From an uncultured Methanosarcinales archaeon (GTDB lineage Archaea > Nanobdellota > Nanobdellia > Woesearchaeales > GW2011-AR4), in contig CAZYSP010000003.1 in the NCBI GenBank assembly GCA_964650285.1, positions 6,364-70,363 of the forward strand: a DNA stretch of 64,000 bases, written 5' to 3'. Positions 1 through 64,000 of the stretch are shown one piece after another. A model generated the notes under the pieces. That model ran no database searches. It was given only the letters and a program-made list of their open reading frames with translations, and was not told the DNA's origin. Made by a program: the position numbers and the translations under genes. Numbering within the stretch: position 1 is the stretch's first letter; each line of letters begins with the position of its first letter.

Positions 1-2
1 CA

Positions 3-941
3 GCAAATTATGCACTTAGAGATGCTGATTTTATTCTTGCGATTGGAAGCAGGTTCGATGATAGAGTTGCTGTAAAGGATTTTGGAAAAGGAAAAGTAAT
101 TGCACATGTTGATTTAGATGAAGCAGAGTTAAACAAGAGAGTAAATACAAATCATGCTCTTAATGCAAATGCTAAAGATTTTTTAATATATGCTTTAAAT
201 TATAACTCAAATAGTACTAATGATACTTCAGAATGGCTTAAAACAATTAACCAGTGGAAAAAGAATTTTCCTTTAAGGTACTCAAATGATGGGAAAAGCA
301 TAAAGCCTCAATATGTAATTCAACAAATATCTGAGTTAGCAAATGGGGATGCAGTAGTCACTACAGGAGTTGGCCAACACCAAATGTGGGCTGCTCAATT
401 TTATAGTTTTAAATATCCAAGGCAATGGATAAGTTCAGGAGGTTTAGGAACAATGGGTTTTGGGCTTCCTGCTGCAATAGGAGCATACTTTGCTGATCCA
501 TCCAAGCAGATTATATGTATAGACGGAGATGGCAGTTTCCAGATGAACATACAGGAACTAGCTACAATAAATGAACATAATATTCCAATAAAAGTTTTTA
601 TAATTAACAATGGCTATTTAGGCATGGTAAGGCAATGGGAAGATGAATTTAATGATGGCTACCATAGTGAAACTTGTTTAAGTCGAAAAACTGATTGTAA
701 ACCTGTATGTTTATCTGATGGAAATGAATGTCAAAACAATAATCCTAACTTTCCAGGATTAAGTTATGTTTATCCAGGCATCAGTACATTAAGAATAACA
801 AAAAAAGATAAAGTAAGGGAAGGAATATTAGAAGCTTTACAGTCGCCTGGACCTTATCTAGTAGATATATGGACAAACAAAAGAGAAAATGTAAAACCAA
901 TGATTCCCCCCGGAAAAACACTTAATGATATAATCAAGTAA
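3..941 (+). CDS. ilvB: acetolactate synthase large subunit, C-terminal part (5' end outside the window)
   Basis: Frame 3 is open from base 3. QHQMWAAQ...SSGGLGTMGFGLPAAIGA and a GDG(x)24N thiamine-diphosphate motif match IlvB/IlvG. The C-terminal region has a Cys-rich insertion (ETCLSRKTDCKPVCLSDGNEC). Confidence 0.75.
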   Translation, partial: ANYALRDADFILAIGSRFDDRVAVKDFGKGKVIAHVDLDEAELNKRVNTNHALNANAKDFLIYALNYNSNSTNDTSEWLKTINQWKKNFPLRYSNDGKSIKPQYVIQQISELANGDAVVTTGVGQHQMWAAQFYSFKYPRQWISSGGLGTMGFGLPAAIGAYFADPSKQIICIDGDGSFQMNIQELATINEHNIPIKVFIINNGYLGMVRQWEDEFNDGYHSETCLSRKTDCKPVCLSDGNECQNNNPNFPGLSYVYPGISTLRITKKDKVREGILEALQSPGPYLVDIWTNKRENVKPMIPPGKTLNDIIK

Positions 942-989
942 AAAACTTTAAAAACTTTAACTATTCTTTATTTCTAAAACTAAAAAAAG

Positions 990-1868
990 GTGGTTGTTAT
1001 ATTAATTTGTGGTATTGATGAAGCAGGCCGCGGTCCAGTTATAGGGCCTTTAGTGATGTGCGGTTTGCTGGTAAAAGAGGATGATGAAAAAGAATTAGTT
1101 AAATTGGAGGTTAAAGATTCCAAGTTATTGACCAAGGCAAAAAGAGAGTTTTTGTTTGATAAAATAAAAGATATTTCTTACAAATCTGAGATTATTGTAA
1201 TATATCCGGATGAAATAGACCATGCTGTTAATAATCATAATGGCTTAAATTTAAACAGATTAGAAGCAAGAAAATCAGCAGAGATAATTAATCTGTTGAA
1301 TCCTGATAAGGTAATTATAGATGCGCCAAGCAATAACATAGGAAGTTATAAAAATTATTTAATGGGATTTATAAAAAATAAAAAAATTAAATTGGTTCTT
1401 GAGCATAAAGCTGATTTAAATTATCCTATTGTAAGTGCTGCCTCGATTCTTGCAAAAGTAACAAGAGATGCAGAGATTGAGAAAATAAAGAAGAAAATAA
1501 AGATAGATTTTGGTTCTGGTTATATGACAGACCCTAAAACAACAGAATTTTTAGAAAAAAATTATGAAAAATACCCTGATTTATTCAGAAAAAGCTGGTT
1601 TCCTTATCAAGATGTTTTGAATAAAAAATTCCAGAAAAAACTAGAAGATTTTTCACAATTTATAGAGAAAGTTGAACATAAAAATAAGAATGTTATTGAA
1701 AAATTAAAAAAGCTGCAGGACTTTGGATATAAATTTGTTCCAACATCAACAGAGCATGAGCATGTAAGGATGAAAGGCCCCTGCACTATAACTTTGTATA
1801 ACAACGGCAAATTGTTGGTGCAGGGCAAAGAAGAGCATAAGAAATTAATTGAGAAGATGGTTTCTTAA
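990..1868 (+). CDS. rnhB: ribonuclease HII with a ~70-aa C-terminal extension
   Basis: GIDEAGRGPVIGPLV active-site motif. Body is collinear with RNase HII. Extra C-terminal domain of unknown function. Confidence 0.8.
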   Translation: MVVILICGIDEAGRGPVIGPLVMCGLLVKEDDEKELVKLEVKDSKLLTKAKREFLFDKIKDISYKSEIIVIYPDEIDHAVNNHNGLNLNRLEARKSAEIINLLNPDKVIIDAPSNNIGSYKNYLMGFIKNKKIKLVLEHKADLNYPIVSAASILAKVTRDAEIEKIKKKIKIDFGSGYMTDPKTTEFLEKNYEKYPDLFRKSWFPYQDVLNKKFQKKLEDFSQFIEKVEHKNKNVIEKLKKLQDFGYKFVPTSTEHEHVRMKGPCTITLYNNGKLLVQGKEEHKKLIEKMVS

Positions 1869-1983
1869 ATTAAAACTCAATTTCAATATAAAAACCCCGC
1901 GAAAAACATCCATTTTCCTGGGCTTTGAAAACCAAAGCTTTTTCAAAACCTTTAAATATTACTAAGATGTGGGTTTTATTACT

Positions 1984-4900
1984 ATGTACGGACAAGAGCA
2001 GGTTGCAGTAGAAGCGCAAAAAGAGACAAAGATAAACAAGATTGTAATGAGTGGTTTCAAGAGTTTTGCCAAGCATACTGAGATTTTCTTTAATAGCAAT
2101 TTCAATTGTATTTTGGGGCCAAATGGCGCTGGAAAAAGCAATATACTGGATGCTTTGTGCTTTGTTTTGGGAAAAAGCTCTTCAAAATCATTAAGGGCAG
2201 AAAGAGCAGCTAATTTAATCTATAACGGTGGTAAATTAAAAAAACCAGCTAAGCAGGGAGAAGTTTCAATTTTCTTTGACAATAACAAAAAAACATTTCC
2301 TACAGAAGATAATGAGGTTAAGATTACAAGAATTGTAAGGCAAAGCGGCCAGTCAGTTTACAAGATAAATGATGAAACCAGAACAAGGCAGGAAATTCTT
2401 GATTTACTATCAATTGCAAAGATAAACCCTGATGGCTATAATATAATCTTACAGGGAGATATAGTAAAATTTGTGGAGATGCATCCTGACCAAAGACGCG
2501 AACTTATTGGAGAAATTGCAGGCATTTCTGTTTACGAGGAAAAAAAACATAAGGCCTTGTTGGAACTGCAGAAGGTTGATGAAAGTCTCAGAGAAACAGG
2601 AATAGTGCTTACCGAAAGGAATACATATCTAAAAGAGCTTAAGAAAGACCGCGACCAAGCGTTAAAATACAGGGATATGAACGACAGAATAAAGCAAAAC
2701 AAAGCTTCTTACTTAAAACTGCAAATTGATAGGAAACAAAAAGAAAAAAATGAGCAACAGAAAAAACTGGAAGAGACAAACAATGAATTAGCCAGAATAA
2801 ATGAAAAAATTGAGAATTTAAAGAAGCTTAATGAGGAAAAAAGAGCCAAAATTGATGAAATAACCAAAGAAATAGAAGAAAAAGGCAATGTAGGGCAGAT
2901 AAAGCTGAATAAGGGAGTGGAAGAATTAAAGATAGACATTACTAAAAAAAATTCCAGGATAGACACAATAAAAAATGAGCTAAACAAAATAACCAATAGA
3001 AAGAATGACTTGCAGAACAGCATCAAGGAAACACAGGATAAGATAAAAGAGCTGGAAACAGAAAAAGAGAACATGCAGAATGAGATTTCTTCTAAAGAGA
3101 GAGAAAGAATTCTTATAACAAAAAAGACAAAGGATTTCAGGGAAAAAAATAAGCTTGACAATATTGGTGAGATAGAGAAACAGGTTGAGGATATAGATAA
3201 AAAATCAGAAGAGCTGCAAAAGGAAGTGCAGTCAGCCCGCGAACAACAACATAATCTGATAAGGGAAAAAGACAAAATAGTTCATGAAATCAGCACTATA
3301 GATGTACAGATAAATAAAGTTCTTGATATAGAAAAAGAAAACAAAAAAAGAGTTGAGGAAGTAAAAAACAAAAGAAACGAATTCAAAAAATCAACCTTGG
3401 AGCTTAACAAAAAGCTGGAAGAGGATTCATCTTCAGCTGCTCAATTATCAAATGCAAGAAAGAATATATTTAATGCAAATGAGGAGCTTGCAAAATTAAA
3501 GGCAAGGCAACTAGGGACAAGGGAATTGAGCTATGGAGAGATAGCAATCAAAAGAATACTGGACCTTAAAAAATCAGGTATTTACGGGACAGTTGCAGAA
3601 CTAGGCAATGTCAAATCAACATATGCTTTGGCTTTGGAAATTGCCGCTGGAGCAAAGCTGAAAGGTGTTGTTGTAGAGGATGATAAGACATCTTCAGAGT
3701 GTATTAAATATCTGAAAGAAAACAAGTTAGGAGTTGTGACTTTCTTTCCGTTAAATAAAATCAAGTCAAATCCTGCCAAGGTAGAAATAAAAAAGATTTC
3801 CAGGTCAAAAGGAAGCCACGGACTGGCCATAGACCTGATATCCTTTGATGCTAAATTCAAAAAAATCTTTGAATATGTTTTTGCAGACACGCTTGTAGTG
3901 GACAATATAGATGTCGCAAGAAGGCTTGGAATTGGAAGTGCAAAATATGTTACATTAGATGGTGACCTAGCAGAGAAAAGCGGGGCAATGCGTGGTGGCT
4001 TCAGACTAAAAAGAAAGCACAGCATGGGCTTTAAAGAGCAAGATGTTGTCAAGGAAATTGATAAATATGAAAATGAACTCAAAGATCTGAAAAACACAAT
4101 AGATATTCTGGAAAAAACAAGAATTGAAAATGAGGAATTAATAGCAAACTTAAGGATCAAAAAGGCAAAATTAGAAGGGGAAATAATAAAGACAGAAAAG
4201 TCCTTACATCTTGAGGCAACCGACCTTGAAGCATCAGAACAGAAAAAAGCATCTCTCATGGAGCAGGAAAAAGAAGCTGGCCAAAAAATAAAGCTTGTTG
4301 AGGAAAAAGTTGCTTCTTTAAATAATGAGCTTGCAACAATAAAAACAGAAAAGCAAAAATTAAGAGCTAACATATCGCAATTAAGCAATCCCACACTGCT
4401 TGCAGAGCTGAATGCATTTGAAGAAAAACTAAAAGAGTTGGATGAGGATGTAATAAGGATTGACTCTGAGATAAAAAATATAGATGACCAGGCAGAAAAC
4501 ATATATAAAAGCGAGTTGGGAAAGACGGATAAGATAATAAAGCAGCTTGAGAAAGATGATGAGGAGTTTAACAATGAGTTGAAAAATCTGACAGAAATAG
4601 TAAAAGATAAAAACAATGAATTAAAGAAAAAGGAAGACCTGGCTCAGGATTTCTATGCAAAGTTTAAAGGTCTATTCCATAAAAGGGATGAAATAGACAA
4701 AGAAATACAAAGAAACCAGGCAACAATGAACAACAGGCAGGATGACAGCAGAAAGGTTGAGGTCAGGGCCAATACCTTATCATTGAAATTGGCAGAGATA
4801 GAATCAGTACTTTCTGGATTGAATTTGGAATTCCAGCAATATGAAGGAGTTAAATTAGACTTAAGCAAAAATGAAGACCAGCTCAAATATGAAATAAAAA

Positions 4901-5514
4901 AATTTGAAAATATGAGAGAACAGATAGGTTCTGTAAATATGAGGGCTCTTGAAATATATGAAGATGTTGAAAAGCAATATAATGAGCTGGTTGGAAAGAA
5001 AGACAATCTGGGTAAGGAAAAAGAAGATGTACTTAAAATGATGAATGAAATAGAAGGTAAGAAAAAAGATCTGTTTATGAAAGTATTTGAAGTTGTTAAT
5101 GGAAACTTTAAGAAATTCTTTTCAATGCTAACTACAAAAGGTGAGGCAAATTTAATCATTGAGAATGAGGAAAATCCTTTTGAGGCTGGATTAAGGATTA
5201 ATGTTAAAATAACCGGCAGCAAGTTCCTTGACATAAGAAGCTTATCTGGAGGTGAAAAAACTCTGACCGCATTAGCATTTATCTTTGCAATCCAGGAGCA
5301 TGAGCCAGCTTCATTCTATATTTTAGATGAGGTAGATGCTGCTCTTGACAAGCATAATTCAGAGAAATTTGCTAAATTAATAAGGAAATATTCAGATAAT
5401 GCACAATATGTGACAATGAGCCATAACGATGCAGTAATATCAGAAGCAGACAGTCTTTATGGGATTTCAATGAACGAGCAGGGGATAAGCCAGGTTGTTA
5501 GTTTGAAGATATAA
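1984..5514 (+). CDS. smc: chromosome segregation protein SMC
   Basis: Walker A GPNGAGKSN. Long K/E-rich coiled coils with a central hinge. Signature LSGGEKTLTALAF and Walker B ILDEVDAALD. ATG at 1984 is preferred over GTG at 1969. Confidence 0.85.
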   Translation: MYGQEQVAVEAQKETKINKIVMSGFKSFAKHTEIFFNSNFNCILGPNGAGKSNILDALCFVLGKSSSKSLRAERAANLIYNGGKLKKPAKQGEVSIFFDNNKKTFPTEDNEVKITRIVRQSGQSVYKINDETRTRQEILDLLSIAKINPDGYNIILQGDIVKFVEMHPDQRRELIGEIAGISVYEEKKHKALLELQKVDESLRETGIVLTERNTYLKELKKDRDQALKYRDMNDRIKQNKASYLKLQIDRKQKEKNEQQKKLEETNNELARINEKIENLKKLNEEKRAKIDEITKEIEEKGNVGQIKLNKGVEELKIDITKKNSRIDTIKNELNKITNRKNDLQNSIKETQDKIKELETEKENMQNEISSKERERILITKKTKDFREKNKLDNIGEIEKQVEDIDKKSEELQKEVQSAREQQHNLIREKDKIVHEISTIDVQINKVLDIEKENKKRVEEVKNKRNEFKKSTLELNKKLEEDSSSAAQLSNARKNIFNANEELAKLKARQLGTRELSYGEIAIKRILDLKKSGIYGTVAELGNVKSTYALALEIAAGAKLKGVVVEDDKTSSECIKYLKENKLGVVTFFPLNKIKSNPAKVEIKKISRSKGSHGLAIDLISFDAKFKKIFEYVFADTLVVDNIDVARRLGIGSAKYVTLDGDLAEKSGAMRGGFRLKRKHSMGFKEQDVVKEIDKYENELKDLKNTIDILEKTRIENEELIANLRIKKAKLEGEIIKTEKSLHLEATDLEASEQKKASLMEQEKEAGQKIKLVEEKVASLNNELATIKTEKQKLRANISQLSNPTLLAELNAFEEKLKELDEDVIRIDSEIKNIDDQAENIYKSELGKTDKIIKQLEKDDEEFNNELKNLTEIVKDKNNELKKKEDLAQDFYAKFKGLFHKRDEIDKEIQRNQATMNNRQDDSRKVEVRANTLSLKLAEIESVLSGLNLEFQQYEGVKLDLSKNEDQLKYEIKKFENMREQIGSVNMRALEIYEDVEKQYNELVGKKDNLGKEKEDVLKMMNEIEGKKKDLFMKVFEVVNGNFKKFFSMLTTKGEANLIIENEENPFEAGLRINVKITGSKFLDIRSLSGGEKTLTALAFIFAIQEHEPASFYILDEVDAALDKHNSEKFAKLIRKYSDNAQYVTMSHNDAVISEADSLYGISMNEQGISQVVSLKI

Positions 5515-5564
5515 GTGTGAAGATTTCAAATAGTGTTCTTTGCAGTCTGATGGAACTCTAATAA

Positions 5565-6614
5565 TTAATGTGTTTTTAATTTGGCAATTGTTTTCTCCAG
5601 TTCATTAAATAAACGGGAATTGCCTTCTTTCTTGTATTTATTTAAGTTATCCCTGTACATATTGATATTAGATAAAAATTTTCTGAAGACATGTTTACTT
5701 ATCCTCTTTGAAAATAGTCCATAGCCAAATTTCTTTAAGTAAAGTGCATTTGCTATTTGTTCAAACTGCTTACCTAGGGGTATGGAAAGTATTGGTTTAT
5801 TCAAATACAAAGCTTCTCCTATCAGTGAAAAACCGCCGTTTGTAATAACTGCTTTACAGTCTTTCAAATCATTAAAGAACTCTTTTTCATTAAACTTTTT
5901 ATAAATTATATTATGGTCCCTTGCCTTGTCTTTTATAGAGTAAACGATAAAATTTTCATCAATTTTTTTCAGGGTAGATATCAACCTAATATTAGGTTTA
6001 GATATTTGGTAAACAAGTATGTGGTCTTTGATAGATGGTTTTAAGCTTAGAATTTCTTTTCTTAATATTGGCGGGAAGAGATGGACATTCTTTTCTTTTG
6101 TAGGAGGGTAAAAGAAAGTCGTAAGGAAAAAATAATCTGCCTTTCTTGTTATTACATTAGCTATAAGCTTGCTAACCAAGAAATCTTTTACGTACCTCTT
6201 CGGGATGCTTACTTTTGTTTTGCTTGTTATATGATTGTTGTCGATCACAATCAAAGGCAACTTATGTTTCTTAGCCAAGAAAGAGGAAAAATATTCAAAA
6301 TCTGATATAACTACATCTGGCTTAAAATCCCTTATGATATCTTCTACTATTTTTATTGAACGTCTTCTACCTCTTTTGAGATGTTTTATATTGTAGATTA
6401 TTGTTTTTATGTTGGAAACCTTGTTCCTAAGGTACATCAACCTTAAGGCGCGTATCTTCTCTATATCCTTTATCTTTATCGACAAGAAGTCATAGGCGTT
6501 ATCACCGCATACCACCTTTACCTTGTGTTTTTTCATCAATTCTTTTATCACTACCCAACTTCTAGTAGCATGACCCATTCCCTCTCCTGCAACACCATAG
6601 AGAATTTTTACCAT
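5565..6614 (-). CDS. GT-B fold glycosyltransferase (MurG/UGT-like, GT1/GT28)
   Basis: N-terminal G-rich loop YGVAGEGMGHATR is typical of GT-B UDP-sugar transferases. Length 349 aa. Confidence 0.5.
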   Translation of the reverse strand: MVKILYGVAGEGMGHATRSWVVIKELMKKHKVKVVCGDNAYDFLSIKIKDIEKIRALRLMYLRNKVSNIKTIIYNIKHLKRGRRRSIKIVEDIIRDFKPDVVISDFEYFSSFLAKKHKLPLIVIDNNHITSKTKVSIPKRYVKDFLVSKLIANVITRKADYFFLTTFFYPPTKEKNVHLFPPILRKEILSLKPSIKDHILVYQISKPNIRLISTLKKIDENFIVYSIKDKARDHNIIYKKFNEKEFFNDLKDCKAVITNGGFSLIGEALYLNKPILSIPLGKQFEQIANALYLKKFGYGLFSKRISKHVFRKFLSNINMYRDNLNKYKKEGNSRLFNELEKTIAKLKTH

Positions 6615-6655
6615 TATAAAAAATAATTAATCCCAATATATAAAATTAATTAAAA

Positions 6656-6796
6656 TGCGTCGGCCGGGACTTTCACCAATCTTTCCGAAGGAAAGCCTGA
6701 TTTTGGTCAAGCTTTTGCGCGTAAGCGGAAAAGATTGTTTTGAACCCGGATAGCGGGCTTGGAAGGCCCGAGTCATAGCCATTAGACCACCGACGC
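6656..6796 (-). tRNA. tRNA-Gly(UCC) with a 69-nt intron at T-loop position 59/60
   Basis: Minus strand: acceptor GCGTCGG/CCGACGC. D-arm GTCT-AATGGCTA-TGAC. Anticodon arm CGGGC-CTTCCAA-GCCCG. T-stem CCGGG + TTCAAA | intron | T + CCCGG, discriminator A. Intron ends pair (CAATCTTT/AAAGATTG) and it contains a UUCG hairpin. Confidence 0.65.
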
Positions 6797-7028
6797 ATTA
6801 AAAGTTTAAGATTGGTATTATATTTATAAATTTAATTATTTAGGGTCTGCGCCAGAGCGGACTTTAGGCAAAATACTAATTTTTATTGTAGTCGTTGCTT
6901 TATATTTCCCACCCGCCTCCCCCTAAATTAGGCACAGACCTATTTCTTAAACATAATCTATTTTGCCTATAAAATACCGAAATCCTTAAATAATGCTATA
7001 TACCTATAAGGTTATTTGGGGGTGTTAG

Positions 7029-7493
7029 ATGGACATAGAAGGTCCTATTTATAAGAATCTTATTTCTCATATTGATATTGACAGGAGTATAAACTCTATT
7101 GAATACATTAATTCCAGAGACATTAACAGTGAATTTACTTTTAAAGAATTTATCAATGATATAAACCCGAATAATGATGCAATAGAGTTGAACTTAATAA
7201 AAAATAGGGCTTACAAGGAAGCTGTTATTATGTCTTTAAACATAGATATAAGGAAAAATGACCTTTTGGTGGAGATGCTCAGAAGCGAGCAGAAAACATT
7301 CGGAGGCAGCAAGTTGTTTTATCTGAATGCTGCATTTGACAGGCTTCTTGTCATTTCAGTTTCCAGGAATCTGGAAGGAAAGCTCAATATGGTAATTAAC
7401 AGGCTAAACAAGATAAACGAGAAGATAAGCAGGCTTAATGCCAGAATAAAAAAAGAGAATTTGGAAATCTATATGAAAAGATATTGTAGTTAA
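7029..7493 (+). CDS. hypothetical protein (154 aa)
   Basis: ORF with GGTG-like ribosome-binding site (gggggtg) just upstream. No recognisable motifs. Confidence 0.4.
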   Translation: MDIEGPIYKNLISHIDIDRSINSIEYINSRDINSEFTFKEFINDINPNNDAIELNLIKNRAYKEAVIMSLNIDIRKNDLLVEMLRSEQKTFGGSKLFYLNAAFDRLLVISVSRNLEGKLNMVINRLNKINEKISRLNARIKKENLEIYMKRYCS

Positions 7494-7517
7494 TATAATA
7501 AACAGGAATTTGAAAGT

Positions 7518-8543
7518 TTAGCTTATACTCTCCCTCATCCTCTCAACAAACTCCTTGAAATCCCTTTCTTTAACATTTGCGCCGCATGCAAATTCATGAC
7601 CGCCACCGTAGCCTTCAAGGCCGGCTAATGATTTTTCCAGGATAGGGGGTATTAAAGTGTTTTTGCTCCTTATACTCATCCTGACATCATCGTCTTTCTT
7701 TCTTCCTACAATAATTATTCTCTTAGGGAATTTGTATAATAACTCATTTGATAAATCGCTAGTAAAGCTCATCTTATCATCTGCATAAGTAAAAACAAGA
7801 AGCTTTTCCCTGCCAGCTTCTTTTAGTGCGCTTTTTAATAAGCTGTCATATAACGTATTTATCTTTTCATACCTCTGGAATATAAACTTGCCTTTTGAAG
7901 TTTCCTGGTTAAGAATTTCATAAGGGCTCTCTATTCTTGTCAGGACCTTCATGCTCTTCATAATACCGCTTGTTTTTCCTTTAAGAGAGAATGAAAAAAT
8001 CTTTATGAGTTTTCCTAATTTAGTTTTGAAATAAATCTCTTCTACTAATTTTTCATTGTTCATTAAATCAGGATAAGTTTTTTTAAATTCATCAACAAAA
8101 TCAGGCATATAATAATCAGCAACACATCCCAGCATTGCAATCCATAAATCCTGCTGGGTAACTTTATAGCACATGTATGTTGTAGGTATATTTTCATCTT
8201 TTTTAGCCAGCCTTGGGTTAAAATATTTTACATTATGCCTTTCATACGGCCCATGATGGTCTATCCATATCAATGGAACCTTGCATTCATCTATGAAATC
8301 CTGCTCAAGCTTTGCAACATCAAGAACAAAAACCTTGTCAGCATCATACTGCTCTATTTTCGGTACAGACCTTGCATCAAGTTTTGGGTGCGTTTTTACG
8401 ACAAAGCCATGGCCTTCTTTTTTATATCTATATAACAACAGAAATGCACACAACCCATCAGGATCATCATCAAAAAAGAATAATGGATTCTGGCAATTAT
8501 CTAATTCTTCTTTTATTTGTTGATATTGTTTTTCTGTTAGCAT
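7518..8543 (-). CDS. DHH/DHHA1 family phosphoesterase (NrnA/RecJ-like)
   Basis: DHH motif (LIWIDHHGP) and DHHA1 motif GGGHEFACGA. Confidence 0.65.
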   Translation of the reverse strand: MLTEKQYQQIKEELDNCQNPLFFFDDDPDGLCAFLLLYRYKKEGHGFVVKTHPKLDARSVPKIEQYDADKVFVLDVAKLEQDFIDECKVPLIWIDHHGPYERHNVKYFNPRLAKKDENIPTTYMCYKVTQQDLWIAMLGCVADYYMPDFVDEFKKTYPDLMNNEKLVEEIYFKTKLGKLIKIFSFSLKGKTSGIMKSMKVLTRIESPYEILNQETSKGKFIFQRYEKINTLYDSLLKSALKEAGREKLLVFTYADDKMSFTSDLSNELLYKFPKRIIIVGRKKDDDVRMSIRSKNTLIPPILEKSLAGLEGYGGGHEFACGANVKERDFKEFVERMRESIS

Positions 8544-8558
8544 TTTGGTTAAGGAAAT

Positions 8559-9833
8559 GTGCTTGTTTATAAATGTTGCATTACAGTTAATTCAAAACCT
8601 TTAAATTTAACCAAATTCTTTGCCATGATTATGCGCCTTCCAAAATCTAAGCATCCATTATTTAATTGTGGAAATCCTAATTGTGCTATATGCAATAAGG
8701 CTTATTCCAGGTTAAAAATACAGAATAAAATAATAAAAAAGGATTTTGAAAGCGAGGCTGTTGCTCCTTTTGTTGGAAGGTTTAACTATCCAAATATTAA
8801 TGTTGGAATTTTAGCTCCACCTAATGAGGATGAGAATTCATGGCTATATGATGCTCCAAAATACTGGGCTGTCCATAATTTTCAGATTCCAAAAATAATT
8901 GATTTTAGGTCTTCTTTAATAAACTCGAGCTTCAAAGCCGATATAAGACAAAGAAATAAATTTCTTGAACTAAGCCAGGAAACAGCAATGGCTTCTGATC
9001 CAACAGATATTGAAATCAATTTGCAAGAAAAACCAAGCTTTAGGTTAAATGTTGACAATTTTGCTGCTCCTACTGGCCCAAATGCAAAGTTAAAGCACGC
9101 AAAATTAACTTCCAATCCCAAAATCCATACTAAAGTGCAGAAGGTTTATTATGATACTGATTTAAAAGCAAACGACGCTATAATTTATTTATATAAAAAT
9201 AGGTTTGATGAAAATTTTCTGTCAAGAATTTTAAGTGTTGGTAATGTTGGTGTGGGCAAAAATAGAAAGCTTGTACCAACAAGATGGTCTATTACAGCAA
9301 CTGATGATTTACTGGGAAAACATTTGACCAATGAAATAAAAAAATATAATGAAACAAACTATACAGCTTTTTTTAGTTCTTATTTAGGAAATTATTACTT
9401 AATTTTGTGTTTTCCAGAAGTTTGGAGCTATGAATTATTTGAGATGCATGTTTCCAATCCAAATAATTTTATGACTGATTACGAGCCTTATGAAGGAAGA
9501 AAGTATTATGCAGAAGAAACAGCTGGTGGCTATTACACTGTAAGGCTTGCTATTCTGGAAAAATTGAATGAAATAAAAAAACAAAGTAGTATCTTGGCTT
9601 TGAGATTCATTACTGGTGATTATACATTGCCATTAGGTGTTTGGGTTACCAGGGAAAGTGCAAGAAAAGCCATGAGTGCAAAACCAATTCATTTTTCTTC
9701 AAAAGAGTTGATGTTAGAATATGCAAAGAAATTAGTTAAGAAAAAGTTTAATTTTGATTTGGATAATATATTAAAAAAGAGTGTTCTTTTAAGGAATATG
9801 AAAGAGCAGTCTAAATTAGTTAGATTTCTATAG
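8559..9833 (+). CDS. zinc-ribbon protein, possibly NreA-like DNA repair factor, with a C-terminal PIP-box-like motif
   Basis: N-terminal CGNPNC-AICNK zinc ribbon. Extreme C-terminus QSKLVRFL fits the PCNA-interacting Qxx[LIM]xxF[FYL] pattern. True start is probably an internal Met near 8625. Confidence 0.4.
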   Translation: MLVYKCCITVNSKPLNLTKFFAMIMRLPKSKHPLFNCGNPNCAICNKAYSRLKIQNKIIKKDFESEAVAPFVGRFNYPNINVGILAPPNEDENSWLYDAPKYWAVHNFQIPKIIDFRSSLINSSFKADIRQRNKFLELSQETAMASDPTDIEINLQEKPSFRLNVDNFAAPTGPNAKLKHAKLTSNPKIHTKVQKVYYDTDLKANDAIIYLYKNRFDENFLSRILSVGNVGVGKNRKLVPTRWSITATDDLLGKHLTNEIKKYNETNYTAFFSSYLGNYYLILCFPEVWSYELFEMHVSNPNNFMTDYEPYEGRKYYAEETAGGYYTVRLAILEKLNEIKKQSSILALRFITGDYTLPLGVWVTRESARKAMSAKPIHFSSKELMLEYAKKLVKKKFNFDLDNILKKSVLLRNMKEQSKLVRFL

Positions 9834-9926
9834 GTATTTAAGTTTCCAAAACATTTATATATATAAACATATATTAATATACGAAATAGTATACTGAGTA
9901 TAAGGAAAAAGAGGTTCAAGTTAGTT

Positions 9927-11336
9927 ATGACCACAACAGCTGACTTAAAGAAATTTGGTTTTGAGAAAGAAGAGATAGCAGAGCAGACAAGACAACAGTA
10001 TATTAAAACAGGCTTTCCAAAACCAGCAAGAAGATACAGATTACATTATGAGGGCTATAATATTTCTATTGAAGAACCGTATTTCTACATTCTGCATTAT
10101 TTAAGATATTTTTCTGGTTTTCCGCATATAGACAAGATATCAGATGTGTTTGCTGCTACTGAAAACAGCGCTTTTTTTGGAGCATCTCAGCAAAGACTAG
10201 GTTTGCAGCAAGACAAAGTAAGCCAGTTTTTAGCAACAATAGGGAAAATGGTTCGAGAGTTATTTCAGTTAGTAAGAGAATTAAGAATTCTGGATGAAAG
10301 GTTAAGCTATTATTATGACAGTTTTACCACAAGCAAAAGTTCTGAAAGTGCTGAAATTACATTAAAAGGCATATGGGTGGATTTAGTTGAGCAAGGAGCA
10401 AAAAATCCTGCATCTGTTTATGGTATGGCAAGAGAAGTGCAATTTACAACTTTGCCGGATTTGTTTTTCTCAACACACCCTAAAAAACAGGAGGATGTTG
10501 ATGAGGTTGTTGAAAGAGAAAGAGGAGCATTTAACCGCAAAGTAAGGGAAGTTCTTAAAAGAAAATTAAGGACATTCTTAGCTTGGAAAGAGCATACTTT
10601 TGAAGAGATGAAAAACAGGAGAAAATTCACATTAAAATTTTTAAGGCAGCATTATGAAGTCATAAGAATGTATATACACTGGGTAAGACCTTACTTAAGG
10701 AACATACAACGCTTGCAATTAGACCAGAGCAAGACAGAAACTCCGGATTTACTTGTTGCTTTTGAAAGCTCAATGATAGAAGTGGAACTACTAGCAAGAA
10801 TACCTGGAAAAGTAAGCCAGTGTTTGCTTATACATTATTTATTCAGAACAAGGCCTGAAATGTCTTATGTGCAGGAATATCAAAGAGGGCCATTACATCT
10901 TGGCAGGGTTGAAATAGATTTTAGGATGTATGCATGGACTGTTGAAGAAATTGAAAATTATAAAAGGATGAGGGAGCAAGAAGATTTCCAGCTTTTAGGA
11001 ATCATAGACACTTCTGTTAAAGCTGCAATGGAATCTTTAGGAGATGAATTAATGAGATACTTAAAAGAGGCTGGTGAAGAGTTTGGGCCAAAAACTGAGA
11101 AAAAAATTGAGAAAAAGCGTTCTTCATTTTTAAGTCCCTATACCTCAATTTTTAAGGGTTTTTCTGAACTTTTCAGTGCCCAAAAAACAAAAAAGCAGGC
11201 AAGGCAAAAAAAACCAAGCAAGACAGATGTTATGAAGTTGAGTTTGGCAAGAACAGAGGCTGAGAAAAAGGTAAAGGCAACTGCGTGGACAATTTATCAT
11301 CACTTCAAAAAACACCACCACATGCTAAACTGGTAA
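9927..11336 (+). CDS. hypothetical protein (469 aa), compositionally atypical
   Basis: Long ORF. GC and amino-acid usage (R/Q/E/F/Y-rich) differ from the K/I/N-rich neighbours. No recognised motif. Confidence 0.5.
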   Translation: MTTTADLKKFGFEKEEIAEQTRQQYIKTGFPKPARRYRLHYEGYNISIEEPYFYILHYLRYFSGFPHIDKISDVFAATENSAFFGASQQRLGLQQDKVSQFLATIGKMVRELFQLVRELRILDERLSYYYDSFTTSKSSESAEITLKGIWVDLVEQGAKNPASVYGMAREVQFTTLPDLFFSTHPKKQEDVDEVVERERGAFNRKVREVLKRKLRTFLAWKEHTFEEMKNRRKFTLKFLRQHYEVIRMYIHWVRPYLRNIQRLQLDQSKTETPDLLVAFESSMIEVELLARIPGKVSQCLLIHYLFRTRPEMSYVQEYQRGPLHLGRVEIDFRMYAWTVEEIENYKRMREQEDFQLLGIIDTSVKAAMESLGDELMRYLKEAGEEFGPKTEKKIEKKRSSFLSPYTSIFKGFSELFSAQKTKKQARQKKPSKTDVMKLSLARTEAEKKVKATAWTIYHHFKKHHHMLNW

Positions 11337-11640
11337 AAATACAATAATAAAGAAAACAATGGAGTAAGAAATACAAAAACAATTATTTGATTAATATTAA
11401 TTTACAATTAAAATAAAAAACTCAATAAAAAAATAATTCCAATAAACAAATAAAAAACAAAAACAATCAATAGCGACGCAATGCAAAACAACGACGCAAA
11501 AATGCTTGTTTTTTTATTAATAATAAATTTTTCAATGAATAATGATATCAAGTGTAAAATAAAAAATAACTGAACAAATAATTGTGAATCATAAGATAAA
11601 AAATTAATGGAAAAATAAAAAATGATACACTGCGATTAAA

Positions 11641-13821
11641 ATGGACTTTGGAGACCTTAATTATGGACATCATCCAATGGTTGATTATTTCAATGCCATG
11701 GAACCGGAATCTTATGGCATGCAAGTAGCTAATAAACCTGATGTAAATTTAAGCGTGCAAGACATTGGAATGAGCGTTCCTATGGGAATTTCTGCTGCAA
11801 ATGTTGCTGGAATATATTCAAAAATAAGAATGGGTGCAGGTAAATTAGAAATACAATTCCCAGGCTATAGGATAGGGAACAGAAACCAGCAGACACCTGA
11901 GATGTTAGGAGAGGACCAAAGACAGGCTTTAAGGGAAATGCAACTTGCTAATGAAGTAAGGTTTAACACACATGCCAGCTTTGGCCTTATGGGAATGATG
12001 GGCAGAGATGAGAGGGGAAATTTTTCAATTCACGGAGCATACCAGGACCTACTTGAATTGAAAAGATCAATTGATTTCCAGGCAGATATGGGTAGTGGTT
12101 CTGTTGTAATGCACTCTGGAGAATTTGAAAGACCAATGACAGATATGCACTTGGATGATGAAACACATCATTTAAACTTAGCCAGGGATGAGTCAGGAAG
12201 ATTAATGGTCAGAATGGGGCATACCCAGGAATTTGATGCAAAGTTTGACTTAATGGATGCAAGGACAAGCCAGAAAATGGAAACTGTGCAGAAAGATAGA
12301 TTAGTTTCATATCCTGATTGGTTAAAGTCAAAAGAAGATTACTCAGGAATTGATGTAGATGGAAAATCTACTACAATAAAAAAAGGTGATTTTATTGATT
12401 ATCAAGGCAGAAAAATATTGGACCCTTATGATGCTGTAAAAGGAAGAGTTCCAGAATATGATAAAGAAAGAGGAAGATTTTCTGTTAAACTAAAACATTT
12501 TGATTATTTTAAGAAAGAAGCAGAAAAATATAATGAATATCAAAGACAAAAACTAGGCAGAGAGCCAAATTATTATGAAAAAGTATATCCAGAAGAAATG
12601 TTCTTGCGAGCAACCTTAGAGACACAGGAAGGCCATGCAAGAGGTTGGGCACTGCAATATGGCCTAGAGACTCAAAAGCATATTGACCGGTTAAATAAAA
12701 TCGATAAAGCTACGGAATTCTACAAAAAATTAGATGCCTCAATACCGCCAGAAGAAAAATGGAAAATTATGAAAGAAGAGCGTGCTGAGTTCATTTATCC
12801 AGAGTTAATACCGTTAGACACAAAACATCCTTTAGAATTGCTACGGAAAATGAGAAGGACGGAAGAAAGAGGTCTTGAATTTGCAAGGCAATCTTCAGGA
12901 GCCCAAGAGCAGCAGGCAGTTGACACTAAGGAAACAAAAGAAAACCTAATAACACCAATAAAGAGGCTTGAGCAGCATGGTGTCAGGATGTATGCTGAAG
13001 CTGGACTACATGCTATGAATAAAACAAAGGATCCTAATAACCCGGTTGTCGTTGCTATTGAAAACCTGTTTCCGGAAAGGTTTGGAGGCCATTTAGAAGA
13101 ACTAAAATGGACTATCAAAAAATCCAGGGATAGAATGGTTAAGCTGCTTACAGAGCCTAAGATACAGCTAGGTGTTAGCAGAATGCCTACTGAGATGGAT
13201 GAAAAAAAGTTATCTGAAGCTACGATGCCTGGAAAAAAAGGAATGTTGCAGGAAAATCCTTTTTATATGGGGATAGGCAAAGAGGAAGCAGAAAAAATTG
13301 CTGAAAGGCACATTAAAGCTACCTTAGACACAGGACATTTGAATATGTGGAAGAAGTTCTGGCAGGACGACCCAAAACTTAACCGTGAGCAGAATGACGG
13401 AAAATTTAAACAATGGTACTTAAATCAGGTTGAGAGCCTGGCAAAAGAGAATATGGTTGGAAATGTGCATCTTGCTGATAATTTTGGATACCAGGACGAC
13501 CATCTAAGCCCTGGCCAGGGAAATGCGCCAATAAAAGAAGCTGTTGCAATACTAAAAAAACACGGCTATGACCGCGCATTAACTGTCGAGCCAGGTGCAG
13601 ATGCTGCAACTGATTTAAGCGATTTCCATGGATTAATGAAAACCTGGAAACTATTTGGCAGCCCTATGTATGGTGTGGGAATGGGAAGCCCGCAAGTACC
13701 TCAAAACTGGACAGATGTTCAATACTCATATTTCGGCCAGAACAGACCTCCTTATTTTGTATTCGGGCCTTATGCGCCAAGCAATGACTGGACATTATGG
13801 TCAGCAGTACCTATGGAGTAA
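11641..13821 (+). CDS. endonuclease IV (Nfo)/xylose-isomerase-like TIM-barrel protein with ~300 aa of insertions
   Basis: Nfo-like blocks: EVRFNTHASFG (~HAPYLINLG), VVMHSG (~NFHPGS), AIENLFPE (~VIENTAGQ), ATLDTGH (~CIDTCHAF), VHLADNFGYQDDHLSPGQGN (~[24 protein letters not shown]). GC is about 40-45%, above neighbours. Confidence 0.5.
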   Translation: MDFGDLNYGHHPMVDYFNAMEPESYGMQVANKPDVNLSVQDIGMSVPMGISAANVAGIYSKIRMGAGKLEIQFPGYRIGNRNQQTPEMLGEDQRQALREMQLANEVRFNTHASFGLMGMMGRDERGNFSIHGAYQDLLELKRSIDFQADMGSGSVVMHSGEFERPMTDMHLDDETHHLNLARDESGRLMVRMGHTQEFDAKFDLMDARTSQKMETVQKDRLVSYPDWLKSKEDYSGIDVDGKSTTIKKGDFIDYQGRKILDPYDAVKGRVPEYDKERGRFSVKLKHFDYFKKEAEKYNEYQRQKLGREPNYYEKVYPEEMFLRATLETQEGHARGWALQYGLETQKHIDRLNKIDKATEFYKKLDASIPPEEKWKIMKEERAEFIYPELIPLDTKHPLELLRKMRRTEERGLEFARQSSGAQEQQAVDTKETKENLITPIKRLEQHGVRMYAEAGLHAMNKTKDPNNPVVVAIENLFPERFGGHLEELKWTIKKSRDRMVKLLTEPKIQLGVSRMPTEMDEKKLSEATMPGKKGMLQENPFYMGIGKEEAEKIAERHIKATLDTGHLNMWKKFWQDDPKLNREQNDGKFKQWYLNQVESLAKENMVGNVHLADNFGYQDDHLSPGQGNAPIKEAVAILKKHGYDRALTVEPGADAATDLSDFHGLMKTWKLFGSPMYGVGMGSPQVPQNWTDVQYSYFGQNRPPYFVFGPYAPSNDWTLWSAVPME

Positions 13822-13935
13822 ATTCTTATAAAAATAAAATAATAATTAGTAATAAAAAATTTAAAAAATAGATAAAGTTTAAAAATAATCAGTATAATGA
13901 TTAGTATTAATTAGGGGTAAACATAAAAAAGAGGT

Positions 13936-15396
13936 GTGAATTTGGAAGCTGAAAAAAAACTTATAGATTCTTATGAGTTAAACGTAAATGATATAGTAAT
14001 TGATGTTTCTATTTATTCTGATGAAAATGAGCCTGTTCCTGTTTATAGCATCTCTATAACAAATATAAGCGAAACTACGAAGATAATTCTTGAGAAAATC
14101 AGGGAGGAGTTTGTATCCCAGGAAATGAAAACATTTGAACAAGGGTCGCTTGAATCATCAACTATACAAAAACAATTTAAAAAAGGTATATTGGTATTAT
14201 TGCGCAAGTACTTTCCAACTGCTAATAAAAAAACCATGGATATGCTTATAAATTATATTTTGCAACAGAACATAGGGCTCGGAAATATTGAAGTGCTGCT
14301 TAAAGATAAAAATCTCGAGGAGGTTGCAATCAATAATGCAAATGAGCCAATCTGGATCTACCATAGGAAATATGGCTGGCTTAAAACAAATATAATGATC
14401 CCTAATGAAAGCAGAATAAGATATTACTCAACAGTTATAGGGAGAGATGTAGGCAAAGAAATAACTACATTAAATCCTTTGATGGATGCTCATCTAAAGA
14501 CAGGCGACAGGGTAAATTCAACTTTAAGTCCGATATCCTCAAAAGGGAATACACTAACAATAAGAAAGTTTGCGGTAAAACCCTGGACAATAACAGACTT
14601 CATCAAGGAAAAAACCATCTCGTATGAAGCTGCTGCTCTTTTATGGATGGCTGTTCAAAATGAGCTTTCTGTAATCATAACAGGAGGAACAGCTTCTGGT
14701 AAAACTTCTATGCTAAATGTTGTTGCAAATTTCTTCCCTCCAAATCAAAGAATACTGTCTCTGGAGGATACTAGGGAGCTAATGCTTCCTAAGATTCTTC
14801 ATTGGGTTCCTCTTGAAACAAGATTACCAAATCCAGAAGGCAAAGGAGGAATAACAATGCTTGACTTAATAGTAAACTCATTGAGAATGAGACCTGACAG
14901 GATTTTGGTAGGGGAAATTAGAAGAAAAAGGGAAGCTGAAGTTATTTTTGAGGCAATGCATACGGGTCATAGTGTTTATGGAACTTTGCACGCAAATAAT
15001 GTAAGAGAAACCATAAACAGACTAACACAACCACCAATAGGATTGTCAAAGCAGATTCTTTCAGCTTTATCATTAATAGTGGTTCAGCACATAAATAGGA
15101 GAAATGGCAGAAGGAGGACATTGCAGATAGGGGAGGTAATGTACAATGGTGATGCAAAGCCAATTATGCAACTCAATATTATGAAGGATACGCTTGAAAA
15201 GGTTAACGATCCGACTACAATTTTTGAAACACTAAATCTTTATACAGGACTTTCAAAAGGAGACATTGAGAAGGATATTAACGAAAAAGTCGATATTTTA
15301 AAATGGATGGTAAAGAATAATATAACCGACATCAACAAGATAGGAATGATTATGTCTAAACATTACAGGAAAAAACCTTTTAAACATATGGTCTAA
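13936..15396 (+). CDS. archaeal type IV pilus/archaellum assembly ATPase (FlaI/PilB/TadA family)
   Basis: Walker A TGGTASGKTS. Collinear with secretion NTPases. GTG start preceded by AGAGGTG. Confidence 0.8.
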   Translation: MNLEAEKKLIDSYELNVNDIVIDVSIYSDENEPVPVYSISITNISETTKIILEKIREEFVSQEMKTFEQGSLESSTIQKQFKKGILVLLRKYFPTANKKTMDMLINYILQQNIGLGNIEVLLKDKNLEEVAINNANEPIWIYHRKYGWLKTNIMIPNESRIRYYSTVIGRDVGKEITTLNPLMDAHLKTGDRVNSTLSPISSKGNTLTIRKFAVKPWTITDFIKEKTISYEAAALLWMAVQNELSVIITGGTASGKTSMLNVVANFFPPNQRILSLEDTRELMLPKILHWVPLETRLPNPEGKGGITMLDLIVNSLRMRPDRILVGEIRRKREAEVIFEAMHTGHSVYGTLHANNVRETINRLTQPPIGLSKQILSALSLIVVQHINRRNGRRRTLQIGEVMYNGDAKPIMQLNIMKDTLEKVNDPTTIFETLNLYTGLSKGDIEKDINEKVDILKWMVKNNITDINKIGMIMSKHYRKKPFKHMV

Positions 15397-15398
15397 AG

Positions 15399-16223
15399 AT
15401 GAAAATAGCCATAAGCAAGCTGGTGCAGAGGATAAGTTCATTCTTTCCAAATCTTAAGAAGGAAATCAGGATTGCTCATATAAAAACAACCCCCCAGGAA
15501 TTTATTTATAAAAATTTGAAATTCTCTTTACCATTTTCATTAGGATTGACTATTCTTTTTTTTTTCGTAGCGGACAAAGCAGAACTTCCCTTGATTTTAA
15601 TTCCAGTTGCTTTTATTATCCTCTTTATCCTGGTATTTAATTTTGGGTTCTTAAAACTTAAAGCGAAAATAATCCGAAGACAAAAAGAAATTGATCGCGA
15701 GGTTTTATTTGTAGGGCAGTACCTGCTTATTAAGCTTTATTCTGGCAGACCATTGCTTAATGCTTTAATTGATACAACCAAAAGTTATGGAGTCGCAGCA
15801 AAATACATTGAAGAGATTGTCAATGATATTGATACTGGAAGTTCTTTGGAAAAGGCATTGGAAAATGCCATGACTTACTCCCCATCAGGAAAGTTCAGGA
15901 AAATATTATTTCATATAAATAATGCATTGAGACTTGGAATAGATGTTAGTAAGCCGTTAAGTGCTGTTTTGGATGAGATAACAAAGGAACAGGAGATTGA
16001 GGTCGAAAGGTATGGTAAAAAACTAAACACTATTGTCATTTTTTACATGCTTGCTGCTGTAGTTATACCATCAATTGGTATGACTCTGTTTATTGTTTTA
16101 TCAAGCTTCATCAACTTTACTGTAAGCATAAATTATTTTTTAGTTGTTATGCTGTTTATGATTATAATACAATTCTTGTTTATATCTGTATTTAAGACAA
16201 TAAGACCAACTGTAAACTTATGA
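15399..16223 (+). CDS. pilus assembly membrane platform protein, FlaJ/TadB-like half
   Basis: Type II secretion system F-like domain followed by transmembrane helices. Starts 3 bp after the ATPase stop. Confidence 0.6.
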   Translation: MKIAISKLVQRISSFFPNLKKEIRIAHIKTTPQEFIYKNLKFSLPFSLGLTILFFFVADKAELPLILIPVAFIILFILVFNFGFLKLKAKIIRRQKEIDREVLFVGQYLLIKLYSGRPLLNALIDTTKSYGVAAKYIEEIVNDIDTGSSLEKALENAMTYSPSGKFRKILFHINNALRLGIDVSKPLSAVLDEITKEQEIEVERYGKKLNTIVIFYMLAAVVIPSIGMTLFIVLSSFINFTVSINYFLVVMLFMIIIQFLFISVFKTIRPTVNL

Positions 16224-16251
16224 TGCATAGTAGCATGATTAATCAACAAAC

Positions 16252-17280
16252 ATGGCATTCAGAATTATATTTTTGGAGGAATTTGGCAAAGCATTTGTAC
16301 CTAAACGAGCAATTCCGCATTTGAGGCTGTTTTTGCTTAAAGCGGGCATTTCTTATGTCCCTTATAAATTCTTTGGTGTATTATTTTATCTTACAGCACT
16401 CATAACTGCAATTATTTACCTATTTTTTGTATATCCATTTCTTTTACAATACTCCCAATTAGTCTTGTTAGTTGCATCTGCAATATTCTGGTTTATAATC
16501 CAGATTTCATTAGCAACTTTTTTCATTTTGCTGGTTTATTTTTATGTAGATCTGCGTATATATCGAAGAACAAAGAAAATGGAAGAGGCGCTTCCGGATT
16601 TTTTACAGGTAGTTGCCTCTAACTTAAAAGGTGGCTTATCATTCGAGAAAGCTCTGCTAGGGGCCATTAAACCAAGATTTACAATCTTGGCCAATGAAAT
16701 GGCTGAGGTATCAAAAAAAGTAATGACTGGCCACGATGTTAGTATTGCATTATACGAATTAGGACAAAAATATGACAGTCCTATGTTAAAGAGGTCGATA
16801 GACTTAATGGTGGGTGAGCTTGAAAGCGGAGGGCAAATAGCCAATCTAATAGACAAAATAGTTCAGCGTATCAAAGAAACCAAAGTTTTGAAGGAGGAAA
16901 TATCTGCTTCGGCTGTAGCTTATATGATTTTTATGGCAGCAATAGTAATTTTTATTGCTCCTTTGCTGTTTGCCTTATCCTATAATCTTTTAATAGTTAT
17001 TCTTAGCTTTATATCCAAGCTGTCAGTTGCAACAGCTAGAGCAGGAACTTTGCCTTTTAGTGTTAGTGGAGTGGCTATAGAACCTGACAATTTTAAATAC
17101 TTTTCAATAGCAGCTTTAGCAGTAATTTCATTTTTTTCTTCCCTTATTGTCTCTATTGTAGAAAAAGGCAACATTAAAAGTGGTCTAAAGTACATTCCAA
17201 TCTTTTTGATTGGCTCTTTAGCTTTTTATTTTATATTTATGAAAGTTTTAAGTTTTGTATTCTCCGGACTTACATTTTAA
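16252..17280 (+). CDS. pilus assembly membrane platform protein, FlaJ/TadC-like half
   Basis: Second T2SS-F-like domain (VVASNLKGGLSFEKALLGA...) flanked by transmembrane segments. Together with the previous ORF it forms a split FlaJ. Confidence 0.6.
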   Translation: MAFRIIFLEEFGKAFVPKRAIPHLRLFLLKAGISYVPYKFFGVLFYLTALITAIIYLFFVYPFLLQYSQLVLLVASAIFWFIIQISLATFFILLVYFYVDLRIYRRTKKMEEALPDFLQVVASNLKGGLSFEKALLGAIKPRFTILANEMAEVSKKVMTGHDVSIALYELGQKYDSPMLKRSIDLMVGELESGGQIANLIDKIVQRIKETKVLKEEISASAVAYMIFMAAIVIFIAPLLFALSYNLLIVILSFISKLSVATARAGTLPFSVSGVAIEPDNFKYFSIAALAVISFFSSLIVSIVEKGNIKSGLKYIPIFLIGSLAFYFIFMKVLSFVFSGLTF

Positions 17281-17287
17281 AGAAATA

Positions 17288-17408
17288 TCCCCACCGCCGG
17301 ATTTGAACCAGCAACCTTTCGGTAACGGCTGAGTGTTTTTCATTCACAGCAAAATGCTTTGTCAAACACTTTCTACAGCCGAACGCTCTGCGGTTGAGCT
17401 AGATGGGG
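17288..17408 (-). tRNA. tRNA-Tyr(GUA) with 49-nt canonical (37/38) intron
   Basis: Minus strand: CCCCATC-TA-GCTC-AACCGCA-GAGC-G-TTCGG-CTGTAG[intron]A-CCGAA-AGGTT-GCTGG-TTCAAAT-CCGGC-GGTGGGG-A. C1:G72 is the archaeal/eukaryal Tyr identity pair. Confidence 0.65.
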
Positions 17409-17429
17409 GCATATAAAGAAATATATTAT

Positions 17430-17912
17430 TCATTTAAAAACCTTACTACAAATAAAGACCCAATCTTTTTTCCCATCAATTATTTTTCTAATATTAAAGT
17501 TTTCATTGATTTTTCTTTTAATTGAATCAAATAATACGCTCTTTTTCAAAATGCTAAATGCAAAATCTTTTTTTCCAACTCTTTTTATTTCTTTTATGCT
17601 TTTTTCTATATTATCGAAATTATGCATAGAGGTGACTGAAATGATTTTATCAAAAATGTTGTCCTTGAAAGGTATGTTTTCTGCTTTTGCTTGTATTTTT
17701 TGATTATTGCTATTTTGTTGTAAAAGTTCTATTGATGAGTCTATGCCAATAATATTACAATTAAAGTCTAAAAGGCCCGTACCGCATCCGACATCCAGCA
17801 GTAAATCAGTATTTTTTATATCAAGATTTTCTTTTATTAGTTTATGCTTTATTTTCTGTTCTCCTCCATAGAGTTCATTGTATCCTTTTGCTGTTAATTT
17901 GTAAAAATCCAT
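17430..17912 (-). CDS. small class I SAM-dependent methyltransferase
   Basis: Motif I LLDVGCGTGLL. 160 aa. Confidence 0.65.
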   Translation of the reverse strand: MDFYKLTAKGYNELYGGEQKIKHKLIKENLDIKNTDLLLDVGCGTGLLDFNCNIIGIDSSIELLQQNSNNQKIQAKAENIPFKDNIFDKIISVTSMHNFDNIEKSIKEIKRVGKKDFAFSILKKSVLFDSIKRKINENFNIRKIIDGKKDWVFICSKVFK

Positions 17913-18014
17913 GCATCATGGACAATTAGTACTATATATAATTTTTTTGTTATAGTGAGCAATATTTTCGAAAAGAATAAAAATAGTTGTTAAATTCCAA
18001 TGTTGTGAGAGAAA

Positions 18015-18608
18015 TTGAATAAATTAATGATTTTCGGTATTGTTTCAATCTTGATAATTTTGTATGGGTGTGCATCTAGTTCTAAAACTATAACTTTTGA
18101 GCAAGGTGTTAAAAGAATAAATGAGATAGATAAGGAATATGGGGTTGATATGAAAACATTGCCAAATTCAACAGAAAAAATAAGTGGATTACTGACACAA
18201 ATTACTGGCTTTGCTGCATTAAATAAAAATATGCCCAAATCCCTTGAATATCTTCTTGACTTCAGGATAAAAACCCTGGAAGCAGAGTTGCTGCATATAG
18301 AAGGATGGCAGTGGGGCAGAGGCAGCACAACTGACTGGGGCTTTGGCTGCAAAAAAGGATCTGTAAGGATATTGAATTCATCAAGTATAAGGGGTAGTTC
18401 AGCACAAAGGGGTTTTGAGGCTCTGGAAGCTTTACAACTATTTGTAGATGATTTTCCTACTGAAGCAAAAAGCTTGGATTTCTCACAAAAAGATATTTTG
18501 TTCCTTAATGCTGCTTACCAGCAGGTAGAAGATAAAGCAGCAAAAGATTCAAGAACTATCAGGAGTGTTTGCAAAAAGCAGATAAAAGAGCTTAATATAA
18601 AGGGGTAA
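18015..18608 (+). CDS. hypothetical secreted protein/lipoprotein
   Basis: N-terminal hydrophobic signal followed by Cys (ILYGCASSS). Confidence 0.45.
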   Translation: MNKLMIFGIVSILIILYGCASSSKTITFEQGVKRINEIDKEYGVDMKTLPNSTEKISGLLTQITGFAALNKNMPKSLEYLLDFRIKTLEAELLHIEGWQWGRGSTTDWGFGCKKGSVRILNSSSIRGSSAQRGFEALEALQLFVDDFPTEAKSLDFSQKDILFLNAAYQQVEDKAAKDSRTIRSVCKKQIKELNIKG

Positions 18609-18612
18609 TTGT

Positions 18613-19011
18613 ATGTCACTAAAAAAGCCTAACAGCATGGAAGAATGCTTGTACTTTACTAACAGGTCAATAGGAGATGGATTTGCAACTGCATGGGTCT
18701 ACAGAAAAGAATGCCCTAAATGCAAAAAAGGAAGATTAGGTAAGCCAATAAAGAAAAACGGAAAAGTTGACAAAAAAGCAGAATATTATGAATGTCCTCT
18801 TTGCAAGCACCAGGAAAGCAATGAAGAAATAGAAAAAGACTTAAAATTAGAAGTCCAGTATAAATGCCCTTATTGCAGAAATGAGTCAGAAACAACAACA
18901 GAATACAAAAGAAAAGTCTTTGAAGGAATTCCTTCCTATGTTTTTGAATGTGCAAAATGCAGTAAAAAAATAGGCATAACCAAAAAGATGAAGAAAAGTA
19001 AGAAGAAATGA
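18613..19011 (+). CDS. zinc-ribbon protein (4x CxxC) with a Lys-rich tail
   Basis: CPKCKKG, CPLCKHQ, CPYCRNE, CAKCSKK. Starts 5 bp after the upstream ORF. Confidence 0.5.
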   Translation: MSLKKPNSMEECLYFTNRSIGDGFATAWVYRKECPKCKKGRLGKPIKKNGKVDKKAEYYECPLCKHQESNEEIEKDLKLEVQYKCPYCRNESETTTEYKRKVFEGIPSYVFECAKCSKKIGITKKMKKSKKK

Positions 19012-19070
19012 GAAAATTTATGATTAATTAATAATAATCTTTTTAAAGCAAAACTTTATTCTCAGTATAG

Positions 19071-21137
19071 GTGGTCAAGTTCAAGGAGAAAATAATTATA
19101 ACAAGCGCTTTGCCGTATGCCAATGGACCTATACATATAGGGCATTTAGTAGAATACATCCAAACAGATATATTTGTAAGATTCTTGAGGTTAATAGACA
19201 AGGATATTGTTTATTGTTGTGCGGATGATACTCATGGAACTCCTATAGAGATAAAAGCCAAGGAATTGGGGATAAAGCCAGAGCAGTTAATTGCAAGATT
19301 CTTTAAGGAGCATCAGGAAGATTTCAAAAATTTCCATATAAAATTTGATAGTTATTATACAACAAACAGCCGCGAGAATAAGCATTTTTCTGATTTGATT
19401 TTTGAAAAAATAAAGAAAAAAGGACTAATTTATAAAAAAGAGATAGAAGTTACTTATTGTGAGAATTGCAAAAGAACTTTACCAGACAGATATGTTAAGG
19501 GTAAATGCCCAAAATGTAATGCTCCTGACCAGTATGGCGATGTATGCGAAGTATGTAATGCAACATACAAAACAGTTGATTTAATAGATTCTTACTGCAC
19601 AATATGCAAAAACAAGCCTGTAAGAAAGAAATCAGAGCATTACTTCTTTAAGTTAAGTGCACTTTCAGGATTTCTGGAAAAATGGATCAAAAAAAATAAA
19701 AATTTACAACAGGAAACAAAAAATTTTGTTTTAAACTGGATTAAACAAGGTCTGGAAGACTGGAACATATCAAGAGATGGCCCTTATTTTGGCTTTAAAA
19801 TCCCAAATGAAGAAAATAAATATTACTATGTCTGGCTGGATGCGCCAATTGGATATATTTCGAGTTTAGCAAATTATCTAAATAATGATACAAAAAAAGC
19901 AGAAAAAGCATGGAACAATAGCAAAATAATACATTTTATTGGAAAAGACATAACTTATTTCCATTTTCTTTTCTGGCCGGCCATGCTGCATGCTGCTGAC
20001 TTTAAGCTTCCGGAAGACATTGTAGTGCATGGATTTTTGACTGTAAACAATGAAAAGATGTCAAAATCAAGAGGAACTTTTTTTACTGCAAAGGATTTCC
20101 TTAAAAAATATGATGCAGAACATTTAAGGTATTATTATGCCAATGTTTTATCAAAAAAACTTGCAGATATTGACCTCAACCTTAATGAATTCAAGGAGAG
20201 GATAAACAATGAGTTAGTTGGCAATCTGGGGAATTTCTGCTACAGGATAACTAGTTTTGTCAATAAAAATTTCAATGGTGAAATTAAAAATATAGATAAC
20301 AATAAAACAATAATAAATGAAATTAATAATAGAATTAATAAAATAAAAGATTATTATAATGATTTAAACTTTAATGCTGCAGTTAACGGAATATTACAAA
20401 TTTCTGATATAGGCAATAAATACTTCCAGGAAAATGAGCCCTGGGCTTTAATTAAGAAAGATAAGAAGAAAGTGCAGGAAATTTGTGCATTATGCGTTAA
20501 TATCGCAAAAAACCTGAACATTTTGATACAACCAGTATTGCCAAAATTCTCAGAAGAACTGCAAAAACAATTGAACTTGAAAGAGCTAAAATGGAAAGAT
20601 ATTGGTTTTGAGCTGAAAAACCATAAAATTGGAAAAGAGAAGCTTTTAGTAAGAAAGATTGAGGAAAGCAAAGAAGAGTTATTTCCATTAAACCTTAAGG
20701 TTGCTAAAATTGCTGAAGTTGAGGACCATCCTAATGCTGACAAACTCTATGTTATACAGATTAATCTTGGAACAGAAAAAAGGCAGCTTGTTGCAGGGCT
20801 GAAAGATTTTTATAATAAAGAAGAGCTGAAAAACAAAAAAATAATTGTTGTTACAAATTTAAAGCGTGCAAAGTTAAGAAATGTAGAAAGCCAGGGAATG
20901 TTATTGGCAGCAGAAGATAATAAAGGAAATGTAGGCTTACTGACAACAAAATCAGAACCAGGAGATGAAGTTAAATTCGGCAATCTAAAAAACTCCAACA
21001 AGGAAATAAGCTTTGATAATTTTAAAAAATTGAAAATAACAGCCAAAAATAAAAAAGTATATTTCGATGATTTAGAGCTAAAAACAGATAAAGATACTGT
21101 TTCTTATGAGAATATTAAGGATGGGAAGGTTTGTTAG
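19071..21137 (+). CDS. metG: methionyl-tRNA synthetase with C-terminal tRNA-binding (EMAP/Trbp111-like) domain
   Basis: HIGH (PIHIGHLVEY), KMSKS, zinc knuckles CENCK..CPKCN..CEVCN..CTICK. C-terminal LNLKVAKIAEVEDHPNADKLYV. Confidence 0.9.
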   Translation: MVKFKEKIIITSALPYANGPIHIGHLVEYIQTDIFVRFLRLIDKDIVYCCADDTHGTPIEIKAKELGIKPEQLIARFFKEHQEDFKNFHIKFDSYYTTNSRENKHFSDLIFEKIKKKGLIYKKEIEVTYCENCKRTLPDRYVKGKCPKCNAPDQYGDVCEVCNATYKTVDLIDSYCTICKNKPVRKKSEHYFFKLSALSGFLEKWIKKNKNLQQETKNFVLNWIKQGLEDWNISRDGPYFGFKIPNEENKYYYVWLDAPIGYISSLANYLNNDTKKAEKAWNNSKIIHFIGKDITYFHFLFWPAMLHAADFKLPEDIVVHGFLTVNNEKMSKSRGTFFTAKDFLKKYDAEHLRYYYANVLSKKLADIDLNLNEFKERINNELVGNLGNFCYRITSFVNKNFNGEIKNIDNNKTIINEINNRINKIKDYYNDLNFNAAVNGILQISDIGNKYFQENEPWALIKKDKKKVQEICALCVNIAKNLNILIQPVLPKFSEELQKQLNLKELKWKDIGFELKNHKIGKEKLLVRKIEESKEELFPLNLKVAKIAEVEDHPNADKLYVIQINLGTEKRQLVAGLKDFYNKEELKNKKIIVVTNLKRAKLRNVESQGMLLAAEDNKGNVGLLTTKSEPGDEVKFGNLKNSNKEISFDNFKKLKITAKNKKVYFDDLELKTDKDTVSYENIKDGKVC

Positions 21138-21227
21138 TTTTTTGTGTATAGTTTTGTAAAAAGTTTGCTCAATAGTTATGATACCAAAACCATAACCTTT
21201 AAATAACAACTAAGCACTACATTTTTC

Positions 21228-22070
21228 ATGGCTTCGGTACTACAAGACATGTGGAATGGGCTTTTAGACAAGGCTGCTGGTTATGCACCAAAACTTATAA
21301 CTGTGGCCATAATATTAATTATTGGATTTATAATCATAAGGATTTTGATTCACTTAATAGATAAATTCTTCAATAAGGTGAATTTTGATAGAAGTGTTGA
21401 GACCTTTCTTGAGAATGTAGCAAGAGTTATTTTATGGTCTATTCTGATAATAATTATATTGGCAAACTTAGGTGTTGATGTTACCGGCCTTATTGCAGGT
21501 CTTGGTATAATGGGATTTATTGTTGGTTTTGCACTTAAGGATACTTTAGGGAACTTGGCCTCTGGTGTATTTATTCTCTTCCATAAGCCCTTTAAAGTAG
21601 GAGACTGGATAAAAGTAGGTGGTATTGTAGGCGGTGTTGAAAGGATGGGCATTGCAGCCTGTGTTCTAAAGAGCCCAGATAATATTAAAATAACCATACC
21701 AAACAGCAAGATATGGGGGGATGTTATACAGAATTTCCATGGAAATCCAACAAGAAAATTGTTTAATCTAGAAATAGGTATAAGCTATGATTCCAACATA
21801 GACAAAGCAATCAAGATAATTACTGACATATTGAAAAAAGATGAAAGAGTTCTTAAGGATCCTGAACCACAAATTGTAGTTAAAAGCTTAAGAGATAGTT
21901 CTGTTAATATTGCTATAAGGCCTTCGATGAAAAAGGAAGACTATTGGAATGTTTATTTCGACACAATCAAGAATATCAAGGAAGAGTTTGACAAGAATGG
22001 GATAAGCATTCCATTCCCGCAAAGAGATGTCTGGATCAGGGAAATGTCAAAACGTCCTAAGAAAAAATGA
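21228..22070 (+). CDS. small-conductance mechanosensitive channel (MscS family)
   Basis: Transmembrane helices plus MscS beta-domain GDWIKVGGIVGGVERMGIAACVL. Confidence 0.8.
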   Translation: MASVLQDMWNGLLDKAAGYAPKLITVAIILIIGFIIIRILIHLIDKFFNKVNFDRSVETFLENVARVILWSILIIIILANLGVDVTGLIAGLGIMGFIVGFALKDTLGNLASGVFILFHKPFKVGDWIKVGGIVGGVERMGIAACVLKSPDNIKITIPNSKIWGDVIQNFHGNPTRKLFNLEIGISYDSNIDKAIKIITDILKKDERVLKDPEPQIVVKSLRDSSVNIAIRPSMKKEDYWNVYFDTIKNIKEEFDKNGISIPFPQRDVWIREMSKRPKKK

Positions 22071-22078
22071 GTTCTGAA

Positions 22079-22687
22079 TTACCTAGAAGCATCTGCCTGT
22101 CTTTCCACTTCTAATTTCTTTGCTATTGCATTTGAAGCATTACTTAACCTGTAGGCATTGATTATTTCTTCTGTGAGTGTGCTTTCTATGGATTTTTTTG
22201 AGTTAAAGGATTTATGGTAAGCACCTTGAGCCATGTGCCTCAAAGCTATATCTATACGTCTTTGGGGTGCACATTCAACTGCTTTAGGATATCTTGCTCC
22301 ACCATACTCAATAGTTATTATTTCCTCTCTCTGAGCAGCATTTTCCAGGGCTTTTACAAAAACCATTATTGGATTCTCTTTTGTCTGCTTTTCTATTGCA
22401 GCAAAAACATTTTCCACAATGGAAAAAGACTTGTTGGCTTTTCCTGTTGTATGATAGCTTGTCTTAAAATGCTTCTTGGATTTATGCCCTGGTATCATCA
22501 GTTTATTAATCAACCTTTCAACTATGAAAATCTTGCTTTTGTGGAAGCGGTTTTTTGCATATCTGGCCCCTGTCTTAGGAACAATTCTGGGCTCTAGTGT
22601 AATGTATGACTTTAGTCCAGGATCATCTACATTAATTCCGCTCACATCCCATCTGTTGAAAGCTTTTATTTGAGATTGCATTTTCAA
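22079..22687 (-). CDS. rps7: 30S ribosomal protein S7 (uS7)
   Basis: Collinear with archaeal S7. Lies downstream of S12. Confidence 0.9.
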   Translation of the reverse strand: MKMQSQIKAFNRWDVSGINVDDPGLKSYITLEPRIVPKTGARYAKNRFHKSKIFIVERLINKLMIPGHKSKKHFKTSYHTTGKANKSFSIVENVFAAIEKQTKENPIMVFVKALENAAQREEIITIEYGGARYPKAVECAPQRRIDIALRHMAQGAYHKSFNSKKSIESTLTEEIINAYRLSNASNAIAKKLEVERQADASR

Positions 22688-22762
22688 AAATTATTTTATT
22701 TCCTAGCCTTTTCTATTATAAGTGTTGGGGGGGTGGGAGGAAAATATGAAAAAGCGAGTAAT

Positions 22763-23200
22763 TTATTTACGAGCTTTTTCTATTATACCCTTTAGTAATG
22801 CGTCCAGGCTTTGATCATTTACTTTAATGACCTGCCATCTTACGCCAGGAATGTCACCTTTACTTTTTCCCATTGCGCCTCCTATACATTCAATCATAAC
22901 TTTATCGTGCTCATCAATAAGCTTTGTTGCTCCATCTCCCGGGCAGAATGCTGTTATTTGTCTGCCATTCTTAATTAATTGAATTCTTACGCATTTCCTC
23001 ATTGCAGAGTTTGGCTGTTTAGCTTCCAGTTGTACTTTCTCCAAAACAATCCCTTCTGCCTGAGAAGCACCTTCCAGAGGGTCAGATTTAGCTTTCAGCC
23101 TTCTAACTCTCCTTACAAACCATTTATCCTTCCATTTGCTCTTATGCCTTCTAGCTTTAAGCTTCTTTCCTGCATTTAATCCCCTGCTTTTCTTTCCCAT
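22763..23200 (-). CDS. rps12: 30S ribosomal protein S12 (uS12)
   Basis: [29 protein letters not shown] core. Confidence 0.9.
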
Positions 23201-23314
23201 ATACGTTTTAGAAATTATTCTTGGTTTTTAAATGTTGTGCATCTGTTATGGAAAAAAAGAAACTTTTAAATAATAAAGGATTTAAAGTTAGTACAATCAT
23301 AAAAGAGGGAATAA

Positions 23315-23578
23315 ATGGCTAATACTAAAGTTAGTGCTTTTGAAATTGTTCTTTTAATGGTAGGCCTTACTGCCGCTGTTTTGGGCTTTCAGTTCATAAA
23401 CCAGGTTTATATTACAGAAGGAAAGATAAGCTGGTTAATGGTAATAGCAATATTCAACTGGCTTATGCTTCTTGTTGTGTTTGTATCATTAAGCGTGGGT
23501 GTTGATGTCACCAAAAAAGAGCTTGTTGAACTGAAGAAGATAGTTGACCTGCTCAGCCAGAGGAAAGGCAAGAAATAA
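23315..23578 (+). CDS. small membrane protein (2 TM)
   Basis: Two hydrophobic helices, 87 aa. Confidence 0.35.
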   Translation: MANTKVSAFEIVLLMVGLTAAVLGFQFINQVYITEGKISWLMVIAIFNWLMLLVVFVSLSVGVDVTKKELVELKKIVDLLSQRKGKK

Positions 23579-23591
23579 TGTCTTATCAATT

Positions 23592-24824
23592 CTAAAGTGC
23601 CAGGATATCCAGTATCTTGTTTCCAATAATCCTTTTATCTGCTAAATTTATATGTTTAACCTTTTTATTTTTATCAACAATATAAACCTCGTTTGTCTCT
23701 GTATTAAAGCCAGCACCTTTTTTCCCAACATCATTTGCAACAACAATATCCGCATTCGCACTTTTTAAAAGCCAATATGCCCTGTTTATTAATTCCTGTT
23801 TGCTTGTCCTGTATTCTGCCTTAAAGCCAGCTAATACAATATTTTTTTTGAGGATTTTAATATTCTCAAATATTTTTGTTGCTGGAGTTAGCTCTAAATG
23901 CATACTTTTGTTGCTTTTTATCTTAGTTTTATTTTTGTTATTAATTGTAAAGTCAGAAACAGCAGCAGCATGAATCATTATATCTTTATTTTTAATATTT
24001 TTTTTGATTTCATTGAATAATTCTTTCACAGTATTAATTTTGATATCTTTAAAATGATAATTTGGCTCTACTGAATTAGCACCCCTGATTAATGTAACTT
24101 CTGCGCCACGTAAGAAAGCTTCTTCAGCAAGATAAACTCCCATTTTTCCAGAACTTTTATTTGTGATGACCCTTATAGGATCAATTTCTTCAGATGTTGC
24201 ACCTGCAGTTACTAAAATCTTTTTACCTGCTAAATCAGATTTTCTTTGGATAGTTACTTCTATTCTTTTTACTATTTCATCTAAATTAGCTAATCTTCCA
24301 ATTCCCTTATAACCGCAAGCTAAGATGCCATATTCCGGAGCAACAAACTCATATCTTAACTTCTTTAATTTATCCACATTTTCCTGCATAATGGAATTTT
24401 TCCACATCTTTACATTCATTGCAGGGCATATAAGAACTGGAGCATTAGTTGCCATTATGCTTGAAGTCAATAGATTGTCTGCTATGCCATTTGCTATTTT
24501 ACCTATTGTATTTGCAGTTGCAGGGCATATTAAAAATAAATCAGCTTTATCTGCCAAAGAAATATGTTTTATTTGTTTGTCTTTTTTTATGAAATCAATA
24601 TAATTTACTTTTTTATTGAAAGAGTGCACTGAAACTTCATTGTTGCTTGCTTTTTCAAAATCTTTTATATCAACTAGTTTTGTAGCACTTTCTGTCATAA
24701 TTACATGGACATTTGCATTTAATTTTCTTAGTTTTTTAATTAGCCCAAGAACTTTATAGCATGCAATGCTGCTTGTTACTCCAATAACTATATTTTTTTT
24801 GTAGAATATATTTTTATTTTTCAT
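23592..24824 (-). CDS. coaBC: bifunctional phosphopantothenoylcysteine decarboxylase/synthetase
   Basis: N-terminal flavoprotein (IVIGVTSSIACYK, PATANT), C-terminal DFP/CoaB domain. Confidence 0.85.
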   Translation of the reverse strand: MKNKNIFYKKNIVIGVTSSIACYKVLGLIKKLRKLNANVHVIMTESATKLVDIKDFEKASNNEVSVHSFNKKVNYIDFIKKDKQIKHISLADKADLFLICPATANTIGKIANGIADNLLTSSIMATNAPVLICPAMNVKMWKNSIMQENVDKLKKLRYEFVAPEYGILACGYKGIGRLANLDEIVKRIEVTIQRKSDLAGKKILVTAGATSEEIDPIRVITNKSSGKMGVYLAEEAFLRGAEVTLIRGANSVEPNYHFKDIKINTVKELFNEIKKNIKNKDIMIHAAAVSDFTINNKNKTKIKSNKSMHLELTPATKIFENIKILKKNIVLAGFKAEYRTSKQELINRAYWLLKSANADIVVANDVGKKGAGFNTETNEVYIVDKNKKVKHINLADKRIIGNKILDILAL

Positions 24825-24989
24825 ATTTTTAATATTATTTTTTAATTTATTATTGTTTTTAAAATGAATTTTAATTATTTTTTAATTTGGATTATTATTT
24901 TTATTATTGAAAATTATTTTATTAATTTTTATTTATTTTTATTGAATTATTAAATTATTGGAAACATTATTTATTGATTTTTAATGTTG

Positions 24990-25760
24990 TCAATGAAAAC
25001 TATGCTCATCTGCTGGAAACTTCCCTTCTTTCACGTCTTTGATATAATTTTCAAAAGCATTCTTCATTTCTTTTCCTAGCTCAGCATATTTTTTTACGAA
25101 TTTTGGGCTGAATTTGTCGTATAGGCCTAAAATGTCATTTGATACTAAAACCTGGCCATCACAATATGGACCAGCACCTATACCAATAGTTGGTATTGAA
25201 ATAATTTCTGTAATTCTTTTTGCAAGCTGCATTGGAACACACTCTAAAACAACACTGTAACAGCCTGCTTCTTCCAGTTGTTTTGCTAGCTTAAGCAATT
25301 TATTTGCAGTTTCTTCGTCCTTGCCTTGCACCTTAAAATCAGTAATAGTTTGTGGAGTCAACCCAATATGCCCCATAACTCCCATGCCATTATCAACTAA
25401 AAATTTTGCAATTTCCGGTTTATTCTCAATTTTTACATTATCTGCTCCTGCTTTGATAAATGCTTTTGCATTCAAAACAGCACTTTCATTGTCATTATAG
25501 CTATTAGCAGGCATATCGCCAACAATCATGGTATTTTTTGCGCCTCGTGCAACAGCTCCAGTATGCCTTAGCATATCATCCATAGTAACGCTTAATGTAT
25601 TCTCATAACCCAAAACAACCATTCCTAAGCTGTCTCCAATCAATATTATATCAACACCCACTTCATCCATGTACTTTGCAGTACTGCAATCATAAGCAGT
25701 AAGCATAGTTATTTTTTCCTTGCTCTTCATGGATTTTATTTTGTCAACTGTGGTTTTCAT
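24990..25760 (-). CDS. panB: 3-methyl-2-oxobutanoate hydroxymethyltransferase
   Basis: MLTAYD ... GIGAGP pattern. 256 aa. Confidence 0.85.
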   Translation of the reverse strand: MKTTVDKIKSMKSKEKITMLTAYDCSTAKYMDEVGVDIILIGDSLGMVVLGYENTLSVTMDDMLRHTGAVARGAKNTMIVGDMPANSYNDNESAVLNAKAFIKAGADNVKIENKPEIAKFLVDNGMGVMGHIGLTPQTITDFKVQGKDEETANKLLKLAKQLEEAGCYSVVLECVPMQLAKRITEIISIPTIGIGAGPYCDGQVLVSNDILGLYDKFSPKFVKKYAELGKEMKNAFENYIKDVKEGKFPADEHSFH

Positions 25761-25841
25761 AAGTTTATGTATACTATAATTGTTTATAAAGGTTCTTTTT
25801 TGTAAATAACAATCTTTTTAAATGTAATAACGGTATCTATT

Positions 25842-26852
25842 TTGTCTATGAAAGTCGCAGAATGGTTTGATAAAAACAGGTACAAAGCATCAAGTTTTTC
25901 AAACATAAAAAAACTGGTGGAATTGAAGAGAAAACAGAAAACTGCAATTAGTGTAGTTATTCCAACTCTTAACGAAGAATCAACCATTGGAAAGATAATA
26001 GAAGTTCTAAAAGAAAATTTAATGCAGAAATACAAGCTAGTGGATGAAATAGTTGTTATTGATTCTGGCAGCACTGACAAGACAAGAGACAACGCAAAAA
26101 AAGCAGGTGCAAACGTATATCTGGATTCTGAAATTCTAAAAAGAAAAGGAAATTACAAAGGCAAAGGTGAAAATTTATGGAAGTCCTTGTATGTAACAAA
26201 AGGTAATATAATATGCTGGATTGATGGTGATATAAAGAATATACATCCCAGATTTATTTACGGGCTTGTTGGGCCATTATTGACAAACAAGAATATTTAT
26301 TACACTAAAGCTTTTTATCAGAGAGTATCAAAAAAAGCCAATGGGACGACCCCTCTTGGAGGGGGAAGAACTACAGAACTGTGCTTTAGGCCTCTCATTA
26401 ATATGTTCTTTCCATTGCTAAGCGGCTTTATCCAGCCATTGAGTGGGGAATATGCTGGCAGGAGAAAACATCTGGAAAGACTTCCATTCTTCACTGGATA
26501 TGGTGTAGAAACAGGATTATTGATAGACATGCAAAAGAAATTTGGATTAAAAAGAGTTGCCCAGGTAGACCTTGTATCAAGGATACATAAGCACCAGAGT
26601 TTAAGAGGCCTAAGCAAACAGGCTTTTGCAGTTTTACAAGTAATATCAAAAAGAGCAAATACACTTGGGAAGTTCATACTTGTAAATGACATCAGGAGAA
26701 AAATAAAAATCATTGAAAGGGCCACTGAAGGCAAGAAAGTAGATTACAAACTTATTGATTCTCCGATTGAGCAAATACAAAGACCGCCAATAATTACATT
26801 AGAGGAATACAGAAAAAAATTCAAAAAAGAGCCTAAGTGGGTTTATGATTAA
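25842..26852 (+). CDS. GT2/GT81 glycosyltransferase, glucosyl-3-phosphoglycerate synthase-like
   Basis: ISVVIPTLNEESTIGKIIEVL ... VDEIVVIDSGSTDKT and a DGD (DxD) motif, resembling GpgS. Confidence 0.55.
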   Translation: MSMKVAEWFDKNRYKASSFSNIKKLVELKRKQKTAISVVIPTLNEESTIGKIIEVLKENLMQKYKLVDEIVVIDSGSTDKTRDNAKKAGANVYLDSEILKRKGNYKGKGENLWKSLYVTKGNIICWIDGDIKNIHPRFIYGLVGPLLTNKNIYYTKAFYQRVSKKANGTTPLGGGRTTELCFRPLINMFFPLLSGFIQPLSGEYAGRRKHLERLPFFTGYGVETGLLIDMQKKFGLKRVAQVDLVSRIHKHQSLRGLSKQAFAVLQVISKRANTLGKFILVNDIRRKIKIIERATEGKKVDYKLIDSPIEQIQRPPIITLEEYRKKFKKEPKWVYD

Positions 26853-26905
26853 TCTTTTATAAATTAAAGGAAAACTTAATAACATCTAAAACATTTATAT
26901 TCTTA

Positions 26906-28087
26906 ATGCTTATAAAAAACTATAAAAAATTGTCTAGGACTAACTTAAGAAGAAAAGCGCTTCAAATTATTAATTCTGGACTTTTAGCAATAAAAACAGA
27001 AAAAATAATAAAAAACAATATCAAATTAAAAGGTAATTCTCTGATAATAAAAAATAATAAATTCGATTTAAATAACTATAAAAGGATTTTTGTTATAGGT
27101 TTTGGAAAGGCCTCTTCTCTAATGGCAAAAGAACTAAAAAATATACTGAAAAACAGGATAAACAATGGACTAGTAATATCAACAAAGAAAATAAAGTTAA
27201 ATAAGATAAAAATCATAAAAGGAACTCATCCTCTTCCAACTGAAAAGAATATTTATGCCACAAAGAAAATGATAAACCTATTAAAAAGCCTGAATAAAGA
27301 TGATCTGGTGATTTCTCTTATTTCAGGAGGGGGTTCTGCTTTATTGTTTTATCCTAATATTAAATATTACAAATATATGGAAATATTCAACAAGGCATTC
27401 AAATCAGGAATTGGCATTTATGGATTAAATAAACTTAGGAAGAAATATTCTAATGTTAAAGGAGGCAAGCTGGCAAGACATACAAAAGCAAGAATAATTT
27501 CCTTGATATTCTCAGATGTTGTTGGTGATGATCTGGCTACTATTGCATCTGGACCAACATACGGGAAAGGGTTAAAGAATGTGGACAATATTCTGTTATT
27601 GAACAATGAAGTTGCTTTAGATGCCATGAAAAAGAAATCAGTTTTATTAGGACTAAAACCAATTATAGTTACAAATAAATTAAAAGGAGAAGCAAGATTG
27701 ATTAGGAAAAATCTGTTGAAATCAGTTAATAAGTATAAAAATAAGAATTGTTTTTTATTTGCAGGAGAAACAACAGTTACAGTTAAGGGTAATGGAAAAG
27801 GAGGAAGAAACCAGGAGTTGTGTTTAGGAGCTATAAAAGAGGTTGGGAAATTAAAAGATACTGTTATTGCTTTTGTAGGAACTGACGGCATAGACGGTCC
27901 AACAGATGCGGCAGGAGCGATAGTAGATAGTAACTCTTTAGAAAAAGCCCGAAAACTAGGATTAGATCCCACAGAATATTTAGATAAGAATGACTCTTAC
28001 AATTTCTTTAAAAGAATAAAAGATTTAGTTTTTACTGGAGCAACTGGTAGTAATGTGGCTGATATCGGGCTTATAGTTAAGAAATAA
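26906..28087 (+). CDS. glycerate kinase (MOFRL family)
   Basis: GTDGIDGPTDAAGAIVD signature and MOFRL N-terminus. Confidence 0.75.
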   Translation: MLIKNYKKLSRTNLRRKALQIINSGLLAIKTEKIIKNNIKLKGNSLIIKNNKFDLNNYKRIFVIGFGKASSLMAKELKNILKNRINNGLVISTKKIKLNKIKIIKGTHPLPTEKNIYATKKMINLLKSLNKDDLVISLISGGGSALLFYPNIKYYKYMEIFNKAFKSGIGIYGLNKLRKKYSNVKGGKLARHTKARIISLIFSDVVGDDLATIASGPTYGKGLKNVDNILLLNNEVALDAMKKKSVLLGLKPIIVTNKLKGEARLIRKNLLKSVNKYKNKNCFLFAGETTVTVKGNGKGGRNQELCLGAIKEVGKLKDTVIAFVGTDGIDGPTDAAGAIVDSNSLEKARKLGLDPTEYLDKNDSYNFFKRIKDLVFTGATGSNVADIGLIVKK

Positions 28088-28160
28088 CTTATTCTTTTAG
28101 TAAGTCTAAAAAAACAGCCATCTATATCTGTTGTGATTACAAGTTGCTCTAGCCTCATTT

Positions 28161-29210
28161 TTATTTATACACTTTGTCGTATATTGTGTTCGGGTCTATT
28201 AGCATTGGATTGTTCCTTAGAATGTGTTCAAGGTCTCCTGGCTTTTTAATAACACCTATACTCTGGCTGATGTTACCATTAACTTTATCAATCCTTGATT
28301 TGTATTTGCTGTCGTAAACAACAATTTTGCCATCAATAGGCCTTAGAACCAGTTCGGGCTCTTTTGAGATTTGGGGATCTCGCGCATTTGGCCAGTTAGA
28401 AGCATGACCATATCCAAAGAGTGGGCTTCTTCTTGCAAGCTGTTCTTCAATACCAAATATTTGCATCACTGCATTTTGGTTTTTTTCAACAGTCTTTGGC
28501 TCTAACCCTGCACCAACTATTACAAAATACAGAATCACTTCTGGTTTTTTTGGGTCTATTTTATATTCTTCCCTTAACTGCCAGTCTGCTTCTTTTAAGA
28601 CTTGGACTCTCTTATAAAGGCTTGATGCCTGCATTAATCTTACAAGAGGGTCTTCTTCATTTTCTACTCTTTGATAAAGGTCATTGCTATGCAATAATTC
28701 TTGTTCAGAAACTCCTGCTTCCTCTAGTATTGCAAGCTTTTTATCAGGGTCAATATCTGAAAGAGGGATGTAATGGTTAGCAGGTAAACTTAATCTTACA
28801 ATTTTTTCACCATCTTGATGTATTAATTGTCTCACAATATCTTTTGTTTTATCAACAACTTTACTAAAGGAACTATTTGTTTCATAATCTGGATTATCGC
28901 TATATGTAGGTGTAAAAGTACTACCATTTGTACATATTAAAACATCTTCAAATCCATTAAATTAAAAGGTAAATTCATTATTAAAGTCCGGATGAAGATA
29001 AGATTCCCCGCCACTAAACATGAGAGGCGCCCTTTTACTTCCTTTTAAGCCAGCAAATTCTTCTTTTAACAAGTGTAAGTCTAAAAATCCGGCAGTATTT
29101 CTCTCATTTGCAGCACTTTCTGAGCAGGGCCCGCACATCTTGTTACAGTAATCAGTAACAATAACTGTTATGGGGACCTGAATTTCAGTCTTATTTGTTG
29201 AATTTGTCAT
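28161..29210 (-). pseudogene. radical SAM protein interrupted by one in-frame TAA (28962-28964)
   Basis: Upstream part has CNKMCGPC (Cx3Cx2C) and FSGGESYLHPDF (GGE SAM motif). The frame continues in phase through the TAA into ...LICTNGS... and the 224-aa downstream ORF. Confidence 0.6.
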
Positions 29211-29289
29211 ATTATAGCTGTCTATGTAAAAATAGTATATACATCTTTCTGTTTTTACTACTATAAAGTGAATTATAATATTAATTTAA

Positions 29290-31002
29290 CTACTGAAGAC
29301 AATAAGCACCATATGGCTCAACTTGACCATTAAACTGTTTTTTAGAAATCAAATCAAATTTTTTTGTATATTTTGGCAAGGTTATTTTATCTTCACTAAC
29401 ATTAACAATGGCAATTATTTTTTTACCTTTGTATTTACGTTCGGTAATAAGCAATATTTTGTCTGATTTAACTGGTTTTTCCTTACAATAAGGGTCTAAT
29501 GCACTTATTCTTTTTCTGGCATTAAGAAGATGCAAATAGCTTGCCAGCACTTTATGCCTTATTGAATTTTTGTCTCTAATTTCTTGCTCTATTTTTTTAT
29601 AGTGTAATTTTCCCCTGTTAATTTCTCTATTGATGCCTGTTTTTTCAACGCCTCGCGAATAATTCCTAGAACCAAGCAAGCTGTGTATGTAAATTCCTGG
29701 AATTCCTTTGCTCAAAAGAATAATAACTTGGGAAGCCATAAATCTTTTAACTTTTTTTTCAATAGCTATTTTTTTGTTGGGATTATTAATCGCATCAAAA
29801 TAAGTTATATTTAGTTCATAAGGTGCTATCTTTCCATTCTTGGCTAATTTGTAAGATATAAGGCCATTATGTTTCTTTGTAGTAGCTAACAGACTGTTAA
29901 AATCTTTTGGAGAAATCATTCTCCTTGCACCCAAAATTCCTATACCATCATGCGAAGCTAAAAAATTGAAGAATAATGAATTCTTATTTAAAGCCCAAAA
30001 TATTTTATATGCTTTCTGTAAATAAGATGTGTCTTTCCTTGTAAATGCGTCAAAGACGAGGGGTGGCAACAGGAATTTATAGATCAACTGCGATTCGTCA
30101 TAGCCATTCCCAAAATAAGACATGTTTTCCTTAGGTGGTACATTAGTCTCGGTTATAATAATCGTATATGGTGCAACGTAATTTAGGACATCACGCATAA
30201 GCTTGACTATTTTATGAGTTTGCTTAAGATGAATGCATCTTGTCCCTAGTTCTTTCCATAAGTAAGCAATTGCGTCTAACCTGATTATTTCTACACCTTT
30301 TGAAACATAGAACAATAATATATCAATCATATCTATTAGTACATCAGGATTCTTATAATTAAGATCAATCTGATCGTTACTAAATGTTGTCCATATGTAT
30401 TTTGTTCCATTTTTAGTTTTGAATTTAGTCAATAAAGGATTTGTCCTAGGCCTGAACACAGAAGAAGTGTCTACTCTTTTATCAAAATTAATAAAATAAT
30501 TTTTGTATTTTTCATCTCCTTTCAGAAAACCCTTAAACCACTTAGATTCTCTAGAGATATGATTTACAACAAGGTCGACCATCAAACGGTAATCTTTGCA
30601 TATCCTTACAACATCCTCCCAATCTCCAAGCTTTGAGTTTACCTTCTTGTAATCAATGACTGAGAAGCCATCATCAGAGCTATAATAGAAAAATGGCAGT
30701 ATATGGACTCCTGATATGGATTTTTTAACATACTTCTTTAGGAATTTATGGAGAGTTTTTAATGGCTTTTCTCCTTCTTGCCTTATTGTGTCACCATATG
30801 TAATAAGAATAACATCTTTGTTTGTTAGTGAAATTTTACTATTGTATTTTTTCCTTTTAGCACGGACAATATTATTTTTTCTGTAATAATCCATTGTAGA
30901 TTTTAACTTTAGAATAATTTTATCAGTGTCTTTGTTTGGATAAAGGTATGCTATTTTCTTCCGTATCTTAGCCAGATTCTTTCTATCACTTGATTTTCCC
31001 AT
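29290..31002 (-). CDS. GH13 sucrose phosphorylase-family enzyme (possible glucosylglycerate phosphorylase)
   Basis: HILPFF..SDDGFSV, LMVDLVVNHIS and IRLDAIAYLWK blocks typical of sucrose phosphorylase. Confidence 0.75.
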   Translation of the reverse strand: MGKSSDRKNLAKIRKKIAYLYPNKDTDKIILKLKSTMDYYRKNNIVRAKRKKYNSKISLTNKDVILITYGDTIRQEGEKPLKTLHKFLKKYVKKSISGVHILPFFYYSSDDGFSVIDYKKVNSKLGDWEDVVRICKDYRLMVDLVVNHISRESKWFKGFLKGDEKYKNYFINFDKRVDTSSVFRPRTNPLLTKFKTKNGTKYIWTTFSNDQIDLNYKNPDVLIDMIDILLFYVSKGVEIIRLDAIAYLWKELGTRCIHLKQTHKIVKLMRDVLNYVAPYTIIITETNVPPKENMSYFGNGYDESQLIYKFLLPPLVFDAFTRKDTSYLQKAYKIFWALNKNSLFFNFLASHDGIGILGARRMISPKDFNSLLATTKKHNGLISYKLAKNGKIAPYELNITYFDAINNPNKKIAIEKKVKRFMASQVIILLSKGIPGIYIHSLLGSRNYSRGVEKTGINREINRGKLHYKKIEQEIRDKNSIRHKVLASYLHLLNARKRISALDPYCKEKPVKSDKILLITERKYKGKKIIAIVNVSEDKITLPKYTKKFDLISKKQFNGQVEPYGAYCLQ

Positions 31003-31093
31003 ATTATGAATCCAGATTGGGTATTTTATTAAGGTTTCTATAAAATCCCATAAAACTAAAGATTTATATAATACTTTATTTCTGGGAATACAA

Positions 31094-32461
31094 ATGAAAA
31101 TAAAAAAAATAGAGGTTTTCTCAACTCACGAGCCTTACAAAAGGCCTATTCCAATTGCAGTGGGAACGCATGACAATAGGAATAATATATTGGTTAAAAT
31201 AACTGCAGACAATAGTTTATCTGGATGGGGAGAAGGATCTCCTTTAATTCCTTCTTACTCTGGTGAAGTTAGGGACCAAATGGTTGATGATATTGTAAAA
31301 AGAATAGCTCCGGACATTCTTGAGCAAAAAATAACAACTGTAGATGACATCTTGGTATTAATTCAACATATTAGACACAATAAATACTATTTTCAATGCG
31401 CTATAGCTGCAGTTGATATCGCATTATTTGACCTTTTGGGCAAACAAAAGAAAAAACCAGTTTATGAACTTATTAGAGATTATTTAAGGCTGAAAAAATT
31501 CAATAAACTTCCGGAACTGCCTGCCAACTTTACAGTGAGTCGCAATGCAACTAGAACTGATGACAAGATTGATGAAATGATTAAAGAAGCAGATTATTAT
31601 GTTAGCCAAGGCTATTCTGTTATCAAGATTAAGATTGGTATCTTTAAAAACTCGGATGAGCGTGCAGTCAAGAAACTCTATCAGTATATGAAAAAGAATC
31701 ACCCTAACCATACTGTCAACCTGTTTGTAGATGGCAATCAAGCTTATTCAACAGTCCAAGAAGCACTTACTATTATCAATAAAATAAAGCCTTATATTGA
31801 CGGTCTGGAACAGCCATTCCACCGCAATATTCCTTATCTATCGGCGTCACTATACAAGAAGTTTAAATCAATGAAAGATGCTCCATTTTTGATTACTGAT
31901 GAAGGAAGCTCTTCTATTGAAGAAATGGAAAATGTCATGATTTCACATGCTGCTGCGGGTTCCTTGCTGAAAATGGTACGAAGTGGCGGTTTTAGCTTTG
32001 TGATTTGGCTTTCTAATCTGCTGCGCAAATATCCTAAATTCAAGCTAGAGCCCATGTCAATGACCGAGACAGGTATAGGTACTACTGCTAACTTGCACTC
32101 TGCTTTAGTTATTTATGAACATTGCAACTTAAACTCAGGCTTTGGCTTTGATGGTCCTATGCAGGTCATTGGAGACAGCTATAAAACAGGAAAAGACACA
32201 ATAATTTATAAGAATAAAAAAACTGGATTGATTATTAAAAATAAAAAAGGAGTTGCTATTTATGATGCAGAACAAATAATAGGGGATGGAGAAGGATTAG
32301 GTATTAATATTAACCAGAAATACATTGATAAGATTACTAAAGTGAGAATAGTTATTTGGCTAGAAAATAGTAATGTATTTAAAGAGGAAATAGTAGGAAA
32401 AGTAAATAAAAAAGAGATTATTGGAAAGCAGAAAACTATATTAAAGCACCCTAGATATTAA
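31094..32461 (+). CDS. enolase-superfamily (MR/MLE-type) enzyme with C-terminal extension
   Basis: KIKIG (KxK), FVDGNQAY (DxN) and EQPF metal-ligand pattern. Confidence 0.6.
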   Translation: MKIKKIEVFSTHEPYKRPIPIAVGTHDNRNNILVKITADNSLSGWGEGSPLIPSYSGEVRDQMVDDIVKRIAPDILEQKITTVDDILVLIQHIRHNKYYFQCAIAAVDIALFDLLGKQKKKPVYELIRDYLRLKKFNKLPELPANFTVSRNATRTDDKIDEMIKEADYYVSQGYSVIKIKIGIFKNSDERAVKKLYQYMKKNHPNHTVNLFVDGNQAYSTVQEALTIINKIKPYIDGLEQPFHRNIPYLSASLYKKFKSMKDAPFLITDEGSSSIEEMENVMISHAAAGSLLKMVRSGGFSFVIWLSNLLRKYPKFKLEPMSMTETGIGTTANLHSALVIYEHCNLNSGFGFDGPMQVIGDSYKTGKDTIIYKNKKTGLIIKNKKGVAIYDAEQIIGDGEGLGININQKYIDKITKVRIVIWLENSNVFKEEIVGKVNKKEIIGKQKTILKHPRY

Positions 32462-32491
32462 TTATTAAATAAAGTTTTGTAAGTATTTAAG

Positions 32492-34342
32492 ATGAAAACT
32501 ATAAAACCAAAAGCTGATTTTCTTATAGAAGTTTTACATGAAGTTGCTAATCCTATTGGTGGAGTTTATACTGTTGCTACAACCAGTTCAGGGGAAATGA
32601 GAAGATATTATGGAGAAAATTTTTATGTAGTTGGAGCATATTATCCAAAATTTGCTAAAGTTGAATTTGACGAAGAAATACCGCCACCGGAAATAAAAAA
32701 AATTTTTGAAGAATTAGAAAAAGAAAAAATAACTTGCTACTATGGTAGATGGCTAATCACCGGAAAGCCAAAAACAATTTTGGTTGATTATTCAAAATGG
32801 ATGAAAAAATTGAAAAAAATAAAGAAAGAAGTAACGAAGAAATATGGAATAGATTGTAGCAGATGCGGTCCTAATCTTAACAGACAAATAGTTTGGTCAT
32901 ATTGCCTAGTTAAGTTATTTGATAAATTATTAAGTCTTTCAGGATTTCAAAATAAAAAAGGAATTGCCCATTTTCATTTATCTGATCCAGGTTTATTACT
33001 TCTAGAACTTGCTGCTAAAAACACTAAGTTAGGGATAGTTTATACAGCACACTCTACAAGACTTGGTAGGTTCATAGCAATGAATAGTGAAGATCTAGTT
33101 ACTGAAATAAAAGAAGGCATTAAACATAAAAAAACTGTCAGAAAAGGTAGGGAGTATAAATATGGTGGTATAAGAGTAACTGTACACCAGTTTGAAAAGG
33201 CATGTGCAAAAGCAGCAGATGTGTTTACTAGTGTAAGTGAAACTACGGCTAGAGAAGCAGAGTACATATTAGGAAAAAAAACAGATGTTATAACACCTAA
33301 TGGGTTGGAATTCGAAAGATTTGTTTCTTTAGAAGAAAGAGCAATAAAACACAATAACTCCAAAGAAAGAATTTATAGATTTTTGAATGCATATTTTTTA
33401 CCATATTATCATGTAGACATACCACATTCCCTCCTATTCTTTACATCTGGAAGATACGAGCTTACCACAAAAGGTTATGATATTTTATTTAAAGTATTGG
33501 GTAAATTAAACAGCATATTAAAAAAAGAAAGGTATGAAAATAATATCTTTGTTTTTTTATTTATAATGACGGATTTAAAATCGAGTAATGAGGATATCTT
33601 AAATAATTTAAGCATATATGATACAATTGAGCATACTACGCAAGAAGAACTGCCTAATATAGAAAAAAGAATTATCGCAAATTTAATTCATGGTCATGAA
33701 ATAGCTAAAGAAAAAATATTCGATGAGCATTTTTTAATGGAGACCAAAAAGCTAATGCTGAAATTTATGAGAAAAGAAGATGAAACACCCCCTATCTCTG
33801 CATTTAAAGGTTTAAAAAAGGACGACATTATAATGAAGCTTTTGTTAAAAAGTGGGTTGGATAATAAAAAGGAGGACATAGTAAAGGTAATATTTTATCC
33901 GGCGCCAGTTTCAATTGCTGATGGTTTATTGTCCATGGAATACCATGAAGTTGTGAGTGGCATGCATCTCGGGATTTTTCCTTCTATATATGAACCATGG
34001 GGTTATACACCTCTGGAAACTGCAGCTCAGGCTGTTATGTCTATTACATCAGATGTTTCCGGATTCGGTAAATTTGTTATGAAAAACAGTAATCAAAGAA
34101 AAAAACCAGGAATTTTAGTGTTAAAGACAGAGAACAAAAAAAGAGAAGAAATAGTGGATGAGTTAACTGATATGATGTATTGGATTGCAAAGTTGCCTAG
34201 AAAACAAAGAATAGAAAAGAAATTACAAGCAAGAAAACTTTCAACCTTGGCAGATTGGGGAGAATTCTCAAAATATTATATCCAAGCACATAATTTGGCA
34301 ATAGAAAGAGCTGCTAAAAGACAAAAATCTAAAAAAAGATAA
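32492..34342 (+). CDS. GT3-family glycogen synthase-like glycosyltransferase
   Basis: N-terminal EVLHEVANPIGGVYTV...GENFYVVGAYYP parallels GT3 glycogen synthase (EVAWEVANKVGGIYTV...GDNYFLVGPY). Confidence 0.6.
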   Translation: MKTIKPKADFLIEVLHEVANPIGGVYTVATTSSGEMRRYYGENFYVVGAYYPKFAKVEFDEEIPPPEIKKIFEELEKEKITCYYGRWLITGKPKTILVDYSKWMKKLKKIKKEVTKKYGIDCSRCGPNLNRQIVWSYCLVKLFDKLLSLSGFQNKKGIAHFHLSDPGLLLLELAAKNTKLGIVYTAHSTRLGRFIAMNSEDLVTEIKEGIKHKKTVRKGREYKYGGIRVTVHQFEKACAKAADVFTSVSETTAREAEYILGKKTDVITPNGLEFERFVSLEERAIKHNNSKERIYRFLNAYFLPYYHVDIPHSLLFFTSGRYELTTKGYDILFKVLGKLNSILKKERYENNIFVFLFIMTDLKSSNEDILNNLSIYDTIEHTTQEELPNIEKRIIANLIHGHEIAKEKIFDEHFLMETKKLMLKFMRKEDETPPISAFKGLKKDDIIMKLLLKSGLDNKKEDIVKVIFYPAPVSIADGLLSMEYHEVVSGMHLGIFPSIYEPWGYTPLETAAQAVMSITSDVSGFGKFVMKNSNQRKKPGILVLKTENKKREEIVDELTDMMYWIAKLPRKQRIEKKLQARKLSTLADWGEFSKYYIQAHNLAIERAAKRQKSKKR

Positions 34343-34411
34343 TTTTTAATATTCATATTTAATGTTCCTGTTGGTCTCTTAAAATATTTAAATAAAAATG
34401 AATAATGCTTT

Positions 34412-35197
34412 TTGATGAAATCGATAATTTTTACAGATTTGGATGGAACTTTACTGGATCAATATAATTATTCTTATAAAAAAGCTATAAAAGCATTAAA
34501 CCTAATTAGGAAAAAAGATATTCCTTTGGTATTTTGTACTAGCAAAACAAGAGCAGAGATAGAATTTTATAGAAAAAAACTTAGTAATAAGCATCCTTTT
34601 ATTTCTGAAAATGGCGGTGCTATTTTCATTCCGAATAATTATTTTAATTTTAAAGTCGATTATGATAAAAAAGATAAAGATTATTTTATTATAGAATTGG
34701 GAACAGACTACGATAAACTAATATCTGTAATTAAAAAAATTAAAAATAACATTAATATTAGAAATTTCGGCAGCATGAGCGCTAAAGAAGTCTCAAAAAT
34801 TACAAATCTGCCTATAAGAAATGCTGAGCTGGCAAAAAAAAGATATTATGATGAACCTTTTATTTTAGTTGATAAAGAAAAAGATTTGGTGAAGATAGTA
34901 AGAAAAAATAACTTGAGCTATACAAAAGGAACAAGATTTTATCATTTAATGGGTGAGAGTGACAAAGGAAAAGCAGTAAGGATTTTAACAAATTTTTTTA
35001 AGAAGAAATATGGTAAAATAGTAACCTATGGTTTTGGAGATTCAAAAAATGATTTTGAGATGCTTGATAGCGTTGATAAAGGTTACTTGGTGATGAAAAA
35101 AGACAAAAAGTACGCTTCAAAAAAATATAAAAAAGCATATGGAATTGGTCCGATAGGATGGAGTAAGGTTGTTAAAGAAGTAATCCTAAATAATTGA
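34412..35197 (+). CDS. HAD-IIB phosphatase, mannosyl/glucosyl-3-phosphoglycerate phosphatase-like
   Basis: IIFTDLDGTLLD motif I, ~260 aa. Confidence 0.7.
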   Translation: MMKSIIFTDLDGTLLDQYNYSYKKAIKALNLIRKKDIPLVFCTSKTRAEIEFYRKKLSNKHPFISENGGAIFIPNNYFNFKVDYDKKDKDYFIIELGTDYDKLISVIKKIKNNINIRNFGSMSAKEVSKITNLPIRNAELAKKRYYDEPFILVDKEKDLVKIVRKNNLSYTKGTRFYHLMGESDKGKAVRILTNFFKKKYGKIVTYGFGDSKNDFEMLDSVDKGYLVMKKDKKYASKKYKKAYGIGPIGWSKVVKEVILNN

Positions 35198-35252
35198 CCC
35201 AATTAAATTTATCATTGAAATCAGAGGAATAGTATTTTTTTCTGGAATCGTT

Positions 35253-36194
35253 TCATAGACCCCTATAAAACCTAGCAGCATCTTCAGGCGTTACTGAATT
35301 TATTATTGCTCCTGTCGAAAGTTCAAATCCCCCCCATTTTGCAAGCCTGGGAGTTATTTCTATATGGAAATGCAAGTCGTGACCTTGTGGGGCGTAATGC
35401 AGGAAAAAATTATGTGACACGTTCAATTTCTTTAATTTTACAAGTATTTTTTTAAGCGCTGATGCCATATCGTACAATTCATGGTCATACATAGCTGTTA
35501 TACTCTTAACATGCCTCTTAGGGAATATCCATGCTTCAAAATTAAATCTGGACGCAAAGGGTGCAAAGGCAACTGTACTTTTGTTTGCTACTATCTTCCT
35601 TTTACTTTTTGATTCTAATCTTATTATATTACAATGTGGGCACCTTCTAAATTTCTTTGCTGCTTTAATTTCATTCATTACATCTTTTGGCAGAATAGGC
35701 AGAGCAGCTACTTGTGTATGGGAATGTATTAAAGATGTACCAGCGGAAGAGCCTTGATTCCTGAAAACAGTAACGTATTTTATATCCTTTAATTTTGATA
35801 GTGCTTTTATTCTTGATACGTATACATCAAAAATCTCTTTTATATGTTCTATGCTCAAATCTGAGAGTTGTTTTTTATGGTCTCTTGTTTCCGCTATTAT
35901 TTCATGCATGCCATAGGTCTTTCCTTCTTTGAGAAACTTATTTTTTGTTTTTATTCCAACATTTTCTTTTAATTCCACAACAGGAAATTTGTTTGGGAAC
36001 CATCTTACCCTCCAAGTGTTTTTTTCTTTAACGCGGCCTATTTCTGGCGGTGTCAAATGCTCATTTTCAGGGCAGAAAAAGCATGTTTTTGTGTTAACAG
36101 TATGATCTTCCTTAAACTCCCTAGGCCTTTTTTTTCTTTCAGTAGCGTAATAAACCCACCTGTCAAGAATATAGTCTTTCCTTAGTATTCCCAT
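35253..36194 (-). CDS. GalT-like HIT-superfamily nucleotidyltransferase/phosphorylase
   Basis: CFFCPENE zinc motif and HSHTQ (HxHxQ) active site. Confidence 0.7.
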   Translation of the reverse strand: MGILRKDYILDRWVYYATERKKRPREFKEDHTVNTKTCFFCPENEHLTPPEIGRVKEKNTWRVRWFPNKFPVVELKENVGIKTKNKFLKEGKTYGMHEIIAETRDHKKQLSDLSIEHIKEIFDVYVSRIKALSKLKDIKYVTVFRNQGSSAGTSLIHSHTQVAALPILPKDVMNEIKAAKKFRRCPHCNIIRLESKSKRKIVANKSTVAFAPFASRFNFEAWIFPKRHVKSITAMYDHELYDMASALKKILVKLKKLNVSHNFFLHYAPQGHDLHFHIEITPRLAKWGGFELSTGAIINSVTPEDAARFYRGL

Positions 36195-36331
36195 ATTAAA
36201 ATATCCTCAAAAACAAGCTATTTAAACTTTTTGAATTTATCCTTTGCTTAGTTCCCTCCTTTTTTGCCATTATAAAATTTTATAGAATTATCCATTTATA
36301 TACTTTTTTGTACTGCATTTAATTATTACAA

Positions 36332-36979
36332 CTATTTTAGAATATCCGGCAACTCGGCTTCTTCAAACTCTATAACATCTTTCCTTGTGTTTACTGTTTT
36401 CCAAAAGCCTTCGTGCTTATAAACTCTTAATTTAATTTTTGGAAAAACATCAAATTCCAGCATCCCTTTATCCGGCAGATAGTTTAGTATTTCTTCCCGG
36501 TTAAAAAGGTACCAACCGCAGCTAACCCAGTCATCAAGCAATGGCCTTTCCTCAAAAATCGCATATCCATCTTTTTCATGAATTCTTCCAAATTGCAACA
36601 CTGGGTGCGCTACACAAATTTTATTTTCCTTTTTTTCCTGTAATTTTAATAGGTCTATATCAACAAGGTCATCACAGTTTAAAACTACTACATAATCTGA
36701 TTCTGATTTTTGCAATGCTAATTTTAAACCTCCAGCAGTTCCTAAAAGTTTTTCTTCAATGGTGTAGTCAAGGGGAGCTGACGGATAATTCAATTTGACA
36801 TATTTAATCACTTCATCAGCTTTATAGCCCAAGGCCAGAATTATTTTCTTTATCCCAGACTTTAGCAAGTAATCAATCTGGCGGGCTACAATTGGTTTTC
36901 CTTTTACAATTGTTAATGCCTTCGGAAAATCACCTTCCATCCTGTTTCCCTTTCCACCAGCTATAATGACTGCGTCCAT
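36332..36979 (-). CDS. sugar-1-phosphate nucleotidyltransferase
   Basis: MDAVIIAGGKGNRM N-terminal signature. Confidence 0.75.
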   Translation of the reverse strand: MDAVIIAGGKGNRMEGDFPKALTIVKGKPIVARQIDYLLKSGIKKIILALGYKADEVIKYVKLNYPSAPLDYTIEEKLLGTAGGLKLALQKSESDYVVVLNCDDLVDIDLLKLQEKKENKICVAHPVLQFGRIHEKDGYAIFEERPLLDDWVSCGWYLFNREEILNYLPDKGMLEFDVFPKIKLRVYKHEGFWKTVNTRKDVIEFEEAELPDILK

Positions 36980-37000
36980 ATTAGGAAGTGATTTAGGAGT

Positions 37001-38038
37001 TTATTTAAATGTTTTTAGTTGTTTTTTATTTATTGTCCCTGCAACAAGCAAGGGAAATATCAATGTAGCATCTGCAACTACCTTAACGCGCTGTGCGTTT
37101 GGCTTTATCTTTGCCCAGCTTATTGCTTCTTCCTGGTTGCCTCCGGAATCAGAGCCGTCATACTCGTTAGCAGTAGTTATGTAAATAGAGTATTCGAAGC
37201 CCTCCCTGAATATTGCTGAATTTAATAAGAAATGTTTTGCAATTCCTCCACCTAAAACTATGCATCCTGCTTTGTCTGTGTTCTGCAGCATTTTTGTAAG
37301 CGTAAAATTATCTTTTGTGACATCTATTGCAAATTTTGGATTTTTTCTTTTAAAGAAAGTCGTTAAATCTCCCATTGCGCCATCTGTAATGCCCGGGCAA
37401 AAAACAGGGATGTTGTTTTTTGCAGCCCAATATACAAACGACTGCTCGTGAGCTTTCTTTGTCAGTTTATGCTTTTTTACATATTTTCCCATTTCTCTTA
37501 CGACTTCATAAGTACCTGGGATCCCTTTGAATTCTTTCATTAGCTTCTTAAAAAAATCATTAAAGAACCTTTCAAAATATAGATATCGGTCCATTGGAGC
37601 CAGAATATTGCCTATTCTGCCTATTGACTCATCTAATAAAAATTTTCCCTTTATATCAAAAGTACCTAAGTGGAATGGCTTTATGCATTTGATTATGTCT
37701 TCTTCTAATGAAGCAGCAGTTGTTGTTATGCCGTCAACAAGCTTGTTTTTTACTAAATAAGCTATAATTTCCCTGTTGCCAGAGCTTATCATATTTCCTG
37801 TAAAAGATATCCATATTGCAAGCTTGTTTTTCTTTTTTTCCTCAAGCATTTTTGACAGAATATTGAAAGCTGCACCAAGGTTAGAACCCTGGAAGCCCAT
37901 ATGAGTATAATTTTCTATGAATTTATTGAAGTCAAAAGGCTCTTCAAAATTATGGCCTTGTATCTCAGGAAACCTGTCCATAGACAGATAATTCTTCAAA
38001 TTCCCTTTCCATTTCCTGTTTTTGACATATATTGACAT
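37001..38038 (-). CDS. dys: deoxyhypusine synthase
   Basis: FTGNMISSGNREII...GITTTAASLEEDIIKC and GGGIAKHF blocks collinear with DHS. Confidence 0.75.
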   Translation of the reverse strand: MSIYVKNRKWKGNLKNYLSMDRFPEIQGHNFEEPFDFNKFIENYTHMGFQGSNLGAAFNILSKMLEEKKKNKLAIWISFTGNMISSGNREIIAYLVKNKLVDGITTTAASLEEDIIKCIKPFHLGTFDIKGKFLLDESIGRIGNILAPMDRYLYFERFFNDFFKKLMKEFKGIPGTYEVVREMGKYVKKHKLTKKAHEQSFVYWAAKNNIPVFCPGITDGAMGDLTTFFKRKNPKFAIDVTKDNFTLTKMLQNTDKAGCIVLGGGIAKHFLLNSAIFREGFEYSIYITTANEYDGSDSGGNQEEAISWAKIKPNAQRVKVVADATLIFPLLVAGTINKKQLKTFK

Positions 38039-38157
38039 TATATCACCAGATTGATGTATAAAACTAATAAAACCTAGAATTCCTTATGCACCGTATTTTC
38101 TGACAGTATCCATTGGTTTAGACTAATGTAACAACATTTATAAATATTTTTGTTTTA

Positions 38158-38943
38158 ATGGAAGAAATGCTCATAGACATACATTGCCATCTGGACCATT
38201 ATTATTTCAAGGATGATTTGGATAAAGTTGTTGATAATGCTAAAAAAGCAGGTTTAAGGGTAATTCTTACTGCAGGCCTTAATCCTGAAACAAACAGGAA
38301 AGTGTTGAAGATAGCGGAAAAGTATGATATAGTAAAGCCATGCCTTGGAATGTACCCTATACAAACCTTTCAGAAAGAGATTGAAGATGGAAATTTGCCT
38401 CTAAAGGAAAATAAGTTTGATGTTGATGAAGAAATAAAGTTTATAGAAGAAAATAAAGATAAAATTGCTGGTGTTGGAGAAGTAGGATTAGATTATTCTT
38501 TGGGTGAGGACTCTGGAAACCAGAAAAAAATATTTGAAAAAATGATTTCCCTTGCTGAAAAAATTGACAAGCCATTAATAGTGCATTCAAGAAAAGCTGA
38601 GCAAGATTGTGTTGAGGTTTTGGAGAGTTCTAAATCAAAGAAAATAATTATGCATTGTTTTTGCGGCAAAAAACCTTTAGTAAAGAAAATTATTGACAAT
38701 GGCTGGTTTTTAACTATACCTACCAATATTGTAAGAAGCTATCAATTTCAGTTTACAGCTAAGGAAGTTCCTATAACTCAGCTTTTTTGTGAGACAGATG
38801 CGCCTTTCCTGAGTCCTTTTAAGGACAAGAGGAATGAGCCTGCTTTTGTTGCTGAGGCATATAAAAAACTTGCAGAAATAAAAAAAATGGAATTCAGCGA
38901 AGTTGTAAATAATGTCTGGATGAATTGGCAGAATTTATTTTAA
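38158..38943 (+). CDS. tatD: TatD-family metal-dependent hydrolase
   Basis: IDIHCHLD, GEVGLDY, HSR motifs. Confidence 0.8.
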   Translation: MEEMLIDIHCHLDHYYFKDDLDKVVDNAKKAGLRVILTAGLNPETNRKVLKIAEKYDIVKPCLGMYPIQTFQKEIEDGNLPLKENKFDVDEEIKFIEENKDKIAGVGEVGLDYSLGEDSGNQKKIFEKMISLAEKIDKPLIVHSRKAEQDCVEVLESSKSKKIIMHCFCGKKPLVKKIIDNGWFLTIPTNIVRSYQFQFTAKEVPITQLFCETDAPFLSPFKDKRNEPAFVAEAYKKLAEIKKMEFSEVVNNVWMNWQNLF

Positions 38944-38947
38944 AAAA

Positions 38948-39757
38948 TTACTCAATAAGAACTTTCTCATTTACAGCAGTAATAAACCCATCTTCAGTAT
39001 CATTCAGTGTTAACCTGATGCTTTTCTTCAAATCAAGATTTATGAATTTTTTTGGACTTAAATCAATAACCCCCGTATGCTCTTTGCCAGAAGCTATGCC
39101 TGCTTCATAAGTATATTCTCCCCTGCTCCATGTTTCCCATTTTTCCTCCATTTCACTATCATACGCATAAACACGAACTAATGGCGTTAAAACCTTATCT
39201 TTACCATTATCAATAGTAAAAACAATCTTGCTTATTTCGCCCAAATCGTTATCTTCATCAATTATAGTAGTATAAATATTGTCAATATTCAATGCAATTA
39301 CTCCTGATAATTCCTTTTCTTCTACAACAGGCTCTTCTTCAACCTCTTCCACTTCTTCCACTACTTCTCCAATTTCATCAGTTTTATTCTCTTTTTGAAC
39401 AACAGCAGCAGTAATTGTCTGGTCTGTTTCTATACCAATACCCTTTCCCCAGTGGTTGGAAGACAAATCAAAAACAATATACGCAGCCAAAACAAGAATT
39501 ATTGCCATATATGCAATTTTTTCAATATTTGGAAAACTTTTGGTTGGTGCTTCACCATGCATCATTTCTTTTTTTCTTTTTTCTGCCAAGGCTTCCTTTT
39601 CTTTTTTATGCTTCTCTTTCAAATCCTGCTCTGCTTCTTGATATTTTCTTTTCAGAAGTTCTTCTTCATTAATTTCCTTCTCTTCAGCAGTATCCTCTTT
39701 ACCTTCAACTTTAGATTCAAAATCATCGAAAATGTCGTCAACGTCAGAATCTCCCAT
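38948..39757 (-). CDS. hypothetical membrane-anchored protein with acidic E/K-rich N-terminal region
   Basis: Low-complexity EEKE repeats, one transmembrane helix, ~150-aa C-terminal domain. Confidence 0.4.
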   Translation of the reverse strand: MGDSDVDDIFDDFESKVEGKEDTAEEKEINEEELLKRKYQEAEQDLKEKHKKEKEALAEKRKKEMMHGEAPTKSFPNIEKIAYMAIILVLAAYIVFDLSSNHWGKGIGIETDQTITAAVVQKENKTDEIGEVVEEVEEVEEEPVVEEKELSGVIALNIDNIYTTIIDEDNDLGEISKIVFTIDNGKDKVLTPLVRVYAYDSEMEEKWETWSRGEYTYEAGIASGKEHTGVIDLSPKKFINLDLKKSIRLTLNDTEDGFITAVNEKVLIE

Positions 39758-39879
39758 TTTTAATAATTAATTGAATAGTTTATATTTAAATTTATTGGAT
39801 TTATGCTTTTACTTTCACCACTAAATTATAGAAAACTTTATATTCTTGATTATTAAGGATAATAAAAAGAGGATATTAA

Positions 39880-40227
39880 ATGAAAATCACAATAGATACA
39901 AAAGAGGACAGTCATGATGAGTTAAGAAAAGTCATAAAGATGCTTTCTTCTTTGGTTGGGGAAGAGATCATGAGCAACCAGAGTGATATTTTTAGTGATA
40001 GTAGCAGCAATGGAAGTTCTGATATATTTGGTGATGACAGCAGCAGTAATGATTCTTCTGGAGATTCTAGCAGTTCTTCTGAAGGTTCAGGTGGTGGTGT
40101 ATTTAATATGTTCAATAGTGGTTCTGGAAGTGCAGGTTCTGAAGATACAACAGAAGACACTATTGATGATAGTAAAGAAAAAGATGATATTGGCATAGAT
40201 ATACCCGATGTAGAGGAATATCGCTAA
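39880..40227 (+). CDS. small acidic Ser/Asp-rich low-complexity protein
   Basis: ORF only. SSSNDSSGDSSSSSEGSGGG low-complexity tract. Confidence 0.3.
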   Translation: MKITIDTKEDSHDELRKVIKMLSSLVGEEIMSNQSDIFSDSSSNGSSDIFGDDSSSNDSSGDSSSSSEGSGGGVFNMFNSGSGSAGSEDTTEDTIDDSKEKDDIGIDIPDVEEYR

Positions 40228-40859
40228 ATCTCAATGATTTTGCCCTTTTTTCCAACACTAATAACTTTGGTTTTGCCTATTTTTTCCTCTATGCCTTCTG
40301 CTTCATGAACATGGCTGCAAAGCAGTATATCCGGGCTGAATTTCTCAATTGCTTTTCTAACACCTTTGCTTCCAGGGAAAAATTTTGTAAACTTTTCCAT
40401 TTTAGTGTCAGCAGGATGCACATGCGTTGCCATTATTTTTTTATGTAGATACTTAATTTTGTCAAAGCCCTTTTTTAACAGACCATAAATTTCATCCTCA
40501 TCCAATTGAAATAAACCAATATTTGCTCCTCCACATCCAAAAAATCCCACATCCTTGTACTTAACAGAATAGCCATGCAGGCTTTTTACACCATAAAGCT
40601 CAGACAGAAAATCTGTGGTAGCAACAGTTTCATGATTTCCTGGTATAAGCAGTATTTTTTCCTTTCTCTTTGCAAATGGGCCTATTAGATTCTCTGTACT
40701 TTGGTCTGCCATTGTAATATCTCCACACAAAACAACCAAATCAACATGCTCCTTCTTAGCTTTTTCAGCCAGTTTTTCAGCCAAACCTGTATCTCCATGT
40801 ATGTCAGCAGCTGCCAAAATCCTGAGTTTCTCGTGTTTCTTTTCTTCTTTGGTTTTCAT
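40224..40859 (-). CDS. calcineurin-like metallophosphoesterase
   Basis: AADIHGD, GNHE, HVH motifs. Confidence 0.7.
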   Translation of the reverse strand: MKTKEEKKHEKLRILAAADIHGDTGLAEKLAEKAKKEHVDLVVLCGDITMADQSTENLIGPFAKRKEKILLIPGNHETVATTDFLSELYGVKSLHGYSVKYKDVGFFGCGGANIGLFQLDEDEIYGLLKKGFDKIKYLHKKIMATHVHPADTKMEKFTKFFPGSKGVRKAIEKFSPDILLCSHVHEAEGIEEKIGKTKVISVGKKGKIIEI

Positions 40860-40899
40860 TGTAATAAGTATAAGAAATAGGATTTAAAAAGGTTTGGTA

Positions 40900-42615
40900 T
40901 CATTTCTCATGTCTTGGATGTTCATGACCTGCCTCTTTTCTCTTTCTTAGGTGTTCAATATGAGCAATCTTTTCTTTCAGAAATTTATTAAGATTTAATC
41001 CGTGCTCTTCAATCATTGTGGATACATGGTGCCCGCCTAAAAAATGAGGCATAAGCACATAAGTTGCGCCTGCATCATACAACTTCATTGCTTCATCAAT
41101 CTGATGAGAAACAACTGTTATAATTGCTTTTTTATTGGATTCCCTGACCTTGTTAATCAATAAAAGATTTGTATCTAAGTTATGTATTGTTGAGGCAACC
41201 ATTTTTATTTTTGAAAAGTTTAACTCATTTAGCAATTCAGAATCGCTTGCATCGCCGTACTTGCAATCAAAGCCCCCTTTTGCTAATTTTGTTATTGTTT
41301 CCGGATTATAATCTACAACAAGAAACTTCTTTTTTATTTTTTTAAAAGACTCTAGGATATCATAGCCAATTCTGTCATACCCAAAAAGAATAATATCGTA
41401 AGTTCCATCTTTATGGTGTTTATGTTCATCGACTTTTTCACCTTTTCTTTCAAATATTCCCAGATACCTTGATAAATGGGGGTATATCTTATTTGCATAA
41501 AGTATAAGGTAAGTAGAGCCAGCAATAGTTATTAAACCAATAATAGTCACGAGAGACAAGATATCAGTTGTCAGATGCCCTACTTTAACGCCTAATGCAA
41601 CAAGAATTAAAGAAAATTCACTTATCTGGGCTACGGTTAATCCTGCTAAAAAACTATTTCTTTTAGTATAGCCAAGCAAACCCATTAATACCATTACTAT
41701 TAGCGGATTCCCGATAAGTATAAATATTGAAAATATTATGATAGGAATTATATACTGGCTTATATTTGTAAATATCATTTGGGAACCCAGTAATATGAAA
41801 AACAAAATAATAAAAAAATCACGTAATGGTTTCATTTTAGAACCAATCTCATAGTGGTATGGGGATAAAGACAGAGTAATACCTGCTAATAGCGCTCCTG
41901 CTTCTATTGAAAAATTTAAATAATAAAAAAGAGAAGCTATTGCAAAACACCAGCCAATTGAAAATAATAATAAAAATTCTTGGGACTTAGCAATAGCCTT
42001 AGTTAGTTGCGGAAAAATATAAACACTTATTAGAAATAATAAAAGTAATACGCCCACACCTTTTAAAACAGTTTCAAGTGCTAAAGTAGTAAAATTTATT
42101 CCGGCTGGGATTGATGAGATGACCATCAAGATAACTATTACAATTAAATCCTGAATAATTAAAAAACCGATAGCAATCCTTCCATACAGGGTTTCTAGGT
42201 CTCCCTTATCTGATAAAAGTTTCATGATTATTATAGTGCTGCTGAATGTCAGAGCAATAGCAATATATATTGAAACTATCGTAGAAAAACCTAATAATTG
42301 ACCTATGAAAAACCCAACTAAAGAAGTGAATATAACCTGACCAACTCCAGTAACTAAAGAAACCTTGCCAACATCCTTTATTATTTTTGGATTCAAGTTT
42401 AATCCAACCATAAATAAAAGCAACACTATGCCTATCTGTGCAAAAGTTGCAATAGCATCTGTAGATTTAACTATATTGAGAAAATAAGGGCTTACTATAA
42501 TACCAGTTAGAATATAACCTATGATCAGTGGCTGTCTTAACAATCGCACTATTCCTGCAACAACAACTGCAATAAGGATAACAATGCTTAATTCAATAAA
42601 TATGCTTATAGCCAT
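40900..42615 (-). CDS. CPA2 monovalent cation:proton antiporter with C-terminal RCK/TrkA-N domain (KefB/KefC-like)
   Basis: About 12 transmembrane helices, then a Rossmann-like ILFGYDRIGYDI...VV domain. Confidence 0.8.
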   Translation of the reverse strand: MAISIFIELSIVILIAVVVAGIVRLLRQPLIIGYILTGIIVSPYFLNIVKSTDAIATFAQIGIVLLLFMVGLNLNPKIIKDVGKVSLVTGVGQVIFTSLVGFFIGQLLGFSTIVSIYIAIALTFSSTIIIMKLLSDKGDLETLYGRIAIGFLIIQDLIVIVILMVISSIPAGINFTTLALETVLKGVGVLLLLFLISVYIFPQLTKAIAKSQEFLLLFSIGWCFAIASLFYYLNFSIEAGALLAGITLSLSPYHYEIGSKMKPLRDFFIILFFILLGSQMIFTNISQYIIPIIIFSIFILIGNPLIVMVLMGLLGYTKRNSFLAGLTVAQISEFSLILVALGVKVGHLTTDILSLVTIIGLITIAGSTYLILYANKIYPHLSRYLGIFERKGEKVDEHKHHKDGTYDIILFGYDRIGYDILESFKKIKKKFLVVDYNPETITKLAKGGFDCKYGDASDSELLNELNFSKIKMVASTIHNLDTNLLLINKVRESNKKAIITVVSHQIDEAMKLYDAGATYVLMPHFLGGHHVSTMIEEHGLNLNKFLKEKIAHIEHLRKRKEAGHEHPRHEK

Positions 42616-42696
42616 CTTTTACCTCTTTGTTAATATATCCCAATGCATAATATTTAATTTTTTCGGAAGGGTTTTTCATATTTATGGCACCTTTTA

Positions 42697-42843
42697 TTAC
42701 AATATTTCTATAGTTCCGGTTTCTTTTGGTTCTTTTTTGTTATTTTCAATTAATTTCAGCTCTATTATGTCGTTTTGCTTTAGTTGTTCAATTAATTCGT
42801 CTTTTGTTATTCTCATCAATAATGCCAAATCCTCTAGTTTCAT
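42697..42843 (-). CDS. 48-aa hypothetical protein overlapping the AbrB-like ORF by ATGA
   Basis: MKLEDLALLMRITKDELIEQLKQNDIIELKLIENNKKEPKETGTIEIL. Its start overlaps the upstream stop in ATGA (translational coupling). Confidence 0.3.
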   Translation of the reverse strand: MKLEDLALLMRITKDELIEQLKQNDIIELKLIENNKKEPKETGTIEIL

Positions 42844-42992
42844 TTATTCACCTTCTTTATTTGGAGTATAAAGCCATCTTTGTGCTTCTTGAATTCAACT
42901 TCTGTACCTTTTTCCAGGCCTTCATACTCTGCAAGAATCTTAGGAATAGTTAATACAAGCTGTCCTGATGCAAGTTTTTGCACTTTTACCAT
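42840..42992 (-). CDS. SpoVT/AbrB (MazE/VapB-like) swapped-hairpin DNA-binding protein, 50 aa (not in ORF track)
   Basis: MVKVQKLASGQLVLTIPKILAEYEGLEKGTEVEFKKHKDGFILQIKKVNK matches the AbrB/MazE pattern. Confidence 0.5.
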   Translation of the reverse strand: MVKVQKLASGQLVLTIPKILAEYEGLEKGTEVEFKKHKDGFILQIKKVNK

Positions 42993-43175
42993 TTGAGACT
43001 ATATAATAGTATTTTTAATAGTTTTTTTATTGTTTTTTATATTATTTAGAATAATAGTATTTAAATGTTTTGGTTATAAATGAAAATAATGGTGTATGTT
43101 AAGAGTATTTTGTTAGATAGGTATTGTCCTAAAAAGAATTATTTTCCTGAACAAAATATCAAAAAATAGAATAAT

Positions 43176-43976
43176 TTATTTACTCAAAACACTTTTAATC
43201 TCCCAAACCATATCAGAAGCAAGGTAAGTAAATCCTTTTTTCTTTTTCAGCAGTATATCTCCAATTAGTCCATTGAAATAATCTGCATTTACTGCAGATT
43301 GTAATAAAGATAAACCCTGTCCTAAGAATCCAACACATAAGCCAGCTAAAACATCACCAGTTCCGGCTTTTGACATGCCAGGATTGCCTGTTTTGTTATA
43401 ATATGTTTTAGAAGTTGATATTATCTGATCAATAGGGCCTTTTAATATTAAGATGTTATTTTTTAGATGTTTTCTAAAATTGTTTTTGTTTAATTTTGAA
43501 TTTTTCAATAAAATGTTAAATTCTCCATGATGGGGCGTAAGTATTGAATTTTTAACGTCCTGTAGCCTTATATGCTTTAATGCGTCCGCATCAATAACCA
43601 ATGGTTTTCTTGTTTCTTTAACATATTTTTTTACAAAAGATTTAGCATGTATTCCTATTCCGTTGCCAATCAAAATAGAATCAAAGTTTTTTTCGAATTT
43701 TAAAACGTCTTTTGCATGAGAAACGCAAAAATCATCCCCTTTGTATTTTTTAACAACTAAATCTGCTGCTAAACAATTAATAGCCCATCCTACTTTTTCA
43801 GGTGCAGCAACAGTAACCCAATCTACTCCAGACCTTAAAGCAGCTAAACCAGCAAGAGCAACTGCCCCAACATAGTCTTTAGAGCCTCCAATAACTAAAA
43901 CGCGGCCATTGTCTCCCTTTTTGCTGCCCTTTTTTCTTTTTGGCAGCTTAATGTCCTTTTTTGATATGTAGTGCAT
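43176..43976 (-). CDS. nnrD: ADP-dependent NAD(P)H-hydrate dehydratase (YjeF C-terminal domain)
   Basis: GGSKDYVGA...GTGDVLAG carbohydrate-kinase-fold motifs. Confidence 0.75.
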   Translation of the reverse strand: MHYISKKDIKLPKRKKGSKKGDNGRVLVIGGSKDYVGAVALAGLAALRSGVDWVTVAAPEKVGWAINCLAADLVVKKYKGDDFCVSHAKDVLKFEKNFDSILIGNGIGIHAKSFVKKYVKETRKPLVIDADALKHIRLQDVKNSILTPHHGEFNILLKNSKLNKNNFRKHLKNNILILKGPIDQIISTSKTYYNKTGNPGMSKAGTGDVLAGLCVGFLGQGLSLLQSAVNADYFNGLIGDILLKKKKGFTYLASDMVWEIKSVLSK

Positions 43977-44095
43977 TTTATTATTAATTATTTTTTTGAT
44001 TTTTATTATTTTTTGTTGGTTTTTTTATTATTGAAATTATTATTTTTATAAATAAATTTTCATTGTATTATTTTTTATTAAACTTTTTTATTGTT

Positions 44096-44695
44096 TTATT
44101 TCTTAATCCCAATATCCGCAACAATAGTTTTACCTTTATAACTTTCTAAACCCTTTTTTATGTCGTGCATTGTTATTATTAAATCCGGATCAAAAAATAC
44201 ATTTGCCTTTTCCCCGGTATCAGGATTTATTCCTGAAGGAACATCAACAGAAACTTTATAGGCGTCTGATTTTCCGATATTTTTTATTAGTGTAACTAAA
44301 GGATCTTTTATTTCTCCTTCTATGCCTGTGCCAAAAACAGCATCTATAATAACATCATAATCAGAAAAATCAACTGCTTCCATTGATAGCATTTGAAGTT
44401 TTTCATTATTTTCTATTTTTTTGAAATTCGCTAATGCTTCTTTTGTTAATTTTGTTTCATCACCTACAAACAAAACATCAACTTCTGCATCATTGCATAG
44501 GTATCTTGCAGCAACAAAACCATCACCGCCATTATTTCCATGATATGCAACAATAAGAATTCTTTTATCCTTTAAATCAAATTTTTCTTTTAAAACATTG
44601 TATATAGCTTTGCCTGCATTTTCCATTAAGACAATTTTTGGAATGTCGCAATTGTCTTCCAAAGACCTCATTTCCTGGGTTGTTATCATTCTCAT
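44096..44695 (-). CDS. nnrE: NAD(P)H-hydrate epimerase (YjeF N-terminal domain)
   Basis: GNNGGDG motif. Encoded separately, directly upstream of the dehydratase. Confidence 0.75.
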   Translation of the reverse strand: MRMITTQEMRSLEDNCDIPKIVLMENAGKAIYNVLKEKFDLKDKRILIVAYHGNNGGDGFVAARYLCNDAEVDVLFVGDETKLTKEALANFKKIENNEKLQMLSMEAVDFSDYDVIIDAVFGTGIEGEIKDPLVTLIKNIGKSDAYKVSVDVPSGINPDTGEKANVFFDPDLIITMHDIKKGLESYKGKTIVADIGIKK

Positions 44696-44745
44696 ATGCT
44701 TAGTGTTAATTTATTTATAAATTTTGATATTTTATTGACGAATAA

Positions 44746-45540
44746 TTAGCTTTGCTGCAAAAACTCATTAATCTTAACTTTAGCATCTCTGTTTTCATCA
44801 AATTTTTTAATTAACTCTTCTTTATTATCTATGTAACCAGACTGCTCAAGAAAATCAGTAAAATCTATTTTTTCAGAATTTTCAAATCTTTTAAGGAAGA
44901 AATCATATGGATAGTTCATAGCCGGCCTTAAAAGTTTCTTCTTCATTAAGACTACTATTGTTCTGTTAACCCATTCAGTTATATAGTCAAACTGAACTGC
45001 ATTTTCAAAAGATCCATCAGGAAACGCTTTTGAAAGAAATTTAACCATATCATTATAATTTTCTGGTATTATAGGCATTAATTTCTCCATAGCATCACAT
45101 GTCCCGAACATATTTTCCTTTTTTGGTTCTTCCCCTGTTTTAAGAAAAGGACCTCTGTTAAAGGGAAATAATCTGCATACATATGCTCTTTTTGTAGTAT
45201 ATACTAAACACTTCCTGTCCTTTAAAAAAGGGCATGCATCAGAATCCATAAAATAAGTTACAATAATTGTTTTATTTGTGCTCAAATCCAAAATTGCTCT
45301 TGAGGGTTTGATTTTTGCATCTACATTCACTTCCTGCTGCCATTTTCTAAACCGCTTAGCTTCCCAGTCCCATAAAGGAAAAGACATTTTTTCTATTGGA
45401 ACCAGTTGTACTAAAGGAAGCTTTCCATAAGCCATCTCTTTCATGAATTCTTTGTCTTCTTGAGGCATCATACCTCTTATATGGCTACAGCAACTTCCGC
45501 ACTGGTTGCATTTAAAGGTTTTTTCCTGCTCTAGTTTCAT
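44746..45540 (-). CDS. YkgJ-family putative zinc/iron-chelating protein
   Basis: CNQCGSCC near the N-terminus plus CPFL..KC..C downstream. Confidence 0.55.
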   Translation of the reverse strand: MKLEQEKTFKCNQCGSCCSHIRGMMPQEDKEFMKEMAYGKLPLVQLVPIEKMSFPLWDWEAKRFRKWQQEVNVDAKIKPSRAILDLSTNKTIIVTYFMDSDACPFLKDRKCLVYTTKRAYVCRLFPFNRGPFLKTGEEPKKENMFGTCDAMEKLMPIIPENYNDMVKFLSKAFPDGSFENAVQFDYITEWVNRTIVVLMKKKLLRPAMNYPYDFFLKRFENSEKIDFTDFLEQSGYIDNKEELIKKFDENRDAKVKINEFLQQS

Positions 45541-45618
45541 TTTTTTTATTTGAATATCTTTATATTAATTTTAAAAATTTATTTGACAAATATTGAATAA
45601 TTAATTAATGGAAAAATT

Positions 45619-46449
45619 TTATTGAAAACTAAATGTACCAGCAGGCAAAGCCCTTATTATCTCATCAATATCCAAATTTCCACCTAACTTGTAGCTTATT
45701 TTCTTTGCAATGCTGCTTACTTTTTCATTTCCCTGCTTTAGTATAATATATTTTTTACAGTTCTTTTTTATTGCTTCTACCGGACCGGACATGATTGCAT
45801 TCTCTTTTGTAATCCCAACAGCTAAATTTACTTTGTTTTCTATGTAGTTAGTTTTTCCATAAATCATAAAGGCTCCTTTTCCCATGTATTCCCCTGCTTT
45901 GGTTTTTTTGCTTACCTGTTCTGGTTTAACATAGAAAACATCTGATGTCTGCAAACCTAATTTCCATGTCTTTGAGAATGTGCATACTGCATCAGCAGAT
46001 TCCTTAATTGTTGATTCAGGAATTTTTTTACCTTTTGATTTAATCACAAAGAAAGGGCTTCCTGCCATATCTGTATGCAAAACTAAGTCATTTTCATCTG
46101 TATGCTTCTTGATTGCAATTTCATTAGAAGTAGCATCTCTTCCACCTAAAACAAGAAAACCATCAGAGCTTGTGAACCATCTGAATTTTTCATACCATTC
46201 TTTTTTTCTTTCTTTTGCTTTGCTTTTTTGCTCTTCTTCTGCAGATAATTTCTCTTTTTTTGCTTCTAGCTCTTTTAACTTTTTCAGACTTTTTTGTAAA
46301 GCCTCTTCTGCACCCTTTATCTTCTTCTTTATCTTCTTGGCCTTCTCAAAATAATCAGACGCATTCTCTTCTATTGATTTCTTCAGATCCAGAACTAATC
46401 TTGCCATTAAAAGCATAATTAATGAGAAGATTTTATAAATTTTTTCCAA
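45619..46449 (-). CDS. NFACT-R (DUF814) RNA-binding domain protein with N-terminal coiled coil
   Basis: FTSSDGFLVLGGRDATSNEIAIKKH...LHTDMAGSPFFVIK. Confidence 0.5.
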   Translation of the reverse strand: MEKIYKIFSLIMLLMARLVLDLKKSIEENASDYFEKAKKIKKKIKGAEEALQKSLKKLKELEAKKEKLSAEEEQKSKAKERKKEWYEKFRWFTSSDGFLVLGGRDATSNEIAIKKHTDENDLVLHTDMAGSPFFVIKSKGKKIPESTIKESADAVCTFSKTWKLGLQTSDVFYVKPEQVSKKTKAGEYMGKGAFMIYGKTNYIENKVNLAVGITKENAIMSGPVEAIKKNCKKYIILKQGNEKVSSIAKKISYKLGGNLDIDEIIRALPAGTFSFQ

Positions 46450-46510
46450 AATCTTAAATTTCCGAATAAAAACAACAATATTTATAAAAGCTAAATCTTA
46501 GGAAAATAAT

Positions 46511-47239
46511 ATGCCAGAACAACAAGTGCCGCAACAGCAGATGAGTGGGGAGCAAATTAAGGCTCTGCAGGAGAAAATTAAGCAGATGTCTCCTGAGGAG
46601 CTTAAAGAATTTCAGAAAAAGCAATGCATTTTCTGCCAGATTGTTTCTGGAAAAGTTCAGTCAAAAAAGGTTTATGAGGATGATGATGTGATTGCAGTTC
46701 TTGATGTAAATCCAGCAAATCCAGGACATATTCTTATCATGCCTAAAGAGCATTATTCTATAATGCCACAAATACCTTATGAGGATATAGAGCATATTTT
46801 CATGGTTACTAAAGCCTTATCTAATGCTTCATTAAGAGCCTTGGGGGTACAAGGTTCTAATATTATTGTGGCTAATGGTGTTGCTGCTGGACAAAGAGCT
46901 CAACACTTCATGGTGCATTTAATCCCCAGGAAAGAAAATGACAATATACAATTTCAGGTTCCGCAAAAAACCATTCCAGAGCAGGAACTGCAAAAGGTAA
47001 GAAAAGCATTATCTGAAAGCTTAGGAGCAAAAGCAGAAGAATCTGAAGAAAAAATGACTGCTGTTCCATTAATACGAAAACAGAAGGTTGTAGAAGCAGA
47101 ATTCAAAGAAAAAAAAGAGCCAAGAAAAAGAGCCAAGAAAAAAGAAGTAAAAAAAGAAACTAAAACAAAAGGCAAGCAAAAGAAAGCTAATGAAGGTATA
47201 AATCTTGACGATATAGCAAAAGTTTTAGGACCGGGATAA
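46511..47239 (+). CDS. HIT-like protein with degenerate histidine triad (H-x-M-x-H) and K/E-rich tail
   Basis: CIFCQIV N-terminus typical of Hint. Triad region reads AQHFMVHLIP where HxHxH is expected. Confidence 0.6.
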   Translation: MPEQQVPQQQMSGEQIKALQEKIKQMSPEELKEFQKKQCIFCQIVSGKVQSKKVYEDDDVIAVLDVNPANPGHILIMPKEHYSIMPQIPYEDIEHIFMVTKALSNASLRALGVQGSNIIVANGVAAGQRAQHFMVHLIPRKENDNIQFQVPQKTIPEQELQKVRKALSESLGAKAEESEEKMTAVPLIRKQKVVEAEFKEKKEPRKRAKKKEVKKETKTKGKQKKANEGINLDDIAKVLGPG

Positions 47240-47242
47240 AAA

Positions 47243-47791
47243 ATGAAAACAAGGGAAAGCTGTTTGATATGCCAGATTGTAGGGAATAAAGTTCCATCCT
47301 ATAAAGTATATGAAGATGACTTAATCTTAGCAGTTGTAGATGTAAATGGAGCTAACCCCGGGCATTGTTTTGTGATTCCAAAAAACCATTATCCTATTAT
47401 TGAGCAAGTGCCTGACCAAGAGCTTGCAAATCTTTTTTCAGTTGCGAATAAAATTTCTTCTGCTATATTTGAAAATCTAAAAGTGCAGGGAACAAATATA
47501 TTTGTTGCTAACGGAATTCCAGCTGGCCAGACTGTAGCGCATTTTATGATTAATGTTATACCAAGAAAAGAGAATGATGGTATTAACCTGCAATGGAAAG
47601 CAAAGCAATTAAGCCAGGAAGAGATGTCCACTGTTGAGCTTAAGCTTAAAGAGCAAATACAGAATGTGGGTGTAGGAAAAATTGAAAAAACAGAGAAGCC
47701 AGAAACAGCTGCTGAGAAAGCAAAAATACCGCCAATATCAGATGATGACGAAGATGATTATTTTATGAGGCAAACAAAAAGAATACCTTAA
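47243..47791 (+). CDS. HIT-like paralogue with degenerate triad (H-x-M-x-N)
   Basis: CLICQIV N-terminus. Triad region VAHFMINVIP. Starts 4 bp after the previous gene. Confidence 0.6.
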   Translation: MKTRESCLICQIVGNKVPSYKVYEDDLILAVVDVNGANPGHCFVIPKNHYPIIEQVPDQELANLFSVANKISSAIFENLKVQGTNIFVANGIPAGQTVAHFMINVIPRKENDGINLQWKAKQLSQEEMSTVELKLKEQIQNVGVGKIEKTEKPETAAEKAKIPPISDDDEDDYFMRQTKRIP

Positions 47792-48693
47792 AGCATAAAA
47801 AACACCAGATTACCGTAAATCAAGGTGACAATATAGGCAATAAAAAAGCTCGGGACAAAAGGAATTCCTTCTTTAATTAATATTTTCTTGACTTTTCCTT
47901 TTTTATACAAGGCTGTTAGCTTATTGATTTTCTTTTTCTCAATTCCCAGGTCCTTTGGCCCAGTGATATATTTTCCATTTATTTTAACATCTTTGGCAAT
48001 CCAGTCTCCTTCTGTAAGCTGTTTGGGTGTAACATATTTGAGCATGCATGCATTTTCAACTGCTTTTATCGCAACCCAGAGATAAAATGTAATTATTGAT
48101 ATAAGCGCAAGGTAAAGAATCATTAACCTAACAAATTTATCAGGAACTAAAATAGCAAGCAAAACCAGAATTATAAATAAAACCAAAAGAAATTTTTTTG
48201 CTAACTTTGTTTTTTTACTGTTGATAGATTTTTTAAAGTTTCTGGAGAATTTCTTCTTATTCTTGAAAATATAAAAAATGCTCCACAAAATTCCATATAA
48301 GGCTCCCACAAGCAAAGCATTTATTAAAAAGTGTACAAGGAAAAAATTATTTGAAAAAATATCTATCCCTATTACAGCTCCAAGGCCCATAAGAATCTTA
48401 CTGTCACCACCACCCCACTGACCTGTGTAGAACATTATCCATGCCAGGGCAAAGAAAACTGCAAATCCTACAACACTTGCTATAATAAAATTTATTTTAA
48501 AAAAAATAATGGAAAATAACAAATTAACGCCAAAACCTATGCCTATTAAGCCAAAATTAACCCAGTCTGGGACTTCTCTTGTCTTTAGGTCTGTATATGA
48601 TGCGATTAATAGGACAAGAAATGCTATTGCATATGGGATGATTATATTTAAGGGCGCATCTATGATTTGATGAATAAGATTATCAATCACCAT
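47788..48693 (-). CDS. A24-family archaeal prepilin/preflagellin peptidase (PibD/FlaK-like)
   Basis: Polytopic membrane protein with YTDLKTREVPD and GQWGGGDSK (GxGD) aspartyl-protease motifs. Confidence 0.65.
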   Translation of the reverse strand: MVIDNLIHQIIDAPLNIIIPYAIAFLVLLIASYTDLKTREVPDWVNFGLIGIGFGVNLLFSIIFFKINFIIASVVGFAVFFALAWIMFYTGQWGGGDSKILMGLGAVIGIDIFSNNFFLVHFLINALLVGALYGILWSIFYIFKNKKKFSRNFKKSINSKKTKLAKKFLLVLFIILVLLAILVPDKFVRLMILYLALISIITFYLWVAIKAVENACMLKYVTPKQLTEGDWIAKDVKINGKYITGPKDLGIEKKKINKLTALYKKGKVKKILIKEGIPFVPSFFIAYIVTLIYGNLVFFML

Positions 48694-48725
48694 TTTAACG
48701 CTAAATTTTCACATTGTTTATTAGT

Positions 48726-49664
48726 TTATTGTTTAATCTTAACCAATGCTTTATCCTTTGCTTTATTCAGCTTATCCGCAAATTTGCAGGCATTGCACTT
48801 ATCCCTTGATGCCGGCTCTCCGCAATTCATGCAATAATTTACTGCTTCATCCTTAAATCTTTGCTTTAAGCCAGGAAGAACATGCAAAAAGGAATTTACA
48901 ATGGAATATTTTGTTCCAGGAAACTTCTGCTCAAAACCATTCATCATGTCCCTTACTTGCGCCCTGTAGCTTTTTGAAACATTGGGGCACTCCGCAAACT
49001 CATCCAATAGATTATTGACAAATGCATAAGTTGCCACTTCTTTTTCCATGCATAAATACAATGGCTTGATTCTCTGGACAAAATTTTTATTTATTTTTAC
49101 CCCGACTTTTGGGCCTAATCTGGCAGAAGCCTGTATGTTGTTCTTAAACTGGTTCATCATGATACTCTGGCACTCATCATCCAGATTATGTCCAGTTGCT
49201 AGTTTTGTAAGCCTTAGTTCTTTTGATTTTTTATTTAGAAGATAGCGCCTGAATATTCCGCATATTGTACATGGCTTTACATCAAGAACTTTTAACATAT
49301 TGTCCAAAGGCATTCCAAACTCTTCTTTGAAAGAATAAATATTTAATTTGATATTATGCTTATTGCAGAACTCTTTTGCAGTTATTAAGGATTTGTCCCT
49401 GTAATTTTTTATTCCTTCATCTATAGCTATTGCTTCTATTTTTATCTTAGGATTTCGCTTTGATAATTTATTCAAAATATATAATAATGTTAAAGAATCC
49501 TTGCCGCCAGAAATAGCAACACCCAGATTTTCTTGTTTTTCAATAAGACCAAATTTAGTTATAGTTTTGAATACTTTGTCCTCAAAATAGTTTATAAAAT
49601 GTTTTTTGCACAGCTTTTCTCCTGCCGGCAATTCAATTATCGGCTTTTCAATACAACACTTCAT
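48726..49664 (-). CDS. tRNA 2-thiolation PP-loop ATPase (NcsA/TtuA/Ctu1-like)
   Basis: SGGKDS PP-loop. N- and C-terminal CxxC zinc fingers (CMNCGEP...CNACK). Confidence 0.75.
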   Translation of the reverse strand: MKCCIEKPIIELPAGEKLCKKHFINYFEDKVFKTITKFGLIEKQENLGVAISGGKDSLTLLYILNKLSKRNPKIKIEAIAIDEGIKNYRDKSLITAKEFCNKHNIKLNIYSFKEEFGMPLDNMLKVLDVKPCTICGIFRRYLLNKKSKELRLTKLATGHNLDDECQSIMMNQFKNNIQASARLGPKVGVKINKNFVQRIKPLYLCMEKEVATYAFVNNLLDEFAECPNVSKSYRAQVRDMMNGFEQKFPGTKYSIVNSFLHVLPGLKQRFKDEAVNYCMNCGEPASRDKCNACKFADKLNKAKDKALVKIKQ

Positions 49665-49713
49665 TTTATTATTAATAATTATTATTTTTTAAATTTAATT
49701 TTTATTATTGTAA

Positions 49714-49971
49714 TTAACCTCCTGAAATAACAGATATTAGCCTTATATTATCTTTATCATTGAGTTTCTCGTCTTCTGTGACAACAGTATCATCTTTGCT
49801 TACTATTACTGTAACTGGATTTATTTTCATTTTATCTAATAGGTTTTTTACTAATGAATTGCCAGCTAACTCTATTGTTTTTTCTTTGTTTTCACGGTCA
49901 TAATATACATGTATCTCCATAGGAATGAAGAAACAAATATCAGTTTTTAAAGGTTTATATTGCTTAATCAA
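49714..49971 (-). CDS. ubiquitin-like sulfur-carrier protein (ThiS/MoaD/SAMP fold) ending in GG
   Basis: C-terminal ...IRLISVISGG. Lies immediately upstream of the thiolation ATPase on the same strand. True start may be the internal Met, giving 68 aa. Confidence 0.55.
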   Translation of the reverse strand: MIKQYKPLKTDICFFIPMEIHVYYDRENKEKTIELAGNSLVKNLLDKMKINPVTVIVSKDDTVVTEDEKLNDKDNIRLISVISGG

Positions 49972-50018
49972 ATGCTAAAACCAAAAAGCTTATAAAGTAC
50001 ATATGAATTATTATTCAT

Positions 50019-50318
50019 ATGAAGTGCAAATCATACGAGACCTTTTTCATTAATTTTTCAAATAAGAGCAAATTAGGCATAATTACAGCGCTAAGATCAG
50101 GGCCATTGAATGTAAGCACAATTGCCAAGAGGACTAAAGAAGAGCAAAGTGCTGTGTCCCACAACCTGAAAAAATTAAGCGCATGCCATATTCTGGATGT
50201 TGAAAAAGTGGGAAAAGAAAGAATATATTCATTAAATAAGGACACTGTCATGCCAATATTGAAGCTGGTTGAAAAACATGTCATAAAAAGGTGCCCTGGA
50301 GACTGCTGCAAAAAATGA
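50019..50318 (+). CDS. ArsR/SmtB-family HTH regulator with C-terminal Cys cluster
   Basis: HTH region LNVSTIAKRTKEEQSAVSHNLKKL. C-terminal CPGDCCKK. Its stop overlaps the iscS start in ATGA. Confidence 0.6.
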   Translation: MKCKSYETFFINFSNKSKLGIITALRSGPLNVSTIAKRTKEEQSAVSHNLKKLSACHILDVEKVGKERIYSLNKDTVMPILKLVEKHVIKRCPGDCCKK

Positions 50319-51469
50319 GAGCTAAGGAAATATATCTGGACAATGGGGCAACAACAAAAGTTGATCCCAAGGTTTTGGAAGCAATGATGCCCTACTTCGG
50401 CGAGAAATACGGCAATGCTTCTTCAAATCATACTTTAGGGCAAGCTTCAAAGGATGCCTTGGAAAATGCAAGAAAAATAATTGCTGAATCAATAAATGCA
50501 GAAAGTAATGAGATGATATTTACTTCTGGAGGAACAGAGTCAAATAACTTAGCAATCCAGGAAATAGCATACACAAACAGAGATAAAGGCAATCATATAA
50601 TAACAACAAAAGTAGAGCATAAAAGTATTCTAAACACTTGTAAATTTCTGGAAAAAGATGGTTTTAAAGTAACTTATCTTGGTGTTGATAAAGAAGGTTT
50701 TGTAAATCCAAAAGACTTAGAAAAAGCTATCACAAATGAAACAATTCTAGTTTCTATAATTCATGGAAATAATGAAATAGGAGCTATACAAGATTTAGAA
50801 GTTTTAGGAAAAATCTGCAAAAAAAATAATGTTTATTTTCATACTGATGCATGCCAAAGTTATACAAAAACACAGATTGATGTTAACAAGCAGAATCTTG
50901 ATCTTGTAACATTAAATTCACATAAAATCCACGGCCCAAAAGGAGTTGGTGCATTGTTTGTAAAAAAAGGAACAAATATCTACCAATTAATACATGGTGG
51001 AGGTCATGAGTTTGGATTAAGGTCAGGAACTGAAAATATACATGGAATTGTTGGTTTTGCAGAGGCTGTAAAATCAGCTGATAAAAAATATATAGAATAT
51101 ATGACGAGGTTAAGAGATAAATTAATCAATGGTGTTCCTAAGATACCATATGTAAAACTTAATGGTCCAAAAAATTCAAGATTGTGCAACAACACAAATT
51201 TTTCTTTTAAGGGAATTGAAGGAGAGGCAATTGTTGGGTATTTAGATCAGGAAAGGATTTACTCTTCAACAGGCTCTGCTTGCTCAGAAAAAACATTAGA
51301 GCCGAGCTATATTTTAAAGGCAATTGGCTTAAGTCACCAAGAAGCAAACGGAAGCCTAAGACTAGTGTTAAGCAGATTTACAACAGAAGAAGAAATTGAT
51401 TATGCTTTAAAAGTACTGCCGGGAATAGTGGAAAACTTAAGGAAAATGTCTCCATTATGGAAGGGATGA
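50315..51469 (+). CDS. iscS: cysteine desulfurase
   Basis: SGGTESNN, PLP-lysine SHKIHGPKG, SSTGSACSE motifs. Start is taken at MRAKEIYLDNGATT. Confidence 0.9.
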   Translation: MRAKEIYLDNGATTKVDPKVLEAMMPYFGEKYGNASSNHTLGQASKDALENARKIIAESINAESNEMIFTSGGTESNNLAIQEIAYTNRDKGNHIITTKVEHKSILNTCKFLEKDGFKVTYLGVDKEGFVNPKDLEKAITNETILVSIIHGNNEIGAIQDLEVLGKICKKNNVYFHTDACQSYTKTQIDVNKQNLDLVTLNSHKIHGPKGVGALFVKKGTNIYQLIHGGGHEFGLRSGTENIHGIVGFAEAVKSADKKYIEYMTRLRDKLINGVPKIPYVKLNGPKNSRLCNNTNFSFKGIEGEAIVGYLDQERIYSSTGSACSEKTLEPSYILKAIGLSHQEANGSLRLVLSRFTTEEEIDYALKVLPGIVENLRKMSPLWKG

Positions 51470-51472
51470 ATT

Positions 51473-51844
51473 ATGTACACGCAAAAAACAATCAAACATT
51501 TCAGAAGTCCTAAATTTGCAGGTGAAATAAAAAATCCTGATGCTGTTGGAGAAGTTGGAAATGCAAGATGTGGGGATGTTATGAAAATGTTCATAAAAGT
51601 AGAAAATGGTATAATTAAAGACATTAAATTCCAGACTTATGGCTGCATAGCTGCAATAGCCTCTTCAGATGTAATGTGCGAGCTGGCAATAGGAAAAACA
51701 TTAGATGATGCATTAAAAATAACCTTTAAAGATGTTATTAAAGAACTTGATGATCTGCCGCAAATAAAGTATCATTGCTCTGTTTTAGGAACTGCATCAT
51801 TAAAAAAAGCCATTCAGAATTATAAGAAAAGAATGAGTAAGTAG
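51473..51844 (+). CDS. iscU: Fe-S cluster assembly scaffold protein
   Basis: CGDVMK, GCIAAIASS, HCS cysteine and histidine ligands. Confidence 0.9.
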   Translation: MYTQKTIKHFRSPKFAGEIKNPDAVGEVGNARCGDVMKMFIKVENGIIKDIKFQTYGCIAAIASSDVMCELAIGKTLDDALKITFKDVIKELDDLPQIKYHCSVLGTASLKKAIQNYKKRMSK

Positions 51845-52004
51845 ACTAATTCAACCCAAAACAACATCAACAACATCATCAAGTAGTGGAGAAGGTGGCG
51901 GTGGTAGTGGTTCATGTTTAGAAAATTGGCAATGCACCTCCTGGTCTGATTGTATTAATAATCTGCAAACAAGGTCATGCACTGACATAAATAACTGTGC
52001 AACA

Positions 52005-52247
52005 TTGTTTAATAAACCAATAGAAACAAAACAATGCTTATTAACAGAAAAATCAATAATCAAAGACAAAGAAAAAAATAATAATAAAAAATTAAAAAAC
52101 AATGTAAAATATTCATTGCCAGACATAACTGGTTATTTATTAAATCCGCCAGAAAACACAAACTCAGGTATCAGCACTTTAATAGTCTCTGTTATTATTA
52201 TTGGGGGATTGTTTGGTTATTTCCTCTTTATCTATAAAACTGATTAA
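52005..52247 (+). CDS. small membrane-anchored protein; frame is open upstream to 51843 without an ATG
   Basis: C-terminal transmembrane helix ISTLIVSVIIIGGLFGYFLFIY. Upstream in frame: a T/S/G linker and a CLENWQCTSWSDCINNLQTRSCTDINNC cysteine motif. Only a TTG start at 52005. Confidence 0.3.
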   Translation: MFNKPIETKQCLLTEKSIIKDKEKNNNKKLKNNVKYSLPDITGYLLNPPENTNSGISTLIVSVIIIGGLFGYFLFIYKTD

Positions 52248-52286
52248 AAATATTTAAATAACCACATCAAAAACTAATTCTTATTC

Positions 52287-52439
52287 GGGGCTATAGTGTA
52301 GCTTGGTCTATCATTCCAGATCGGGGTAACCCAATTCGTAGAGTATCTGTTAAAGAGTCTGTGAAACGGAAATCTGGCGACCCGTGTTCAAATTGCTGCA
52401 TGGTCGACACCTTCGGCATTGAAATTCACGGTAGCCCCA
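52287..52439 (+). tRNA. tRNA, isotype undetermined, with two introns (~45 nt in the anticodon region, 33 nt at T-loop 59/60)
   Basis: GGGGCTA-TA-GTGT-AGCTTGGTCTA-TCAT-T-CCAGA...TCTGG-CGAC-CCGTG-TTCAAA|33 nt|T-CACGG-TAGCCCC-A. The D-arm resembles the Asp/Glu type. Confidence 0.45.
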
Positions 52440-52495
52440 CCCTTTCAAAAACATTTATATATAAGTATATTAATAGCTGAATTTGGTGGAATTCC

Positions 52496-53926
52496 ATGAT
52501 TTTAGTTAAAAAACTCGTACTTTTCGCACTTATATTCTCAATCTGTACTTCTATAGCATATGCTGCTTCATTTGATGTAAGTGTAGTTCCTATTGATGAC
52601 AGGATTGTAATTGATGAATTTGCAACTTTCCAGCTGAATATTAAGAATAACCTGCAGAAAAAAGATGAATACAGGATATATACACTTGATTTTCCAACCT
52701 GGGATGTAAGAACAGAACCTCTAGTAAACCCAATAACTCTTGAGTTAAATCCAGGAAAACAAGGCAGCGTTGAGCTTGTAGTTGATCCCTTAAAAATAAA
52801 GGACATTGGAACATACCAGGTAAATGTAAATGTAAGGTCTAAACTTACAAATAAACTTATTTCTGCCCCCCTAAAAGTCACAATATTATCAATAGGGCCT
52901 TTAATTGGTGGCTATGTTCCTACAGTTACTACCGGCATTGACGCACCAGAAAAAATAGATCCTAGAGAAGAGGTTACAATAAAAATTTCTCTTAATAACC
53001 AGAATATTATAGACTATCCAGACTTAGTTATAAAGTTAGAGAGTAATCTGATTAAAGAAACTATAAATACTCAACTGGGACCGAAAGAAGAAAAGACATT
53101 ACAGATAACAGCAAACCTTGACCCATTAACACCTCCTCAGGAAGATAGGCTGGTAGTATCAATCTTTAAAGGAAATAGAAGTATAATAAACCCAATTGTA
53201 AGGAATATAGAAATTATAGAATATACACAGCAAGAAATTGTAAAAGAAGAAAAAAAATTTTTGCTGACAAGAAAGCATTATGATTTTGTATCTAACAATA
53301 AAGATTATGAAGGTGTATCCAAGATTGAGACTACTTTGCTGGATTCAATATCCTCTTCTACAAATCCAAAAACCAGAGTTGTGAAAGAGAATGATAAAAG
53401 ATACTTTGTTTCTGATGTAAAACTAGAAAACAACAGGATGCAGATTACTGTCACCAAGAACTTGATACCCTCATTCATTGTAATTGTATTATTAATCATA
53501 TTAGTAATATCATACTACATGCTTAGGTCGCCATTGCTCATGGTAAAAGAAGCCAGTAATATAGTTAAGAAGGAAGGCGGAATCTCTGAAATAACTGTTA
53601 TTTTGCACATAAAAAACAGGTCACAGAGTAAGATAGAGCAAATAGAGATTACTGATTTTATTCCCGCTCTGGTCTCGGTAGGCGGAGATGTTCCAATAGG
53701 CTCCTTGCAGCCCAATAAAGTTCTTAAACATGAGAGGAAAGGCACCACTATAGTAAAATGGACAATAGACACTCTTGACGCTTCAGAGGAACGTGTTTTA
53801 TCTTACAGGATAAAATCAAAATTGGCTATACTTGGAAGTTTTAATTTACCTGCTGCAAAAGCAGTCTTTAAATCAAATAATAAAGGCTTTACCTCAACTT
53901 CTAACAGGTTAGGGATTGGTAATTGA
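52496..53926 (+). CDS. hypothetical surface protein with signal peptide and C-proximal transmembrane anchor
   Basis: N-terminal signal LVLFALIFSICTSIAYAAS. Beta-rich extracellular region. Transmembrane helix SFIVIVLLIILVISYYM near residue 330. Confidence 0.5.
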   Translation: MILVKKLVLFALIFSICTSIAYAASFDVSVVPIDDRIVIDEFATFQLNIKNNLQKKDEYRIYTLDFPTWDVRTEPLVNPITLELNPGKQGSVELVVDPLKIKDIGTYQVNVNVRSKLTNKLISAPLKVTILSIGPLIGGYVPTVTTGIDAPEKIDPREEVTIKISLNNQNIIDYPDLVIKLESNLIKETINTQLGPKEEKTLQITANLDPLTPPQEDRLVVSIFKGNRSIINPIVRNIEIIEYTQQEIVKEEKKFLLTRKHYDFVSNNKDYEGVSKIETTLLDSISSSTNPKTRVVKENDKRYFVSDVKLENNRMQITVTKNLIPSFIVIVLLIILVISYYMLRSPLLMVKEASNIVKKEGGISEITVILHIKNRSQSKIEQIEITDFIPALVSVGGDVPIGSLQPNKVLKHERKGTTIVKWTIDTLDASEERVLSYRIKSKLAILGSFNLPAAKAVFKSNNKGFTSTSNRLGIGN

Positions 53927-53956
53927 TTTCTATCTCAAAAGAAAGAGTTATTATTA

Positions 53957-55768
53957 TTATCTAATCAATCTTTTATGAACTTGATAAATATAACTTCTGT
54001 CAATTCTGTCCTGAGGTACTTGTAATCCTTGAAGCACATCATCAATTGATTGTGTTGGCTTAGTTAAAAGCCAGTCACACAAATCTCTACACAATGAATT
54101 ATCCCCTAACAAATATGGTAAATGAGGCGAATTTTGAGATTCTAGAATCTTCCTCGCAAATCTATAGATCAGATTACAATGTTTACCCTTCAATTCCCGA
54201 AGTTCACTTTCATGCCCAAGTTCTTTAAGCACAAAATAAGCATTCCTGACCGTATCCCCCCCTTTTCCATACTGTTCACAAAATGTATCTAACCATTCTT
54301 TTTCTTCAAACTCCCCTAATACCTTCAGCAGACCACTTCCTTTTTCATAATTCTGATTTGCTATAGCAATTAGTTCAGTGTCTTGTATTTTGCTCATATA
54401 ATCTAAAATCATATTCACTTCCAATTTAGATGCCTGAAGCCCAGCAACATCCAATATGATTCTCTGTTTATTTAACTCTTTTTCGGCACCATAACTCAAG
54501 TATGATTCGGCTATAGGTACAGAAACCCTTTGTTGTAATGCAAGCTGATAAAAATCATTAAGATGTTGATAAGTTATCCAGTCCATTGGTGTTTCAATTA
54601 ATTGTTTTGCTACTGCCTTACTGCTACCCTCATTTGCCATTGCTATATCCATAACATATACAAACGCAGTTACTTTTCTACCTCCCAAAGCTAGTTCCCT
54701 AGCTGCGTGTTCCTCTATTTCCTTAGCTGCGTGTTCCTGTAAGAACCTTGTATATTTTCCAGGTGAAACGCCATCTGACTTCATAACATCAAAACCTTGC
54801 ACATATTTCGGGTTTTCTTTAAGAAGTTCAAAAAATACAGGCTGCTGTTGAATATCATTTCCAATTAGAGTTCTGACAGTATTAAGGTTGATTCCTTGAG
54901 CAACAAGTTTTTCTAAGCCATCTTTAATCTTACATATTGTATTGTAACGGGGTGTGCCGTCAGCTACACTAGCATCAATAAGCGAAAGCATATCTGCTTC
55001 AGCAATAGCCACATAATAATCTAAACCTTTAAGTTTTGTATTAACAGCTTTGATAGCTCTTCTATTTTCAGTAGATATTTTGTCCAAATATGGTACTATA
55101 ATAGGTGGTGTCTCCTCGATAGGAATGTCCAACCCCTCCAAATCTTCTATATATTTGTTGAGACCATCTACATTCTGTTTAGCTGCTTCCCTAAGCTTAA
55201 CTACCAAACCACTCATAACATCAGAATCCCTAATAGGTTTACCACTAGAGTCATTGTTTACAATTGATAAAACTTCTAGTGTTAATGCTTTGATGCCACT
55301 AAACACAAAAGCATCATACGGAGTTCCACTTGTAGGAATTCCTTGACTCTTAAGTGCTTCTTCTAAGCTCTCCTTTGTAAAGCCCTTCTCAACTATCTGC
55401 TGCCATTCAGGAGTCTCTACAAGTTTTTTGGCTAGTTTCAAACAATCCCCAACATGTTGTAGAAGTCCCTTAGTTTTTGACGCATAATCAAGATTACCAG
55501 GCAAAAAAAGTTCAGCAAATCCATCTCCAAAACGATAACCTTCTTGGAGTAAACCCATAACAGTTGTAGTATATTGCTTAGATTGCTCTTCTGTAAATCC
55601 CATCAATCGCTGGATCCCTTGAACCATATTACCATATTTTTCTTTAAAATCAACAAATTTCTGAGGATTTGTCGCTGCAATTCTAAAGGCAATATCCGGA
55701 TGCACCTCTAACCAAGTCATTCTTTTTTTCTTCAATATACGGATTCCATTTTGTCCTTTTTGGGGCAT
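53957..55768 (-). CDS. hypothetical protein (603 aa), compositionally atypical
   Basis: Long ORF with higher GC and L/Q/G/V-rich usage. Contains a 24-nt imperfect tandem duplication at 54697-54744. Confidence 0.5.
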   Translation of the reverse strand: MPQKGQNGIRILKKKRMTWLEVHPDIAFRIAATNPQKFVDFKEKYGNMVQGIQRLMGFTEEQSKQYTTTVMGLLQEGYRFGDGFAELFLPGNLDYASKTKGLLQHVGDCLKLAKKLVETPEWQQIVEKGFTKESLEEALKSQGIPTSGTPYDAFVFSGIKALTLEVLSIVNNDSSGKPIRDSDVMSGLVVKLREAAKQNVDGLNKYIEDLEGLDIPIEETPPIIVPYLDKISTENRRAIKAVNTKLKGLDYYVAIAEADMLSLIDASVADGTPRYNTICKIKDGLEKLVAQGINLNTVRTLIGNDIQQQPVFFELLKENPKYVQGFDVMKSDGVSPGKYTRFLQEHAAKEIEEHAARELALGGRKVTAFVYVMDIAMANEGSSKAVAKQLIETPMDWITYQHLNDFYQLALQQRVSVPIAESYLSYGAEKELNKQRIILDVAGLQASKLEVNMILDYMSKIQDTELIAIANQNYEKGSGLLKVLGEFEEKEWLDTFCEQYGKGGDTVRNAYFVLKELGHESELRELKGKHCNLIYRFARKILESQNSPHLPYLLGDNSLCRDLCDWLLTKPTQSIDDVLQGLQVPQDRIDRSYIYQVHKRLIR

Positions 55769-55900
55769 AACACTGGTAATGGGGGTCTATTTTTAACTTT
55801 TTCTAAAACAATACAAATTCGTGCTATAAGAAGATTACACAATTTTTACCAATAAATTTTTAAATATCAAAAGAATGGAACTTATTTTGGGGGTGATTTA

Positions 55901-56179
55901 ATGGCTGAAGAACAAAAACCTGAAGAAAAAGCACCTGGAAAGGAAATAGGCAAAGTTACACATTTCTATACACATCTTAGTGTTGCAGTAGTTGAATTAA
56001 GCGGCACTTTGAAGATAGGCGACAAAATAAGAATCAAAGGCGCTACAAGCGATTTTGAGCAGACAATTGACAGCATGCAAATAGAGCACGACAAGATTGA
56101 GGAAGCAAAAAAAGGCCAAAGCATTGGTTTAAAAGTTAAGGAGCACGTAAGGCAGCATGATGTTGTTTACAAAATATAA
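55901..56179 (+). CDS. small EF-Tu domain-2-like beta-barrel protein
   Basis: GKVTHFYTHLSVAVVELSGTLKIGDKIRIKG...GQSIGLKVKE fits the translation-GTPase domain 2 pattern as a stand-alone protein. Confidence 0.4.
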   Translation: MAEEQKPEEKAPGKEIGKVTHFYTHLSVAVVELSGTLKIGDKIRIKGATSDFEQTIDSMQIEHDKIEEAKKGQSIGLKVKEHVRQHDVVYKI

Positions 56180-56276
56180 TTTTTATTGATTTTTCTTCAG
56201 GTTTTATGTGATTTTTGAGTTCAGGACTGTCTCTGATAGAAATTTATTTAAGGCTCCTGACAATTCTCCTCAATAA

Positions 56277-56603
56277 ATGATAAATAAAGTTGTCTTTCTT
56301 CGAGGCGAATTTAGGAGAGAAAAACGAAATACACTGCTTGATGTAATTAAGAATTGCCCAGTAGAAATTCTAGATGAAGAAGGGAATCACCCAGAACTAA
56401 ATGTTACAAGATATGGTAACAGTGGGTATAGACTTGCTTTAACCCCCATAACAGACGGAAAAGTTCGTGTAGAAGTAGACTCGAATCCTGAAACCCTATG
56501 TAAATATACAGACACTAATTTTTGGAAAGGCATACGTTATAAATACAAGCATGCGTCAGGAACAGTGAAAGAATACTGGCTTCGCATTGACAAAAAGGAA
56601 TAG
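56277..56603 (+). CDS. hypothetical protein (108 aa)
   Basis: ORF only. Confidence 0.35.
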   Translation: MINKVVFLRGEFRREKRNTLLDVIKNCPVEILDEEGNHPELNVTRYGNSGYRLALTPITDGKVRVEVDSNPETLCKYTDTNFWKGIRYKYKHASGTVKEYWLRIDKKE

Positions 56604-56626
56604 TTTTGAATTGAATATAACCATTG

Positions 56627-56863
56627 TTAAAAACCCGCTTGACAGTTTAAAATAAAAAAACCAATCAAAACAGATACAGAAAACAATATTGATGATAAAA
56701 ACAAGGGATTCCTTAGCTTTTTTATTGCCAAAAATGTTCCGGAAGCAGCAATCCCAAACAATGCAATACTCACTACCATAAATGCAAAATGATACCATTG
56801 GCTTATCGAGAAAAATCTAATTAAACTAAGTTCTAAAGCTAAAGTTGCTAAGGAAAATGCCAA
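56627..56863 (-). CDS. small membrane protein (2 TM)
   Basis: Two hydrophobic helices. Confidence 0.3.
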   Translation of the reverse strand: MAFSLATLALELSLIRFFSISQWYHFAFMVVSIALFGIAASGTFLAIKKLRNPLFLSSILFSVSVLIGFFILNCQAGF

Positions 56864-56969
56864 AATAGATTTTGTTTAAGTTTTGCATTTTTTGATTATA
56901 ATATTTTTGTTGTTTATATTTTTATTTAAAATGTTTTGTTTATTTTTTAAAATTTAAAAGAATATAGAA

Positions 56970-58739
56970 TTATTCCAACACAGCCTTAATCCTTCTTATT
57001 CCAGCAGCAGAGCTTTCTTCTTTTATTATTTTAAATTTGCCAAGTTCATTGGTATTTTTAACATGAGGTCCGCCGCATATTTCTGTTGAAAAATTTTCTA
57101 TTGAATAAACAGAGACTCTTTCAGCATATTTATGCTCAAAGACTCCCTGTGCATTCTTCTTTTTTGCCTCTTCTAAAGTCATTTCTTCCTTTTTAACTTG
57201 CAACCCGGCTTTTATTTTTTCATTAACAATGTCTTTTATCTTTTTTATTTCTCCTTCGCTTAGTTTTCTGTCAAAATTAAAGTCAAACCTTAATCTTTCC
57301 GGAGTTATGTTAGAGCCTTTCTGGATTATTTTATCATCTTTTAAAACTCTTCTTAATGCTTCATTTAACAAATGGGTAACTGTATGTAATTTTTTTGTTT
57401 GTTCGGAGCTATCAGCTAAGCCTCCTTTAAAGCGCTTTTCTGCTCCTGCCCTTGAAAGCTTTTGATGTTTTTTGAATTCTTTCTCAAAACCTTTTTTATC
57501 TACTTTGATTCCTTTTTCTTCTGCTAATTCTTCTACCATTTCTAATGGAAAGCCGTATGATTGGAATAAAAGGAAAGCTTCTTTTCCTGATATTTTTTTG
57601 TCATTTGCCATCCTTTCAAACTTACGAAGGCCTTTCTCAAGTGTTGCTCTGAATTTTTCATCTTCTTTTTTTAGTTCATTTAAGATGAAATTTTTGTTTT
57701 TTTCTAACTCATTATAATCTCCTTTATGAAGGTTGATAACTATTTTTGCCAATTCTGTTACAAATTCTTTTTCTATACCTAATAACTTTCCATGCCTTAT
57801 GGAGCGTCTTATGAATCTCCTTAGAATGTAACCTTGGTCTAGATTTGATGGTACTATCCCTAGATCGTCTCCTAAAATGAATATTGCTGCCCTTATATGG
57901 TCTGTTATTATTCTTATTGAGAGTTCTTGTTTCTCGTTAGGATTATCTATTTTTGCTAGTTCTTTTATTTTTTCTACTATTGGAGTAAAGGTTTCTATTT
58001 CATATACTGTTTTTTTGCCTTGAAGTGTTGCTATAGTTCTTTCAACACCCATTCCAGTATCAACGGTTTTTTGTTTAAAGGGAATGTATTTTCCCTCTTT
58101 TGTTTTATTGTATTGTATAAAGACATCATTCCAAATCTCAAAATATTTTCCGCAACTACATCCTGGCTTACAATCTTTACTGCATTTTTCTTTTCCAGTA
58201 TCATAAAACATTTCAGTATCTGGACCGCATGGACCTGTTGAACCAGCAGGACCCCACCAGTTATCTTTTTTTGGCAGATAAAAAATTCTTTTTTTTGGAA
58301 TTCCTAAGCTTTTCCATATTTTTGCTGATTCCTCATCTCTTGGAGCATCTTTGTCTCCTTTAAAAACAGTAATATACAGCTTGTTTTTATCCAAACCAAG
58401 CCATTTTTTTGATGTTAAGAACTCAAAGCTCCATTCAATTGCTTCTTTTTTCCAGTAATCTCCCAAAGACCAGTTACCAAGCATCTCAAAAAATGTTAAG
58501 TGGGAAGGATCTCCTATCTCATCTATATCCCCTGTTCTGATGCATTTTTGAACATCAACTAAACGCTTGCCAGCAGGATGACTTTCTCCCATTATGTATG
58601 GAACAAGAGGGTGCATACCCGCAGTTGTAAATAAAACAGTTGGATCGTGTTCAGGAATTAAAGAAGCAGAGTTAATCAATTTATGCCTCTTTTCAATAAA
58701 AAATTCAAAATATTTTTTTTTAAAATCTTTGGCTTTCAT
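56970..58739 (-). CDS. alaS: alanyl-tRNA synthetase lacking the C-terminal C-Ala domain
   Basis: TTAGM...QKCIR...HLTFFEMLGNWSLGDY catalytic core, HLLNEALRRVL and CGGPHV editing motifs. Ends about 35 aa after CGGPHV. Start is trimmed to MKAKDF so it does not overlap tRNA-Glu. Confidence 0.85.
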   Translation of the reverse strand: MKAKDFKKKYFEFFIEKRHKLINSASLIPEHDPTVLFTTAGMHPLVPYIMGESHPAGKRLVDVQKCIRTGDIDEIGDPSHLTFFEMLGNWSLGDYWKKEAIEWSFEFLTSKKWLGLDKNKLYITVFKGDKDAPRDEESAKIWKSLGIPKKRIFYLPKKDNWWGPAGSTGPCGPDTEMFYDTGKEKCSKDCKPGCSCGKYFEIWNDVFIQYNKTKEGKYIPFKQKTVDTGMGVERTIATLQGKKTVYEIETFTPIVEKIKELAKIDNPNEKQELSIRIITDHIRAAIFILGDDLGIVPSNLDQGYILRRFIRRSIRHGKLLGIEKEFVTELAKIVINLHKGDYNELEKNKNFILNELKKEDEKFRATLEKGLRKFERMANDKKISGKEAFLLFQSYGFPLEMVEELAEEKGIKVDKKGFEKEFKKHQKLSRAGAEKRFKGGLADSSEQTKKLHTVTHLLNEALRRVLKDDKIIQKGSNITPERLRFDFNFDRKLSEGEIKKIKDIVNEKIKAGLQVKKEEMTLEEAKKKNAQGVFEHKYAERVSVYSIENFSTEICGGPHVKNTNELGKFKIIKEESSAAGIRRIKAVLE

Positions 58740-58793
58740 GATTTGAATAAGGATGGGTTTATTTAAAAAGTTTGCTTTAAAAATAAATAGAAA

Positions 58794-58868
58794 TGCTCCC
58801 AACGGGATTCGAACCCGTGTCTCGGCCTCGAGAAGGCCGAATGATTGGCCGGGCTACACCATGGGAGC
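58794..58868 (-). tRNA. tRNA-Glu(CUC)
   Basis: GCTCCCA-TG-GTGT-AGCCCGGCCAA-TCAT-T-CGGCC-TTCTCGA-GGCCG-AGAC-ACGGG-TTCGAAT-CCCGT-TGGGAGC-A. 75 nt, no intron. Confidence 0.8.
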
Positions 58869-58883
58869 ATAGAAAATAAAAAA

Positions 58884-59047
58884 TGGGCCCGGAGGGATTT
58901 GAACCCCTGACCTAAAGCCAAGACATTTTATCTTTCCGGCTGGCTTAGCTCTCTAATGGCTAAAACATTTGTACCATTAGTGGTCATATAAGACCGGCGC
59001 TTTTGTCTAAGCTTGTAGCTTATCTAACCAGGCTGAGCTACGGGCCC
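58884..59047 (-). tRNA. tRNA-like locus (164 nt), canonical ends and T-arm, interior interrupted, probably by two introns; isotype unresolved
   Basis: GGGCCCG-TA-GCTC-AGCCTGGTTAGA... then ...AGGGG-TTCAAAT-CCCTC-CGGGCCC-A. TTAGA occurs twice, 73 nt apart, suggesting a D-arm intron. An AAGCC/GGCTT helix flanks a 22-nt segment in the anticodon region. Confidence 0.45.
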
Positions 59048-59097
59048 ATAGCTAGAATAGAAATTTGTTTCATATTTAAAAGTTTCTCATAAGAAAA

Positions 59098-59181
59098 TGC
59101 GGCAGCCGAGATTCGAACTCGGGTCCCAGCCTTTTTACAATGTTTGGCAAGGCCGGATCTTAACCACTGGACTACTGCCGC
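59098..59181 (-). tRNA. tRNA-Gly(GCC) with 12-nt canonical intron
   Basis: GCGGCAG-TA-GTCC-AGTGGTTA-AGAT-C-CGGCC-TTGCCA[12 nt]A-GGCTG-GGAC-CCGAG-TTCGAAT-CTCGG-CTGCCGC-A. Confidence 0.7.
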
Positions 59182-59212
59182 ATAAAAATTAGTTTATCTA
59201 AAATAAAAATGG

Positions 59213-59389
59213 TGGGCCCGACCAGACTTTCATCAGCTTTTCTGATTTTGCAAAGCAAAATCCTAGGTGAATGACCAAAGGGAAGTTCACCGCATTTTCC
59301 CAGGTTTTTTGCGTGAGCAAAAAAGCTGTTTTGAACTGGTGACCTACTCGGTGTAAACGAGTTATCATACCGGGCTAGACCACGGGCCC
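59213..59389 (-). tRNA. tRNA-Val(UAC) with a 103-nt intron at T-loop position 59/60; CCA encoded
   Basis: GGGCCCG-TG-GTCT-AGCCCGGTA-TGAT-A-ACTCG-TTTACAC-CGAGT-AGGTC-ACCAG-TTCAAA|103 nt|T-CTGGT-CGGGCCC-ACCA. Intron ends pair (CAGCTTTT/AAAAGCTG). Confidence 0.65.
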
Positions 59390-59476
59390 ATAATGTTACT
59401 AACAGAAAATTAAAGCATATAAAAATGTTTTGTTGCCATTAAATTTAAATACAACCATCACTTAAAGAATAACTAA

Positions 59477-60220
59477 ATGGATGGTCATGAACGAATATTC
59501 CAGATTCTGCATAATGAAGATGAAGTTACCTGGCAGGCTCTGCTTTATGAGCTTATTAAGAAAGAAGAGATAAATCCCTGGGATATCAATATAAGCCTGC
59601 TCACAAAAAAGTATATTGAGACTATTAAAAAACTAAAGGAACTTGATTTCCGCATTTCCGGGAAAGTTCTGCTGGCAGCCGCTATTTTACTAAAAATAAA
59701 ATCAAACAGATTAATTAACGAGGATTTATCTGAATTAGACAGGCTGCTCACACAATCAGAAGAGGAGCTTCTTGAAGAGCTTGATTTGGAAGAGCCAAGA
59801 GCTCATGATGAAGAAAAACATCCGCTTATACCAAGAACACCGCAGCCAAGAAAAAGAAAAGTCTCTGTTTTTGATCTTGTAAAGGCCCTGGAAAAGGCTC
59901 TTGAAGTAAAGCAAAGACGCGTGTTAAACTCGATTCCTCCAATGGATGTCAAGATACCCGAAAAAAAGAGAGATATAACACAAATAATAAAAGAAGTTTA
60001 TACTAGAATAAAATCTTTCGTTACCAGACAAAACAAGCTTACTTTCTCCCAACTTATACCATCCAGCACAAAAGAGGACAAAATTTACACCTTTATTCCG
60101 CTCCTCCACTTAACAAACCAAAGGAAAGTGAATCTGGACCAAAAAGAGCACTTTGGGGAAATAGAGATAATGCTTAACACCGAAAAAGAGATTGACAATG
60201 AGCTTAAGGCAGGAGGTTAA
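59477..60220 (+). CDS. scpA: segregation and condensation protein A (kleisin)
   Basis: N-terminal WQALLYELIKKEEINPWDINISLL...ELDFRISGKVLLAAAILLKIKS matches ScpA. Confidence 0.65.
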   Translation: MDGHERIFQILHNEDEVTWQALLYELIKKEEINPWDINISLLTKKYIETIKKLKELDFRISGKVLLAAAILLKIKSNRLINEDLSELDRLLTQSEEELLEELDLEEPRAHDEEKHPLIPRTPQPRKRKVSVFDLVKALEKALEVKQRRVLNSIPPMDVKIPEKKRDITQIIKEVYTRIKSFVTRQNKLTFSQLIPSSTKEDKIYTFIPLLHLTNQRKVNLDQKEHFGEIEIMLNTEKEIDNELKAGG

Positions 60221-60284
60221 TGAACAAAAATAACAATCTTTTTAAACAAAAACATAGTTCTTTTAGCCATAAGTTAGGGGTAAA

Positions 60285-61247
60285 ATGGAAGGGAAATTCA
60301 AATTAATAGCAGGAACCGCAAATAAGGGCCTTGCTTTGGAAGTAGCTAAAAAGCTAAATGTCAAGCTTACTCCAGTAGACATACGTAAGTTTAATGATGG
60401 GGAGCTTTATGTCAGAATCCTGGAAAGCGTTAGAGGTTGTAATGTATTTATCATACAGCCAACAAGCTATGATGCAAATTTGCATCTAATGGAGCTTCTG
60501 ATTATGGTAGATGCATTAAAAAGAGCGTCTCCGAAAAGGATAACTGCTGTTATTCCATACTTTGGTTATTCGAGACAGGACAGAAAAACAAAGCCTCGCG
60601 AACCAATCACATCAAAACTTGTTGCAAAACTGATAGAAGCAGCTGGTGTCGATAGAGTTATGACATTTGACTTGCATGTTGCCCAAGTGCAGGGATTCTT
60701 TGATATACCCTCTGACAATTTAGAGCTAACACCTATTTATGCAGAATATATAATGAGCAAAAAACTCAAGGACATAGTTTTTGTAGCCCCTGATGTAGGC
60801 AGCGCTCCAAGAGCACGTTCATTGGCAAGAGTGATTCATGCACCAATAGCCATTGTGGATAAAAGAAGACCAGAGCAGGGCGTTGCAAAAGTGGAGCATG
60901 TCATCGGAGACGTTAAAGATAAAACAGCCATCTTAGTGGATGACATAATAGACACAGCAGGCACTATTACAGAATCAGCATCCATGTTAAAAAAATATGG
61001 TGCAAAGGATATCTATGTCTTGGCAACACATCCTGTTCTCTCAGACCCTGCAGTAAAAAGGCTGCAAAAAGCACCTATAAAAGAAATTTTTGTTACAAAC
61101 ACCATAGAACTACCCAAGAAAAAGAAGATTAAAAAAATAAAAATAATTTCTGTAGCACCCTTGCTTTCAGAAACCATAAAAAGAGCTCATGAAGGTACTC
61201 CGATGGGCGTTGTTTATGAAAAGTTATATGAAAAACTAAAAAAGTGA
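60285..61247 (+). CDS. prs: ribose-phosphate pyrophosphokinase
   Basis: FSDGE(L)YV, PRPP-binding loop DDIIDTAGT. Confidence 0.9.
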   Translation: MEGKFKLIAGTANKGLALEVAKKLNVKLTPVDIRKFNDGELYVRILESVRGCNVFIIQPTSYDANLHLMELLIMVDALKRASPKRITAVIPYFGYSRQDRKTKPREPITSKLVAKLIEAAGVDRVMTFDLHVAQVQGFFDIPSDNLELTPIYAEYIMSKKLKDIVFVAPDVGSAPRARSLARVIHAPIAIVDKRRPEQGVAKVEHVIGDVKDKTAILVDDIIDTAGTITESASMLKKYGAKDIYVLATHPVLSDPAVKRLQKAPIKEIFVTNTIELPKKKKIKKIKIISVAPLLSETIKRAHEGTPMGVVYEKLYEKLKK

Positions 61248-61681
61248 TGTCAATGACAGAAAAAGAAGAAAACCTGCAGAAGCTTTACCTTGAATTTCAG
61301 ATGCTGGACCAGCAAATAAAGCAGCTTGAAAAGCAGAGTGCTGCCCTCAACAACCAGCTCATGGAGCTCATGGTAACAAACCAGAGCATGGATGATATGA
61401 AAAAAACAGATAAAAAAACAGAAATCCTGGTACCTTTAAGCCATGGAATATACACAAAAGCAGAGCTTAAAGACAACAAGAGTTTTATTGTGAATGTAGG
61501 CGCTAATACAGCGCTGGTTAAAGATGTGGATTCCACTAAAAAGATGATTGAAGACCAGATTACTGAAATCAAAAAACTGCAGGAAAATCTTGTAAACCAA
61601 TTGCAAAATCAAACTATGAAAGCAGCTTCTCTAGAACAGGAAATAAATAAAATTGCTTCTTCAATTCAGAATAATAAATAA
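61244..61681 (+). CDS. pfdA: prefoldin alpha subunit
   Basis: Coiled coil, central beta-hairpins (ILVPLSHGIYTKAEL...FIVNVGAN), coiled coil. Start overlaps the prs stop (TGATG). Confidence 0.6.
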   Translation: MMSMTEKEENLQKLYLEFQMLDQQIKQLEKQSAALNNQLMELMVTNQSMDDMKKTDKKTEILVPLSHGIYTKAELKDNKSFIVNVGANTALVKDVDSTKKMIEDQITEIKKLQENLVNQLQNQTMKAASLEQEINKIASSIQNNK

Positions 61682-61692
61682 GGTGTTTTACT

Positions 61693-63393
61693 ATGTTCAA
61701 CTTTTTAAAAGACAAGTTAAAAGGAGCTATCTCAAAGTTCTCCAAAAAGGTAGAGGAAGAAACCAAAGTAGAAGAACCCATAGAAAAAGAAACAAAAGAG
61801 GAAGTTATAGAACAAAAAGAAGAGTCAAGACCTGTAGAGGGACCAAAAGAGGAAATTAAAGAAGCAGAAGAATCTCGGAAAATAATATCTTCTTTACCAA
61901 TGACAAGAGCCGAAGCACTAGAGCTCGTCAAAAAATACAACAAAGATCCATCTGATTTAAACCACTACCTGGAAAGCGAAGCAATTATGAAAGCTCTCGC
62001 AAAAAAACTTGGAGAAGATGAAGAATATTGGGCTATGCTTGGATTACTTCATGATGTTGATTGGGGCATAACAAAAGATGATGCTAAAAAACACTTAACT
62101 AAAGCTCCTGAAATACTTGAACAAGCAGGATTTGATAATAGCTTCATCAACATTGTTCTCTCTCATGGCTATGGATTTAATTGCGCTGGACTAAAAGACA
62201 AACAAAGAACTCAAAAAATTGAGTATGCACTTGCATGCTCTGAAACAATCACAGGCCTTATTCATGCCTATGCTTTAATGAAGGGTTCAATAGACGATAT
62301 GGAACCAAAAGGCCTGAAAAAGAAATTTAAAGACAAAGGTTTTGCAGCCGCAGTCAATAGGGACATAATAAGAGAATGCGAAAAACTAGGCTTAGAACTA
62401 TCTGAATTTTTTAGCTTGGCAATTGATGCTGTAAAAAGCATTGCGTCAGAAGTTGGTTTAGCGAAAGAACAGCCCAGAGAAGAAGAGAAACCACTAGAAG
62501 AAATAAAGGAAGAAGAAAAAGGCTTTTTTGGAAAACTAAAGGAAAAAATAGTCACAACAAAGATTTCATATGACAAATTTGAAAATTTATTTTCTGACCT
62601 GGAACTGACACTAATGGAAAACAATGTTGCTATGGAAGTTATAGAAAAGATAAAATCAGATCTAGGGCAAAATTTGATAGAAAAACCAATAAAAAGAACA
62701 AAAATAGAGGAAACAATAAGGGAGTCATTAAAAAATTCAGTAAAAGATTTATTTGATATTGATAAAATAAATTTATTGGAAAAAATAAGAAAAGAAGAAA
62801 AGCCATTTGTTATTGCATTTTTTGGAGTTAATGGATCTGGAAAAACAACAACAATAGCAAAGATTGCAGATTTATTAAACAAAAACAAAATTTCTTGTGT
62901 ACTGGCAGCTTCTGACACCTTCCGTGCAGCTTCTATAGAGCAATTACAAATTCATGCAGACAGATTGAGAATTAAATTAATAAAGCATGGTTATGGCTCT
63001 GACCCGGCAGCAGTTGCTTTTGATGCAGTAAAGCACGCAAAAGCAAAAAACATTGATGTTGTTTTAATAGACACAGCAGGAAGATTGCACAGCAACGTTA
63101 ACCTTATGGACGAGCTCAAAAAAGTTGTTAAAGTAGCTAAACCTGATCTAAACATTTTTGTCGGAGAAAGTATTGCAGGTAACGATTGCGTTGAGCAGGC
63201 AAAAACCTTTAATGAAGCAGTTGGTATTGATGGTATAATTTTAGCTAAAGCTGATATCGACGAGAAAGGTGGTGCAGCTATTTCTGTAAGTTACGTTACA
63301 AAAAAACCCATAATATATCTTGGAATGGGCCAGGAATATTCTGATTTAAAAGAATTTGAGCCTAATTTAATTGTAGAAGGTTTGGGGATTTAA
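61693..63393 (+). CDS. ftsY: signal recognition particle receptor FtsY with N-terminal acidic region and an HD-domain-like insertion
   Basis: C-terminal NG domain (GVNGSGKTTT, DTAGR, LAKADID). Residues ~60-250 carry an H..HD..H..H..D pattern (LNHYL, LLHDVDW, LSHGYG, LIHAYA, SIDD). GGTG ribosome-binding site at 61682-61685. Confidence 0.85.
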   Translation: MFNFLKDKLKGAISKFSKKVEEETKVEEPIEKETKEEVIEQKEESRPVEGPKEEIKEAEESRKIISSLPMTRAEALELVKKYNKDPSDLNHYLESEAIMKALAKKLGEDEEYWAMLGLLHDVDWGITKDDAKKHLTKAPEILEQAGFDNSFINIVLSHGYGFNCAGLKDKQRTQKIEYALACSETITGLIHAYALMKGSIDDMEPKGLKKKFKDKGFAAAVNRDIIRECEKLGLELSEFFSLAIDAVKSIASEVGLAKEQPREEEKPLEEIKEEEKGFFGKLKEKIVTTKISYDKFENLFSDLELTLMENNVAMEVIEKIKSDLGQNLIEKPIKRTKIEETIRESLKNSVKDLFDIDKINLLEKIRKEEKPFVIAFFGVNGSGKTTTIAKIADLLNKNKISCVLAASDTFRAASIEQLQIHADRLRIKLIKHGYGSDPAAVAFDAVKHAKAKNIDVVLIDTAGRLHSNVNLMDELKKVVKVAKPDLNIFVGESIAGNDCVEQAKTFNEAVGIDGIILAKADIDEKGGAAISVSYVTKKPIIYLGMGQEYSDLKEFEPNLIVEGLGI

Positions 63394-63395
63394 GG

Positions 63396-63722
63396 TTAAT
63401 GCTTAATTACCATTTCTTCCTTGATTTTTCCATGAACTTTTTGCTTAGTTGTTTCCCAATAGAAATCCCTAAATTTTTTAACTACGGGGTTAGCTAAATT
63501 TAGCTTATACATTTTAGCTCTCCCAACTATTCTAGTTTTTACAACTATATTGCTTTCTTCCAAATTTCTCCAAAATAATTTTAATGTAGAGTAACCAACA
63601 CCAGAAAGATTGGCAATATCTGTCATGCTATAATCAAAATCTTCATTAACCACTAAAAAATCCAATACCCTTAATATAGGACTGTCTCCAAAGGTTTCCA
63701 AAAAAGCTGTTTTGTTTTCCAT
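63396..63722 (-). CDS. winged helix-turn-helix transcriptional regulator
   Basis: DIANLSGVGYSTLKLFWRNLEESNIV HTH plus wing. Confidence 0.5.
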   Translation of the reverse strand: MENKTAFLETFGDSPILRVLDFLVVNEDFDYSMTDIANLSGVGYSTLKLFWRNLEESNIVVKTRIVGRAKMYKLNLANPVVKKFRDFYWETTKQKVHGKIKEEMVIKH

Positions 63723-63807
63723 TTCAGTTATTAGATAGAGTAACTAATATATAAATCTTTCTATTTTTGGCTTATATTGGCTATAAATATTAATCAAAAT
63801 AAAAAAT

Positions 63808-64000
63808 GTTATGGGTAATAAATACAAAGCGTACCTAATGGCTAAAAAATTATCAAATCAAGATTACCAAAAAATAAAGAAAAATATAATTAGGAAATTG
63901 TATTCAAATCAAGCATTCAGCAAAGGACATCTTTTGTATGAAAGATTAACTTTAAGTATACCATCTCATTTAACTGGTTTTGTAAAAGACGTTCTTGACG
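63808..64000 (+). CDS. hypothetical protein, 3' end outside the window
   Basis: ATG at 63808, frame open to the window end. Confidence 0.25.

What the first reader, a model, noticed from the sequence alone, without database searches (positions are those of the whole stretch)
6656..6796. tRNA-Gly(UCC) with a 69-nt T-loop (59/60) intron containing a UUCG hairpin
Same architecture as the Val gene. The 5' exon ends TTCAAA and the 3' exon begins T-CCCGG. The 69 nt between have base-pairing ends (CAATCTTT/AAAGATTG) and an internal CTTTCC-UUCG-GGAAAG hairpin. With the Val gene and the 52287 locus, three tRNAs in 64 kb have an intron at the same non-canonical position. The splicing endonuclease here must therefore routinely accept relaxed (hBH/HBh') substrates. 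This in turn predicts a particular endonuclease subunit architecture in this genome.
Basis: seen in the sequence. Interest (0 to 1): 0.5.

Follow-up and report, generated by a model that had tools for sequence, protein, structure and literature searches.

The report
Archaeal tRNA-Gly gene with T-loop intron
This is a real glycine tRNA gene of an uncultured marine archaeon, interrupted in its T-loop by a 69-base intron of the well-known protein-spliced archaeal type; it is an ordinary example, but relatives show this site gains, loses and shares introns often.

Summary
Window 6656-6796 (minus strand) is a tRNA-Gly(UCC) gene: 58-nt 5' exon, 69-nt insert (6670-6738) after T-loop position 59, 14-nt 3' exon. 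Removing the insert gives a perfect 72-nt cloverleaf. A syntenic relative carries essentially that sequence uninterrupted. The junctions fold (MFE = centroid) into a bulge-helix-bulge: T stem, 3-nt bulge AG|U, 4-bp helix UUCA/UGAA, 3-nt bulge AA|A, then a 10-bp intron helix. One unpaired G opposite the 5' bulge makes it slightly relaxed.

In 79 metagenomic orthologues there are 17 distinct intron-bearing alleles of 16-185 nt, all at this site. The central helix covaries (UUCA/UGAA versus UUCG/CGAA). Four mature sequences occur both with and without an intron. The window's tRNA-Val intron is homologous to Gly introns, so one intron family has moved between tRNAs.

The "UUCG hairpin" is miscounted and competes with the terminal helix. 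The predicted epsilon2 or alpha2-beta2 endonuclease could not be tested (no EndA gene found), and published work reports alpha4 enzymes with an extra loop in DPANN lineages with many disrupted tRNA genes.

Introns at 59/60 are known, including in DPANN, with in vitro cleavage shown. Verdict: new member of a known kind, low to moderate interest.

The parts
6656..6796 (-). Whole tRNA-Gly(UCC) gene, 141 nt (anticodon UCC at 6761-6763)
   Evidence: Sequence. The spliced form is a perfect 72-nt tRNA-Gly(tcc) by ARAGORN. An intron-less syntenic orthologue exists.
6739..6796 (-). 5' exon, 58 nt, acceptor stem to T-loop position 59 (ends UUCAAA)
   Evidence: Matches L127:8714-8785 except for compensated changes in the anticodon stem (28:42 G-C to C-G; 27:43 C-G to G-U), seen by comparing the sequences.
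6670..6738 (-). Intron, 69 nt (ACAAUCUUUUCC...GAUUGGUGAAAG)
   Evidence: Absent from orthologues. Homologous to the L187 Gly intron and to the window Val intron.
6656..6669 (-). 3' exon, 14 nt: U60, T-stem 3' strand CCCGG, acceptor 3' strand CCGACGC, discriminator A; CCA is not encoded
   Evidence: All 31 distinct intron-less orthologues read UUC[A/G]AAU-CCCGG.
6741..6744 (-). Central 4-bp helix H, exon strand: T-loop U54 U55 C56 A57
   Evidence: Paired with 6672-6675 in the MFE and centroid folds. Covaries across orthologues.
6672..6675 (-). Central helix H, intron strand: UGAA
   Evidence: UGAA occurs with UUCA and CGAA with UUCG across 17 alleles.
6738..6740 (-). 5' splice-site bulge A58 A59 | A(intron nt 1); predicted cut between 6739 and 6738
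   Evidence: Unpaired in the MFE and centroid folds. The cut position is inferred from the standard BHB rule and from the orthologue sequence.
6669..6671 (-). 3' splice-site bulge A G | U60; predicted cut between 6670 and 6669
   Evidence: Unpaired in the MFE and centroid folds. AG|U is present in 14 of 17 intron-bearing alleles.
6728..6737 (-). Inner helix h', 5' strand CAAUCUUUUC
   Evidence: Forms 10 bp with 6677-6686. Only about 1 in 1000 interior-shuffled introns gave a helix this long. Kept with a U-A to U-G change in L187.
6677..6686 (-). Inner helix h', 3' strand GGAAAGAUUG
6676..6676 (-). Single unpaired G between h' and H, opposite the 5' bulge (makes it a 3x1 internal loop; this is the 'relaxed' element)
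   Evidence: One such extra nucleotide is found in 12 of 17 orthologous introns, and also in Val (A) and Pro (U).
6745..6749 (-). T-stem 5' strand CCGGG (outer helix h)
   Evidence: Pairs with 6664-6668.
6664..6668 (-). T-stem 3' strand CCCGG (outer helix h)
6821..6830 (-). A/T-rich TATA-box-like element UUUAUAAAUA, 25-34 nt upstream of the gene (inferred promoter)
   Evidence: Sequence only. Similar A/T boxes precede the other tRNA genes.
6642..6655 (-). T-rich tract UUUUAAUUAAUUUU directly after the discriminator base (inferred terminator)
   Evidence: Sequence only.
59213..59389 (-). tRNA-Val(UAC) with a 103-nt intron (59227-59329) at the same 59/60 site; same BHB layout, homologous intron
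   Evidence: (ARAGORN on the spliced form; MFE fold).
52287..52439 (+). tRNA-Pro(GGG) with a 45-nt intron at 37/38 (52327-52371) and a 33-nt intron at 59/60 (52393-52425)

Best explanation
The locus is the functional tRNA-Gly(UCC) gene of an uncultured marine DPANN-type archaeon. An archaeal protein-spliced (bulge-helix-bulge) intron interrupts it between T-loop positions 59 and 60.

Proposed mechanism:
1. The 141-nt precursor is transcribed from an A/T-box promoter (inferred).
2. T-loop nucleotides U54-A57 pair with UGAA near the intron's 3' end. This extends the T stem into a helix that carries two 3-nt bulges 4 bp apart, and a 10-bp intron helix closes it on the inner side (shown by folding and by covariation).
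3. The archaeal splicing endonuclease EndA cuts two nucleotides into each bulge, after A59 and before U60. An RtcB-type ligase joins the exons into a 72-nt tRNA, and the 69-nt intron is released, probably as a circle. This step is inferred from what is known of the pathway.

The layout copies the canonical 37/38 intron onto the T arm, because 59/60 sits in the 7-nt T-loop where 37/38 sits in the 7-nt anticodon loop. In this lineage the site is an intron hot spot. The introns vary from 16 to 185 nt, are precisely lost in close relatives, and belong to a sequence family also found in tRNA-Val.
For: Exons and product:
- Removing 6670-6738 gives a perfect tRNA-Gly(tcc).
- The syntenic orthologue L127:8714-8785 is that tRNA without an intron (66.1 bits). 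It differs only by compensated anticodon-stem changes, seen by comparing the sequences.
- Four mature sequences occur both with and without an intron in metagenomes.
- The closest relative (neighbouring glycosyltransferase 80% identical) also has a 59/60 intron at the syntenic spot.

Structure:
- The MFE and centroid folds of the whole precursor, and of the T arm plus intron, show h-B-H-B-h'. Their z-scores are -4.0 and -4.1, and 0 of 200 shuffles fold as well.
- Val and Pro fold the same way.

Covariation:
- In 17 distinct intron-bearing alleles the H helix is UUCA/UGAA in 4, UUCG/CGAA in 10 and UUCG/UGAA in 1.
- Fisher exact p = 0.004, not corrected for shared ancestry.
- On the junction alignment, 96.6% of cells pair in the proposed register against 68% or less when the partner is slid. 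Four pairs show changes on both sides, and 0 of 500 shuffles reach that.
- The h' helices are longer than in shuffled introns; combined p is about 6e-16, treating related introns as independent.

Host and precedent:
- Archaeal markers are present (Nre, archaeal-type genes).
- The nearest named relative is labelled 'Nanoarchaeota archaeon'.
- 59/60 introns occur in ARMAN-2, and one was cleaved in vitro by its EndA (PMC3239211).
Against: - There is no RNA evidence that the precursor is transcribed or spliced.
- No EndA or RtcB gene was seen, because only 64 kb plus about 20 kb of this genome was available.
- The 5' splice site is not in a clean bulge: an unpaired G lies opposite it. A strictly 3-4-3-dependent enzyme might not cut it.
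- The covariation statistics are not corrected for shared ancestry.
- The T-stem sequence was fixed by my search pattern. Its variation comes only from Val and Pro, because the two added Micrarchaeota genes share the CCGGG/CCCGG stem.
Confidence: 0.9

Rival explanations
1. The gene is a pseudogene. A tRNA-Gly(UCC) gene was inactivated by a 69-bp insertion, and another intact copy does the work.
For: No expression data. Standard tRNA finders do not call the locus. Most orthologues lack an intron.
Against: Both exons are intact, with compensated stem changes relative to the L127 orthologue (sequences). The insert sits at exactly one site in 17 different alleles and always restores a BHB, with covariation. 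It occupies the syntenic position of the single intact gene in relatives. It is identical across many assemblies. Six of the 7 tRNA genes in the window are interrupted, so interruption is the norm in this genome.
Confidence: 0.03
2. The intron is spliced as described and also has a job of its own. It could be a stable circular RNA or a guide or regulatory RNA, or it could disrupt the tRNA 3' half as an integration target. That would explain its conserved inner segments.
For: A 20-nt inner block (GCAAAAGCUUGACCAAAAUC) is identical between the window intron and the L187 intron, although the exons differ at 6 positions. The interior is strongly structured. One orthologous intron (L136) carries UGAUGA...CUGA, which resembles C and D boxes.
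Against: Precise loss of the intron is frequent, and intron lengths range from 16 to 185 nt with little shared interior. The 16-nt version is nothing but the BHB. This argues against an essential function. No Rfam family matches the intron. The window intron has no C or D boxes.
Confidence: 0.12
3. The locus is an assembly or chimera artefact, or a self-splicing (group I or II) intron, rather than a protein-spliced one.
For: None beyond the unusual position.
Against: The same sequence occurs in independent ENA, JGI, NCBI and TARA assemblies. At 69 nt it is far too short for a group I or II core, and no Rfam intron family matches. The junctions form a BHB instead.
Confidence: 0.01

Closest known systems
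[quoted passage not shown] 2011, PMC3239211)
   Same: The host is a DPANN archaeon. The intron sits at exactly 59/60 in the T-loop. A BHB forms with the T stem as the outer helix. The genome has many disrupted tRNA genes. The Cys intron was cut in vitro by the host EndA. Three Micrarchaeota MAGs also carry a 59/60 insert in tRNA-Gly(UCC) itself; two were read to the 3' exon and use UUCA/UGAA (L016, L063), and the third contig ends inside the insert (L120).
   Different: The intron here is much longer (69 nt), with a 10-bp inner helix and both bulges present, so it is nearer to hBHBh' than the hBH form of the Cys intron. The lineage is different (marine; nearest named relative 'Nanoarchaeota archaeon'). 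The endonuclease type is unknown here, whereas ARMAN-2 has epsilon2.
Canonical archaeal tRNA intron at 37/38 with a strict hBHBh' (3-4-3) motif
   Same: The geometry is the same: a 5-bp stem, then four loop nucleotides pairing with the intron to make H, then two 3-nt bulges cut two nucleotides in. Position 59/60 in the T-loop corresponds to 37/38 in the anticodon loop.
   Different: The intron is on the T arm, not the anticodon arm. One extra unpaired nucleotide lies opposite the 5' bulge, so it fails the strict 3-4-3 definition.
Transposed intron families of Thermoproteales (Fujishima et al. 2010, as summarised in PMC4033280)
   Same: Similar intron sequences occur in different tRNA species. 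The window Val(UAC) intron matches Gly(UCC) introns: local alignment score 34 against 15.5 +/- 3.2 for shuffles, and BLAST matches of 36 nt at 89% and 37 nt at 86%, each E = 5e-6, to L205.
   Different: The lineage is DPANN, not Crenarchaeota. So far this is seen for only one site (59/60) and two tRNA species. The direction and mechanism of transfer are unknown.
tRNA-Trp intron of Euryarchaeota, which carries a C/D box guide RNA
   Same: It is a structured intron in an archaeal tRNA that may have a second function.
   Different: The window intron has no C (RUGAUGA) or D (CUGA) boxes and no Rfam match. Only the unrelated L136 intron has such boxes.

Membership tests
Archaeal BHB (protein-spliced) tRNA intron | Removing the insert restores a complete canonical tRNA | tested here: met
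   ARAGORN calls a 72-nt tRNA-Gly(tcc) after removal. An intron-less orthologue scores 66.1 bits. Identical mature sequences occur with and without an intron.
Archaeal BHB (protein-spliced) tRNA intron | The exon-intron junctions lie in two 3-nt bulges separated by a 4-bp helix | tested here: met
   The MFE and centroid folds show bulges AAA and AGU separated by UUCA/UGAA. The register and covariation are supported on 21 junctions.
Archaeal BHB (protein-spliced) tRNA intron | The host is an archaeon that encodes the splicing endonuclease EndA (PF01974/PF02778) and an RtcB ligase | tested here: inconclusive
   The host is archaeal. Neither gene is in the window, its 10-kb flanks or any fetched locus. 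The rest of the genome was not available.
Archaeal BHB (protein-spliced) tRNA intron | The precursor is cleaved at the bulges and the exons are ligated in vivo or in vitro | not testable with these tools
   This needs RNA sequencing or an enzyme assay.
Strict canonical hBHBh' (3-4-3) motif | Both splice sites lie in clean 3-nt bulges with nothing unpaired on the opposite strand, flanked by helices h and h' | tested here: not met
   The 3' site is clean. The 5' site has one unpaired G (6676) opposite it. The same holds in 12 of 17 orthologues, while L134 and L186 are strict.
   Both bulges and all three helices are present (h 5 bp, H 4 bp, h' 10 bp).
Host endonuclease of epsilon2 or (alpha-beta)2 architecture | A three-unit single gene of about 390 aa, or separate alpha and beta subunit genes | not testable with these tools
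   No EndA gene was recovered for this organism. A search with an ARMAN-2 catalytic-unit fragment returned only epsilon2-like EndA pieces, the one named hit being Micrarchaeia. The literature reports alpha4 with an L3 loop in DPANN (PMC5829648).
Group I / group II self-splicing intron | A conserved catalytic core of a few hundred nucleotides or more (my knowledge of these families) | tested here: not met
   The insert is 69 nt and matches no Rfam intron family at gathering or E-value thresholds.
Split or permuted tRNA gene | The tRNA halves are at separate loci or in reversed order | tested here: not met
   The exons are collinear and 69 nt apart on one strand.
Transposing tRNA intron family (Thermoproteales type) | Significantly similar intron sequences in tRNAs of different identity | tested here: met
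   Window Gly against window Val interiors: 0 of 500 shuffles reach the observed score. Window Val against the L205 Gly intron: E = 5e-6 for each of two segments.

The most novel reading that the evidence does not exclude
A modular, sequence-related family of structured introns is specific for the T-loop 59/60 site and is mobile in marine DPANN archaea. It moves between tRNA-Gly(UCC) and tRNA-Val(UAC), and perhaps other tRNAs with a UUCRAAU T-loop. It grows and shrinks by hairpin modules (16-185 nt) and is often lost precisely. It may be handled by an alpha4-type endonuclease with an added loop, which would break the classical link between subunit architecture and intron position.
Probability: 0.3. 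Interest if true: 0.45.

Novelty: new member of a known kind. Interest (0 to 1): 0.25.

Why it matters
On its own this is another example of a well-described phenomenon, non-canonical archaeal tRNA introns. It matters mainly for annotation. Standard tRNA finders miss this gene and two others in the window, so the genome would look as if it lacked tRNA-Gly(UCC), Val(UAC) and Pro(GGG). A copy of one window protein is even filed in NCBI under a Flavobacteriales MAG.

The wider data set gathered here is more useful. It shows one insertion site with many alleles and presence/absence polymorphism between identical exons. It also shows an intron family shared between two tRNA species. That is a clean natural system for studying how BHB introns are gained, lost and moved outside the Thermoproteales. 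It could also test whether substrate tolerance tracks endonuclease loops rather than subunit type.

Tried and rejected
1. Contiguous tRNA fold: ARAGORN (bacterial mode and intron mode) and Rfam find none at 6656-6796. The best Rfam alignment is 18.2 bits with a mispaired acceptor stem. Rejected.

2. It competes with h', and forcing it costs 6.3 kcal/mol. It is not kept in the homologous L187 intron. Rejected as a feature.

3. C/D-box, H/ACA or other known RNA inside the intron: no Rfam match.

4. EndA hunt:
- Pfam scan of 58 window ORFs: no PF01974 or PF02778.
- 10 kb beyond each window end, via the look-up of encoding contigs: none.
- phmmer with the M. jannaschii EndA sequence (checked against PDB 1a79) on 6133 six-frame ORFs of 60 aa or more from the window and the loci held at that point: none.
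- A database search with a 79-aa ARMAN-2 catalytic-unit fragment gave only 9 hits, all pieces of epsilon2-like EndA, the one named hit being Micrarchaeia.
The enzyme of this lineage stays unknown.

It was useful only for the three Micrarchaeota 59/60 introns.

6. A GC-rich inverted repeat next to the gene (6843-6943) folds only weakly better than shuffles (z about -1.9). Not pursued.

7. My MFE-based automatic check of the T stem reported 'False' for many alleles. I did not work out whether this was an indexing fault or alternative folds, and I do not rely on that column.

Full report
**Observation.** The feature is on the minus strand at exactly the coordinates given. Read 5' to 3' it has three parts:
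- GCGUCGG-UG-GUCU-AAUGGCUA-UGAC-U-CGGGC-CUUCCAA-GCCCG-CUAU-CCGGG-UUCAAA, 58 nt at 6796..6739, ending at standard position 59;
- 69 nt at 6738..6670;
- U-CCCGG-CCGACGC-A, 14 nt at 6669..6656.

ARAGORN and Rfam at curated thresholds do not call a tRNA here. At a permissive threshold Rfam gives 18.2 bits (cut-off 29), and only by pairing the acceptor 5' strand with the wrong 3' sequence. So no contiguous tRNA fold explains the locus. With the 69 nt removed, ARAGORN calls a perfect 72-nt tRNA-Gly(UCC).

**Host.** The window is 33% G+C and encodes archaeal proteins, including Nre, SMC/ScpA, deoxyhypusine synthase, type IV pilus components and aminoacyl-tRNA synthetases. The glycosyltransferase next to the tRNA has identical copies in TARA and other marine metagenomes. 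Its nearest named homologue (69% identity) is from a MAG labelled 'Nanoarchaeota archaeon', and the next is Woesearchaeota. I therefore treat the host as an uncultured marine DPANN-type archaeon.

**Comparative proof of the exon boundaries.**
- The contig of the 69%-identity relative (L127) has the same gene order as the window (Nre, DHH, then the tRNA; GT, SMC and RNase HII follow). At the matching place it carries an uninterrupted tRNA-Gly(UCC) of 66.1 bits. Its acceptor stem, D arm and T arm are identical to the window gene minus the insert. By comparing the two sequences, the differences in the anticodon stem are compensated (28:42 G-C to C-G; 27:43 C-G to G-U). This indicates that both genes are under tRNA constraint.
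- A closer relative (GT 80% identical, L128) has a contig that starts inside a different 59/60 intron, followed by UCCCGGCCGACGCA directly upstream of GT.

**Structure.** The unconstrained MFE and centroid folds agree, both for the whole precursor and for the T arm plus intron. From the outside in, they show:
- the T stem CCGGG/CCCGG;
- a 3-nt bulge A-G-U60 on the 3' strand;
- a 4-bp helix between T-loop U54-A57 and intron UGAA;
- a 3-nt bulge A58-A59-A on the 5' strand, with a single unpaired G opposite;
- a 10-bp helix CAAUCUUUUC/GGAAAGAUUG.

The z-scores are -4.0 and -4.1, and 0 of 200 shuffles fold as well. This is the bulge-helix-bulge substrate of the archaeal splicing endonuclease, placed on the T arm in the same register as the canonical 37/38 intron on the anticodon arm. 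Cutting two nucleotides into each bulge gives exactly the orthologue's sequence. The motif is close to the full hBHBh' form, and the extra G is its only departure from the strict 3-4-3 definition.

The string is CUUUCC-UUC-GGAAAG, it shares AAAG with the terminal helix, and it is about 6 kcal/mol worse when forced.

**The other tRNA genes in the window**:
- tRNA-Val(UAC), 59213-59389 (-), has a 103-nt intron at 59/60.
- The 52287 locus is tRNA-Pro(GGG), with a 45-nt intron at 37/38 and a 33-nt intron at 59/60.
- Tyr(GUA) has a 49-nt intron at 37/38.
- Gly(GCC) has a 12-nt intron at 37/38. By my reading of its sequence it has the H helix but no inner helix.
- Ile(UAU) has three introns.
- Glu(CUC) has none.

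Six of the 7 genes are interrupted, and three of the ten introns sit at 59/60. Val and Pro fold into the same layout, each with one extra nucleotide opposite the 5' bulge.

**Relatives at scale.** One metagenome scan with a lineage-specific 5'-exon pattern returned 79 loci and 48 distinct genes. Of these, 31 have no intron and 17 have one.
- Every intron lies after position 59. Lengths run from 16 to 185 nt.
- The central helix covaries with the T-loop: UUCA/UGAA in 4, UUCG/CGAA in 10, UUCG/UGAA in 1, and 2 relaxed exceptions. Fisher p = 0.004, uncorrected for ancestry.
- On a junction alignment that adds Val, Pro and two Micrarchaeota genes, 96.6% of cells pair in the proposed register, against 68% or less when the partner is slid. 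Four pairs change on both sides, and 0 of 500 shuffles match this.
- Inner helices are longer than in shuffled introns (combined p about 6e-16, treating related introns as independent).
- Four mature sequences occur both with and without an intron, and two occur with two different introns. Gain, loss or replacement at this site is therefore frequent and precise.

**Intron family.**
- The window Gly intron shares its 5' arm, a 20-nt inner block and its 3' arm with the 92-nt L187 intron.
- The interiors of the window Gly and Val introns align far better than shuffles (score 34 against 15.5 +/- 3.2, 0 of 500).
- The Val intron matches the Gly intron of L205 at both ends (E = 5e-6 each). L205's exons differ from the window Gly gene at 2 positions.

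One intron family therefore occupies the same site in two tRNA species. This resembles the intron transposition described in Thermoproteales (PMC4033280).

**Comparison with what is known.** Introns in T-loops and at other non-canonical positions are long established in Archaea (PMC3241643; PMC6379350). ARMAN-2, a DPANN archaeon, has 59/60 introns in tRNA-Cys and tRNA-Pro, and its epsilon2 EndA cut the Cys precursor in vitro (PMC3239211). Three Micrarchaeota MAGs carry a 59/60 insert in tRNA-Gly(UCC) itself; the two read through to the 3' exon use UUCA/UGAA. The finding is therefore a new member of a known kind.

**The endonuclease prediction.** I could not find this organism's EndA. The older rule does tie relaxed and non-canonical introns to those two types. 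However, Kaneta et al. [quoted passage not shown] Their tRNA survey included a Pacearchaeota and a Woesearchaeota genome. They conclude that subunit type contributes least to substrate range (PMC5829648). A safer prediction is a tolerant EndA, probably carrying a specificity loop, of unknown subunit type.

**Verdict.** The mechanism is standard EndA/ligase splicing of a near-canonical BHB at 59/60 (confidence 0.9; splicing itself is inferred, not shown). Interest is low to moderate. The most novel reading not excluded is a mobile, modular T-loop intron family in marine DPANN archaea.

Noticed in passing
window 58884-59047 (-): tRNA-Ile(UAU) with three introns: 22 nt inside the D-stem 3' strand, 45 nt at 37/38, and 22 nt at the junction of the anticodon stem and variable loop. 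The hand-spliced 75-nt product is called tRNA-Ile(tat) by ARAGORN. The T stem has an A49-C65 mismatch. Rfam scores the unspliced gene at 28.1 bits, just under its threshold.
   Followed up: partly
window 52287-52439 (+): tRNA-Pro(GGG) with two introns (37/38 and 59/60). Every possible single-intron excision leaves C at position 33 of the anticodon loop (UCGGGGA), where U33 is almost universal. The BHB at its 37/38 intron is also poor (3 of 4 H pairs, no clear inner helix).
   Followed up: partly
window 59098-59181 (-) and 17288-17408 (-): tRNA-Gly(GCC) has a 12-nt intron at 37/38 with helix H (UUGC/GUAA) but no inner helix, which is the loop (BHL) type. tRNA-Tyr(GUA) has a 49-nt intron at 37/38. 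With Glu(CUC) at 58794-58868 as the only uninterrupted gene, 6 of the 7 tRNA genes in the window are disrupted.
   Followed up: partly
window 37001-38038 (-): The exact deoxyhypusine synthase protein of this archaeal contig is in NCBI as MDP7244830.1, labelled 'MAG... [Flavobacteriales bacterium]'. This looks like an archaeal contig mis-binned into a bacterial MAG.
   Followed up: no
window 56717-56837 (-): Sub-threshold match to an H/ACA snoRNA model (SNORA16, 24.9 bits against 35) in an intergenic stretch. It is also present in the identical contig L210. It may be an archaeal H/ACA guide RNA or chance.
   Followed up: no
window 6843-6943 (both strands): A G+C-rich patch in the A/T-rich spacer between tRNA-Gly and the next ORF. 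Its ends pair (GGGUCUGCGCC ... GGCACAGACC), but it folds only weakly better than shuffles (z about -1.9). It may be a small RNA or nothing.
   Followed up: partly
L136 (Ga0208373_1000527), tRNA-Gly(UCC) intron: A 41-nt 59/60 intron (UAGUUGAUGAGGAAGGAAUGCCUGACGCAUCAGCAUGAAAG) contains UGAUGA and CUGA 11 nt apart. These resemble the C and D boxes of a minimal guide RNA.
   Followed up: no
L016, L063, L120 (Micrarchaeota MAGs): tRNA-Gly(UCC) genes of a different DPANN phylum are also interrupted after position 59. In L016 and L063 (inserts of 44 and 56 nt) the same UUCA/UGAA central helix is used. The L120 contig ends inside its insert, so its 3' junction was not seen.
   Followed up: partly
window 61693-63393 (+): The SRP-receptor (FtsY-type, SRP54 GTPase) protein carries an N-terminal HD phosphohydrolase domain (PF01966, E = 1.4e-7). 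I did not examine this domain combination further.
   Followed up: no
L173 and L192 (metagenome loci): Two orthologous 59/60 introns depart from the common pattern. L173 has only 3 of 4 H pairs. L192 needs a 4-nt 3' bulge to keep H. They are natural examples of more relaxed substrates in the same lineage.
   Followed up: no

What the first reader, a model, noticed from the sequence alone, without database searches (positions are those of the whole stretch)
9927..13821. Two compositionally foreign genes: an unknown 469-aa protein and an endonuclease IV-family nuclease with ~300 aa of insertions
Both ORFs have visibly higher GC (roughly 38-45% in sampled stretches, against ~30% in neighbours) and R/Q/E/M/G-rich usage in place of K/I/N-rich usage, suggesting horizontal acquisition. 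The 726-aa protein aligns block by block with E. coli Nfo across all metal-ligand regions, including DTGH and HLADN...DDH...GQGN. About 300 residues are inserted between the HSG and IEN blocks and ~80 more before DTGH. Upstream lie a DHH/DHHA1 phosphoesterase and a zinc-ribbon protein ending in a PIP-box-like QSKLVRFL (NreA-like). This may be a DNA-repair or DNA-processing module. A nuclease paired with an unknown partner could also be a defence-type cassette.
Basis: partly seen in the sequence, partly recalled or inferred. Interest (0 to 1): 0.6.

Follow-up and report, generated by a model that had tools for sequence, protein, structure and literature searches.

The report
Conserved Woesearchaeota gene pair, not foreign
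These two genes are not imported DNA but an old, vertically inherited gene pair of Woesearchaeota-type (DPANN) archaea: an unknown protein plus a metal enzyme with an endonuclease-IV-like active site and a large extra domain, whose function nobody has described.

Summary
Both ORFs are real and sit at the stated coordinates: A is 9927-11336 (469 aa) and B is 11641-13821 (726 aa).

The "compositionally foreign, so horizontally acquired" reading fails.
- A has 35.7% GC (z 0.7) and B has 39.4% (z 2.0).
- GC3 and synonymous codon usage are ordinary. The shift lies in amino-acid content.
- Only ribosomal protein S12 has higher GC in the window.

The pair is inherited vertically.
- Relatives of A occur in at least 271 GTDB species genomes, all named Woesearchaeota or Nanoarchaeota.
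- B lies directly downstream of A in 51 of 56 loci with enough sequence.
- The pairing persists at 34-43% A identity.

- No endonuclease IV model, hhalign or BLAST links it to Nfo.
- All nine Nfo metal-ligand positions nevertheless carry the same residue, in the same order, at the strand ends. They are invariant even in 31%-identical relatives.
- About 280 aa are inserted between strands β3 and β4, and about 55 aa between β4 and β5. B is not a fusion artefact.

A matches no family or full-length fold. It contains only a KA1-like α+β module.

Best guess: a two-subunit metal-dependent phosphodiesterase acting on nucleic acids. The function is untested. No defence or viral signal was found.

The parts
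9854..9915 (+). Likely promoter and leader of gene A: an AT-rich TATA-like TTTATATATATAA (9854-9866) and a GAGGT ribosome-binding-like motif (9911-9915) ahead of the ATG at 9927
   Evidence: Read directly from the sequence. Function is inferred; there are no transcript data.
9927..11336 (+). Gene A, 469 aa, an uncharacterised protein family. Predicted structure: N-terminal beta-sheet plus helix, two very long helices (85-133 and 204-265), a second beta-sheet (283-337), helices, then a basic low-confidence linker (386-431, pI 10.5) and a conserved C-terminal helix ending YHHFKKHHxMLNW
11337..11640 (+). A-B spacer, 304 bp, AT-rich. In other genomes its length ranges from overlapping genes (in remote relative L090) to about 1.4 kb as a rule, and is 50 bp or less in about 20 loci
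   Evidence: Sequence. Spacer lengths. Overlapping stop and start in L090. No Rfam family matched.
11641..13821 (+). Gene B, 726 aa: a xylose-isomerase-like TIM-barrel metalloenzyme with conserved N- and C-terminal extensions
11806..12135 (+). B barrel, N-terminal half (about aa 56-165), with invariant E70, H111 (codon 11971-11973) and H158 (codon 12112-12114) at the ends of predicted strands
   Evidence: Invariant columns. Strands 108-111 and 153-158 in the AF2 model. Motif comparison with Nfo H69 and H109.
12136..13035 (+). Roughly 300-aa stretch of B (about aa 166-465, a net insertion of about 280 aa relative to Nfo spacing) between strands beta3 and beta4. It has a small beta domain (about 222-285) and long helices (287-305, 317-367, 397-434, 439-461). 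It is less conserved than the barrel and shorter in remote relatives
   Evidence: AF2 pLDDT is about 85-94 over most of 220-380 and lower beyond. Per-region identity is 52-83% against 68-100% for the barrel halves. Remote B proteins of 560-582 aa lack most of the beta domain.
13036..13620 (+). B barrel, C-terminal half (about aa 466-660), with invariant E474 (13060-13062), D563 (13327-13329), H566 (13336-13338), H610 (13468-13470), D619 (13495-13497), H621 (13501-13503) and E650 (13588-13590). It also has about 55 extra residues between beta4 and beta5
   Evidence: The only stretch with significant sequence similarity to a solved structure is 607-652, matching MJ1311 (3wqo), E 1e-5.
13621..13818 (+). 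Conserved aromatic, Gly/Pro-rich C-terminal tail of B, ending YAPSNDWTLWSAVP(M/L)E. It is predicted with low confidence and may be a docking segment
   Evidence: Invariant residues. The terminal S721, P724 and E726 are kept in remote relatives. pLDDT is below 35. A docking role is inference.
12300..13870 (+). Divergent-allele tract covering the 3' two-thirds of B. It is 72-95% identical to a sister contig that is about 99.5% identical elsewhere
   Evidence: Sliding identity. Three allele classes among P0001-P0005, with dS 0.41 and dN/dS 0.17.

Best explanation
Shown:
- Genes A and B form a vertically inherited two-gene module found throughout Woesearchaeota/Nanoarchaeota (DPANN) archaea.
- The module stays together when the chromosome rearranges. 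In this window's lineage it moved as a unit away from its ancestral neighbours, which now sit at 40909-44689 on the - strand.
- Its raised GC and R/Q/E/M/G-rich composition reflect strong constraint on the proteins, not foreign DNA.
- B is a xylose-isomerase-like TIM barrel.

Inferred from invariant residues:
- B's active site carries the full nine-residue ligand set of the trinuclear metal centre of endonuclease IV: H111, H158, E474, D563, H566, H610, D619, H621 and E650.
- The roughly 280-aa beta-plus-helical insertion leaves the barrel just after strand beta3. That is the catalytic face, so it probably forms a lid or substrate-binding arm.

Inferred, untested:
- B is a metal-dependent phosphodiesterase acting on a nucleic-acid substrate, by Nfo-like cleavage at an abasic site or cleaning of blocked 3' ends.
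- A is its non-catalytic partner. A has two alpha+beta modules, a long helical hairpin and a strongly basic tail, which may hold the substrate or the enzyme.
- The recurrent neighbours are a YhbY/CRM RNA-binding protein upstream and a Pol-beta-type nucleotidyltransferase downstream. These make RNA or DNA end processing the most coherent theme.
For: Vertical inheritance and pairing:
- Relatives of A occur in at least 271 species genomes, all named Woesearchaeota, Nanoarchaeota or Nanoarchaeia, apart from placeholder labels.
- B lies immediately downstream on the same strand in 51 of 56 loci with at least 3.5 kb of room. The spacer is 50 bp or less in about 20 loci, and the genes overlap in L090.
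- The pair is kept at 43% and 34% A identity, with B at 31-32%.
- Synteny with the window holds at about 99% and 80% identity.
- The ancestral neighbour block YjeF_N, carbohydrate kinase, AbrB-like and Na/H exchanger lies upstream of A in 43 loci. In this window it sits 27 kb away.

Composition.

Enzyme:
- The nine candidate ligands are invariant in 32 close relatives and 2 remote ones.
- Each sits at the C-terminal end of consecutive predicted strands, in local motifs like those of Nfo.
- The closest solved sequence, MJ1311, is listed as the predicted M. jannaschii endonuclease IV homologue by Kiyonari et al. 2009 (PMC2770678).

Nucleic-acid theme:
- The A tail (386-469) has 21 K/R against 6 D/E.
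- A CRM/YhbY gene lies 19-114 bp upstream of A in 22 of 74 loci (482 bp in one more) and in remote L089.
- A 265-273-aa NTP_transf_2/Polbeta gene lies downstream in 11 loci, and directly after B in L089 and L090.
Against: - No statistical link to Nfo. Five NCBIfam deoxyribonuclease IV models miss B and miss the insert-less core. hhalign probability is 0.2-0.3%. tblastn finds nothing.
- The barrel part of the AF2 model has low confidence (mean pLDDT 60.6), so the geometry of the metal site was not verified.
- PDB depositors call MJ1311 a D-tagatose 3-epimerase-like protein.
- No evidence of physical contact between A and B. No A-B fusions were seen.
- A-like genes occur without an adjacent B in L087 and L088, and in 5 of 56 loci.
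- Neighbour genes may reflect inherited synteny rather than shared function.
- No expression, metal or activity data exist.
Confidence: 0.5

Rival explanations
1. B is a sugar or ketose isomerase, epimerase or dehydratase-type metabolic enzyme, the usual chemistry of this TIM-barrel superfamily. A is an accessory, scaffolding or regulatory subunit, or an unrelated neighbour.
For: - The only HMM hits beyond Pfam are fructoselysine 3-epimerase and hydroxypyruvate isomerase.
- Public annotation reads 'sugar phosphate isomerase/epimerase'.
- The four core ligands (E, D, H, E) are shared with sugar enzymes.
Against: - The HMM hits are far below cut-off (20 bits against 305) and cover only 44 residues.
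- Five further invariant His/Asp residues at the positions of Nfo H69, H109, H182, D229 and H231 are not needed for mononuclear sugar chemistry.
- D-tagatose 3-epimerase lacks the D-x-H segment where it aligns with B.
- No sugar-metabolism genes are conserved around the pair.
Confidence: 0.2
2. A and B are merely syntenic housekeeping neighbours with independent functions. The pairing is inherited gene order, not a functional unit.
For: - Many unrelated genes (Na/H exchanger, YjeF_N, carbohydrate kinase) are also syntenic with A across dozens of loci.
- In the window the spacer is 304 bp with room for its own promoter.
- A-like genes occur without B in L087, L088 and 5 of 56 loci.
Against: - A-B adjacency (51 of 56) outlasts every other adjacency.
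- It survives the relocation seen in this window and survives to 34% identity, with overlapping or near-abutting reading frames in about 20 loci.
Confidence: 0.12
3. B is a multinuclear non-haem iron oxidase of the DUF692 (MbnB/TglH) kind. It would work as a heterodimer with a dedicated partner (A) on a peptide or protein substrate.
For: - DUF692 proteins are in the same Pfam clan as endonuclease IV and are genetically tied to a partner gene (PMC2954202).
- That DUF692 ligands resemble the Nfo ligands is from my own recollection and was not tested here.
Against: - No Pfam DUF692 or DUF2063 hit for B or A.
- No precursor-peptide-like small gene is consistently adjacent.
Confidence: 0.06
4. One reading: a horizontally acquired DNA-repair or anti-phage defence cassette, consisting of a nuclease plus an unknown partner.
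For: - B has the second-highest GC in the window.
- Part of B (12300-13870) is a divergent allele relative to a near-identical contig, so DNA exchange between related strains does occur here.
- NreA and a DHH protein lie upstream.
Against: - GC3 and codon usage are ordinary.
- The pair has a lineage-wide, single-locus, syntenic distribution.
- No PADLOC or PHROG hits. None of 2.9 million viral contigs encodes a relative.
- NreA adjacency is limited to a few close relatives: 4 to 7 of about 80 loci, depending on the method.
- The divergent tract is under purifying selection and comes from a close relative, not from another phylum.
Confidence: 0.03

Closest known systems
Endonuclease IV (Nfo; E. 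coli 1QTW, archaeal PfuAPE/PF0258 group)
   Same: - All nine metal-ligand positions carry the identical residue type in the same order, in similar local motifs (IEN, DTxH, HLxD, DxH, GxGN, xE). They sit at the ends of the corresponding strands.
   Different: - No hit to any of five Nfo family HMMs, and no significant hhalign or BLAST similarity.
- 726 aa against about 285 aa.
- A roughly 280-aa insertion after beta3, about 55 aa after beta4, and conserved N- and C-terminal extensions.
- An almost obligatory partner gene A.
MJ1311 of Methanocaldococcus jannaschii (PDB 3WQO, 'D-tagatose 3-epimerase-like protein')
   Same: - The only solved protein with significant sequence similarity (E 1e-5 with the family profile; residues 607-652, the HxxDN...DDEH...GEGN...E block).
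- Listed as the predicted archaeal Nfo homologue in PMC2770678.
   Different: - 293 aa with no insertions.
- Similarity is confined to strands beta6-beta7.
- Its own function is unsettled.
Ketose 3-epimerases and related sugar isomerases (for example 8XIV, 5ZFS, 7DZ2)
   Different: - 11-16% identity.
- They lack the D-x-H segment in the aligned block.
- B has five extra invariant His/Asp residues.
- NCBIfam scores are far below cut-off.
DUF692 enzyme plus partner pairs (MbnB-MbnC, TglH-TglI)
   Different: - No DUF692 or DUF2063 HMM match.
- Lower structural scores.
- No adjacent precursor peptide.
KA1 (kinase-associated 1) domain: Chk1, MARK and SAD kinases, METTL16 and TUT1
   Different: - 4-18% identity.
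- It covers only a fifth of A.
- The fold is simple and common.
- No match was found to A's long helices or to its overall architecture.

Membership tests
Xylose isomerase-like TIM barrel superfamily (Pfam PF01261 AP_endonuc_2) | Score above Pfam's gathering threshold | tested here: met
   46.9 bits against 31.1, E 3.8e-12, although only residues 551-652 are matched.
Xylose isomerase-like TIM barrel superfamily (Pfam PF01261 AP_endonuc_2) | TIM-barrel fold of this superfamily | tested here: met
   [not shown]
Endonuclease IV (Nfo) | Match to curated Nfo family models (TIGR00587, NF002196-NF002199) | tested here: not met
   No hit at E up to 10 for full-length B or for B with the insertion removed. 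E. coli Nfo scores 99-555 bits on the same models.
Endonuclease IV (Nfo) | Statistically supported alignment to a bona fide Nfo | tested here: not met
   hhalign probability 0.2-0.3%. tblastn of Nfo against 0.99 Mb of window plus related loci finds nothing.
Endonuclease IV (Nfo) | Nine ligands of the trinuclear metal site (H69, H109, E145, D179, H182, H216, D229, H231, E261) | tested here: met
   The same residue types occur in the same order: H111, H158, E474, D563, H566, H610, D619, H621, E650. They are invariant in 32 close and 2 remote homologues and lie at the ends of predicted strands beta2-beta7. Caveat: the correspondence is by motif, not by a verified structural superposition.
Endonuclease IV (Nfo) | Compact single-domain architecture of about 250-300 aa | tested here: not met
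   726 aa, with insertions of about 280 and about 55 aa plus terminal extensions.
Endonuclease IV (Nfo) | AP-endonuclease and 3'-diesterase activity, with Zn content | not testable with these tools
   Needs biochemistry.
Ketose 3-epimerase / sugar phosphate isomerase families | Match to curated equivalog models | tested here: not met
   Best hits are fructoselysine 3-epimerase (20 bits against cut-off 305) and hydroxypyruvate isomerase (14 bits against 353).
DUF692 (MbnB/TglH) plus DUF2063-type partner | Pfam DUF692 match in B and a partner-family match in A | tested here: not met
   [not shown]
Known anti-phage defence systems (PADLOC-DB 2.0) | HMM match of either protein | tested here: not met
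   No families at E up to 1. No relatives in IMG/VR.
NreA (upstream neighbour, 8559/8625-9833) | Nre_N and Nre_C domains with a C-terminal PIP-like motif | tested here: met
   Nre_N E 9e-79 and Nre_C E 8e-29. NCBIfam NreA scores 278.6 bits, below the haloarchaeal equivalog cut-off of 700. The C-terminus reads QSKLVRFL.
KA1 domain (for part of A) | The beta-alpha-beta(4)-alpha fold | tested here: inconclusive
   [not shown]

The most novel reading that the evidence does not exclude
The A-B pair is a previously unrecognised, lineage-defining nucleic-acid end-processing complex of Woesearchaeota-type DPANN archaea. B would be an endonuclease-IV-derived trinuclear phosphodiesterase whose active site is capped by a 150-300-aa lid domain. 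It would be held by a dedicated scaffold protein of a new fold, ancestrally co-encoded with a YhbY/CRM RNA-binding protein and a Pol-beta-type nucleotidyltransferase. The system would heal and extend damaged RNA (or DNA) 3' ends.
Probability: 0.2. Interest if true: 0.7.

Novelty: new variant of a known kind. Interest (0 to 1): 0.45.

Why it matters
DPANN archaea have tiny genomes made largely of unannotated genes. A gene pair that is kept throughout a whole order-level lineage is a good candidate for core, lineage-specific biology. Its proteins are conserved about as well as the type IV secretion ATPase next door, and the pair stays together when the chromosome is rearranged.

If B is an Nfo-type phosphodiesterase with a new lid domain and an obligate partner, it would extend the known architectures of the endonuclease IV / xylose-isomerase barrel. 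It could also point to how these reduced organisms repair or process nucleic acids. Protein A would define a new family with more than 500 clusters at 50% identity.

The case also shows a practical point. In AT-rich genomes, a rise in GC confined to codon positions 1 and 2 marks protein constraint, not horizontal transfer.

Tried and rejected
- **Horizontal transfer or foreign composition:** rejected on GC3, synonymous codon usage, synteny and phyletic spread.
- **Spurious ORF fusion:** rejected. Full-length homologues cover 98-100% of B.
- **Defence system or viral origin:** no PADLOC, PHROG, BFVD or IMG/VR signal.
- **Extraordinary, actin-like conservation:** my first impression from 75-90% identities. 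It was tempered because neighbours in the same genomes are similar: T2SSE 81-86%, NreA 74-77%, against A 83-87% and B 76-78%.
- **Membrane-targeting amphipathic C-terminal helix in A:** the hydrophobic moment is only 0.39 or less, so I dropped the idea.
- **Conserved RNA or small ORF in the A-B spacer:** the spacer length varies widely, from under 10 bp to more than 1 kb, and there is no Rfam hit.
- **Direct Nfo homology:** not supported by hhalign on the full family, by hhalign on an insert-less core alignment, or by tblastn.
- **Technical dead ends:**
  - The diverse A alignment was too variable for the search for related loci.
  - The third homologue search, run with a profile, returned only close relatives again.
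  - The afdb50 fold library was unavailable.
  - Literature searches for Woesearchaeota with endonuclease IV, for MJ1311/3WQO and for DPANN TIM barrels found nothing specific.

Full report
**1. What is there**

The window has two + strand ORFs exactly where the finding places them: A (9927-11336, 469 aa) and B (11641-13821, 726 aa), separated by a 304-bp AT-rich spacer. A TATA-like TTTATATATATAA and a GAGGT motif precede A.

Upstream are NreA and a DHH/DHHA1 protein. NreA carries Nre_N and Nre_C and ends in the PIP-like QSKLVRFL. By comparison with 401-403-aa homologues its true start is probably near 8625. Downstream are a T2SSE ATPase and two T2SSF membrane proteins.

**2. Is it compositionally foreign? 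No**

Statistics over 52 ORFs in the window:

| Measure | A | B |
|---|---|---|
| GC | 35.7% (z 0.69, rank 14) | 39.4% (z 2.0, rank 2) |
| GC3, z | 0.42 | 0.88 |
| Synonymous codon usage against a resampling null, z | -0.14 (rank 43 of 52) | 0.48 (rank 37 of 52) |

- The mean ORF GC is 33.8% with sd 2.8.
- The excess lies at codon positions 1 and 2.
- What is real is the amino-acid shift. B has the lowest K/I/N/F/Y and the highest R/Q/E/M/G content in the window, and A is close behind.
- The only gene with higher GC than B is ribosomal protein S12. PRPP synthetase and ribosomal protein S7 follow.

In this AT-rich genome, raised GC therefore marks constrained proteins.

**3. Distribution and gene order**

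- Both proteins have hundreds of homologues. Wherever a source names them, they come from Woesearchaeota or Nanoarchaeota MAGs.
- A GTDB scan found relatives of A in 271 species genomes.
- In the 80 best loci, B follows A on the same strand in 51 of 56 cases with enough downstream sequence. In about 20 of them the spacer is 50 bp or less.
- A TARA contig about 99.5% identical to the window, and a genome at about 80%, keep NreA..A-B..T2SSE-T2SSF-T2SSF.
- In most other genomes the neighbours differ. The order is YjeF_N, carbohydrate kinase, an AbrB-like small gene, a Na+/H+ exchanger (upstream in 43 loci), often a YhbY/CRM RNA-binding gene 19-114 bp upstream of A (23 of 74 loci counting hits within 500 bp), then A-B. 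After B come a roughly 170-aa acidic coiled-coil protein (35 loci), a DOT1-like methyltransferase, DUF483 and a 265-aa Pol-beta-type nucleotidyltransferase.
- In this window that upstream block sits at 40909-44689 on the - strand. A-B was therefore relocated as a unit.
- Remote A homologues (43% and 34% identity) are still paired with AP_endonuc_2 proteins of 582 and 560 aa. In both, the nucleotidyltransferase follows directly. In one, YhbY lies upstream. In the other, the reading frames overlap.
- A-like genes without an adjacent B also exist.
- Conservation is strong but not exceptional. In the same genomes A is 83-87% identical and B 76-78%, against T2SSE 81-86% and NreA 74-77%.

**4. Protein B**

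*Fold and family tests*

- Pfam matches AP_endonuc_2 only over residues 551-652.
- The sole significant PDB sequence match is MJ1311 (3WQO) over residues 607-652.
- Kiyonari et al. 2009 list MJ1311 as the predicted endonuclease IV homologue of M. jannaschii. The PDB entry calls it D-tagatose 3-epimerase-like.
- An AF2 model built from 32 close homologues is mediocre overall (pLDDT 60.6). It is confident for much of the insertion and poor for parts of the barrel.
- No Nfo family model matches B, with or without the insertion.
- hhalign against E. coli Nfo is insignificant and out of register in the N-terminal half.

*The nine ligand positions*

- Each of the nine Nfo ligand positions has an identical residue, in order, in a similar motif:

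| Nfo | B |
|---|---|
| H69 | H111 |
| H109 | H158 |
| E145 | E474 |
| D179 | D563 |
| H182 | H566 |
| H216 | H610 |
| D229 | D619 |
| H231 | H621 |
| E261 | E650 |

- The strand-borne residues sit at the C-terminal ends of consecutive predicted strands.
- All nine are invariant in 32 close homologues and in two relatives at 31-32% identity.
- D-tagatose 3-epimerase lacks the D-x-H element in the aligned block.

I therefore accept "Nfo-like metal site in a member of the same superfamily" and reject "member of the Nfo family".

*Insertions and tails*

- Relative to Nfo spacing, the insertions are about 280 aa (beta3 to beta4) and about 55 aa (beta4 to beta5).
- The large insertion is a small beta domain followed by long helices. 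It evolves faster than the barrel (52-83% against 68-100% identity) and is shorter in remote relatives.
- The N- and C-terminal tails are highly conserved but modelled with low confidence. This pattern is typical of segments that fold on a partner, which is an inference.

**5. Protein A**

- No hit in Pfam, NCBIfam, PDB sequences, PADLOC or PHROGs, even with a diverse family profile.
- The family has 546 clusters at 50% identity.
- An AF2 model from a diverse alignment (pLDDT 73.5) shows an N-terminal sheet and helix, two very long helices, a second sheet, further helices, a low-confidence basic linker and a conserved C-terminal helix.
- The tail (386-469) has 21 K/R against 6 D/E, but it is not an amphipathic membrane helix.

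**6. Interpretation**

Shown:
- A vertically inherited, lineage-wide gene pair.
- A TIM-barrel metalloenzyme with an Nfo-type ligand set and novel insertions.
- An unannotated partner family.

Inferred:
- The two proteins act together.
- The chemistry is metal-dependent phosphodiester hydrolysis on a nucleic acid.
- The lid and protein A provide substrate handling.
- The YhbY and nucleotidyltransferase neighbours hint at RNA or DNA 3'-end processing.

Rivals are a sugar-isomerase-type enzyme, mere synteny, and a DUF692-like oxidase with a partner. A defence or HGT cassette is essentially excluded.

**7. A side observation bearing on "foreign"**

Against the near-identical TARA contig, only 12300-13870 (the 3' two-thirds of B) is divergent, at 72-95% nucleotide identity.
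- Five near-identical strains carry three allele classes there, with identical N-terminal 215 residues.
- dS is 0.41 and dN/dS is 0.17.

This indicates homologous exchange of B alleles between related populations, or chimeric metagenome assembly across a conserved gene. It does not indicate cross-lineage acquisition.

**8. Verdict**

- The HGT and defence interpretation is not supported.
- The Nfo link holds at the level of active-site pattern and superfamily only.
- The pair is an uncharacterised, conserved DPANN module. It is moderately interesting, and its function is open.

Noticed in passing
window 12300-13870 (3' two-thirds of gene B), compared with L084: This is the only strongly divergent tract (72-95% nucleotide identity) between two contigs that are otherwise about 99.5% identical over 15.7 kb. 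Near-identical strains carry three allele classes. dS is 0.41 and dN/dS is 0.17. It is either recombination or balanced alleles in B, or a metagenome assembly chimera.
   Followed up: partly
window 40909-44689 (- strand): The block YjeF_N, carbohydrate kinase, AbrB/MazE-like small ORF and Na+/H+ exchanger (TrkA_N) lies directly upstream of A in most related genomes. Here it sits 27 kb away and is followed by a metallophosphoesterase. A rearrangement in this lineage therefore separated it from A-B.
   Followed up: partly
L089 1071-6963, L090 2889-6772, and many GTDB loci (for example L049, L072): The A-B pair has two recurrent flanking genes. A YhbY/CRM RNA-binding gene lies just upstream in 23 of 74 loci. 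A 265-273-aa NTP_transf_2/Pol-beta-type nucleotidyltransferase lies downstream, directly adjacent in the most remote relatives. Both are absent from this window.
   Followed up: partly
L087 (ENA contig NODE_165, 22.7% GC), 8001-9647 and 16803-17647: A distant A-family member (29% identity, 548 aa; NCBI names it Woesearchaeota) has no B nearby. It follows four unannotated genes, and the same contig encodes a full bacterial-type sigma-70 (regions 1.2-4). Either this archaeal lineage carries a sigma-70 gene or the contig is bacterial or misbinned.
   Followed up: no
window 8559-9833: The mechanical ORF for NreA starts at GTG 8559 (424 aa), but homologues are 401-403 aa. The real start is probably the ATG near 8625 (MIMRLPK...).
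   Followed up: partly
Database labels of homologues: Some close homologues carry implausible taxonomic labels. One is 'Chloroflexota bacterium' on a 2-kb contig (P0122). Many 'uncultured Methanosarcinales archaeon' binchicken MAGs are syntenic with Woesearchaeota contigs. These look like misbinning or placeholder taxonomy.
   Followed up: no
window 13936-17280: A type IV pilus / archaellum-like assembly set (T2SSE ATPase plus two T2SSF membrane proteins) lies immediately downstream of B. It is syntenic only in close relatives (5-8 of about 80 loci) and is probably unrelated to A-B.
   Followed up: partly
window 58793-58869 and 59098-59181 (- strand): Rfam finds two tRNA genes, but ARAGORN reports only the first (tRNA-Glu CTC). 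The second, at 84 nt, may have an intron or a long variable arm.
   Followed up: no

What the first reader, a model, noticed from the sequence alone, without database searches (positions are those of the whole stretch)
25842..36979. Sugar and compatible-solute island in a reduced archaeal genome
Ten consecutive genes cover two capacities. The first is synthesis and phosphorolysis of a glycoside of glycerate: GpgS-like GT81, MOFRL glycerate kinase, MPGP/GpgP-like HAD phosphatase and a GH13 sucrose-phosphorylase-family enzyme, the family that includes glucosylglycerate phosphorylase. The second is alpha-glucan formation from a nucleotide sugar: GT3 glycogen-synthase-like protein, sugar-1-P nucleotidyltransferase and a GalT-like HIT enzyme. 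An enolase-superfamily enzyme and a disrupted radical SAM gene are also present. Presence of both GpgS/GpgP and the phosphorylase implies a glucosylglycerate cycle. A GT3 (eukaryote-type) glycogen synthase is uncommon in archaea.
Basis: partly seen in the sequence, partly recalled or inferred. Interest (0 to 1): 0.55.

Follow-up and report, generated by a model that had tools for sequence, protein, structure and literature searches.

The report
Archaeal glucosylglycerate and glucan gene island
A small marine archaeon carries, side by side, the genes to make, break down and recycle the salt-protecting sugar glucosylglycerate. They sit next to a eukaryote-type glycogen synthase that keeps company with these genes in several related lineages, so the two functions are probably linked.

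Summary
- GpgS is above the NCBIfam equivalog cutoff.
- The GH13 is a glucosylglycerate phosphorylase: 42% identical to E. coli YcjM, with both signature motifs.
- The rest are a MOFRL glycerate kinase, an MPGP-type phosphatase, a full-length GT3, a GalT-like HIT enzyme closest to ADP-glucose phosphorylase, an MLE-subgroup enolase-superfamily enzyme, and a radical SAM gene with one in-frame TAA.

A glucosylglycerate cycle clustered like this is already known in bacteria, and GT3 is the usual glycogen-synthase type in DPANN archaea. Those parts are ordinary.

Three things are new:
1. This GT3 belongs to a subclade that sits beside GpgS and GpgP in 5 of 8 lineages. One case is a single GT3-GpgS-GpgP-GT3 operon. 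None of 80 other-clade GT3 loci show this.
2. GT3 followed by the GalT-like gene is a recurrent pair elsewhere.
3. The 455-aa enolase-superfamily family and the very rare radical SAM family both travel with glycosylglycerate genes in other archaeal phyla.

The island fills a variable slot between conserved flanks. Activities are inferred, not shown.

The parts
25842..26852 (+). Glucosyl-3-phosphoglycerate synthase (GpgS, GT81). The likely true start is the ATG at 25848, giving 334 aa.
   Evidence: NF010496 equivalog at 358 bits, cutoff 262. Best PDB matches are R. xylanophilus MpgS/GpgS 3f1y (220 bits) and mycobacterial GpgS (about 190 bits). The DxD motif reads 'IDGDI'. Relatives were called at 334 aa.
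26906..28087 (+). MOFRL-family glycerate kinase, 54 bp downstream of GpgS on the same strand.
   Evidence: DUF4147 196 bits plus MOFRL 135 bits. Archaeal glycerate 2-kinase equivalog models are the top hits but fall below their cutoffs (234 against 670). PDB matches are PH0495 1x3l (221 bits) and the TM1585 glycerate kinase 2b8n.
28161..29210 (-). Radical SAM pseudogene of 349 codons, with one in-frame TAA at 28962-28964. It lies downstream of the phosphorylase on the same strand.
   Evidence: Translation gives CNKMCGPC followed by a single stop. Intact relatives P0177 and P0179 have a sense codon there, and L007 has Tyr. The L007 copy is frameshifted about 12 codons further on. The sister strain has deleted window 28310-29246.
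29290..31002 (-). Glucosylglycerate phosphorylase (GGaP clade of GH13_18).
   Evidence: 42% identity, 423 bits, E 9e-147 to E. coli YcjM over 478 residues. It has the RLDA nucleophile, the 'IITETNVP' (T/S)ETN motif and 'APYELN' with Glu in loop A. The motif definitions come from PMC7178133.
31094..32461 (+). Enolase-superfamily enzyme of the MLE subgroup, from a new 450-464 aa family of unknown substrate. It is the first gene of the MR_MLE-GT3-phosphatase operon.
   Evidence: MR_MLE_N and MR_MLE_C. K178-x-K180, D213, E239, D269 and K293 are invariant in the family alignment. The AF2 model has pLDDT 91. The best PDB folds are N-succinyl amino acid racemase, dipeptide epimerases, MLE and OSBS, at 24% identity or less. 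The family is rare, and it sits with MOFRL, HAD and a GpgS-like GT in Altiarchaeales and Hydrothermarchaeota contigs.
32492..34342 (+). GT3 glycogen-synthase-family glycosyltransferase, member of a subclade linked to GpgS/GpgP.
   Evidence: PF05693 at 385 bits over the full length. Human GYS1 scores 298 bits over residues 10-608. R321, K327 and E501-x7-E509 are conserved across the subclade. Subclade membership comes from the NJ tree.
34412..35197 (+). Glucosyl-/mannosyl-3-phosphoglycerate phosphatase (HAD-IIB, MPGP family).
   Evidence: TIGR01486 at 214 bits (cutoff 165) and TIGR02461 at 246 bits (cutoff 244). P. horikoshii MPGP 1wzc scores 154 bits.
35253..36194 (-). Class I GalT-like HIT enzyme, probably an NDP-glucose phosphorylase or transferase.
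   Evidence: The best PDB match is A. thaliana At5g18200 (1z84) at 174 bits, against 63 bits for E. coli GalT. It has CxxC and the 'HSHTQ' HxHxQ motif. TIGR00209 scores 111 bits (cutoff 102). A homologue sits 5-31 bp downstream of GT3 on the same strand in 8 other-clade loci.
36332..36979 (-). Sugar-1-phosphate nucleotidyltransferase of 215 aa, part of the conserved flank together with deoxyhypusine synthase.
   Evidence: NTP_transferase and NTP_transf_3. The closest solved relatives are GDP-heptose HddC-type 6jq8 (80 bits) and Man-1-P guanylyltransferases. It is present beside DS in L002/L003, which lack the glucosylglycerate genes, and absent in L005.
24990..25760 (-). Left conserved flank: ketopantoate hydroxymethyltransferase (panB).
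   Evidence: PF02548 at 346 bits. The same flank order, MscS-S7-S12-CoaBC-panB, occurs in L002 and L008.
37001..38038 (-). Right conserved flank: deoxyhypusine synthase.
   Evidence: PF01916 at 334 bits. It is 85-86% identical in L002 and L005 at the same position.

Best explanation
The island encodes one linked system that moves glucose units between the anionic compatible solute glucosylglycerate (GG) and a GT3-made alpha-glucan, by way of the shared intermediates glucose-1-phosphate and NDP-glucose.

Synthesis: GpgS transfers glucose from NDP-glucose to 3-phosphoglycerate, and the MPGP-type phosphatase then releases GG.

Breakdown: the GH13_18 phosphorylase splits GG with phosphate into alpha-glucose-1-phosphate and D-glycerate. 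The MOFRL kinase returns the glycerate to the phosphoglycerate pool.

Re-activation and storage: glucose-1-phosphate is re-activated by the flanking nucleotidyltransferase, by the GalT-like HIT enzyme (NDP + Glc1P <-> NDP-Glc + Pi), or by both. It is then used again by GpgS or polymerised by GT3.

Shown here: family membership, intact catalytic motifs, operon layout and recurrent co-location.

Inferred: all activities, the nucleotide carried by the donor, the direction of the HIT reaction, and the roles of the enolase-superfamily enzyme and the decaying radical SAM gene. The enolase-superfamily enzyme is predicted to abstract the alpha-proton of a glycerate-derived carboxylate.
For: - GpgS is above its equivalog cutoff.
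- The GH13 is 42% identical to the characterised GGaP YcjM and has both clade signatures.
- The phosphatase is above the MPGP-family cutoffs.
- MOFRL is confirmed.
- GT3 is full length with its catalytic residues.
- The GalT-like protein is closest to ADP-glucose phosphorylase and has an intact HxHxQ motif.
- In bacteria, GGaP genes are known to sit with glycerate kinase, GpgS and GpgP (PMC7178133).
- The cluster is retained at about 80% and about 99% identity.
- GpgS plus GpgP sit beside this GT3 subclade in 5 of 8 lineages and in 0 of 80 other GT3 loci. One lineage, L097, has a GT3-GpgS-GpgP-GT3 operon.
- The GT3->GalT-like pair recurs in other-clade loci.
Against: - No enzyme was assayed.
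- The window contains no phosphoglucomutase, phosphoglycerate mutase, branching enzyme or glucan-degrading enzyme, so the glucan branch cannot be shown to be complete.
- The glycerate kinase falls below the equivalog cutoffs, so its product (2-PG or 3-PG) is unknown.
- A relative with identical flanks (L002) keeps GT3 but has none of the GG genes, so GT3 can function without them.
- Co-transcription of synthesis genes with GT3 fits a sequential pathway at least as well as it fits two alternative sinks.
- The lineage counts are not phylogenetically independent.
Confidence: 0.6

Rival explanations
1. GG-primed glucan. The GT3 of this subclade uses glucosylglycerate (or glucosyl-3-phosphoglycerate) as its acceptor. 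It extends it to di- or oligo-glucosylglycerate, or to a glucan with glycerate at the reducing end. This would be an archaeal counterpart of the way mycobacteria start methylglucose lipopolysaccharide, and it would replace the missing glycogenin.
For: - GT3, GpgS and GpgP are co-transcribed. In the window the order is MR_MLE-GT3-phosphatase on one strand. In L097, GT3-GpgS-GpgP-GT3 are spaced by 63, -8 and 10 bp.
- The association is specific to one GT3 subclade: 5 of 8 lineages against 0 of 80 loci.
- L007 and L097 also carry a second GT3 from another clade. In L007 that copy lies near GH15 and GDE_C, which fits a division of labour.
- The review literature states that the primer for archaeal GT3 is unknown and that no glycogenin has been found (PMC11046441).
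Against: - No biochemical evidence exists.
- L002, L006/L012 and L098 carry subclade GT3 without a nearby GpgS.
- The linkage could reflect inherited gene order within one archaeal lineage.
- The presence of GGaP and glycerate kinase points to free GG turnover rather than to a committed primer.
Confidence: 0.2
2. Two independent capacities that are merely neighbours: a GG cycle and an ordinary glycogen synthase. They would be kept together by ancestry or loosely by a shared precursor, with no direct functional coupling.
For: - GT3 persists in the same slot in L002 without any GG gene.
- GT3 with a GalT-like partner is a self-contained pair in many other loci.
- All the linked lineages belong to one GT3 subclade, so shared ancestry is a possible confounder.
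Against: - Gene order around GT3 is extensively rearranged among the window, L004, L007 and L097, yet GpgS and GpgP stay adjacent.
- The operon arrangement in L097 is very tight.
- The contrast with other clades is 0 of 80.
Confidence: 0.15
3. The solute is mannosylglycerate, or a mixture, rather than glucosylglycerate. The GT81 enzyme would use GDP-mannose, like the dual-specificity Rubrobacter enzyme.
For: - The best solved relative of the GT is R. xylanophilus 'mannosyl-3-phosphoglycerate synthase' 3f1y, at 220 bits against about 190 for mycobacterial GpgS.
- The phosphatase is closest to P. horikoshii MPGP.
- The flanking nucleotidyltransferase is closest to GDP-sugar enzymes.
- Some related clusters carry MGS_GT-like GTs.
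Against: - The GpgS equivalog model is passed, and no MpgS model scores.
- The degrading enzyme belongs to the GGaP clade, described as strict for glucosylglycerate (PMC7178133 and PMC11009771).
- GT3 and the HIT enzyme are both glucose-centred.
- The nucleotidyltransferase is a flank gene, not an island gene.
Confidence: 0.1
4. Scavenging. The phosphorylase and glycerate kinase mainly consume GG released by marine picocyanobacteria or a host, rather than turning over a pool the cell made itself.
For: - The sequences come from marine (Tara) samples.
- GG is a common solute of marine cyanobacteria from nitrogen-poor waters (cited in PMC11009771).
- GGaP occurs in organisms not known to make GG (PMC7178133).
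Against: - Intact GpgS and GpgP are present in the same island.
- No transporter gene lies within the island.
Confidence: 0.1

Closest known systems
Bacterial glucosylglycerate phosphorylase loci (Meiothermus silvanus, Spirochaeta thermophila, E. coli YcjM; Franceus et al. 2017 as summarised in PMC7178133)
   Same: A GH13_18 enzyme with the (T/S)ETN motif and the loop-A Glu, 42% identical to YcjM, co-located with glycerate kinase, GpgS and GpgP.
   Different: The host is archaeal, probably DPANN. The locus also carries a GT3 glycogen-synthase homologue, a GalT-like HIT enzyme, a new enolase-superfamily family and a radical SAM remnant. None of these is part of the described bacterial loci.
Archaeal two-step GG synthesis (GpgS/GpgP of Methanococcoides burtonii; recalled from the literature, and named as a GG producer in PMC11009771)
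   Same: A two-step route through glucosyl-3-phosphoglycerate, using an MPGP-family HAD phosphatase.
   Different: The window's GpgS matches the actinobacterial-type model NF010496 (358 bits). It does not match the methanogen-type model NF040724 (49.5 bits, cutoff 700). A phosphorolytic return path is also present.
Putative GT3 glycogen synthases of DPANN and Euryarchaeota (PMC11046441)
   Same: A full-length GT3 with conserved catalytic residues, and homologues across DPANN and CPR.
   Different: It belongs to a distinct subclade of 605-645 aa that shares at least 47% identity with the window protein. Only this subclade is linked to GpgS/GpgP. No archaeal GT3 has been characterised, and its primer is unknown.
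Mycobacterial methylglucose lipopolysaccharide initiation (GpgS, GpgP, then glucosyl extension; from general knowledge)
   Same: GpgS and GpgP are encoded with alpha-glucosyltransferases. This offers a precedent for GG as the reducing-end primer of an alpha-glucan.
   Different: The extending enzymes in mycobacteria are not GT3. No methyltransferase or acyltransferase genes are present here. The analogy was not tested.
Arabidopsis At5g18200 ADP-glucose phosphorylase (PDB 1z84/2h39)
   Same: It is the best solved relative of the GalT-like protein (174 bits), with the HxHxQ motif and zinc-site cysteines.
   Different: The nucleotide preference and physiological direction are unknown here. In prokaryotes the gene is paired with GT3. 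The review searched here does not mention this pairing.

Membership tests
GT81 glucosyl-3-phosphoglycerate synthase | Scores above the curated equivalog model cutoff | tested here: met
   NF010496 at 358.3 bits against a cutoff of 262, covering model positions 2-306 of 307.
GT81 glucosyl-3-phosphoglycerate synthase | GT-A DxD motif and closest solved relatives in GT81 | tested here: met
   The motif reads 'IDGDI'. The top PDB hits are all GT81 MpgS/GpgS enzymes.
GT81 glucosyl-3-phosphoglycerate synthase | Transfers glucose (not mannose) from an NDP-sugar to 3-phosphoglycerate | not testable with these tools
   The best PDB hit is the dual-specificity Rubrobacter enzyme, so the donor is unresolved.
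GH13_18 glucosylglycerate phosphorylase (GGaP) | (T/S)ETN motif at the catalytic acid/base | tested here: met
   'IITETNVP' is identical to YcjM. The motif definition is from PMC7178133.
GH13_18 glucosylglycerate phosphorylase (GGaP) | Glu in place of Gln in loop A | tested here: met
   'APYELN' aligns with YcjM 'SPYEIN' and with sucrose phosphorylase 'IYQ'.
GH13_18 glucosylglycerate phosphorylase (GGaP) | Closer to a characterised GGaP than to sucrose, glucosylglycerol or sucrose-6F-P phosphorylases | tested here: met
   423 bits to YcjM, against 134-155 bits to the solved SP, GGoP and SPP structures. The two scores come from different programs (BLASTP and phmmer).
GH13_18 glucosylglycerate phosphorylase (GGaP) | Phosphorolysis of 2-O-alpha-glucosylglycerate | not testable with these tools
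   Needs an enzyme assay.
MOFRL (class II) glycerate kinase | DUF4147 plus MOFRL domain pair | tested here: met
   196 and 135 bits. PDB relatives are PH0495 and the TM1585 glycerate kinase.
MOFRL (class II) glycerate kinase | Scores above the glycerate 2-kinase equivalog cutoffs | tested here: not met
   NF040791 at 234 bits (cutoff 670) and NF041176 at 215 bits (cutoff 550). Membership holds at family level only, and the product is not assignable.
GT3 glycogen synthase | Full-length match to the GT3 profile and to solved eukaryotic enzymes | tested here: met
   PF05693 at 385 bits over residues 13-608. Human GYS1 scores 298 bits and yeast Gsy2 263 bits.
GT3 glycogen synthase | Conserved catalytic Arg/Lys and the E-x7-E motif | tested here: met
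   R321, K327, E501 and E509 are invariant in the 34-sequence subclade alignment. Their correspondence to yeast residues is from memory.
GT3 glycogen synthase | Elongates alpha-1,4-glucan from a glycogenin-type primer | not testable with these tools
   No archaeal GT3 has been characterised (PMC11046441). No Pfam hit of the 30 flanking window ORFs scanned is a GT8/glycogenin-type domain, and the genome beyond the window was not seen.
HAD-IIB MPGP/GpgP phosphatase | Scores above the MPGP family and equivalog cutoffs | tested here: met
   TIGR01486 at 213.6 bits (cutoff 164.75). TIGR02461 at 246 bits (cutoff 244.35), which is marginal.
Class I GalT / ADP-glucose phosphorylase branch of the HIT superfamily | HxHxQ motif with the nucleophilic His, and zinc-site CxxC | tested here: met
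   'HSHTQ' aligns with E. coli 'HPHGQ', and 'CFFC' is present. TIGR00209 scores 110.9 bits (cutoff 102.1).
Class I GalT / ADP-glucose phosphorylase branch of the HIT superfamily | Phosphorylase versus hexose-1-P transferase chemistry, and nucleotide preference | not testable with these tools
   There is only relative similarity: 174 bits to At5g18200 against 63 bits to E. coli GalT.
Enolase superfamily, MLE subgroup | KxK, three carboxylate metal ligands and a second Lys base | tested here: met
   K178, K180, D213, E239, D269 and K293 are invariant. The fold matches MLE-subgroup structures with TM-score normalised to target length 0.80-0.90 (TMt).
Enolase superfamily, MLE subgroup | Membership of a characterised function family (OSBS, MLE, dipeptide epimerase, NSAR, acid-sugar dehydratases) | tested here: not met
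   All NCBIfam hits are far below their cutoffs; the best is 72 bits against 335. Identity to solved structures is 24% or less. There is a sharp gap from 52% to 34% identity to the nearest outgroup.
Radical SAM | CxxxCxxC cluster motif and an intact reading frame | tested here: not met
   The motif 'CNKMCGPC' is present, but the frame is interrupted by TAA at codon 83. The gene is deleted in the sister strain.

The most novel reading that the evidence does not exclude
The GT3 subclade found here is not an ordinary glycogen synthase. It is a glucosylglycerate-primed glucosyltransferase. GpgS and GpgP make the primer, and GT3 extends it to diglucosylglycerate or to a glycerate-capped alpha-glucan; in some lineages a second GT3 would elongate further. 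The GalT-like HIT enzyme would supply NDP-glucose from glucose-1-phosphate and NDP without spending NTP. The new enolase-superfamily enzyme would modify the glycerate end. This would answer how glycogenin-less DPANN archaea prime a eukaryote-type synthase.
Probability: 0.2. Interest if true: 0.75.

Novelty: new variant of a known kind. Interest (0 to 1): 0.5.

Why it matters
Clusters for glucosylglycerate synthesis and phosphorolysis are known in bacteria, and GT3 synthases are known by sequence in DPANN archaea. The core of the finding therefore extends known biology to an uncultured marine archaeon.

The added value lies in three leads that can be tested directly.

1. A specific GT3 subclade is physically tied to GpgS and GpgP. 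This gives a concrete candidate (GG) for the unknown primer or partner of archaeal GT3, a question recent review literature lists as open.
2. A conserved GT3 plus GalT-like pair suggests an NTP-free route to the sugar donor in energy-limited, small-genome organisms.
3. Two uncharacterised families are now placed in glycosylglycerate metabolism by genomic context across archaeal phyla: a 455-aa MLE-subgroup enolase-superfamily enzyme and a very rare radical SAM protein.

The island also shows how related strains swap the contents of one chromosomal slot.

Tried and rejected
- **Genome-collection scan with the GT3 protein.** It returned only one locus, at 39% identity, so the organism could not be named from a reference genome. 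The only taxonomic hints are named homologues (Woesearchaeota at 62% identity) and archaeal markers.
- **Metagenome scan with the subclade alignment.** I used these as a control set rather than as subclade contexts.
- **Stop-codon recoding for the radical SAM TAA.** Rejected. Relatives have Tyr or His at that position, the L007 copy is broken elsewhere, and the sister strain has deleted the gene.
- **Recent foreign origin of the island.** No GC or skew anomaly is visible.
- **'Ordinary amylase' for the GH13, and 'generic GT2' for the GT.** Both rejected.
- **Search of the window for phosphoglucomutase, branching enzyme, GH15, GH57 and GT35.** No hit to any of these among the 30 flanking ORFs scanned, which covered most but not all ORFs of the window.
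- **The primary GGaP paper (PMC5601347).** Not held; two reviews were used instead.
- **Literature search for any link between enolase-superfamily enzymes and glucosyl- or mannosylglycerate.** None of the 15 top-ranked papers listed contained either glycoside term.
- **Assigning a substrate to the enolase-superfamily enzyme by fold search.** This gave only subgroup-level matches.

Full report
**What is there.** Window 25842-36979 contains ten ORFs that make nine genes. They fall into four transcription units:
- GpgS -> glycerate kinase on the + strand, 54 bp apart.
- GH13 phosphorylase -> radical SAM on the - strand, 79 bp apart.
- Enolase-superfamily enzyme -> GT3 -> HAD phosphatase on the + strand, 30 and 69 bp apart. 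This unit diverges from the GH13 gene across 91 bp.
- GalT-like <- nucleotidyltransferase <- deoxyhypusine synthase on the - strand.

GC content is even across the window. The surrounding genes are archaeal housekeeping genes: SMC, RNase HII, Nre, archaeal-type pilus ATPase and membrane proteins, S7/S12, deoxyhypusine synthase and AlaRS. There is also an intron-bearing tRNA. The exact proteins occur in marine (Tara) assemblies. One NCBI MAG carrying them is labelled Flavobacteriales, which the gene content contradicts. The nearest named homologues of the GT3 come from Woesearchaeota and other DPANN archaea.

**Family checks.**
- GpgS passes the NCBIfam equivalog NF010496 (358 bits against 262). 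Its nearest solved relatives are the GT81 enzymes of Rubrobacter and mycobacteria, and it has a DxD motif.
- The GH13 scores below the sucrose phosphorylase cutoff. It is 42% identical (E 9e-147) over 478 residues to E. coli YcjM, annotated in RefSeq as glucosylglycerate phosphorylase.
- The GH13 also carries the two signatures that separate GGaP from the other GH13_18 specificities. These are (T/S)ETN at the acid/base, here 'IITETNVP', and Glu instead of Gln in loop A, here 'APYELN'.
- The kinase has the DUF4147 plus MOFRL pair. It resembles PH0495 and TM1585 but falls below the glycerate 2-kinase equivalog cutoffs.
- The phosphatase passes the MPGP family models and is closest to P. horikoshii MPGP.
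- The GT3 matches PF05693 end to end and human GYS1 at 298 bits, with conserved catalytic residues.
- The GalT-like protein keeps its CxxC and HxHxQ motifs. It is much closer to Arabidopsis ADP-glucose phosphorylase (174 bits) than to E. coli GalT (63 bits).
- The nucleotidyltransferase is a generic 215-aa enzyme, nearest to GDP-sugar-forming enzymes.

**The radical SAM gene is decaying.** It is one 349-codon frame with a single TAA.
- Intact relatives P0177 and P0179 have a sense codon there, and L007 has Tyr.
- The L007 copy is broken by a frameshift about 12 codons further on.
- The 99%-identical sister strain has deleted window 28310-29246.
- The 81% relative L005 has no room for the gene between the kinase gene fragment and the phosphorylase gene, which lie 34 bp apart (the fragment is identified as MOFRL).
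- The family is extremely rare. A word-index search of 5.8 billion proteins gave two hits, and a full HMMER scan of 1.84 billion representatives with the C-terminal part gave five.
- The intact copy P0177 lies directly downstream of a glucosylglycerate-hydrolase-like gene, next to an MPGP-like gene and a MOFRL gene. So this gene travels with the GG-degrading enzyme in both cases, but it is dispensable in the window's lineage.

**The island is a variable slot.** Relative L002/L003 (deoxyhypusine synthase 85% identical) has the same flanks: MscS-S7-S12-CoaBC-panB on one side, and nucleotidyltransferase-DS-TatD-...-metallophosphoesterase on the other. Between them it carries different genes: MgtC, two other GTs, a second nucleotidyltransferase, GT3, then GCS2, PALP, GNAT and two ATP-grasp genes. 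It has no GG gene. L005 (DS 86%) keeps kinase-GGaP-MR_MLE-GT3-phosphatase-GalT but lacks the nucleotidyltransferase. GT3 is therefore the stable element of the slot, the GG genes come and go, and the nucleotidyltransferase belongs to the flank.

**GT3 is not rare here, but this subclade is special.** A recent review states three things: within Archaea, GT3 is confined to DPANN and Euryarchaeota; no archaeal GT3 has been characterised; and the primer question is open. One search returned 166 homologues at E <= 1e-20, named from Woesearchaeota, Micrarchaeota, Aenigmatarchaeota, Nanoarchaeota, Altiarchaeota and CPR bacteria.

An NJ tree places the window protein in a subclade of 605-645 aa that shares at least 47% identity with it. 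I examined eight lineages of that subclade.
- Five have a GpgS-like GT and an MPGP-like HAD next to GT3: window/L008, L005, L004, L007 and L097. In L005 the contig ends before the position where GpgS lies in the window, so only the phosphatase and the rest of the cluster are seen there.
- The clearest case is L097, where GT3, GpgS (64% identical to the window's), GpgP and a second GT3 form one tightly spaced operon.
- None of 80 loci from other GT3 clades has any of these genes within 10 kb. Fisher's p is 1.4e-6, or 8.5e-5 when only loci of at least 15 kb are counted. The lineages are not phylogenetically independent, so these p-values overstate the case.

**GT3 and the GalT-like gene form a pair.** A GalT-like homologue lies within 5 kb of GT3 in 12 of the 80 other-clade loci. 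In eight of them it is 5-31 bp downstream on the same strand. It is also near GT3 in the window and in L005, L006/L012, L007 and L098. This supports a role in making or recycling the NDP-glucose that GT3 uses. Running an ADP-glucose-phosphorylase-type reaction backwards would activate glucose-1-phosphate with NDP rather than NTP. That is my inference, not a result.

**The enolase-superfamily enzyme.**
- Its family has about 17 clusters in 5.8 billion proteins, at 52-86% identity. There is then a gap to 34% identity with shorter relatives.
- All MLE-subgroup catalytic residues are invariant.
- The AlphaFold model is confident (pLDDT 91). It matches racemases, epimerases, MLE and OSBS at 24% identity or less.
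- Outside the GT3-bearing lineages, it sits with MOFRL, an MPGP-like HAD and GpgS-like GTs in an Altiarchaeales contig and a Hydrothermarchaeota contig.
- One copy lies in a bacterial-looking contig next to a transposase.

Its context therefore ties it to glycosylglycerate metabolism rather than to GT3. The chemistry of the subgroup predicts alpha-proton abstraction from a carboxylate. Glycerate, GG and phosphoglycerates all have such a proton at C2. The actual reaction is unknown, and none of the 15 top-ranked papers from the literature search connects this superfamily with these solutes.

**How it most likely works.** GpgS and the phosphatase make GG from NDP-glucose and 3-phosphoglycerate. 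GGaP returns GG to glucose-1-phosphate and glycerate without losing the bond energy. The kinase re-phosphorylates glycerate. The nucleotidyltransferase and/or the HIT enzyme re-form NDP-glucose, and GT3 uses the same donor for a glucan. This gives a reversible shuttle between an osmotically active anion and an inactive polymer. It fits a marine organism and the reported turnover of such solutes into storage polymers (PMC11009771).

The main rival is that GT3 extends GG itself, so that GG acts as a primer. I give this about 0.2. It explains the co-transcription and the subclade specificity better, but it has no direct support. Less likely readings are mere adjacency, mannosylglycerate as the solute, and scavenging of external GG.

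**Verdict.** The statement about GT3 rarity does not hold for this kind of archaeon. The core is a new archaeal variant of a known system, and it comes with several testable leads. Interest 0.5.

Noticed in passing
L002:5900-17900 (ENA k119_1009973), the slot equivalent to window 25800-36300: A relative with identical flanks fills the same slot with a different gene set: MgtC, a 499-aa GT2, a GT4, a 263-aa nucleotidyltransferase, GT3, then GCS2, PALP, GNAT, CP_ATPgrasp and RimK. This may be an alternative small-molecule or peptide solute pathway.
   Followed up: partly
L034, L035, L038, L039, L044, L048, L062, L086 (GT3 end to GalT-like start, 5-31 bp): GT3 followed on the same strand by a GalT-like HIT gene recurs as a two-gene unit in metagenome loci whose GT3 belongs to other clades. 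The glucan-metabolism review searched here does not mention this pairing.
   Followed up: partly
L097:10001-15427 (NCBI CAZNZT010000001.1): A single operon encodes GT3 (616 aa), GpgS, an MPGP-like phosphatase and a second GT3 (570 aa, a different clade). L007 likewise has two GT3 paralogues, one of them near GH15 and GDE_C genes.
   Followed up: partly
L095:49-3718 (JGI Ga0434945_025104): The only intact close homologue of the radical SAM gene lies directly after a glucosylglycerate-hydrolase-like gene. It is followed by an MPGP-like gene split into 188-aa and 81-aa ORFs, with a MOFRL gene on the other strand.
   Followed up: partly
L093:8303-11368 (JGI SMTZ1_10003041): A 70%-identical copy of the 455-aa enolase-superfamily enzyme lies next to a DDE transposase. 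The contig carries bacterial-type genes (RF-1, L31, GGDEF) and no glycosylglycerate genes, which suggests horizontal transfer.
   Followed up: no
window 59098-59181 (-): Rfam finds a second tRNA that ARAGORN misses. By eye the sequence looks like tRNA-Gly(GCC) with a short intron after the anticodon loop, an archaeal trait.
   Followed up: partly
window 32492-38038 (proteins MDP7244830-MDP7244834): NCBI holds identical proteins in a MAG labelled 'Flavobacteriales bacterium'. The contig encodes deoxyhypusine synthase, Nre and other archaeal genes, so it is probably mis-binned.
   Followed up: no
window 9927-11336 (+), 52496-53926 (+), 53957-55768 (-): Three large ORFs (469, 476 and 603 aa) have no Pfam match at E <= 1e-5.
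   Followed up: no
window 21228-22070 (+) and 40900-42615 (-): An MscS mechanosensitive channel and a Na+/H+ exchanger with a TrkA-N domain lie a few kb either side of the island. They are part of the flanks also seen in the sister strain L008 (MscS also in L002), so they are not island cargo. Their osmotic theme is suggestive only.
   Followed up: partly
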